From: Lytechinus pictus
Lineage: Eukaryota
Assembly: GCF_037042905.1 (NCBI RefSeq)
Contig: NC_087251.1
Location: 29,576,001-29,640,000, forward strand
Reading direction: 5' to 3'
Length of the DNA stretch: 64,000 nucleotides
Part shown: positions 1-64,000 of the stretch, in pieces
How the letters are laid out: each line of letters opens with the position of its first letter
Numbering within the stretch: the stretch's first letter is position 1
Notes under the pieces: model-generated
What the model was told of the DNA's origin: nothing
Databases searched by the model: none
Seen by the model: only the letters and a program-made list of their open reading frames with translations
Made by a program: the position numbers and the translations under genes

Positions 1-3000
1 GAGTGCAGTATTTCAATTTCTTTATTCCGATTTATGTCTATTCTCCGGACTTTTGGGGAGTCATACCAAGCTTATATCCATAATTTATGATACGATTGAA
101 AAATAAATCTTCTTGATATTTTCAAAGATGACGGGGGATATTGTCGTGATATGCATGAACTCTGTGACAAAACTTCCAAGCAAGAACATGAAGAAAATAG
201 ATTTTTCAATAAGACGTAATTTAGATTTTAATCTTTGAAAAATGTTTTCAACCATGATGAAGGTATGTGCTTCGCAAAGTAAACTGCAACATCCGCTGGA
301 CAAAATATTGCAGTTTTACATCGAAAAACAGCATTATGTATTAGCTCTTGGATTTGTGGGATCTTTATTTCGTTGGGTGTAAAGTTCACATTTACACGGG
401 GCGTATGATATTTGCTTTAATCATCTGAAGAGACCTTTCACGATGATAAAAGGTGATACTACTATCGGTACAGTTTTGTATGAAGGAGTAGCTGCATTAA
501 ATAAACAGATTTCATGTATTTGCCCTAATGATAATTTTTATAGACGTTAAAGGCCATTTTCTGAGGTTAACCACTATTGTATCAACCCAAGGTGATCTGC
601 ACTAACTATATATCGCGTGTTTGTTTCATTTATTAAAACAAAAGTTGAAAGATTAATGAAAGCCCTGTAGTCTGGTAGGCACAATGACCACCCCCCCCCC
701 CCCATTGATTGATTAGCAAAAGATAGTAATAAATAAATAAACAAATAAGAAAGAATGAATGAAGGAATCAAAGAAAGAAAAACGAAAAAGAAAGATAGAA
801 AGAAAGAAAGAACATGAGGATGGAATAAAAACAGTGTTGTGGATTTAATGTTTTAAGTTCCAGTTGTGAAAACATCAAATTTTGTTGCAGTATCGCACTT
901 TAATTCATCACGTACATTTTATGTGGGTTCAGAATACTAAATTTAACTGGGGTATATACCGATTTTCTTATTTGGTCACTACGCTCCCTCACACACATTT
1001 AATCTTATTGTCACTAAAATGTCTCATTAACATTGTTTCAGGCAAAAATACTGTTGAAATTTAAAAAAATCTCGCTTCGTCTTGGATTTCAATGATGAAT
1101 ACAACATGATATTGAAAAAGAAAACTTTTTGAATGTCTTGAGTCGATTGTGTTGATCTAAACGTTGGAATATTATGACACATTTCAGATCAACCTTTGTC
1201 AATAATTAACTTTACCATGGTGCCTCAGTCACAATCATCAAACCGACTCGGGGACCGATTAAAAACTATTTCGTTATTTTAAATGGAAAATCCTTAATCG
1301 GTTAAGAGGGGCTTTTTGGTGTGACGGTGTACGGGGTGTGGGATTGAAAGAACTGGTACTAACCGGTCTTACAAGAAGAATGAAGACAAATATAATATCG
1401 GTCAAAGTCTCAAACACGCCTCAGATTATTTTAGTCTTCTCATAACGTTGATCATATATACTTAAGAGAAAAAAATCTATAAAAAAACATTTTCTATAAA
1501 AAATAAATAAACATAATAGGGTATGATAAGTAGAAAAACTAAATAAACTTGCCGATTTTTTTTTTATATTGAGCCTTATCCCTTTTTATACCACATGCAA
1601 GTTCCTTTAATGCATGCATGAGGACTGAACCCAAATTGAGAATTATCATTTTAAATTTCTTTTCAAATAATCGCTTATTCGTCTATTCTTGTTCTTTCGT
1701 GCTAATTTTTTGTAGTATCAACAAATATATTAGACAATATTAAAGATGTGTGCTTCCTGAAGCCCGAAAATGTAAAAAATATAGTTATATGCATATGACA
1801 TCCATTTTAGAAAATAGAGGATTCCGTCATGTAGCACCCAATACAGCACATAATTACCCACGACCTCAAATGGCGTCTTGAATTGCAAATGGAGGCTTCT
1901 TTCAGGAAATAAACCCCTCGTCTCCATCGATTTCTGGCGCGGGAATGTACGCCAAAATCTTATACACAGCAAAATTTATCCCCCGGGGCTTAACCCTATA
2001 GATCGGTCTTGGGTTAAATTATATTTGTGGCAGCATGAAACGCTGTACACTGATGCATTAAAGGGCCATTCAAACGTTGAAATTCATTGGAATATAAAAT
2101 GGAATATTATAAAGAAATATAAAAACATGTTTTTTGTCATAAGGAGAGTGTGTTTAAAAAAAACTAAATATAATATGGAAATCTGAAAATATCAAAAATT
2201 ATCTTTACAATAGAGTTAAAATAGACACATACATGTCTCCTGTCTGACTAGCTTTAAAATATCAGTAGCCACATGGTCGGTGCTATGGTTGGGGGGGGGC
2301 AAGGGGCGACTGTCTCTATGGTTTTTTTTTTTCAAGTAATGAACAGAAAAAGGAAGGGAAATGGGGTGGATGATGGGTGCAAACGAGTAAAAAAAGAAGA
2401 ACATCCTAAGAGATGTCTGGATCATATAGTTGTTTGCCAATGTCTCCCTGGGACCTTCTCACATTTATATTTAATTTCTAATTTAAAGGGGATATTTTGG
2501 GGATATCCGTGTCTCAGAAGTTGTGTCGAAAATATTTTTATCTAAAGCTGCCTGTACTTTGTTCATCGCTCAGCCTCAGCTAAGGGTGTCTCATTTTTCG
2601 AAATAATCGTGTTACATTTCAAAGGTTTCTTATGGTGCAGGGGCCGCGGAACGGTTTTCAAAGTGGGGGGGGGGGGGGGCTGACCATGCAAAAATCACAA
2701 TCATATGGTCATTTTTACGTTTTTGTACACGGTTTTCTGCATGGTGGTTGTTACCTGACTGATACGAATCATTAATTCTTGTTCCTAAGCAACCTGATGG
2801 CAGATCATTAGGTCCTCTCTGGGGGAAAAAGGAATGAGGATAGTCTCATTATTTCAGGCAAAATGCGCATTTAATTACTACCGAATTCGGTCTCCTGATT
2901 AAAGAGCTTTGGCGTTTCCTCCAATATCAATAATTCAGCCAATTTCATATTAAATTGCATGTTGAATTGCCGATGAGATTTTCAAACATTAATTTTCTGA

Positions 3001-3925
3001 GTTGATGCTAATTATGTATCCTTTTGTCGTATGCAGGAGTCGCAGAACGAATTTGAAAGGTTTTTTTTTTCTTGGGGGAGGGGCTTAAACCCCCCCCCCC
3101 CGATTCCGCAGCAGCTGCATTAGTCTACGAAGGTTCATTATACTTAGCCCCATTGGGAAAAAGGGGGTTAATATTAATATTGCTTGATGGTTCCACAAGG
3201 AAATACAATGTGACGTCAGTCATCAATAAATGACGTCATGAAGGTTGGCATGAGATTTATGCCGTTTAGACGAAGATGGGCTGAGAATAAGAATGATATT
3301 GAGAAAGAGATTGTTTATAAAGGAAATATTTCATATAGTAATACTGTAAATGGAGTTTTTTCAATCAACCCCATAGTTCACCTAAATTGGATGAAATTCA
3401 TTTTCGGAAGCTAATGCAAGCATCGCTAGAAAAGCCTCAAAGGCCATGCACTATATGAACCTAGGCCTATATGGATAAGTTGGTTGATTTTGAAGATTCC
3501 CACTGTTATAGAGAGAAAAAATCGACACTATCATCAAAGTGTCATAAATTTGAACGTTCGTGAAACCAAATATATTAAACAGTATGTCATGAAATAGTGA
3601 TTACTAGTATTTGACATTCATTTAATTATAAAGTAATAAACAAAATTATAACTTCTGTATTGTAGGCTACCAAATCATGTGAAATTTATCCAAAAATAAC
3701 GCAATTTTATTTCGGTCTTCACATAAAAAAAACGAAATGATGTGAGAGACAGGAATAAAACCCCCTGATTTATTAATCGAGTGGTATGATCCTCAAACAA
3801 GTGATTGATGTATTTCGACAACTCTCTATGTTCCATTGAAGATTTCAAAAACAGTATACTATACATGTCACCTTAAAATTTCACACTATTGTCATTATTA
3901 TAATTTACTTTCACTCTTTGCTATA

Positions 3926-4086
3926 CTGGGGCCCGTTTCATAAAGAGTTACAACTGTTGTAACTTTGCCATTATGACAACTACCATGGCAACCTTGATTT
4001 TGATTGCCTGCTGAGCCCCGTTTTCATGGTAGTTGCCATAATGGCAAAGTTACAACAGTTGTAACTCTTTATGAAACGGCCCCCAG
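3926..4086. mobile_element. Palindromic MITE (Harbinger-like GGGGCC ends)
   Basis: CTGGGGCCCGTTTCATAAAGAGTTACAACTGTTGTAACTTTGCCATTATG and its reverse complement at the other end. Confidence 0.85.
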
Positions 4087-5006
4087 AATTTATTTGTCAC
4101 ACTGCATGCTGTATTATTATAATTAAAAAAAAGTTTCATTTCATTGTGTGGATTTTGTGAAATATGAGAATAAATTCAAATCAAATCAAATCAACCTATC
4201 AGCTAACGGGCAATTACAGCTTGCCCAATAAAAGTCTAACAAAAATAACAGAATATACAAAAACTAGAAATCTGAAATGAAATTTTGTAATTTTCTTGTT
4301 AATATGAATTATAATTATGAGCAGTGACGGCACCAGGAGTGTCAAGGGGGTATTTTCCCCTTCAGTTGGAACCGTTTTCCTAAGAAATTTTGAAAAATGA
4401 AAAGAAAAAAAAACAATTGTAGAGAAAACGACTTTGCCTGCCTCCAACATTCGACATTTTCTTTTGCCAGCATTTATACTTGCTCCCACATTAAAAAAAT
4501 GCTCGTACCGTCACTGAGTGTGAAATTTATATTTTGTAATACATATTTACACTAGTAGGGCACACCAATACAATTTACCTGCTCTTTGACATTATGTATA
4601 TCCTTCGCTTAATTTTTGCTCAACTGATCAAACTGTTACTGCATTGATAACATACTTTGTAATGACGGGACGTTGTCTATGATAAAAGCTTTAACAATGT
4701 TTTGCTGATAACCTCGGTCATTATATTCGGTCTTGCTCGCACACAATATAATCATGCACAATCTCCACTCCCTGGGGAGCATTCTAAATATAATAAGTCA
4801 GGTCTTTCAAATTGCTCTGCCTACAATAACATTTTGGACGTTTGCATCACGCTGTATAGGCCTACCAATTCCTGCATTGGATAATGCAGTGGTAAACCTA
4901 GGTGGAGAGTGGCAAAAGTATATCATCTTGATTCAACAAAAATCATTCATGTTTTATTCATCTACTTTGATATTGTATATTTTTTCATCAATATTATGAT
5001 ATAGGC

Positions 5007-22276
<17,270 letters not shown>

Positions 22277-23689
22277 TGCTGGAAGATATAAAGCATAAAA
22301 ACTATAATTGAGAATCATTATGGTCTTATGATCTTATGAAAGATATAGTGAAGTGTTCCAAATTTGTCTTCCTGTAACCCATGGTATAAACATGTTGATA
22401 CTGATGTGATACTTGATCTTCCCTCTGGCTCTATATCACAATCATGTCTCCCGCCTTTTCAACTATACCACATAACTATCCATGTCCCCCTCGATCCCCC
22501 TCTCTCTCATAACGTTTATTATTCATGTACGAATTCTCATGCACACACAAAAATCTTGTCGACCTATACAAGCATTTTAATGATATTCACTGAACTGGTG
22601 TAGCTTGCAAATCATTGATCGTTCATTTTGTAAAAGGCCTTTATCCATTTGCCGCTCTCTTTCTATGCATGGACCTACTACTACTCTGACAGAGTATAGT
22701 TTCATGCTCTATAATATGGAACCGCGTATATATATATATAAACATGTACAAAAACTTAAAAATAACCACCCAATTGTCATTTTACTTGGAACCCCCATCA
22801 CACTTTCAAAACAATCCCTGCGTTAACCCAGGGACGACTCAAGCAAGGAGACGGTATTAAAAAGTTGATAAAAAGGAGATATAAAGTGAGAGAGAGATAG
22901 AGAGTTCCAGAACCCTATTTTGGATAGCATTTTGTCTCGTTTTCCATTTTCTTTCCGTTTTCCTCTCCTCTTCAACTTTTCTAAAAGTATTGGAGGCTGA
23001 TCACCCCTGCCCCCACGCAGCTGGCTTTCAATCATACCATTATCCACGATAGTACGTATATTCACAGGCATGATTGGATGACAGAAAAGTTCGACTGTAT
23101 AAATACTTGACAATATTCCTCTCATGCACATTCCCAATTTTTAGGTAATCTCTCCATCAAGGTTTCCCTTTTGATGCGGTATATACCCCGGCCAATCACT
23201 GTATACTTTTTGAGACATGTATATCTCTATGACCCCGTCCTTGGTGTTACAAAAATAAAGTTCAGTCATTTTTGTCAAAAAGCACTTTCATATTGTTTGC
23301 CTTTTGTTTGCACTTTTCGCTTTCACATAATCGAGTTTTTAAGTTCAATGTCTCTTTATTTTTCACATAAAGACACATTGAAACAATGTATACCTTTCCC
23401 CACTTCCTGGGGCGGTATTCTGATGTTTTTATCTTTAAAATATTTTATTTTATCTGAGATAAAATGGATCTCAGAATACCACCCCTGGATAATAAGTGAC
23501 AGTTCAGAGGGAATAAACACCTGCTGTAATATAAAAAAATAATAATAACATGGATTACATCAATATAGAGGCAGAAAAGGGGGATTGTTAATATGTTATA
23601 CTTCTGTGTAAAAGACTTATACAAATAGCAAAACACTGCACATGGGTTGATGGGTATACCCCTTGTAAAAAAAAACCATGGTTTGATGT

Positions 23690-25370
23690 TAAGGTAAAAC
23701 CATGGTTTTGCATTGGATCCATCGTACAGTAATTTCATAGTTTAACCATAGTAAGATATGGTTTAATTATGGTGAAATCATGGTGCACTAGTGTTTAACC
23801 ATAGTTAAACTATAGCTTTAGCATGGGTAAACCATGGTAACCATGGTTAAATGGTGTTAAATTGGAACGCACTTACCATGACATTACTATGGCATAACCA
23901 TGGTCACAACTGTGTTTTTACCATATTTTAACAATGGTTAAGAAAGTATAAAACCATGGTAAAGAGAAGGTGAAACCATGGTTAGAAAAAGGTGAAACCA
24001 TTGTTTTACAGCTGCCAAACCACATAATTACAACCCGAATCACGGTAAAACCATAATCAATTGTATGGTAGACCCACCTTTTGACCATAGTGCAATATTG
24101 TATGATGATGGTTAAACCATGTCAAAGTACTGTCTAGCCATGGTTTAACCATGGTTTACCACGGTTAAACTATAGGTTTAGCATGGGTAAACCATGGTAA
24201 CCATGGTTAAAAGGTGTTAAATTGGAACGCACTTACCATGACATTACTATGGCATAACCATGGTCACAATTATGTTTTTACCATAGTTTAACCATGGTTA
24301 AGAAAGTATAAAACCATGGTAAAGAGAAGGTGAAACCATGGTTAGAAAAAGGTGAAACCATTGTTTTACAGCTGCCAAACCACATAATTACAACCCAAAT
24401 CACGGTAAAACCATAATCAATTGTATGGTAAACCCACCTTTTAACCATAGTGCAATATTGTATGATGATGGTTGAACCATGTCAAAGTACTGTCTAGCCA
24501 TGGTTTAACTATGGTGTACCACGGTTAAACTATAGGTTTAGCATGGGTAAACCATGGTAACCATGGTTAAAAGGTGTTAAATTGGAACGCACTTACCATG
24601 ACATTACCATGGCATAACCATGGTCACAACTGTGTTTTTACCGTACTATAACCACGGTTAAGAAAATGTGAAACTATGGTTAAGAAAGTATAAAACCATG
24701 GTAAAGGGTAGGTAAAACCATGGTAAAGCAAAGGTGAAACCATGGTTAGAAAACGGTGAAACCATTGTTTTACAGCAGCCAAACCACATAATTACAACCC
24801 AAATCACGGTAAAACCATGATCAATCATATGGTAAAACCACCTTTTAACCATTAGTGCAATATTGTATGATGATGGTTAAACCATGTCAAAGTACTGTCT
24901 AACCATGGTTTAACCATTGTATACCACGGTTTAACCATAATGTGCCACAGTTAATCGATGGTTTCATTGTAGATAAACCATGCCTACCATGGTTTAACCG
25001 TGGTTACAACCTTGTTTTTATTGTGGTAAATCCATCGTTTCAAAGTGTCTTTACTATGGTGAAGAAAAGGTGAAACAATGATTTTAAAACAGAAACAGCG
25101 ATAATAACATGGTTATGCAATGAAATCCAAAGTATAACCATGGTTTCACTACAAACCAATCATAGAATTACCATGGTCTTGCATCCTCAAAATCATGGTA
25201 AAAGCATGGTTAATATTGGATCCATTGTGCGACATACCCATGGTTTAACCATGGTGCATGATGGTCTGATGATGGTTAAACCATGGTGCACCTTGGTCTG
25301 CCCATGGTTTGGACATCCTTCAACCGTGATCGTACTACAGTTACTGTGATTTAACTATGGTAAATTTGAA
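23690..25370. repeat. Left subterminal array: about 360-bp higher-order units built from AACCATGGTT palindromes
   Basis: gcatgggtaaaccatggtaaccatggttaa recurs at 23821, 24181 and 24541; degenerate continuation to about 25370 and again at about 25990-26160. Confidence 0.9.
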
Positions 25371-27080
25371 AGGATTTACAACAGTATTACCATTTCCATT
25401 CATGAATTCATCGTGCATAAATTATCTCGGCACGAGCAGACGACTTAGACTCGAACTATGATCGAAATAAACTTCGAATTAGTGGTGAATAGGCATCATA
25501 ATTACACAATAGGTGTTATTTTGGGGGCAATGTAGATCAAGTAAGTAGTAGTCAAGTTGGACATTACTGTTTATTTTGATGATTGTGTTAACCAAGCAAA
25601 TCGGCCGGTCGACGTATTTTTTTTTTCTTTTCGATGCACCGATTTCGCAAAATCTGCACCGGCGCTCGATGACATCGATCAAACACCGATTTTAAAAACG
25701 ATCAGTTATGATATTTCAAAATCTTTGAGTTTTTTATATTGACACCTAAACATGGCCTAAGTTCAGTAACCCCAGATGACCTTTGACCTTGATCATGTGA
25801 CCTGAAATGTATAGCAGATCGATCAGTGATACTTGGTTACCCTTATACCCAAGTTTCATGAAATAGGACCAAATTCTTCCAAAGTTATTATACCATTTCG
25901 AAAACTTAACAAAGGTTAAGATTTGGTGTTGACGCCGCCGCCGGAAAAGCGGCGCCTATGTCTCACTTCTGCTATGCAAGTGAGACAATAAAACCGTGGT
26001 TCTCAAGCTCAAACCAAAGTTTAACTGTAGTTTCACAGCCAGAAACGATGATAAATCCCTGGTTCTACAAACCAAACCACAGTAGAGCCATGGTTTTACA
26101 ACCGACCTCTGGTATAACCATCAACTGCTATACCACCCAAACCAGAGTATAACCATGGTCGTATGGTCATACACAGCATACACGTCATCCAACCTGTCTG
26201 CTTTTTACCTCTATCATATTATCTGCTGAAATGAGATCAAGTGGAAACTCAGTATAAGGAGGACCTTGGGATCATGAACCTTGTTATTATACCTGGAATC
26301 TAACTTCACCAGGGCACAAAAACAAAAGGACCTTGGACCAGCAAATTTGACTGTTATATTGGGAATCTCTGTATATTGAGTTTCTAGTGTATCAGCGAAA
26401 GAAAAGAGTCAATTAAAATACAGTTACAATGTACACATTCGGCTACATCATCAAAGAGCCACATTGGTGATGGTATAATAAGAAATTACATTTAAAATTG
26501 TAGGTCAGTCAGACAGATATGACAGAGGTCATATTCCACACTACACATCGCCACTTATTGTATCAATCAGTGAGTGATCACACAATGACCTAAAAAGGGA
26601 CAAAATGCAAATCAGTGTTAAGAACAACGCAATGAAAACTTTTAATAAAAATAAAGTCAAACACATCTAATACAGTACTACATGTACAGCTCTGGAAACA
26701 TTACCCAAGTTAGCTGACAAAAGAGGCAAGTCTTTATACATGGCAGGTTTGAATACATATCTATAAAAGAACCCACATAAATTTTAATACATTCTTTATA
26801 AATTTTGTACTTTTCACACAAACAGTTAGCACAGATATGGCAAGCTAAATTAAGTAAGGAATGTATACATGTACTCCTGAAAACTGTTTTATTACTGCTG
26901 ATTTCATATAACTGATTTGGCCAAGAAGACATGTTAGAAAGACTTTATACGAAAAACAAAAGAAAATAACTAGATGGATTCTTGACTGCACAGTCGAAAT
27001 TTATGCCTCCGCCATTGCCACTAGATCAGAAATATGTTGCACAGGTAATTTCCCATAAATCTTCAAATTTGTTCTATTCT

Positions 27081-27470
27081 TTTTATATTAAATAATTTAT
27101 GCCTTATCCCAACATAAATAAACACTGAATGTTCAGTGCATGTTTGAGCTGCTAAGAAAAAAATTTACAGGCCGGCTCGGGTAGGAATCGAACCCACGAC
27201 CATCTGGTTATCAGACAGGCGTCATACCACTTGACCACCGAGAAGCCCGATGGCTGGTAGCTGGTTTGATTCACATAATAGCAGCAGGTACAGTACTATG
27301 TTGATATATCACATAATAGCAGCCAATAGCCATCGGGCTTAATTCCTGGTGGTCTAGTTGTATGACGCCTGTCTAGCAACCAGGAGATCGTGAGTTCGAT
27401 TCCTACCATAGCTGGCCTGAACATTTGGTGTTCACTTATATTTGGATAAGGCAAAAATTATTCAATAAAA
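27081..27470. repeat. Palindrome containing two divergent tRNA-like sequences
   Basis: Minus 27173-27248 and plus 27336-27414 each show an A box (TGGTCWAGTKG) and a B box (GTTCGATTCC); the flanking tails are also inverted copies. Confidence 0.75.
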
Positions 27471-28244
27471 TTAAATCTACCCAACGGAAAACCTTGATTG
27501 ATATTTTCTATTATCATATTGATCACTCTCATATATGCATCCAAGAACCATTAATATTGAATCTACAAGCAATTGTGACAAGAGACATGAACTCTCAGAC
27601 CTTTGAACTTCTCAAGTCAATGTCATAATGTATGCATTGTCCATATTTGAAATTGATCTATCGAAGTCTTTGGTTTATCACAAGAACAATTTCATGCATA
27701 CACTGACCTACAATCAAACTTGATATATGAAAATAATTTTTAGTATTCATAAAACACAAGAAAATTACTAAATGGATAAAAAAGTTGTGACCTTTATGAC
27801 CTTTGAACTTGGCCCTGCAACCCCCCCAAATTACCCCCCCCCCCCCTATATCAAGCATATATGTACCAAGTTTGGAGTTACTTCCTCTAACATTCCTTTT
27901 ATTTAGTTACACAAGAACAAGATATTTTAAGGCATACTGACCTCTGTGACCTTTGACCATGTGACCCCAAAATCCAATCAGATCATTCTCCCTCTATTAT
28001 GTATATAAAGAATGTACCAAGTTTGAAGTTATTAGCTCCAATGGTTAAGTTATCACAAGAACAGGACATTTTAAGGTATATAACGACCTCTGTGACCTTT
28101 CACCCGTGACCATAAAATCAAAACAAAGTATTATCCCCCCAGGATATACCCTCATACCAAGTTTGATGTAAAACCACTCCACGGTTCTTGAGATTTCGAC
28201 AAAGCAAAAAGGGGCGGACGTACGGACGACCCGAAAACGTAAAA

Positions 28245-28735
28245 AATTCAACAAGCATAACACTGAAAATTTCATCAAAATCGGAAGTAAAATAAGAAAG
28301 TTATGACATTTTAAAGTTTTGCTTCATTTCACAAAACGCTTATATGCACACCTCAGTCGGTAAGCAAATGAGGGAACTGATGACATCACTCACCCACTAT
28401 TTCTTTTGTATTTTATTATATGAAGTATGAAATATTTTGATTTTCTCGTCATTGTCATGTGAAATGAAGTTTCATTCGTCTCTGAACACGTGGAATTCGA
28501 TTATTTTAACATTTTGTGCTTCAGGCAAGGAGGTCCTAATCATCAAATTCGTAAAAATTGAAATATTGTATAATTCAAACAATAAAAAACAAAAGAAATA
28601 GTGAGTGACATCATTGGCTCACCTAGTTGTGCATATCACTGTTTTGTTGAAAATAAGCGAAACTTTAAAATTTCATGCTAGTTTGATTTTTCTCTATTTA
28701 TTCAAATCAGCATTTTCCTGGGGTGGACTAGACCT
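28245..28735. mobile_element. Truncated Kolobok-like element
   Basis: Ends GGTGGACTAGACCT|TTAA; internal inverted repeat (tgacatcactcacccactatttctttt / aaagaaatagtgagtgacatca); related fragment at about 33915-34350. Confidence 0.5.
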
Positions 28736-29010
28736 TTAATTTGAAGATTAGAGACATTGAGTCAAATTTTCAAAAACAGTCAATGAAACATACACTACTC
28801 AATGCATACTCTTCCCAGTGATACATGCTAGCAGGTTTTACATCCATATTTCATACTGTTAAGGTGACATTGCATTAACAAAGATATTACCTGAATTTCA
28901 CAAATTTACTTTCGAGCTACATATTCCAAAATATATCCAGATCATCTCCTATAGTGGTACATGTTAGCACCAAGTTTCACATTTATATTTCAAATTGTTA
29001 AGGTGACAAT

Positions 29011-32000
29011 GGCCCGTATTCTGATAGCGTGGTTTAACTTAACCCTGGTCTAAGTGTGGTAATAAACTGCCATATTTAAACCTAGGTTTAAGTTTCGTAT
29101 TCCGATAGCAAGGTTTAAGTTAACCCTGGTCTAAGTGTGGTAATAAATCTTCAAAAAGTTAAACTCGCGCTGGGGGTAGTTTAAGCCTGGTTTAAATCCA
29201 ACAAATCATGGCCAACAATTTTTTAGAATGTATGCCTATATTGCATTGCAAGCTACTTCCTCAGTTTTTAACCGATTTTCATGGAATTTGGAACACACAT
29301 TGTTCTCAAGGTAAGGAGGTGTAAGAATTTTTTTTTTCTTTTTTGGAAATTGTGTTGCCATGGAAACAGTATATTATGGCAAAAATTTTGCCGTTTAAAA
29401 TACTTTTATCAGTTTTCTACCAATTCTCAAGAAAGTTGGCTCACACATTGGTTTTGAGGTAAAGATGTGCAAGACACATATTTCCATGTGTCGGAAATTG
29501 TGTTGCCATGGTAACGGTATATTATGGCAAAAACTATGTATAAATCTTGCTGTTCCAACTACTTCCTCAGTTTTTAACCAATTCTCATGAAATTTGGCAC
29601 ATACATTAATGTTGAGGTGAAGATGTCCAAGATATATTTTTGTCTGTATCAGAAATCGTGTTGCCATGGTAACAACATATCAAATAAAGAAAATAAGGTG
29701 AGAATTTGGTAGTTCGAACTCCCATCTTTTTTCAGCCAATGCTCATAAAATTTGGCACACACATTAGTCTTAAGTTGAAGATGTGCAAGACATATTTTTG
29801 TATGTATGAGAAATCATGTTGCCATGGTAACAACATATTACATAATGAAATTAGGTGAAAATCTGAACTCCTTCATTAGTTTTCAACTAATTCTTATAAA
29901 AGTTGGCTCACACATTGGTTTTGAGGTATAGATCTGCAAGACATATATTTGTGTGTGTTGGAAACTGTGTTGCCATGGTGACAGCATATTAAATCAATAA
30001 ATGTGTAAACACATCTAATGGATTGAACTGCTTCTTCATTTTATGACATAGGCCTACATGTATGCTCATGAAATTTAGAACACGAGGTTTTGACTTGAGG
30101 TAAAATAATCTGCAAGGCACATTTTCTCATTCATCAAAATATGTGTTTGTACGGTAACTACACAAACCAAAATAAGATTAAGACAATGCTAACTGTTGTT
30201 TGGCTACACAGAGAACAACATGTAGCTGTAGGCTTAGTACTAGTTTTAAGGGGGTTGCTAGACCTCTAACTTTAGATCTCGAACTACAGTCCCACTACAG
30301 TCCCTAGCTTTAGATCTAGGTCTAGATCCTTTAGATCTAGTAATAGAAATAATCCAACGTTAGATCTCCAGCCTACTTTATTTAAAGGCCTAACGTTAGA
30401 TGATTAGATCTACTGTAGACTAGCCTCGAGACTAGCCAACATTTACTTTTTTATTTATTTAGAATCTACATTGAGCATGTTGAGAGTCTACAAATCTCTA
30501 GATCTAGACCTATTACATGTATTACATTGATATAGATCTAGTTCTAGGTCTAGATAGGGTTTAACTTTTAGTCTAAGTTATTTAGTCTAGATCTAGGCCA
30601 GCGTTAGATATTCTAGATCATACAGTAGACTAGATCAGCCAGTTAGGGCTAGGCTAGAAATCTAGAATGAATATATAGCACAGACTAACGTTAGGCCTAG
30701 GCCTAGATCTAAATTCTTACATAAATCTAGGCCAGGCCTAGTCTAGTCGAGACTTAACCCAGGGAGCTCCCTGGGTTAGTCAAGACTGAGCTGTTGGTCT
30801 AGGTTTGGGCCTGTTTTCTAGTCCTGGATCTGGAAACCTAAACGAGTCCCCAAAAATGTTTGAATAAAAAACTCTTCAAAGAAACAGATATGGACCTACA
30901 ACAAGAGTAGAGAGATGTCTTGGACTAATTCTAAATTTAGCCAGGCCCAGTTACTTGGCAAGCAATGCAGCGATAATCAGATCTAACACTGTACTGTCTG
31001 TAGACAGGAATAACCGTTGTTTCTGGGGATTTATTTTAAAAATTCTGACATTTTACTGTCATATAACATTGCCTTGGTGAGAGAGGCCAACGTAGAGTGT
31101 CATAATTCAGCGGAACAACCAATACAGAGACTGTTCAAAGCTTTTTGTCTAAGACAAATCAGATCCATTCCACTAGATCTAGCCTATGCCTAAGGTTACT
31201 TTAGAATAGTACTATAATCTATCCCTGTCCCTAAGCTAAGCCAGCCTAAGTCATGAATGCTGTTCTAGGCCTAGACCAATATTTATCTTCAGTCTTGGTT
31301 GCTCCACTAACTCACTAGACTATGTTTTGCTTCAGGAAAGTAAAAAAAAATCAAATAGGCCTAGGCCTAACTTAGTTAGTAAAAACTATGTTCAATTCTC
31401 CTCCAAACAATTGGGCCTAGGCCAGATCTAACTATAGGCCTATTTAGACCCAAGACTACTCTCAAAAGTTATAAAAAAATTCCCTTACTTAAAGTTAGAA
31501 TAAAGAGGTCGACCTCTTAGCTTATTGTTTTAGATCTAGGACTAGGGTCTAGACTCTAGTCTAGAGTGGTTGAGGGGAATCTATTCAATTTAGATTTTGA
31601 CAAACATGAAAATAAATAAATGGGACTGATACTCAAAAAACTGTGCAGGTCACTCGGTTTGGGGTTGAAATGTTTTAGTAATTAACAAAAATAAATATAA
31701 TTGAAATGAAAATTTCTTACCATATATGGGTGATGAATGCTTTTCTTTCACTACAATAGTTGTTATTAGTTTCCATAATATCAATTTTTTTAAGAAAAAA
31801 CGACTTTAGTGCCATTTTTTCAACTTTGTTGCAATCACCCCTGCAGCAGTAATTTACCAAAAAGGTGCTAGTCTTGGTTAAAAGAGGGTTATTATTTTCA
31901 AAAAGAATTTTAAACCCGGGTTTAACCCAGGTTTAGTTAAACCCGGCTATCAGAATACCAAAATAATTAAACTACACCTGGACCAGAGGTGAGGTTTAGA

Positions 32001-32069
32001 GGAGGTTTAATTAAACTAGGGTTAACTTTAGACTAGGGTTAAATTAAACCTGCTATCAGAATACGGGCC
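29011..32069. mobile_element. PIF/Harbinger-like non-autonomous element with internal tandem repeats
   Basis: TIR GGCCCGTATTCTGATAGC / GCTATCAGAATACGGGCC; interrupts an older repeat; a short relative lies at 58148-58379. Confidence 0.75.
29250..30170. repeat. Degenerate tandem repeat of about 120-170 bp (TGTTGCCATGGTAAC core)
   Basis: gaaattgtgttgccatggtaac-like motif recurs near 29350, 29500, 29660, 29820 and 29970. Confidence 0.8.
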
Positions 32070-35000
32070 CATGTGTTTAAACAAATAAATTTCACAAATT
32101 GACCTTTGACCTACATATTCCAAAATCCATTCAAATCGTCTTCCTAATGATGGTACATGTTAAACACCAAGTTTTTACATCCATACCTCAAGCTGTTTAG
32201 GTGATATTGCTTTGACAAGAAAATAACCTGAATTTTACATACAAGGACCACATATGAAGTTCACACCTTACGCAGTCTTGAATAAATTAAGTTTATGAGC
32301 AAGTTTGGATAATCCATGTGGAGTTAGAAGTTTCCAATACATTCTGTAAATCACTGTAATAGGGAAACATTGAGTAAGCAACTCTATCAACGTCCGTCAG
32401 CATTCAATCAATCTCGGGATATTCAGTATATTTCAAAATCTGGTGAGAAAACTCTGCATAGATTACCTGATCCTCATCAAAGAGCCAAGGATACTTCAGT
32501 CGGTCATCAGTGATCCTTGGCCGAGGGACAGAATTTATGATCCATGCCCTTCTGTCTGCCAGTGTCTTCTGCATGCAGAACTCAACTCTCTTGAAGTCTG
32601 GCTGCCTTTTTTTCAGTGCTCATCCACTCTATGTGCCTTGCAACAGTGTCAGATTTGGAAAGAATAAAAAATTATACTTAAAAAAAGAAAAAACAAAGAA
32701 TAAAAAATTATACTTAAAAAAAGAAAAAACAAATAGATTTAGAATCCTCATTCATTTAGTTTCTGTCAAATCACTTTTCATCCGAGTCCTTAATAGATAT
32801 TTACAGCAAATTTTACTATAATAGCAAGTTTTATGCAACGACACGCCAGTCTTGTTGCCAAAGACAAGAACAGAAAAGCTCCACTTGGTCACACTTTGCG
32901 ACTATCTGTCACAAACACACTGTACCAGTTAACATTTGGTGAAAGACCATAGCAGAACCATATACATGCGAATTAGACTAAAAAATTAACTTTAGGTAAA
33001 ATCTAACAGAGAAATGCATTACAAAATGTCACAACAATGTAGCCACTGTAAGATTCCTGCATCAATAGTGATACTCAAACATTAGTAAGTTATAATGCAA
33101 GAAATATTCTCATATTTTATGCATTTACTCACATTTACTTAATTCATCAACTCTTAAAGCGTTTAAAGCGTTTTTACTGGCCAAGTTCTAATCCTCTTTA
33201 ATAATCCTTCTGGTTGAGTCTCATATATAACTATGTCATGTGAAAAAGAGAAATGCCTTTAAGTTTGGCCATTATCAAGTAAAATATTTATCTAGAAGGA
33301 TGAATCAATTGCCAAAGAAATTAAATGGCATGCACTTGGGCAAGACTATGGCACATTGAGAGTTAATTGGGGTTTCTGTTTGGTACCAGATACTTACTCT
33401 CCACCATTCACCAGTTGCTGTGCACCGAGGACCACAGGTAGTTTGTAATTTTTACTCTCAATGGCCCTGTCACAAGTTCGTCCTCTTCCATGTCTGCAAA
33501 ATCGTAGAATTTGTCTTGCCATGTCTGCAGGAAAAATGTCTTCTTCTTTCACTCCAAATGTTGTGCACACCACCCTAAGCAGCTCCTGTTTTGAGGTCTC
33601 CTCTGACATGTTGGTTACCAACACCCTTCTTTGATTTTGGCCATATATCAATAAAAATTTGTACCTGGAATGAAAAGTAATTGATTTTCTTACTAAACCT
33701 GAATTTTGAATAAATAATGTATGCAAAGAGCTTTCAGGATAAATGTGTGTAATCAAAAGATATTGCATGTACATGGACACAAATATTCAGTTTTTGCCTC
33801 GATGCAAGAGGCAAACAAGACATATTCCAATGTTTGTCTGGGTTTGGTGATACATATTCCATTCATTTATCTTTTTTTCTAGTATTAGTTTCCTGTCTTC
33901 GAATATTAGTAAAATTGAAGGGATGGTCCAGGCTGGAAATATTTATATCTCAATAAATAGAAGAAAATTTACAGAGCAAAATGCTAAAAATTTAATCAAA
34001 ATCGAATAACAAATAAAGTTTTTGAATTTCAAATGATATTATTCCGGTGAAACAGTTCTAGGCATGTCTTTATGAATATTCATTAGGTTGGCTGGTGATG
34101 TCATATCCCCACTTGTTCTTTTGTGTTTTATTATGTGAAATTTGGTTTAATAAAAAAAATTGCTACCAAGAACTAAAACAATTGGATTGACAACTGATTA
34201 AGTGGACTAGTTATTTATTGCCTCAAGTTATTTCATCATAATGGAGACACATCATTTACACATGTATGAAAAAATGAAACATTTACGATGTCATGTAATG
34301 ACATAAGAAAAAATTGAAATGTGACATCATCAGCCCACCTATTGAATATTCATGATGATGTTAAGATGATGTTAAAGTATAGATCTAGATCTAGACCCTA
34401 GTCGATAGTCTAACGTTAATTAAGCCAGTAGGAGATCTAGTACAAAATTTTTCTTCATACTCGATGGCAGCCAACAAGTTTTTTTTTCAGGTAGGCCAAG
34501 CGCTAGCCTAAGTTAGGCCTAGGCTAGGGCCGGGACGCGAAATTATTTTTCCCACCGAGTTCTGGACCAACATATGAATATTCATGACTTGCGTCTTCGG
34601 ATTAAGAGTGCGCATGCGCGTGGACTTTTCCTCGACCAGTGCCGGTCGTAAGCATTCACGTGTCGTTGCTCAGAATGAATTAGCATCGTCAACTTACCGG
34701 TTCCCTTATAGTTACTTGGGCCTTATTGGCTTAAATCTATATCCAATTCTTAAACACTTATCAAACTAGCTGCCATTAATGGCAAGACATGGGCTAGGCT
34801 AGGGCTAGCTTAGGCTTGCGCATTAACTTTACCTCAAATCTGGACCTGTCTAATGCCTAACTTGTTAATACTAATAGTAATAGCCGACTAATGCCATGGA
34901 ACTTCGAACCGGTAAATTCCGAACTTTACGTTTGATTTCATTTACTATGGTTTAATATGTCTAGTCCGTATACAGAACCAGTCCTAGATCTAAAAAAAAA

Positions 35001-35338
35001 TATCTTAGTTCTAGTCTAGTCTCTAGATCTAGACTCTGATCTACGCTGTATCAGCATGGAACAACTAGTGTACCAAGGGGGGGGGCAGACTGCCCCCTGA
35101 CGATTTACAAATGATCCAGGGGACGTGCCCCCCTTTGAGAAGCCAAATTAATAATTTGTAATGTCAAAATGTAACAAAAAAAAAAGAATTATGTCCCCCC
35201 TTTTGAACGTGAAGATCTTTCTTTTTTTTTGCTTGTCAATTTTTTTTCAGCTAAGAAATCCTTAATTTGGGGTGAAGACGGGGATCAAGATCACTGACGT
35301 TAGTTTGTGCTTGACGTTAGAATACGTTCCATGCACTG

Positions 35339-36684
35339 CAGTGGCGTAGCTAGGATTTTTTCCTGGGGGTCACTGGGGGGGGTCCTTGCTTTTTCAGTGG
35401 GAGGGCACCGGCCATTTTTTCCGGTGTTTGTGTATGTGTCACAAGGGCGGATCAGACTTTCGCCAATAGGGGACGGGGCCCGAAATTATCTTTACCTATA
35501 TTTTCCCCGATCAGTCACTTCTTAGTTTTATTCTTATAAAACAACATAAACATGAAATAATATCATAAGCCTTATAAAAAGTGTGAGCGCGAAGCGCGAG
35601 CGATTAAAAAAAAATATTATGGGCAATGGAATGTGTGATCCTGAACAAGATTCGTATGCATGGTATGTAACTAGATGGTTACTGCAAACGCCAAGCACGA
35701 GCAGAAATTTGTATTAAATGTTCTAGCATTATCGAAAAGGGACCTGTTAAGGACTGCTTTCAGTTACCCACGAAGACGGTATATATTTCAATGATGCGAG
35801 CAATTTTTGACATTCCGACCTAAAAAATTGTCATTCTAAGCACTTTTTGTATTAATGAATGGGATAGGTATGTAACGAAACGATTGATGCGAGCGCGAAG
35901 CGCGAGAGGAAGAAAATTGAAATTTTAGACCTAAAAGCAGCACACTCTATTCATTTTTGTAATCATAAATAGGATATAGTTAATTGGGTATCATTAATAA
36001 TGCGATCGTGAAGCGTGAGCAGACAATTATTGATATTCTGATGTGAAACTGGATAATTTAAGCACATTTTAAATAAAGAACATGCAGGCTATCGCGCATG
36101 TTTTAGATTTAGACCTAGAATCTGGGCATTATGAATACATTTGTTTAATGGAACATTACGGAATACACGTAGACATTATAAACTTGGCAAATCAAACAAT
36201 GTGACCACGCAGCGTGAGCTTAAAATGCTGATATGTAGACCATAAAACGGACATTTTACAGAGCACTTAAATTTGTAAATGAAAAAAAAAATCATAATGA
36301 AAGCTCGAACGATGTCCGAGCTAAAATATGTTTTGTATATTGACTTCAAAACTTGCTCCATATCAGCCTATTGAGCAAGATGAATCTCATCAAACAGGCA
36401 ATTCTGGCGCGAAGCGCAAGCAAAAATTTTATATAGTAACATGAAATTTTTTTTTTTCAAGTCTTCTCCTCACATTATTTCATTCACTCGCGTTCCTCCC
36501 CTTATTTTCCTCTTCTTTTTTTTATTCTGTCTTTATTCTTCTTTTCCTTTTTCTTTTCTTTCTCCCCCCTTTTTTCTACTCTGCCAATTTTTTTCTGGGG
36601 GGGGGGGCACCTGGAAGGCTTACCAAATCTCGGGGGGGGGGGGCACGTGCCCCCAGCCCCCCCCCCCCCGTAGCTACGCCACTG
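35339..36684. mobile_element. hAT-like non-autonomous element inserted in the centre of foldback copy 2
   Basis: TIR CAGTGGCGTAGCTA / TAGCTACGCCACTG; 8-bp TSD ATGCACTG (35331-38, 36685-92); absent from copy 1. Confidence 0.9.
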
Positions 36685-37094
36685 ATGCACTGTCGTACCT
36701 AGGATGAAAGGGGGGCAAATTTTTGGAGGATATTTCGTCCGCGAAAAAATGTGACAAGCCCCCCCCAAAAAAATAGCATTTTTACATTACAAATTATTAA
36801 TTTGGCTTCTCAAAGGGGGGGGGCACGTCCCGTGAATCAGTTGTGACTCGTCAGAGGAGCAGTCTGCCCCCCCCCCCCTTTGGTACACTAGTGGTTCCAT
36901 GCTGATACAGCGTAGATCAGAGTCTAGATCTAGAGACTAGACTCGAACTAAGATATATTTTTTTAGATCTAGGACTGGTTTTGTATACGGACTAGACAAA
37001 CCATGGCAAATAAGCTAACATTTGTCTAAACCTAATTAAACGTAAAGTTCGGAATTAACCAGTTCGAAGTTAATCATGGCATTAGTCGGCTATT

Positions 37095-38917
37095 CAGTGT
37101 TGTAGTCAAGGCTCAAACATCCAAGGCCAAGGCTTCAATACCAAGGCTTCAATACCAAAGGCCAAGGCCAAGGCATCGAAACCCAAGGCCAAGGCCTGAA
37201 AACCTCAAGGCCAAGGCATTTCAAACTTACGATATACAGAACAATGAACTAACAATACTTCAGACGTCACACATGGTAAAATGTATGTGAGCGAGGGGAC
37301 TGAGCGAGAAAAAATGAACCTTTGTACATTTAAAACAAAAATAATTTCATGACAGAGACATATCAAAATAATGATATAGTTACCTGTGTACACATAATAC
37401 ATAATTTTTCTAGGCGATTTACATTGCAATAATTATTATTACCACGGTCATCTGATCCTGGCATTCTCAACGTATGTTTTTCTCCACTGGGACAGGGGCA
37501 GCAGAAAATTATTATTGGGGGGGGGGGTCAACGTCAAAAAGGCACTCATCTATCAAAATGAGTTTTTTGTGCAAACAGATACATGTATTTTCAAAATGAG
37601 ATTATGAACTGCGTAAAGTAATTGTGTGTTTTGTAGAAATTAAGTTGAGCAAAGGCTTTCTAAAGTGATTTTTAATTATAAGATAGATATTTTGATTTAG
37701 GTTCTACTTCTCAGCGACAAAGCATAGCGAGCAAGCGGTTTTGACAAAAAAAAATCGATTCTGAAGTTGTAAAACTTGATTTATGGTCAATTATGGGGCT
37801 AATCATTGTTAAAAGGGCATCCTTGCATGCGCAATGTTGCCAGCGCGAACCACCAGCTCAAACTTCTTGACATGTTGTGTAATAAGGCATGGAAATTAAG
37901 TATTCTGAGCTGGTTTTGTAATCATGAAAAAGATGTCTATCTAACTAAAAAGTAACTTTACGCTCGCTATTTTTTTAAAATATACTAACCAGTAAAGGAA
38001 GCAGTTAATTACTGCATTTTAAATAGGATACATAACTCACCAATGAAAATAATGCGAGCGCAAAGCGCGAGCTCAAAAATTTGTGATATTCCAACCTAAA
38101 AACTTGACATTCTAAGCATTTTTTTGTGTGAACGGGAAGAGAACGAGTACAATAACAAATTTTGTTCACTCGCTCGCTTCAATCACTTTCTTCTTTTTTT
38201 TGACAAAAACTTTGTTCTATATGCCATGCTTGGCCCCTCAAAGTTTCTGGCTCATCATGCCATTGACATAACCCATTTGGATATGACAAAATTGAAGACT
38301 GTGTTCAAGTTTACCAAATCTTTTCAGAATATCATTAAGACTTAAAACAATCTTGTTGGCCAAAGAAAATATTACAAGGAAAATCCTAATGGAATAGAAA
38401 TCAACCTTGTTATTGTTCTTTAGAGTTAGCTATGTTTAAAGTATAAAAATTGTTGTCAAAATTGCAGTCAGATGTCAAATTTATTCTTGTCATCAAAGCA
38501 CTATTATCTTGATCATGATCATTAATTTACTGTCATTATCATCATTAGTCATGATTACAACACATTACCAATACATAATGCTATTTTTCATAACTGCTGT
38601 ATTCTTTGTTTGAAAATTCTTGATAATGGTGACAATTACAAGAGATGACACTGCTAGTACACTTCTGGTGACTGGTAGTATTGACCATTAGTGTCATTAA
38701 ATATTAAAAAAACCAAAAACAATTGAAACATTTATAATTACTTATTTAAAACAAATGAAAGTACAAAATACAAAATGCCTTGAAATTTCAAGGCTCAAAA
38801 TCTTCAAGGCCAAGGCCCTCTCAAGGCCAAGGCTTGAATGTTCAAGGCCAAGGCTTTGAAAAAGCAGGCATTAAGGCGCCTTAAGGCCAAGCCGAGCATC
38901 AAGGCACTACAACACTC
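37095..38917. mobile_element. Second copy of the nested CAGTGTTGTAGT element, with an internal deletion of about 750 bp
   Basis: Reverse complement of 7149-9716; junction near 38157 skips roughly 7907-8659 of copy 1. Confidence 0.8.
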
Positions 38918-40429
38918 ATAGACAGGTCCAGATTTGATTTAATGCGCTAGCCTAAGCGAGCCCTAGCCTAGCCCATGTCTTGCCATTAATGGCAGCTAGT
39001 TTGATAAGCGTTTAAGAATTGGATATATAATATATAGATCTAAGCCTGTAAGGCCTATGTAACTATGTAAGGGTACCGGTATAATTTGACGATCGATGCT
39101 AATTCATTCTGAGCAACTGAACGTGAATGCTTACGACCGGCACTGGTTGAGGCAAAGTCCACACGCATGCGTACTCTTAATCCGAAGACGCAAGTCATAT
39201 TGCAATATTCATATGTTGGTCCAGAACTCGGTGGGAAAAATAATTTCGCGGCCGGGACTAGGCTATGAGTACGACGTGTTCCACCATAATAATAAATCTA
39301 GTCCAAAGGCAAAGTCCAAGGCAAGCTCAAGCCTATATATAATTATATAGCCATAAATAACTTTTAGGCCCTACATGTAGCCAGCCCCAATGCCTGGCTT
39401 CAACTTCAAGTTGAAGTCAGAATACATTTCTAGACCCATGCAACACTCCTAATCAAAATAAATGCAGCAACAGCATTACAGACTAAGGCAAACTCTTGAA
39501 ATAATCCACTGCACTGACAGTGACACTGCCTGCTGCAGAGTGCAGTACCGTACGGTTCTACTCGGGCTTGGTACGGTACGCGCACAATCCGCCGAGTGTT
39601 CAATTTCCGAGTCATGCAAGGCCAAGGAGGTGCCAGGAGTGGACTAATTCACGAGAATGCCCAACAGATTACTGATTAGATAAGCTTACTTACCGTTAAC
39701 TATCTCCTGACAGTTCCATAATTTGTCTGTTCTCCTATAGTTTCAGTTAAAAAATTAGTTGAATGCAGTTAATTGCCTGAATTTCATGAACTTGAAGCTT
39801 AGCTAGCCCTTGGCCTTCGAAGCATTAAGCTGATTGTATCTGCACGGCGTACGTGTGTTGTGTGTGCATTTGTCTATGGTGTGTATAGCATACATGTACT
39901 GTGCGGGTTGTGCGTTACACATGTGGTACTCGGTGGTACTAGTACATCGACGCGCATAAAAAAAGGGCGCGAAAATGAGCGGGAGGGGTGGGGGGGGGGC
40001 AGGCGGGGAATGCGCGAAATCCGTGTTGAACACAATTATTAAGTAGACAGGTTCAAAATGACAAATGATATATATATACGTATAGACAGACAATGTTTAG
40101 TGACTGGGCAGACATATTTTGAAATTATACAAAAAGATAATATAGTCCTATTAAAAAAAAAAAAACACCAGCGGCCACCCCCGGCCCGACTACCTTCAAG
40201 ATCAACAACAACGGCCCTGCTTAGTTAGTAATTCAGGTCGCAGGCCTTTATTATTTTAGTCATGCCTTTGGATGGCCGAAAGTTAGTTAGTCAGAAACCA
40301 CAAATGGTGTTAGTCAAGCCTGTCTTTTTACGAAATACGAGTACTAGTCCACAGCTGAGTTAGTCGTGACAAGCTTTATAGGCCCAGACTAACAAAGTTA
40401 GTACCTTGGTAAAACGGGAATTTAATCAT

Positions 40430-42395
40430 GCTTTTTGTAACCAATGTTTTTTCACTTTCATTAAACCACGGTTAAAACCATGGTTATATAACAATCATTT
40501 TCAAACTATCATAAAACCATGGTTAAAATCATGGTGTATAACCGTCGTTTTCAACCTTGGTAAAACGCAAATTTAACCATGGTTTTGTAACCACTGTTTT
40601 TACACTTTCATTAAACCACGGTTAAAACCATGGTTATATAACCATCATTTTCAAACTATCTTAAAACCATGGTTAAAATCATGGTTTATAACCGTCGTTT
40701 TCAACCTTGCTAAGACGAATGTTTAACCATGGTTTTGTAACCACTGTTTTGACACTTTCATTAAACCACGGTTAAAACCATGGTTATATAACCATAATTT
40801 TCAAACTATCATAAAACAATGGTTAAAATCATGGTGTATCACCATCGTTTTCAACCATGGTAAAACGGAAATTTAACCATGGTATTGTAACCACTGTTTT
40901 TACACTTTCATTAAACCACGGTTAAAACCATGGCTATATAACAATCATTTTCAAACTATCATAAAACCATGGTTAAAATCATGGTGTATAACCGTCGTTT
41001 TCAACCTTGGTAAAACGGAAATTTAACCATGGTTTTGTAACCACTGTTTTTACACTTTCATTAAACCACGGTTAAAACCATGGTTATATAACCATCGTTT
41101 TCAAACTATCTTGAAACCATGGTTAAAATTTTGGTTTATAACCGTTGTTTTCAACCTTGCTAAGACGAATGTTTAACCATGGTCTCGTAACCAATGTTTT
41201 TACACTTTCATTAAACCACGGTTAAAACCATGGTTATATATAACAATCATTTTCAAACTATCATAAAACCATGGTTAAAATCATGGTGTATAACCGTCGT
41301 TTTCAACCTTGGTAAAACGGAAATTTAACCATGATTTTGTAACCACTGTTTTTACACTTTCATTAAACCACGGTTAAAACCATAATTATATAACCATCAT
41401 TTTCAAACTATCATAAAACCATGGTTAAAATCATGGTGTATAACCGTCGTTTTCAACCATGGTAAAACGGAAATTTAACCATGGTATTGTAACCACTGTT
41501 TTTACACTTTCATTAAACCACGGTTAAAACCATGGTTATATAACCATCATTTTCAAACTATCATAAAACTATTATTAAAATCATGGTGTATAACCGTCGT
41601 TTTCAACCATGGTAAAACAGAAATTTAACCATGGTATTGTAACCACTGTTTTTACACTTTCATTAAACCACGGTTAAAACCATGGTTATATAACCATCAT
41701 TTTCAAACAATCTTAAAACCATGGTTAAAATCATGGTGTATAACCGTCGTTTTCAACCTTGGTGAAACGGAAATTTAACCATGGTTTTGTAACCACTGTT
41801 TTTACACTCTCATTAAACCACGGTTAAAACCATGGTTATATAACCATCATTTTCAAACTATCTTAAAACCATGGTTAAAATCATGGTGTATAACCGTCGT
41901 TTTCAACCTTGGTAAAACGGAATTTTAACCATGGTATTATAAATACTGTTTTTATGCTATCATAAAACCATGGTTTAAATCATGGTTTTATAACATTGAT
42001 TTCCAACCTTAGTAGAACGGGAGTTAAACCAAGGTTTCCTAACCATTGTTTTTATACTACTGTGAAACCATGGTTACAACCATGGTTAAATTACTATGGT
42101 TTTTTTCACCAAAGTAGAACGATGATTTTTTCATGGTTTTATAACTATTGTTTTTTAACTTTCTTAAAACTGTGGTATAATGATGGTTTTTATAACCATG
42201 GTTTTAAAATCGTCATAAAATGACATTTTTATCATGTTATTATAACTATGGTATTTTAACAATGGTATTACCATACTTCCGCCACACATTTACCTTGGTT
42301 ATGATTTTAAAACCATGGACTACCATCGATCCATTGTAAAACCGCCCCTAACCATGGTTATACCATGATTACGGTTGTAAAACCATGTTTTTTTT
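40430..42395. repeat. Right subterminal array: about 13 tandem 120-bp units plus degenerate tail
   Basis: cattaaaccacggttaaaaccatggttatata recurs every ~120 bp from about 40460 to 41830. Confidence 0.95.
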
Positions 42396-43816
42396 TTATA
42401 AGGGACTCGCCTATTGGACTGAGCACTCGAATTCCAGTTCCCAGGGAGTGGAGTGGGGAAAGTGACGGGGTCCATGGTGTCCACCCGGGCCATGTCTGTT
42501 TTTAGACAGATCTAACAACATTTTCGGGCGTATAGGCTTCAAGCCCACACCCCCTACCTCCGGGGGTGGGGGGCAGTCAAAATAATGTACACATGCGTGA
42601 CCAAATTATTTTCAAACACCCCATAAACGAGTTTTTCTCTGTGTGCGAAATAACCCCAAACAAGTTTTTCGCCGGCTTTATTTACACATTTTGGCCTTTA
42701 AACAAGTTGTCGCCAGACTTAGACCCCGGGCAAAAAGCTTGGGGGAAAACATACCCTAAACACGTTTGGCTATATATCTAGTCTTAAAAATGACCTGCGA
42801 TTTACCATTGACCAGTCTTTCAAACCACCCTTTAAAAAAAATCGGTGTTTTTGATACCCTTAAGGCCCGCGTCCAAAACTGAAAAAAAAAACTTTAAACG
42901 CGTTTTTTTTTTGTTCACGCATGTGTACAGCAATATTATATATTTGACCCCCCCCCCCCCCCCCCCCGGCTTCAAGCATGGACCTATTGATAGGTCCCTG
43001 CTTCAAGCAAGAAGGGAGTTTGGAAAAAAAAATTAAAAAATGATCTTTAAAAAATTATGCCATATATACAATTCGCTAGAACTGAAATAACATAGAGAGA
43101 GGGAGAGAGAGAGAGAAAGGGGGAGGGGGTGGGAACAGGGAAGGGGAGATATTGATGTATTAAGGCAAGAATACATGTTTGAATATTCAACTGATTTTTT
43201 TTAGATTTCAAAGAGCTAGATTGCTTTAATTCAATTCGAGTCCCGTTTTGTTAATCTCTGAAATTTAAAGGTAGAAAATTAATGAGAAGCATGGTGAAAC
43301 AAAAATGGGATTGACCATTGTATGAGACCAAAACAGGCAGGAATACGTTGGTTTACCAAGTGCTCCGCCTCCGCAGATGTTTCAACGACATTGGCATACT
43401 GCCAACTTACTATCGCATCGTACATGATGCAATAACACGACTTTGACGAAGGTATGATATTCATATTCAATGATGATTCTTGAATTCATACAAGAGAGGC
43501 TTATCGTTATATCAGTTTTTATAAGAACAAAATAATAGAGTTTCTGATTTTTTTAAAGTAAACAATCAATATTTATTCAATAAGAAATTATCCACGTGAG
43601 GTTAAACAAGTGATATGTGATTATCTTGACCTGATTTGTATAATGTTTCACACTGTTCCCTGTGTATAAATGGAACGGTCAACCGTTAAGATTCCTGCGT
43701 GACGTCAGACGATGCCGAGAATCGCTTGGCTAGTCTAGGCAACAAGACTCTTTTTCCAAGGGAGGCGGGACGCGAATACGTTGACAGTTTTTGCTGAATC
43801 AAGTTTGCTTTCTTGC

Positions 43817-43966
43817 CAGGGGCCGCGGAAGCGGGGGGCTGGGGAGCTTCAGCCCTCACTTTTTTTCAAAAACCATGTACAAAAACGTAAAAATTACCAT
43901 ATGATTGTGATTTTTTGCATGGTCAGCCCCCCCACTTTTGGCTCAGCCCCCGTTCCGTGGCCCCTG
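43817..43966. mobile_element. MITE with CAGGGGCCGCGGAA termini; partial inverted copy at about 2638-2736
   Basis: TIR caggggccgcggaa / ttccgtggcccctg; interior is the reverse complement of about 2680-2736. Confidence 0.7.
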
Positions 43967-44689
43967 CTTAGGCTGCTTTCTACCTCCATGCTTTCATTCA
44001 AGACGATGACGTTACTCGTATAAGCACACCCCTTTCTATCATAATATGATTACATATAATACATATTTGAGTGTCAATGTTTAGGGGATTACTATTATCT
44101 TTAGATTAATTCATTCATTTTCAACATACAATTAAGTAATAATTGAAAAGCAACTAAAATGAGTGAATCCATGCAAATGGGCAATGTCGGTACTGCCTTT
44201 TAGAAACCTGTATCACTTATCCAAATCTGAATGAAAAAAAGAACCTCTTTTATGACCAACTGAGTGACTCAAAAAAAGGAAAAGGTCACCATCAAAGAAA
44301 CATTTACACTATAGACCCTGTCAAGAAGTAAATTATAAAAATGCTCAATTTTCATGTAATAAAATAACACAGAGAATGAGAAGCCGAGAGTGAGAAGTAA
44401 TTAAAGCACGACATGGAATAGAAGATGTACAGATTTCAAGAACGATCGATGCTAATTTGATGATATATGCTCCCCAGGGAGTGAGAAGTGCATATATTGT
44501 ATGCGGGCATGCAAGGATGTATGCAAGGGTACCACAATAAACACATCTTTTGCCTGGATCAAGGTCATTTTTTCAAATATTTTTCTTGTGAATTCCCATA
44601 TCTTGACAATAATTCCGGGTAAGGGGTAATAATTCAGCCGGTAATTCAGCCCTCTCAGTATTAAGAGGGTCTGAAAATCATAGACTATA

Positions 44690-44985
44690 TTCGGAAGCTG
44701 TGCACACGGACCTCTTATTTTGACGTATCGGCCGCGTGCTCAAGCTAGCATGCATCGCTCTCGATCTCGTCTCCCGCCGGCCGCGCCGGTACCGCACCCA
44801 TTCATAACAACAACACGATAGTAAATTCGCTGACGTATACGCGCCATTTACACAAGCGCAGCACATTGATATAGTACAGACACCGGCCGGTGAAACTCCT
44901 CGAAGAAAATTCCAAGACAACGACAAGAGTGTCGAATTTCATCTTCTAACTTGAACTTGAATTGGGACTTCATATAAAAGCCAAG
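44690..44985 (+). promoter_or_regulatory. CpG-rich promoter / 5' UTR region of the SLC3A2-like gene
   Basis: Local CpG enrichment (ccgccggccgcgccggtaccgc) in an AT-rich background just upstream of the ATG; a second CpG patch at about 45540-45780. Confidence 0.5.
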
Positions 44986-45364
44986 ATGGGCGACGACAGA
45001 AAGCCAGAATATGATGCAAAGTACGAAATGGCTCCTCAATCAGAAGCCGATCTCGAAAAAGGCGAAGTGAAGATCGCTGATCCCAGCGATGAGAAGAAAT
45101 CTGCCGACGTGGATAATGAATGGGGTGGCTTGAATAAAGCCGAGCTGCTTGAAGTTGCCGACACCCCGTTCTGGAATTGGACCCGTAACATCTTGCTGAT
45201 TCTTTTCTGGGTTGGTTGGCTTGCGATGCTTGTTGCTGCGATTGTTATTGTGGTGAAAGTACCCCGATGCCCAGAAGTTGAGTGGTGGGAAAAGAGTGTT
45301 TTCTACCGAGTTATGCCCCAGTCATTCAAGGATAGCAACGGCGATGGTTATGGCGATCTCAAAG
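44986..45364 (+). CDS. SLC3A2: SLC3A2-like exon 1 (cytoplasmic tail, TM helix, light-chain Cys)
   Basis: ccaagATGg start context; MGDDRKPEY...[34 protein letters not shown]; gtaaac donor. Confidence 0.9.
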
Positions 45365-48300
45365 GTAAACACCGACATTACTTTCCATTTTTTCATAGTG
45401 TTAATTGATAAATAATTTAGTTTTATGTTATTCTTACAAGCTTATTGTATCATTATACTGAATATGTCATATTTAGATGAATAGGGGTAAACATATGGGG
45501 TGTAATGTGCGAAATGGAGTGGAATTTCACGTTTGCTTTGGTGCGAGGAAAAATGATGATGCAAAGCACGCACACCGTATACGTATACGGTGTGCGTGCA
45601 TTGCGCATGGCGTGGCCGACATGGTTGAGTAGTTTCGCCGGTTCGAACTGGTTTCAACCAGTCTGATAATGCCGGGTACGGAGTTTTCGCCAAGGGCAAG
45701 GATGGAGAGCAACTCAGCTCTGTCGCGCGCTGATCATACTCGTAACTTGACAAAAAGGCCGCCTGGCCAGGATTTACGGAATTATTGGTATAGTGAACAC
45801 ACAAGACGCTTTAAACAGGAGGCAAGGGTGTAGATCTAGTATTAGTCAACTGCAGTACTAGTATTAATTAGTGTTGTGTTAGAAAAGAAAGAGAGAGGGA
45901 GTAAACTAAAGAGAGAGAGAATTAAAAGACAATTAATAAAAGTGTTTTGCCTGTGAAACCATACCCCATCCTTTATTACAATATATTTAAGTTCTGTTGT
46001 AAAAACAAGTTCAAGTTTTATTTAAACCAATCAAACAAACACAGTTAAACAAAGAAAATAAGAAGGCATGATAGGTACGTTTGGGACCCCATAGAAGCAG
46101 AGCATATGAGAGGGGCCCCTTATATACATTGCAACAATAATATGATGAAAAATGTATACAATGATAATCTAGAGATTTAATGAGAAAAATACAAACACAC
46201 GCACACATGGTTTATCAAGATTCAATTTAATTATAAAAGAGAGGGGTGGGGGATCTTTTAAAATGGCACTGTAGTGTATAATACATGATGTACTCCACAC
46301 CAGACCTGCTAAATAAAGTATGGTAATAATAGTAATACACCAGTCGTACTGTTGTACTTCATCATGTCATGAGATGAAGAGAAGGAATAATAACACTGGG
46401 TCGTGACCTACATGTACATGAACCCTGTCCCTTCAATTTTTTCCCCCAGTCAGACAGACCTGTAAGGTGATTGTAGGAAAAGAAGAAGAAAAAAAAGAAA
46501 AGGAGATAGAAATGGGAAGATGAAAGAAGTGTATAAAAAACACAGGTAACTCCCTGCTGAAATCCAACATCTGCTTAGGTTAAATCAGTTTTGTTAAAAA
46601 AAATTGACACCTTGGAATCTTCTTGGCACCTCCCCCCCCCCCCCCCTAGAATTAGAAATACATTGGCAGTGATTCTGTTTAAGAAGTTGCAGAGATCATA
46701 TCAGCATTTCCAATTTCTGGAACTTGGGACATAATTTGAGGAATTTGAGATTTTTTTAATGGCACGTTTTGTTTTGATCTTGCTCTAGATTTAATGGGTT
46801 TTGTGGATTTTATTTCTATGAATTTCTTTTAGAAAAACGCACCAAAGCATTCATGTACATGTATGATCCAAAGATTTGCTTCCTCATTGTCCTACATGTA
46901 TAAAGCGTATTGTAGGTTTATAACAGCACATTTAAAATGTATTGCCAGATTCCAGGAAATCTGAGAGTTCTTTTCATGAATAAATAGCAGGATTACTGTG
47001 GTTTCTCCTATGGCTTTGGAAACAGCTTGGTTGGGTGCAGGGTGCTTAGCAAACCATTTGTCTGTTTTCAAGTTCTTCCATTGGGGGATTCATGGCTTTT
47101 GATTGTTTCTGTCAAGTTTGTGGGAACTACAGGTACATGTATGCTTACCCAAAACAACCCTTCTACATGTATCTCATGTTTTTGCATTATTGTTTTTACA
47201 TAATAAGGAAGGTGGTATATTTCACTGCTTTATAAGACCAGACCTACATGTAAGCAAAATAAACTCAATTTATGAATTCCAAAGTGAACTTGTTTTTCTG
47301 TATGTTTGATATTAATTAAACAGTATCAGTATCAATTTTGCATCTATATTCTCACCATCTTTTCCATGTACATTGTATTTGTAGGGCCTACAAAAATTTG
47401 ATAAAAGAGAATTTACAACTAATCTTAATTTTTCCTGTGATGTTTCAAATTTCTGTTGTAGGACTGACCAAGAAACTAGACTACGTTACAGGCATTGGTG
47501 CTGGTGTGTTGGTACTGTCTTCCATCTACAAACAGTCTGAACAGCAACAGGACCTGGGTCAAGAGGTTGTGGACAGGCTGGTTGTGGACTTCACCAATGT
47601 GGACTCCCGTCTGGGAACTCTTGAAGACTTTGATGCCTTGATGACCGCTGCTGAAGATCAAGGTGGGATCATTGTTTTGGTGATGTTTTTGTGTGTGTGT
47701 TTTTTTGGTGACTTTATAAATTGTAATTAATTACAATATATCTTAATTGCCATTTTAAATATTTAGTTGTAAACTCGTAATAATTGAGAGCCACAAGTGC
47801 ATTATAATAGGAGCGTTCATGACTACTTTTTATCAGAGCTGCTTGACTATGAAAGTGATACCTTTTTGTAATTTCCTAGATAATTGGTTATATACCAGCT
47901 TGGCATTTCCCAGTGAAAAGCTGCCGAGTTCCTACGGGAGTTTACAGTAACAGTATACTAAATAATGTACAATTGATAAACCTTTTGCAAGAACGGGCAA
48001 AAAGAGACAATAGGCCTTTGTACATGTAATATGTCTATAGAGACCCTTCAAATGGGGTAAAATATCCTTGCAGGAGAAGAAAATTGGGGAGAAAACTGTA
48101 CAATGTTTCATAAAGAGGTGAAAAGGAGGTCAAACTCTGCTTATTCTATGCAGATAGGCAGTTAGTGGCAATAAAACTGTCAGCTTACCAGATGTAAAGT
48201 GGACTTTGTCTTCCTGCCTTTGTTAGCAAACTATAAACATTGTTTGAACAATCACTATCTTGTTTTTTCTAAAGTGATATTGCCTACATGTTCAATGAGT

Positions 48301-51300
48301 TTGTCCAGGGCCGGCCGGGTCACCCTGATATTTATCTTTGAACCATTGTTTTAGCAAAGTGCATGTTGAAGCAGGTGCTTGCACCAAGGAGCTTCAAACA
48401 GACTGTTCTAGTTGCATGCCGCTGTGGGCTCTGAGAAAAGTCGTTAACATTGAATTACAGTCTGTTCTTGCAGACTAGGAACTAGGGGGTACAGAGTAGT
48501 CAAAACAGCTCAGATTTTTCAAGTCAAAAGGTTATGGGAACTATGCATACAATGGGTTCTCAAACATGTTCTCCCAAACAGAAAAGCTGTGGAATGTTTA
48601 AAAGACCAGTATTGTACATACACTGTTTTTTACAATCAATGTATATGCGAATGTACAGTCAATGATGTACATTTAAGCCTACTACCCGAGTGTCTTACTC
48701 CTAATATTACTCTCATTCTTTATGTATGTACAAGATATCCACAAAAAGTAATATGTAAAAAAAAAAGTGATGAAACAGTAGGTACATGTAAATAGAACAG
48801 ATATCATCTAATATTGCAGATTAGTGTATGTTTTTTTCTTTCTTTCTTTTGGATGGGGGTATGGGTGGGATGGGGGTATGCCAATGAATATATAGCAATA
48901 AAGGGCATGCCATAGAATAAAGATAAAGATTTGAAGTACAAAGACACAAGTTCACACAACCTTGTTCTTGTTTGTCATGGTGCCATTTGCTCAACCCAGG
49001 CAGGAAGCCTGATAATTGTCTCTACCCGCAACCATCTGTTGTTTCAGATCTTCCTTTCCTGGTATTGTGTTAGTTGACAATGCCAAAAAAGTCACCCTGT
49101 AAACACAGATCTCCATACCCTGTCCTATCCCTGAACTTTAGACAGTCCCTCCTACATGATGTACATGCAGTCTACAGACACAGCCCTTGATAGGTGTTTT
49201 AAAGAGTCTGTAGCCTGAGACTATTTGTAACATAACTGGCATACAGGCCTCCATGGACCAAGGACATGAACAGGACATGCACAATTAAAGGAGAATGAAA
49301 CCCTTGGAGCAAGTTAGCTTTTGTGAAAGCAGAAAAATCAAAGAATAAGATCAACAAAAGTTTGAGTAAAATAGGACTAGCAATAGAAGAGTTATGAGCA
49401 TTTGAATGTCGAGATCACTAATGCTATGGAGATCCTCCCATTGGCAATGCGACCAAGATCTATGATGTCACAGATGAACAACTCTCCCCTTTTGGACACT
49501 GAAAATATACCCCAAAACATCTCTTTTTGCTCATTCTAATCATATGACAAACGATTCATCAATGATATAATTTAGTGAAACCTCTGTACTTGTCCTCTCA
49601 TAAAAAGAACACCTCACTTTGTGATAGACTCTATAAAAGTGAGAATATAAGTGAAATAAGTACTAAAGTAATGAGGGAGTTGTACGTGTGTGACATCACA
49701 GATCTTGGTCGCATTGCCAATGGGATCTACATGTACATGGCATTAGTGATCTCAATATTCAAATGCTCTTAACTTTCTTATTATTCATTCAATCTTCCTC
49801 AAACTTTCAACAATATGTTTCTTTGATTTTTCTCTTTGATATGGATTCAGCTGGTTTCAAGGGTTTCATTCTCCTTTAACATTTGACCATGGATGGATAT
49901 ATTATTCTGAATGATTTGACCATGACTAAAGTATGGGTGCACATTTTAGAAACGGCTTGAATTTAGGGACATGCAATTTAATCTACTAAACTCATTAATT
50001 AGTTTGTTCTGCTTGTTTTCTGCCTTCCATATTTTTATGTCAATTTTAATTCCTGTAATAAATTGTAAATGACATGATCCCAGCATGATCTGCCCTGCAT
50101 CATGGTGTAGTCATAAACAAAATATCAGACAGTCAAGGACGAATATAGTACATGTACATTAATAACAAGAAATTTGTTATTCAATATGCTGATGCAGTGT
50201 AACCCACCAGCAGATTGCTCATGTTCCCTGAATTTATTATTACATATGCAGAAGAGTCTTTATTATATATCAGGGTACATGTACATAATGGGGTTGGCCA
50301 CGTACATCCCAAGTACATGTATTTATATGTAACCAAGCATGCTGTTCTCTGAAATTGAATTTGTTGATCGTGAAAATTGTCTCAACTGAATATCCTCATA
50401 TTTGGTCAGCACTAACCCAATTTGGAGATTATAATGATCTGCACATCTAAGCAGTAAGCATTTACATCATTGTTCAAGAAAGTTATTTAAATAAAACATA
50501 TTTTTAACGAAAAATTCTTACGGTACTCGTACTTGCATAAAATGGAGGTCTGCATCAAAATAGTCTGCATTCAAGAGCTTGGTCTTCATATTTTTGATTA
50601 CTTCATTGTTTATATTTATGCTGGCTACTCTATTTGCCTGTTTCGATCGTGCAAAAACAATTGATTTATGAATTAATTTTCCACTGTTATGACTTATTTA
50701 TGAGATACTATTTATTTATCTCTCCTTATAAATTTTTTTCTTAACAGGACTGAAAGTGATCTTAGAATTTGTCCCTAACCATTCCAGTAAGGAGCATCCT
50801 TGGTTCTTGGCCAGTCGTAACAGGACTGGCAACTACAGCGATTACTACGTATGGGAAGATTGTGATAAAACTAACCCACCAAATGACTGGGTAGGTCATT
50901 CGTTCAGTCACACACAGTAAATTTGTTCGATGCAATGTTCACATTTACTTTATTTTTCATTTTGATTCATCAAAATAAGTTATTAAATTTAATGGTATTT
51001 GAAGAGTTATCAAGTTTGCTTGGTTTGGAGGAGATTCCTAGAGTCTAAAAGAATTCAGCATGAATTGAACATCTTTTCATTTATTTCATTGATCTCTCAA
51101 TATATCCTTAGCTACTCTTTATTCTTACACAGTATGGTAGTTTCAGTATTGGGAAATGGTCCACCCTCCCAACCCCCTCAATAGATATGTACCCCTATTC
51201 TAAAAAGCCATATGAATTTCACAAATAGATGTTAAATATCAATGAATTAGACTATGTATATAGCAAAAACTAAATGAATTAACAAAAATTAGAAGTGATG

Positions 51301-54300
51301 ATAATGAATTAATTATGCCTAGAAGTAATTGATACAAGATAAAATCCTTATTTGACCAATGCTAAGATGGAAACCAATCTTTTTTAGTTTGAAATTTTTA
51401 TTTCTGACTGATTGTTGTTTTCTTGCAGCTCAACAAGTATGGAGACTCTGCATGGACCTATAATGCTGTCAGGGGTCAGTGCTACTACCATTACTTGACA
51501 AAAGATCAACCAGACCTCAACTACGACAACATCAACGTCCAGATGGCCATTCAGGTAAGATCTCAACTTCAAGGGTCAAGTCCACCTTATAGATAAGCTG
51601 ATTTGAATAAATTAAAACATCAGATAGGCATATCACATAAATATAAAAATATATATTTAATTGTAACAAAGTATTGATATTAGATTCTTAATTCACAAAA
51701 GGTTCCTTTCAATTTCTGTGAACTTTTATTATTGACATTGTACTAAGACAGGAAAATCTTGTTACATTAATTCCCACATTTTATCTGATTTAAAAGTTTG
51801 AACACATGTCACTGTTATATGCAAAGATTTATGTTTGTTTCACAGGAATCATTGAAATAATTGTTGCCTTTTATATTTCAGGATGCCTTCAAGTTCTGGT
51901 TTGAGCGCAGGGTTGATGGATTCGTTTTCAGTGATGTTGACTACATCTATGAATCTGGTGATGTCGCCACAGCCCTCGGCAATCGTCGCCGCCGCCAAGC
52001 AGGAAATGAGACTCAAAGTCCAACTGCAAGTCCAGCTAATTCTACAACTGTTGCAAATCAGCCAGAACCCACCAGCGAGCCAGAACCAACCAGTCAACCA
52101 GAGCCTGCTACTCAATCAGAATCAAATAACCCATCTGGAGGCGGGGCCTCGGCTACGGTAGGTGCTTACTTTCCTGTATATTTGTCATATACACAAGGGT
52201 TTTAAAGAGCTGTTTGAGCCCTTGTTCCAGATAAAATTAAAATGTCTTTTCCGCCATTGTTTTATATTGATGAAGAAGTTGATTTCTTGTTTTTATTGTG
52301 ATTATAAATAAACGGAACACAAATGAGTGTATGGGACTTCATCACTAGTGTACCTAAGGGGGGGGGGCAGACTGCCCCCCCTGACGAGTCACAACTCATG
52401 CAGGGACGTATCCCTGCCCCCCTGACAAGTCACAACTGATACAGGGGACGTGCCCCCCCCCCCCCTTTTGAGAAGCTAAAATAATAATTTGTAATGTAAA
52501 AATGCAATAAAAAACAGACATGTACGCCCTCTTTAGAACCTGAAGACCCTTTTTTTTTTTTGCTTGTCAACTTTTTTTGTGGTAAGAAATCCTTTTTTTT
52601 TTTTTTTTTTTTTGGCTTGTCAAATTTTTTCGCGGACGAAATATCCTCCAAAAAATTTGCCCCCCTTCTGGAAAATCCTAGGTACGCCAGTGGACTTCAT
52701 GCATATGTACATGTACCTTAAATGTTCCATTGGGCCTTAAAATCTCACATTATGTTTCGTATTGCAAATGTCAAGGTATGTTTTCTTCACTACCAACTCC
52801 ATAGGAATAGATTGAAAAAGCCCCTTTAATCAGTTTTAAGATCAATAAATCATTATCTTTTTTTTCCCCATCTGTAGCAATACTCCTGTGTTGGTGATTC
52901 TTGCCCTGGTGTCCAAGCCAAACTTCACAACCTCCTTGTAAGCTGGAGAGAAGTCTTCAACGACAAAAGCTACCTTGGAAAGTACAGGTGGGTCATTTAT
53001 TTTTTTATTTTTTTTGGACAGTTGGTTTTATTGTTATTGTTAGTTTCAATTTGGCGCAAATGTAATTTGCATGCCCTGATTTATTACAACCAACCAGGGT
53101 CCTGTTACATTAGTACACTGAGCTGTTTGGCTGCAGTTAAATTTATTATTCACATTCATGTATTTCAAGCATTTGCTCTTGTTGGAAGTTTTGTGATGCT
53201 TTTCAGGGATGATAGTTGTAAAGCTCTTTGAAATACAAAGGAATTTGTGTTTCATTTTATGTCAATATGCCATTTATCACTTAATCCCCACAAATTCCTC
53301 CTTTCTGTCCATCAAATATTGCAAATTCATACAAAGATTTTTTTTTACTTCAGGCTCATGGTGACGGAAACCGAGAAGGCTCCTGCAGATGCTGTCCTCC
53401 AGTTTGGCAACGGAACCCGCGAAGCAGACTTGGTGATCAACCTTGGCTTTGCTAAGGCTATAGATGGCGCCCCAACAGTTGACACTATCCAGGGTGCTGT
53501 GGCAAGCTGGTTAGCCGCCAAGGATGATGATGCTTTTGAAAACAGATGGAATACTTGGACAGTAAGTGGCGATTCTGATATTGCTGAATACTTGTATACA
53601 TTAATCCATTGCTTACTGGAAGGAGCTTATCTCTGTAAAAAAAGTCCAAGGGAATTGCAGAATTCACTTGTTGATTGATTGGCATAGATGTACACCAGTA
53701 GAATTTTCTGTGCTATTAAGCTAGGTCTTGTCCTCGTTCGCCCAAATGAAATGGATATTCCATTGATTCTTCCCCCAATGCATCTGAAGCATAGGGCTTA
53801 AATGGGTTCATGATCGAATTGATCAATTCCCTTTCAAATTTGATCATGGAAACAAAATATACCAAGTCTGTACAAAAGAATTACACATGGCCTAACTTTA
53901 AATGAGATAAAATGGAAGATGTACTTATCAGAAATTAAATATATTAGATTTGAAGAAAAAAAAAGTGCCAGTAAAGATGCATTAGACTTAAAATTGAGTT
54001 TTCCAAACCACCAACCCCCCAACACTTATTTCTATGAAATGAAAGTAGACCACATGAAATTAAACAAAAGTAGCAGATAATTTGTGATACTTTTTACCAG
54101 TACAGAAACCCCCTCTGTTACTGAGATTACTCTAAAGATGAACCTACGTGTGTTTTTTTTTATCATGCAGCTTGGTGACGAGAGGATGTCTCGCATCGCT
54201 AGCCGTGCTGGAGAGCAGTTTGTACGCTCACTCAATTTCATTCTGCTCACCCTTCCTGGAGCACCCATCACTTACTATGGAGAAGAGCTTGGAGCCCTCG

Positions 54301-56036
54301 ATACGGTATGTATGCAAAATAATACTCTTGACCATTAGATTCTGCTATTTCACCATGGTCTGCACAAGAATCGTTGCAATTTCAGTAGGCATTGCATGGC
54401 AAATGGAGGCAACAGAATTGCCATCATATTGGTATCCATTTAGTAACTCCTGATCTGATTTACTTCTGAAATAGTTAACCTTACTTAAAAAAACATGTAC
54501 AACAATCATTCAAGATACTGTATACAGTAGGATCGATCCTTTCTTTTCTCAGCTTTTGAGAATTTACAGGTTACCCAAAACACAAAAAAAGATAATTACT
54601 GTTTACAATCTCCTTGATTCTCCCATCGATGAACTCTGCATTGCATCATTAACCTGTTCTTCGTGAAGTCTAATATTACTTACCCTCTCAGAATCCATGT
54701 GAGCCTGTAGTATTGACTGCGGTGTGCAGTTCTGTTTACTTTTGGACATATCTTGTCTGTTCACAAATCAAGATACGTGTAGTTGGTTACACTAAAGATT
54801 CTGTGAATCCCCAAATCATAAGGAACCAGCCGCTCCAAGCATGATCTGAAGAATTAACACAGTATTGCTATTTTCATAGGACAATTTCCCAATATGTGTT
54901 CATGACTGACTATTCTACGGATAGTATATATATATTTTCACATTATTTGTTTTATTTGATGTGTTAAATAAGATAAATCCACTTTGTACCTCCACAGAGT
55001 GCCGCCGGTGACGATGCTTTCCGTGGACCTATGTACTGGGCCAACTTCACCAATGGTAACTTCACTGCAGCCAATGCTACAGCCTGGCAGTCTCTGCCTA
55101 CCAACCCCAAATACAGTGTCGAGGTGAGTTTCTTAGTCAGTATTTTGTTTGTGTGACAAGTCCAGAGCAGAAGCTTCAATGAAGCATACAAAGACCCGTG
55201 AGAAGTGTGATTGAGAAATGGCTTCATGCAGATATGGGTATGGGGTTCTGATTTCCATATAATGAATCAAATTTGTATACAAATATAAGTTGGTAAATAT
55301 TTTTAAGTATGTTTGGACAGGTAGAGTAACAAGACTGCATCATCCTTGATTAAAACAATATATTGTAAAGTCATTTTTCAAAGTAAATAGTGCTGGATAT
55401 AATTGGATGTGAAATTGCATAATTATGTTTTGATTTTAATGAACCAGTCAAATGCTAAGTACATGTAATATGCATTGGGATTTATGAATGTGATGCTATT
55501 TTATTGATTTGTAAACCGTGCTTCTAGGTATGGGGTATCGGCTGTATAGAGATTCGACTCTTCATATGTGTATCAGTAGAATGAAAAAAACAACAACTGA
55601 TGAATGAAGGCAGGCTTTTCACTTAGGCTATCATTTTCTCCCATCTGCATCGTTGACTGATTTATGATCCCAACATTTTCCCTCCCCCTCCCCACAGGTT
55701 CAAAGTATTGACAAGAAATCTCCATTCTCAGTATACAAGGAGCTAGCAAGCCTACATGGTGAGCCATCAATGACCGCTGGAGAATACACCATGATCCACG
55801 CCTCTGAATCAGTCTATGCCTACCTTCGTCAGTTCCCAGAATGGCCCGGCTACCTGGTCATCACCAACTTTGGTTCCTCCTCCGCTCCGGTCGACTTTGA
55901 AGTGAAAGTCAAAGACCGTGTTTACACCGAAGGAAAGTTCAAGCTAAGCAGCTCTGGCATGATGCCCGAGAAGAAGTGGGTTACCCTGTCCCAGCTTACT
56001 GTTGAACCAGCCACCTCCGTCCTCATAGAGGTTTAA
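44986..56036 (+). CDS. SLC3A2: SLC3 heavy chain, 4F2hc/CD98hc (SLC3A2)-like N-terminus with full GH13 ectodomain; whole spliced gene span
   Basis: GT-AG exons 44986-45364, 47462-47662, 50748-50890, 51429-51554, 51882-52157, 52878-52987, 53354-53561, 54171-54305, 54998-55123, 55698-56036 join in frame (2043 nt, 680 aa). N-terminus EKGEVKI...[50 protein letters not shown] resembles the CD98hc GLSKEELLKVAGSPGWVRTRWALLLLFWLGWLGML motif. The SLC3 family call is firm; the symbol is inferred. Confidence 0.85.
47462..47662 (+). CDS. SLC3A2: SLC3A2-like exon 2
   Basis: [25 protein letters not shown]...[26 protein letters not shown]. Confidence 0.9.
49289..49875. mobile_element. Kolobok-like palindromic non-autonomous element
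   Basis: TTAA|AGGAGAATGAAACCCTTG ... CAAGGGTTTCATTCTCCT|TTAA; inverted arms of about 190 bp. Confidence 0.85.
50748..50890 (+). CDS. SLC3A2: SLC3A2-like exon 3 (not in ORF track)
   Basis: [48 protein letters not shown]; cag/gtaggt. Confidence 0.9.
51429..51554 (+). CDS. SLC3A2: SLC3A2-like exon 4 (not in ORF track)
   Basis: [42 protein letters not shown]; cag/gtaaga. Confidence 0.9.
51882..52157 (+). CDS. SLC3A2: SLC3A2-like exon 5 with RRRR and Pro/Ser/Thr-rich insert
   Basis: [24 protein letters not shown]...[18 protein letters not shown]...GGGASAT; cag/gtaggt. Confidence 0.85.
52343..52692. mobile_element. hAT-like MITE of the family also embedded in the foldback arms
   Basis: CACTAGTGTACCTA ... 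TAGGTACGCCAGTG; 8-bp TSD GACTTCAT; matches about 9924-10255. Confidence 0.88.
52878..52987 (+). CDS. SLC3A2: SLC3A2-like exon 6 (not in ORF track)
   Basis: [37 protein letters not shown]; tag/gtgggt. Confidence 0.87.
53354..53561 (+). CDS. SLC3A2: SLC3A2-like exon 7
   Basis: [32 protein letters not shown]...ENRWNTWT; cag/gtaagt. Confidence 0.88.
54171..54305 (+). CDS. SLC3A2: SLC3A2-like exon 8
   Basis: [14 protein letters not shown]...[21 protein letters not shown]; cag/gtatgt. Confidence 0.9.
54998..55123 (+). CDS. SLC3A2: SLC3A2-like exon 9 (not in ORF track)
   Basis: [42 protein letters not shown]; cag/gtgagt. Confidence 0.88.
55698..56036 (+). CDS. SLC3A2: SLC3A2-like exon 10 (C-terminal beta-sandwich)
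   Basis: [30 protein letters not shown]...[21 protein letters not shown]...[13 protein letters not shown]. Confidence 0.88.
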   Translation, partial: VQSIDKKSPFSVYKELASLHGEPSMTAGEYTMIHASESVYAYLRQFPEWPGYLVITNFGSSSAPVDFEVKVKDRVYTEGKFKLSSSGMMPEKKWVTLSQLTVEPATSVLIEV

Positions 56037-58147
56037 CACATGATTTGATATATTATGTCTTTGTCCAATTTTGCCTATTTTCTTGAGTAGTTATCACGAA
56101 TGCTGTCTTTCAGCTAAAGCCCATAATGTTTCTGTAAAACATTAAAATTTTATTCTTCAAACCGGTATTTCTGCATTTGTGTAGATGAAAAGTTGCAAGG
56201 GTTCAATTTCATGGTTCCTGCAATGTTTTTTCTGCTCCAACTAGAAATGGTATTTGGAGTTTTCGTGGAGACAGACTGGTGAAACTGAAACCACTGTTAA
56301 TAATCACGTCCAGCGTTTTATTCCTCTCTGGCACTTAAATTTAATGTTGATAACCCTTTTAATTTGTGGGGAACATTTTTGGTGAGGGGTTATTTTGTAT
56401 CACAATTAAGCGCTGCCTGCGCCATCATTAGTGAAGAAAAAAGATAGTGAGATGGCGAACTGTCTGCATTATTAGTTAGAATTTTAGCACAGAAGAAGCA
56501 AAAACACAATAGCACCAGTTTATTGACAATACAAGTGCTCAGTTATTAAATCATTCTTGTGGGAAAAAAAGTGGAAACATGTGATACTCCTCCAAGGAGA
56601 ATGACATCAACGACTGGAACCTTTTTTTTTCTCTCGAGAACTAGAATGTAACCCCATGTAACTGTCCCTTTTTTGGAATGTTAAGTGTACCCATGAGAAG
56701 AAATGCTCCCACAAAGCTGATTAATCGCCTCGGGAAATAAAATGGATGTATATGCCTGTCCTCAGATTTTGTTTTTCGTGATTAAAAGATATCATCCCTT
56801 TGAAGTATGTAAATGGTGTGTTTGTAATTTCTGTTTTGATGTTCATCTACTGTAAGATGAGAGAGCTTTTAAAGAGTTGTGCACTTTGATGATGAAAGTA
56901 GATAGCAAACAGTTGATAAAACATGCGAGTTTAACAAGACAAATTAAATTGAATGAACGTGTGAGGAAAGATATGGGTTGATAGTGTTGTACTTAGATTT
57001 AAAAAAAAAGTGTGGATGTTGTCTCCTTTCTTTCCCAAAATACATGTAGATAAGATTAAACTAAGTGTTTTTAGTTTTGCTGTTATTGCTCCCCCCCCAA
57101 AAAAAAAAGTTGCTACTTGTGCAGTTGACCCCTAGATATGTCACTGAATGCAAAATGCAAGAGTTAAATTGAGAAGTGAGATAGATTGATGAGGATAATG
57201 GGTTTTTAAAAGGAGATAATGTTCACTAAACATGCCATTGACAGAACTACCAACTGCTAATATTCCTTTTTAGTGTGTACCCTATGAAAATACATTTACT
57301 AAAATTGCATTTAATGCAATAGAGTACTACACTTGTCTTTTGGGGATGAATTTAAGTATACAGTTTCTTAAAAAACACTCTCAACACTGGTTGTGTGGTA
57401 ATAATTTACACTATTTGGAACAATGATACTTGCTGGAAAAGTATTAACATAAATTGGGAAAGCCCATGATTTTGTCTTAAGGGTTATGCACAGTCGGAGA
57501 GGAAAAGCTAAATTTCAGCGACATGTGTTCAGTAAACGTAATCTGACTCCCGCACGGTAGGTCCGATCGCCATAAATTTGATATCAAAATGTGCGGGAAG
57601 GATCAGAGGAAAAAGTCTTGAAATTTTGTTTCGAAATATTTAGGTGTTAGGAAGTATCGACAGGGAGGGAAAATAATGCCCCCCCCCCGGAGTATTAGGG
57701 TTTAAAAAAAAACATTTAAATGGAAATAACGAGGTTGTGAATCTATGCACTGAAATATCATTTATTAAGGATCAGATTTCAGACAATGTACAATATTGTG
57801 AGCTGTTGCCTATTAGATAAGGGAGATAAAAATGGATAGTCCTATGGACGTTTCATGAACAGTTTCATTGATTTTCACTGATTCATTCTCAGCCAATCAG
57901 ATGCAAAGATTTCAGTAGATTGTATCAAATATCGGTTGAAAATACTCACAAATCCGTTTGTGACACAATCCCCAGGATACAGGAACCGATATGTGAAAAG
58001 GTAAAAATCTGAAAACGAATAGATAGGAAGTAAAAAAGAAGGAAGACGGCAGAGAAAGGGAGCGAGAGATGGTCCCGGGAGATGGTTAGAGTTTGAGGAG
58101 TGGGTGGGGGTGTGTGTGAAGAGAGGTAGGGCGAGATAAGAGAATCT

Positions 58148-58379
58148 GGCCCGTATTCTGATAGCAGGTTTAACTTACCCTAGTCTAAAGTTAACCCTGG
58201 TTTAACTAAACCTCACCTCTGCTCTAAGTGTAGTTCATATTATTTTGGCATTCTGATAGCCAGGTTTAGTTAGTTAAACCTGGCTATCAGAATACTAAAA
58301 TAATCAAAATACGAAATATGGGGTTTATTACCACACTTAGACTAGGGATCTGTTAAACCAGGGTATCAGAATACGGTCC
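58148..58379. mobile_element. Short MITE of the GGCCCGTATTCTGATAGC family
   Basis: Same termini and subterminal sequence as 29011-32069. Confidence 0.75.
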
Positions 58380-58606
58380 TATGTGTTTTTGTGGGGGGGG
58401 GGGGGGGGGGGGGGGTATGCGCTTTCGTGAGAGATAAAAAAAAGAAGAAGAGGAAGGAATACATCGTCTACCATTACACGCATGGAAAAAAATGTACAAA
58501 GAAACTCTTGTTTCAAAGATGAGAGAAATGGGGGAAGATTAGCTTTTAGAATTGAAGCAGAATAGACTAAATAACTCCACTTTAATAAAGTCAGCTAGTG
58601 ACAATA

Positions 58607-58805
58607 GGGCAATTCCGTAAAATAATCAACCTTTTTGTACATCCGACTCCCATTTTTCTCGAGTTTTACTTTATTTCATAAACTTACCAAGTCATGATTA
58701 TTTGAGAGCATGACAGACTGTCATGAGAACCAGAAATCAAGAGAGAAAATTTCATGAAAGTCTCACGTACATGGGGTCGGTCGTCCATATTTTATGGAAT
58801 TGCCC
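58607..58805. mobile_element. MITE with GGGCAATTCC termini
   Basis: GGGCAATTCCGTAAAATA ... TATTTTATGGAATTGCCC. Confidence 0.65.
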
Positions 58806-59955
58806 GATAGCTATTTTAAAAGCAAAGGAAGAAGAAAAGGAAGAACAGCATAAAAGAGAGTTCTGGGTTGTGTGACAGGATACCCACCGTATTCAATTGA
58901 GAAAACGTGACGTTATTTGAGCTCTTGCCGCCCCCCCCCCCCCCCCATCTCAAAATATCCTGACCCCACCCCCCCTGATCCGATCTACTATATCGCACTT
59001 CTCAACATTCTCAACTCGTTAACAGTATCACTCAATAGAAAATTGACAAATTCAGTACAAACCAAACAATGTGTTTTCATAAGTTCCAATGCTTTACATA
59101 AGTTTAATGCACAAACTTACACAGTACAAATTTTTCATCTATTCTAACTAATGGAAATTTCATCTAATTCTAACTAGTACACATTTCCAATTTCCATCTA
59201 ATTCTATCTAATGCTCATTTCAACATTTCCTCTATCAAGGCTTGAACGAAAGAGGCAGTTTTCACGTTCTCGATCCAAAATAAGATACAAGTCAACGAAA
59301 ATGCACGAAAAAAAATATAGTACGAAACGAATCACTAGAATGAAATTGAGTATTTTAATTCTTATGTTAAATTATTTTAAGAAAAAAAATGGCAAGATGT
59401 GTAACATACGAAGTGGGTTATTCAATCTCTGCAAACAATTATTCACAAATTTAGTATAGAAAGCCCGAAAGAATCTGTAAACATGATGACAAAGCAAGAG
59501 TGATAACTCTTATTTCCAATTGTAACTTTCAGTTTTACAATAGTGGCAACAGCCTCCAAGCCCCCCCCCTACAACTGTACGATCTGTATGACGGTGCCTG
59601 ATACTATTTACCATTGTCGATTTTCGGACACATTTTCAGGCGCTTTCGTATCAATATGTTGTCATCGGATCATTTTGTTTATTTGGATAAGAAAGTGAAA
59701 CAATTATGTATATTCAACATATCTTATATATCGGGCATGGGATATCAATGGGACACGTACCTGTATTTTACCTTTCGAAAGGGCAAACTCTCAAATACCT
59801 TGCTAGCTGGGACTCTTAACTTGTAAAGAGCCTTTGTAAATAATTAAAGTCGCTTTATTATAGGCTATCAGGTTAAAGATTGTCCCGTAAATCTTAAATT
59901 ATTTTTAACTTTAACGCCTGTGGTTACATTACTTCAGAGTACCTAAGGTTACATG

Positions 59956-60299
59956 ACATGGTTATCCCCTAACTCGTTCCCGTGAGTAAATAAGTCGTTC
60001 CCTAGCTTGACTTATAACTCGGTCCTCGACTTATAACTCGTTTCCTCGACTTATAACTCGTTTCCTCGACTTATTACTCGTTCCCTTGACTTATAACTCG
60101 TTTCCTCGACTTATAACTCGTTTCCTCGACTTAAAGCTCGTTCCCTTGACTTATAAATCGGTCCTCGACTTATAACTCGTTTCCTCGACTTAAAACTCGT
60201 TCCAATCGAACTAGTTACATAAATTATTTAAGTCGAATGAACGAGTAAGGGACAAGTAAGTAACTCTTGGGAACAAGTTAGGGGGGGAAATGCCATGTC
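59956..60299. repeat. About ten 19-20-bp tandem units (GACTTATAACTCGTTTCCTC) enclosed by inverted repeats; MITE-like
   Basis: Tandem array at about 59990-60203; flanks gacatggttatcccctaactcgttccc / gggaacaagttagggggggaaatgccatgtc. Confidence 0.85.
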
Positions 60300-60552
60300 T
60301 CCTTAAAGCGGTTCTTAGAGGCCGCTCCGTATATGGTCATGACTCGTGTTATAGTCTGGGAGGCACATGGAACTCGATTATCTTTACATCGATCCTCACA
60401 TTGAGACTTCATCTCGGTAGCTTGAGAAATAAATCCATCTTAACCTCTGATTCTAGAGTCTGGTCTTGAAATTTTAAAGAACCCCAGACGATATTCATTG
60501 TCGGATAGGAATATCCATATGTTGAATAAAATGTGGAGCGAATGACGACGAT

Positions 60553-60951
60553 CTACACTCTATCGTAGTAGAGCTTGACTTCAACATCGCCCAAGACGAA
60601 CGTGCACAAGGTTTGGTCTCCAACCAGCTCGCGAATGAGCTTGACACCGCGGCCGGTATCGGTGATCACCAAACGATCGCCATCCCAAGCAGCTGTGACG
60701 TCCGCCTCGATCATGTTGCCGAACATGACGAACTTGCAAGTTTTCCCGACCTCGACCGCGTTGACCCGCTCGCCCATCGAAGTTTGACTGACGATCTCGA
60801 TGCGGTCGCCATTGTGTCTCACCTCGACTGTGAGTTTGGAGATGAAATTGGGTGGTGGTCGCTTGTCTTCGGGTATTTGAAGTTTTTCGAGCAGTGGCGA
60901 GAAATCGTCGAATTTAGCGACGGCCCATTTACCGGAAAAGTCGACAGGCAT
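60553..60951 (-). CDS. Fatty-acid-binding protein / intracellular lipid-binding protein family member, intronless CDS, 132 aa
   Basis: N-terminal FSGKW motif, typical iLBP length, WDGDRLV, RELVGDQ and YYDRV C-terminus; caccATG start context; polypyrimidine tract and AG acceptor 12 nt upstream of the ATG. Confidence 0.88.
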   Translation of the reverse strand: MPVDFSGKWAVAKFDDFSPLLEKLQIPEDKRPPPNFISKLTVEVRHNGDRIEIVSQTSMGERVNAVEVGKTCKFVMFGNMIEADVTAAWDGDRLVITDTGRGVKLIRELVGDQTLCTFVLGDVEVKLYYDRV

Positions 60952-61376
60952 GGTGAGGAATTTCTGAAGGAAAGAAAGAAAAAAAAAAAATTATACCAAT
61001 GATAACGGATATTTACGAAAATTTGAAACCTCGATCGATCTTGCCTTTTTGTTGCTGGTACTGGCTTAATTTGTCACAACCATTCAGGGCAAACATTAAC
61101 CATGTCATCAGAAGTGCCGTTTTGTAGAGACTTTGCCTGACATTGTGCCTCACATCGACCACTATATGCACGTCACCCTGCTCTATCACAACCGTTCTAT
61201 CGCGTTTTATTATCATTATTATTTGTTTATTTGGTGGGGGATATGACTGAAGAATAGAAAACGCTACCGTGATTATAGAAGCTCCGCTATAGAAGTTGGA
61301 ATGCATAATTTATAATGGTGCGTGATATATCATTCATTCATAAGCCAAGCTGGTTAATCAGCGGGATCTTTCCAGA

Positions 61377-61504
61377 GGCCCGTAACACAAAGCTTAGCAA
61401 TGATCGTAGAACATTTTTCTACGATTGATTCCATTGACTACAATGTACAATCAATCGTAAAAATCAAGTGTACGATCAATCGCTAACCTTTGTGTTACGG
61501 GACC
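61377..61504. mobile_element. Palindromic MITE
   Basis: GGCCCGTAACACAAAG ... CTTTGTGTTACGGGACC. Confidence 0.75.
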
Positions 61505-61577
61505 AGGACCATTACAGTTCAGTGTAATGTTCGTATAGAAGAAAAAACCCAAAAGGATCACTTAATTCGATACTTAC

Positions 61578-61650
61578 ATTTTTTTATGTTAATGTCTGAC
61601 CCCGACCGCCTCGTTGCCATCAGGTTCTAAATATTTGCTGAATAGTTGTA
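61578..61650 (-). other. Candidate non-coding first exon of the FABP gene
   Basis: GTAAGT donor on the - strand starting at 61577, about 600 nt upstream of the acceptor at 60964-60965; the 5' limit is a guess. Confidence 0.35.
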
Positions 61651-64000
61651 CCCGCAGCGAGTCAAAATGATAGTTTGCGTTTAAGCACATTTATTTGTTG
61701 TAATATTTTCTTTTCGAGAGAGGGGGCTGGGTCGGAGTCTAATAAGAATACCAGCCCCCCCCCCCCCCCCCCCACTTTTGATCGACGGACTGCCACTGGT
61801 CCTGCCTCTGGTGACTATGCGTGTGTTAGTAAGTCAGGCATTCCCATGTGTAATATAATATTGACCATACTGACATGTAATGACCATGATCATGTATGTC
61901 CGCAAGCAAGAAGGGGGGCCGGGGTAGCTAGGGGTGTTTAAAAGTATGTCCCTTCTCTTTGCGGAGAGAAAAATCCGATAGAGGGTATGCCTTATCGAAT
62001 TACAAATAGCATATCTTCTCACTATGGAACTCCACTCCTGTGCAGACATTTTTGGGGGGTATGTGTGGTAGGGTGTGTCAAAACCCCAGTCTTTGCAGTA
62101 CTTGATTTACCCGAGTTTTATCGTTTTTTATATAATTTTTTAATCAAAATTTTTCCTTTATAATCTATAAGCAAAAAACCTTGCTGAATGTCTAAGCTTT
62201 GATAGCATACAAATTAATAAATGAATGTTATATTTCAGGATAGCGTCACAGATCCATATCCAAGTTGACCTTGTCCTCCCAGTCATGAACATAGTTCCAG
62301 CACAACAACCACTAAGGCGTGCCCTTCACTACCCCACCCCTCCTTCTTCTTTAAAATCCCTTGTTGCGCAACTCATGCGCAACTGCACGAATCAAAATGC
62401 TGATCTTATAAATACCAAATGCGACTTTATTTTAGTGCCTTACTGGTTAAAATGTTATTGTATGAAATTCTGATGAGGACATGATTTCTCTTTCCTCATG
62501 AAAGATGATATATGATACGGTATACATATAGGCCTACACAGTAACGTATGAACGAATACAAAATAATAATGACCAGACGTCGCGTAGTAGGAAAAAAAAG
62601 TTGCAAGTAAGCGAAGCGTGTGAGCAAAATTGTTTGACATTCTTGGTACAACAATCGAATTTTGTGATTGAATTTGACATACTTTTCAGAATATTATATC
62701 ATATTTCACCCTTTTCTTGTTCGTTTCTTTTTATTTTTCTCCCTTTTTTCTGGGTAGTAAAACTTTTGGGGGACATATGGCCCGATCGAAACCACCAATC
62801 TGTACGCCAGTGGGCCTTTACATAGTGGTTTAGACTAGATCTTCCCATTCAGCGGAACTCGATTTCTTTCCCATACTATAATGTACCTTCATATCAGGAA
62901 GAGCGCAGCGAGCGAGAATATAATATTGTAATTGAACTGTCGTTTCACCTTGCTTGCTGCATTCACCTGCATGCTTTTTATAAGCAGCTAGTGTAGTCTT
63001 ATTATTATTACAGTGAGTTGAAAAAAAAACGAACCCTTCTTTGTGGCAAAAATGTAATTTCTCCAATCAAAATATCCCTGAAATCCCTATCAAATTCATA
63101 TCACCTCGCTGTTCGTATGCCTTTGCCTGTGTTTGTGTCGGGAGGGGCCGGGTGATGATTGTCACATTAATCTACACAATCATGTTTTATCAGGGTAGAG
63201 ATTGGGTAGGATTATTCTTTAAGATAAAATCTAACCTGTTATCAAAATACCACATAAATTCTACCGGCAAGGAGGAAATAAATAGCAGGAACTGCACAGA
63301 CCCTGAAATTCAATCACTGAGAATAAGAAAAATAAAACTAAAGATATGCCTAAGAATTATGTCGCTTCCAAATAAATACAAATTTCCTGCTTTTATTCTT
63401 TCATAACAACTTTCGAACTCTAACAATTCTTCTCTGCTCTCTTACCAAACACATTCTTCTTTTTTTCCTTCGTATAAATTGAGAGAAGTAGCCTATAGAG
63501 ATAAGGGCATGCGTGGTGAGCCAAAAAAAATTGAGGGGGCCGCGGACATGGCGTTACATGCAAATCTTCGACATTTTATTTAAAAAACCCAATATATATA
63601 TTTCGGCATAACATCAAAAAAAAAAAAATCATATTTCACCCTTCTCTCTTTCCCTTTTTTTTTTTTTTTTTTTTTTGGGGGGGGGGGCAAGCCCCCTAAA
63701 CTGTACGCCACTGGAAGGGGGCAATGGAGTGTGTGTTTGGGAGGAGGCGCGAGGGGGAGGGGGTTATGTTTTTCTTCTATTCAATTAACAAATTGGGGTT
63801 TTCTTCCTAATACTTTGGCAATGATTGTCCTTGCTCTTACCCGATCATGTGATCATGTCACGTGATTTGGCAAAGGAAGCAACGGTAAAAGTGACATTTC
63901 CTGTAAGTGATCAATGGCTATCATTATTCAATGTCATGGAGTAATCTCTTTCATAACATTATCACCTCATATTAGCAAAATTAGTTTTTTAGTTATAGGC

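Follow-up and report, generated by a model that had tools for sequence, protein, structure and literature searches.

Two SLC3 amino-acid-transporter genes stand side by side in the window (the whole 64,000-nucleotide stretch of Lytechinus pictus DNA analysed here), and 22,709 bp separate the stop codon of the first at 22276 from the ATG of the second at 44986. Two satellite-like arrays lie between them. The locus raises the question whether these arrays are separate tandem repeats or the ends of one inserted element. We found that positions 23660-42404 (18,745 bases) very probably form a single non-autonomous animal CACTA/EnSpm-type DNA transposon, a deletion derivative. Matching inverted ends, the lack of a transposase and the broken pieces of a helper gene together make one decayed element of this type the most likely explanation.

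The boundaries of the element are as follows.

23658..23659, plus strand: left AC, putative 2-bp target-site duplication (flanking sequence)
23660..23684, plus strand: left terminal inverted repeat with CCC start (23/25 against the right end; 23659-23800 also in a public contig)
42380..42404, minus strand: right terminal inverted repeat with GGG end (match to the left end)
42405..42406, plus strand: right AC, putative 2-bp target-site duplication (flanking sequence)

The left boundary reads GGGTATAC and then CCCTTGTAAAAAAAAACCATGGTTT, the terminus starting at 23660, and the right terminus is the reverse complement of the left end, stops at 42404 and is followed by ACTCGCC. An earlier reading made from the letters alone (the sequence-only reading) had claimed matching termini at these two positions with AC on both sides. 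Both claims were borne out: 23 of the 25 terminal bases are identical, whereas the best of all other sites in the 64 kb, both strands included, reaches 19/25, and AC abuts both termini. In addition, CCCTT[AG]TAAAAA occurs in the window at these two places only, and a second, looser homologous block pairs about 23702-23728 with 42345-42320. The CCC start fits animal CACTA/EnSpm elements, whose short terminal inverted repeats begin with CCC or CAC in the portion of PMC1636069 consulted. The AC pair is a putative target-site duplication; the chance of a 2-bp match at this composition is 0.073. CCC termini with 2-bp duplications have been described for animal CACTA elements (PMC1636069, in part), and a 2-bp CA duplication for non-autonomous zebrafish CMC-EnSpm (PMC13189230, in part). 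The empty site was not seen among the contigs from four runs, of which none crosses 23659 from the flank and those of the related species end at 23403. A metagenome scan for the terminus gave one match (L001), which we take as chance, since the surrounding 1.2 kb held no motif array.

Behind the termini lie the subterminal regions.

23660..25400, plus strand: left subterminal array, 360-bp unit repeated 2.5-3 times, 37 AACCATGGTT-like sites (tandem repeats, at most one mismatch)
25437..25990, no strand: unrelated-looking piece breaking the left motif region (boundaries approximate, by eye)
25990..26170, plus strand: inner remnant of the left subterminal motif region, 3 sites (motif count)
40400..42404, minus strand: right subterminal array, 150-bp unit repeated 10.6 times, 52 AACCATGGTT-like sites (tandem repeats, motif count)

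The repeated motif that marks a CACTA/EnSpm derivative was found in both subterminal regions. All 37 exact copies of AACCATGGTT in the window fall within the two end arrays (12 left, 25 right, none in the interior, none outside), in agreement with the earlier claim that both arrays share one palindrome. When one mismatch was allowed, there were 37 copies on the left, 3 at 25990-26170 and 52 on the right, none in the 14.2 kb of interior and 3 in the 45 kb outside. The left sites are often spaced 22, 11 or 33-34 bp apart, end at 25279 and restart at 25992-26151. The tandem periods are 360 bp (2.5 copies at 23804-24702, units differing by 3-5%) and 150 bp (10.6 copies at 40403-41994, eight in-register units with a mean difference of 5%), and the two arrays share short motif-level matches only, the best at 41 bits. 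If maize En/Spm is a guide, these palindromes would be protein-binding sites needed in cis, read by an accessory protein or by the transposase's own DNA-binding domain, and each end would have expanded its own tandem unit around them.

The different periods (360 against 150 bp), and a 25-mer that is partly palindrome plus a poly-A run, would also suit two unrelated satellites whose ends match simply because they share the palindrome and A-runs. However, 15 of the first 17 terminal bases, a stretch largely outside the palindrome, agree (next best site 14), the matching ends coincide precisely with the outer edges of the arrays, and a transposon-linked gene lies between the arrays. Furthermore, the left boundary recurs in another flank, and this has already largely refuted the satellite explanation, which we consider extremely improbable. 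The recurrence comes from a public contig (X1 record 8), which matches 23659-23800 at 141 of 142 bases from contig position 1647 onwards. The left end there stands behind 1,646 other letters, which suggests a second insertion site. The search covered the left end, and the copy is one contig in one of four runs. It shares one base past the boundary (23659), perhaps by chance or through a one-base uncertainty of the boundary. Meanwhile, the DNA run of a related species, consisting of filtered contigs in which a hole proves nothing, gave no match to 23660-23800 at 85% or more.

The sequence-only reading had overlooked remnants of the element's own accessory gene in the interior.

32467..32647, minus strand: middle-exon remnant of a SAMD3-like accessory gene (phmmer, tblastn, alignment)
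33398..33664, minus strand: N-terminal-exon remnant of the SAMD3-like accessory gene (tblastn, splice sites)
39694..39719, minus strand: candidate first coding exon of the accessory gene, inferred (reads MELSGDS*R; GTAAGT donor at 39693)

The middle exon reached a best phmmer E of 4.4e-14 at 64% identity; it carries a frameshift near 32610, has lost its 5′ part and ends at a splice donor at 32466, where homologous exons stop too. Its profile E-value is circular, because the profile was seeded by this exon, and the match of the N-terminal exon is independent (tblastn E 1e-6 with P0007 and 7e-7 with P0153). The latter exon has an acceptor at 33665, a frameshift near 33540 and a donor at 33397, and the relative's model has a ubiquitin-like domain in the matching region. 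The phase of the candidate first exon fits the 33665 acceptor (compare MMEIEGSIR/HKLLL of P0153), and its donor is the only strong one that lies upstream of the acceptor exon and outside the nested repeats. Both interior remnants belong to one protein family and lie in the correct order on one strand (minus), the right array being the 5′ end relative to this gene.

Among the 17 proteins found by phmmer, two (P0009 and P0013) are unrelated repeat proteins, and the profiles and alignments exclude them. A word-index search with the 71-aa exon frame gave 0 matches of 7 candidates, and in a Pfam scan of 26 window frames the interior frames yielded nothing except one match at E 0.086. In addition, all eight local alignments of the accessory C-terminal and middle regions and of the transposase ends against the interior scored no better than 30 shuffles each. 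Thus, these accessory exons and transposase ends are absent or unrecognisable. The accessory protein matched no Pfam family at all. An atlas search with P0153 returned SAMD3-like proteins and a cluster carrying CIDE-N on 21% of its members, and the exon query was uninformative. In the low-confidence P0153 model (pLDDT 51), the N-terminal ubiquitin-like domain alone was matched (Z up to 6.4). For a possible BEN domain or helix-turn-helix in the helical middle domain there was no Pfam match and no useful PDB sequence match, and neither appears among the fold matches listed, all of which are taken up by the N-terminal domain. We found no paper in the open-licence literature linking SAMD3-like proteins with transposons.

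No transposase had been recognised in the element before, and this still holds for the window: an HMM built from 90 transposases, run with filters off, gave no match in the element below E 8.9. The longest interior open frames reach at most 130 aa, and the intact DDE frame of an autonomous element was not found. The accessory family is linked to a transposase in sea cucumbers. In Apostichopus, XP_071839080 (829 aa) and XP_071839081 (555 aa) have consecutive accessions and are named isoforms X1 and X2, and the second is 46% identical to the SAMD3-like P0007. This locus recurs as XP_071810621/2 on another chromosome-scale contig (827/829 and 551/555 identity). The element's exons are 58% identical to the Apostichopus accessory protein over 50 aa and about 30% over the N-terminal exon. 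The fold of the X1 protein matches RAG1 (E 4.8e-10), BbRAGL and HzTransib, and its D, D, C(2)C, H(3)H and E are kept in 57-60 of 60 relatives; these are the motifs named for the CMCT clade in the consulted part of PMC12730594. Furthermore, two further gene models, P0008 and P0037, have such a transposase fused to an accessory exon. Within CMCT, the assignment to EnSpm proper as against Plavaka, ESTA or Lanisha is provisional: Transposase_21 matches, found in 5 of 15 relatives, stay below the Pfam cut-off (best E 9.4e-6), and a further relative matches Plavaka instead. The derivation of the interior from a two-gene element with a CMCT-type transposase is therefore seen through sea cucumbers, not through this genome.

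With no transposase present for classification, the span could also be read as one element of another kind, foldback-like or with another DDE transposase, that captured SAMD3-like exons as cargo. However, the long arms of a foldback, inverted copies of each other, were not found (best shared match 41 bits), the likeness between the arms ceasing past about 75 bp, and the CCC ends with a 2-bp duplication, together with the partner of the accessory gene, point to the CMCT clade. We regard such an origin as very unlikely. Two separate insertions of one family close together, which lost their inner ends so that the 18.7 kb never moved as one, would accord with the 7% chance of the 2-bp match and with the unrelated units of the two arrays. 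Nevertheless, the interior holds no terminus-like sequence (best match 18/25), the accessory remnants run in one order on one strand from the candidate first exon near the right end, and it is nothing unusual for a CACTA element to have its repeats arranged differently at the left and right (PMC2613891, in part). Two insertions are improbable.

The reading of one CACTA/EnSpm-type element, as first proposed from the letters, is supported by the collinear exon remnants of a transposase-linked gene family and by the left end behind a different flank, with a boundary at most one base from 23660. The parent, as the sea-cucumber relatives suggest, would have been a single transcription unit that started at the right end, ran leftwards and alternatively gave a DDE transposase or a SAMD3-like accessory protein. 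Its transposase frame, upstream of the 33665 acceptor, would since have been deleted together with several accessory exons. A transposase from an intact relative would have cut and pasted the element in trans. The insertion likely duplicated AC and enlarged a roughly 4-kb gap between the SLC3 genes to 22.7 kb. Subtracting the element and a single AC leaves 3,962 bp, close to the 4 kb between coding sequences estimated earlier. The element starts about 380 bp past the 3′ end of the first gene's transcript. Raw RNA run X21 gave no coverage of the SLC3 gene or the element end, and a search of the literature on sea-urchin SLC3 duplication found nothing relevant among the papers listed.

About 10.6 kb of the element consists of nested repeats.

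26968..28740, no strand: nested repeats including a palindromic 266-bp piece at 27161-27426 (self-BLAST; outer boundaries approximate, by eye)
29011..32069, no strand: nested element with GGCCCGTATTCTGATAGC inverted ends and 158-bp internal repeats (self-BLAST, tandem repeats)
33913..34360, no strand: probable nested short repeat (sequence; boundaries approximate, by eye)
34527..39257, no strand: nested 4.7-kb foldback/composite element with 8-bp duplication CTAGGCTA (self-BLAST)

The element at 29011..32069, which we take to be Harbinger-like, has related sequence at about 58150-58380, and a target-site duplication was looked for around 33913..34360 and not found. The foldback has an inverted paralog at 6785-11084 with 4-7% substitutions. 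Between the left end and its second copy, the difference is a single base in 142. Given these divergences, this copy may have acquired its nested repeats before it moved and not afterwards.

The element is of an ordinary kind, a further member of an already known type. SmTRC1 of Schistosoma mansoni and its Aedes and Tribolium relatives have CCC inverted repeats of 10-54 bp and 2-bp direct repeats, and animal CACTA/TRC elements produce from a single unit a transposase plus a second spliced product and occur as truncated copies (PMC1636069, in the portion consulted). The element shares with them the CCC-started inverted ends, the 2-bp repeats (putative here) and the truncation. However, it differs from what that portion describes in lacking a transposase, in its 1.7-2.0-kb palindrome arrays at both ends and in its SAMD3-like second protein. 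Zebrafish CMC-EnSpm N49/N49B (PMC13189230, in part) likewise have a short, C-started, A-rich inverted repeat and a 2-bp duplication (putative here), and they depend on a two-protein autonomous element, a dependence that would apply here too; their partner is large (PMC11202377, in part). In contrast, as far as these excerpts go, the zebrafish elements have CAC ends and a length of 2.5 kb, against CCC ends and 18.7 kb, and the ichabod copy sits in a 3′ UTR, whereas the element here lies past the transcript end.

Maize En/Spm and dSpm, as presented in the accessible part of PMC2613891, also combine short terminal repeats with asymmetric subterminal motif repeats, which act in cis in maize, and a transposase with an accessory protein, and their deletion derivatives are moved in trans. 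The soybean Tgmt* (20.5 kb, same excerpt) is near the element in size (~20 kb). However, the plant elements described there have CACTA ends and 3-bp duplications, whereas the motif here is a perfect palindrome in long tandem units; the accessory protein here has no Pfam family, and its link to TnpA is hypothetical. The Apostichopus japonicus locus (XP_071839080.1/XP_071839081.1, copy XP_071810621.1/XP_071810622.1) encodes the same accessory family as the element's exons. Compared by its proteins, it differs in being intact with an 829-aa transposase, under the RefSeq label uncharacterized.

Maize TnpA binds its subterminal repeats. We tentatively propose, as a rather doubtful possibility, that the echinoderm and fish SAMD3-like family is an animal counterpart of TnpA with a separate origin, whose ubiquitin-like oligomerising and helical DNA-binding domains would read the helical-turn-spaced AACCATGGTT and pair the ends, and that such a two-protein system recently moved the 18.7-kb composite whole, nested repeats included. 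The role of array binder is weakened by the available portion of a 2026 preprint (10.64898/2026.08.24.746577), in which TnpA-like proteins are restricted to flowering plants and the DNA-binding domain in animals is usually fused to the transposase.

For the locus, these results mean that one insertion very probably makes up 18.7 kb of the 22.7-kb spacing of the SLC3 paralogs, and it left the 3′ UTR of the first gene untouched. In an annotation, the two "satellites" and the "SAMD3-like" pseudogene would belong together as pieces of a single transposon. Furthermore, the element connects a defined 10-bp palindrome with a family in which the uncharacterised SAMD3-like protein is the accessory protein, and this allows a simple binding test.

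The element of 18,745 bp lies between two tandem SLC3 genes. The two SLC3 genes and an open frame of this window are as follows:

4971-22276, + strand, first SLC3 (4F2hc/rBAT-like) gene, with SLC3A2_N and amylase C-terminal matches
44986-56036, + strand, second SLC3 (4F2hc/rBAT-like) gene, with the same two matches
60553-60990, - strand, open frame of 145 aa, single exon by resemblance

The last frame has no Pfam match at E 0.1 and presumably resembles a single-exon fatty-acid-binding/lipocalin-type protein.

The sequence-only reading had described matching inverted termini flanked by AC, with the same palindrome behind both ends. The left end begins at 23660, preceded by AC, and the right end is its reverse complement, finishing at 42404 with AC next. 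The terminal 25-mers are identical at 23 of 25 positions, and no other place in the window exceeds 19/25; the chance of the AC match alone, a putative 2-bp duplication, is 0.073. In addition, all 37 exact AACCATGGTT palindromes found in 64 kb were inside the two arrays (12 in the left, 25 in the right), and many left-array sites were 11, 22 or 33-34 bp apart. The array units are 360 bp on the left, whereas they are 150 bp on the right, and the likeness between the arrays is at the motif level only. Furthermore, the SLC3 coding sequences had been expected to lie about 4 kb apart without the element, and the gap of 22,709 bp indeed falls to 3,962 bp once the element and one AC are removed. The earlier observation is real and was correctly read.

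To look at the left flank, contigs of four of 23 listed public sequencing runs were compared with 21950-23800. In one run (X1), one 1,834-letter contig, among the matches listed, corresponded to 23659-23800 at 141/142 bases from its position 1647, and its first 1,646 letters matched nowhere in 21950-23800. On this single contig, the most plausible reading is another insertion site, whose boundary falls within one base of that proposed before. None of the four runs crossed 23659 from the flank side, and thus the empty site was not seen. In the run from a related species (X11), the contigs cover the flank up to 23403, and no match to the left element end was found. In runs X5 and X1, transcript contigs of the first SLC3 gene stop at 23243-23283, close to a polyadenylation signal (23254); therefore, the element starts ~380 bp beyond this transcript. 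This gene has a 3′ UTR of ~1 kb within 21990-23283, and a high-copy 50-bp repeat (23436-23490) lies between the UTR and the element.

In the interior, a minus-strand frame of 71 aa (32404-32619) matched 17 of 1.84 billion representative proteins, the best at E 4.4e-14; two of the 17 were unrelated repeat proteins and were discarded. The named relatives (10 matches were looked up) are holothurian, and several are labelled "sterile alpha motif domain-containing protein 3-like". This is a database label only, and neither SAM nor any other Pfam domain was found in these SAMD3-like relatives. A second minus-strand exon (33664-33398) was matched within the window by the N-termini of two full-length relatives, P0007 (E 1e-6) and P0153 (E 7e-7). 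Both exon remnants are frameshifted, have proper splice sites and follow the order of the protein; a search of the interior did not recover the exons expected between them or after them. Meanwhile, 39719-39694 may be the first exon of the SAMD3-like accessory gene: this candidate combines a strong donor, in a phase compatible with the acceptor at 33665, with a resemblance to the P0153 start and contains one in-frame stop. The coding remnants of the interior had escaped the sequence-only reading.

That reading had recognised no transposase, and the profile search agrees. A profile of 90 relatives of at least 750 aa, from 119 listed besides the query, was run on all six frames with filters off and gave nothing below E 8.9 in the element; the best score in the window (E 0.26) fell on a GAT microsatellite outside it. 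The sole tblastn match at E <0.05 was the tail of P0037, the second gene model fusing transposase and accessory exon, and it lay on the accessory exon. Once a 4.7-kb insertion is subtracted, ~1.3 kb separates the candidate first exon from the acceptor, and ~450 bp of that is repeat-like, so a transposase frame of 2.4 kb has no room there.

The element very probably arose by deletion from a two-gene parent of the CACTA/EnSpm type, and a cut-and-paste mechanism acting in trans would have moved it, duplicating 2 bp at the target. Passages of PMC2613891 describe the subterminal repeats of maize and soybean as cis sites bound by TnpA. By analogy, the AACCATGGTT palindromes may be protein-binding sites. 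A TnpA-like role of the accessory protein is disfavoured, because the DNA-binding domain in animals is usually part of the transposase, according to passages of a 2026 preprint (10.64898/2026.08.24.746577). The structure model of the accessory protein is poor (pLDDT 51); its N-terminal domain is ubiquitin-like in the model (Z up to 6.4), a fold that is a common one, and its middle domain is helical.

Of the 18.7 kb, about 10.6 kb is nested DNA, with several boundaries placed by eye. Repeats of the window include the following:

34527-39257, clearest nested piece, a foldback/composite element that carries an 8-bp duplication and has its inverted paralog at 6785-11084
29011-32069 and about 58150-58380, GGCCCGTATTCTGATAGC-ended element containing five internal repeats of 148-158 bp, inside an older tandem repeat
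14750-16511 and 49285-49879, inverted-repeat elements, both older, with arms about 76% alike

For the GGCCCGTATTCTGATAGC-ended element, no clear target-site duplication was found. The composite piece and its paralog are inverted copies of one element with a 3.5-kb core. Both copies have a separate 8-bp duplication as well as inserts that the other lacks (7908-8662 in the paralog, about 35340-36685 in the composite piece), and thus the inverted-repeat nest moves as a unit. The two copies differ by 4.4-6.6% substitutions, and the arms of 34527-39257 differ by 6.9%. The left end of the host element has 1 difference in 142 bases from its second copy, a short stretch with possibly conserved ends that is no proof of order. 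Because the nested piece is more diverged than the left end, the composite may have been assembled before it moved; such a reversed or mixed order has a little under an even chance. The sequence-only order, insertion first and nested repeats gathered later, has slightly better than an even chance.

Many of these features are already known for CACTA/EnSpm elements. For animal CACTA elements, PMC1636069 (2006) describes ends that begin with CCC, duplications of 2 bp and second products made by splicing; the element at 23660-42404 shares the CCC ends and may share the 2-bp duplication. Parts of other reports describe a zebrafish non-autonomous CMC-EnSpm with 2-bp duplication (PMC13189230), its large two-protein partner (PMC11202377) and En/Spm elements of 16-20 kb (PMC6431247); the general features in portions of PMC9191631 and PMC6004678 agree.

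In the gene model P0008, the accessory protein is fused to a transposase-like half, which has 149 relatives from echinoderms, molluscs, ticks and fishes. In Apostichopus japonicus, the transposase XP_071839080 (829 aa, P0035) and the accessory protein XP_071839081 (555 aa, P0153) have consecutive accessions and are named isoforms X1 and X2. A second copy of the pair, XP_071810621/2, is on another contig (identity 827/829 and 551/555); judged from these sequences, the two loci would mark a recently moved two-gene element. The structure model of P0035 (pLDDT 90.6) matches RAG1 (E 4.8e-10), BbRAGL and HzTransib. Among 60 aligned relatives, D304 is conserved in 59, D398 in 60 and C418 in 57, and C421, H628, H632 and E652 are each conserved in all 60. 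We infer that D304, D398 and E652 form the catalytic triad; the conserved cysteines and histidines correspond to the motifs C(2)C and H(3-4)H, which PMC12730594 gives for the CMCT clade. Pfam support on 15 proteins is weak, with Transposase_21 below the cut-off in five and Plavaka above it in one. No paper linking SAMD3-like proteins to transposons was found in the open-licence literature at the listing level. The RefSeq "uncharacterized" pair XP_071839080.1/XP_071839081.1 is apparently an intact two-gene CMCT-type transposon at two loci with >99% protein identity, and the partner of the SAMD3-like gene family is a transposase.
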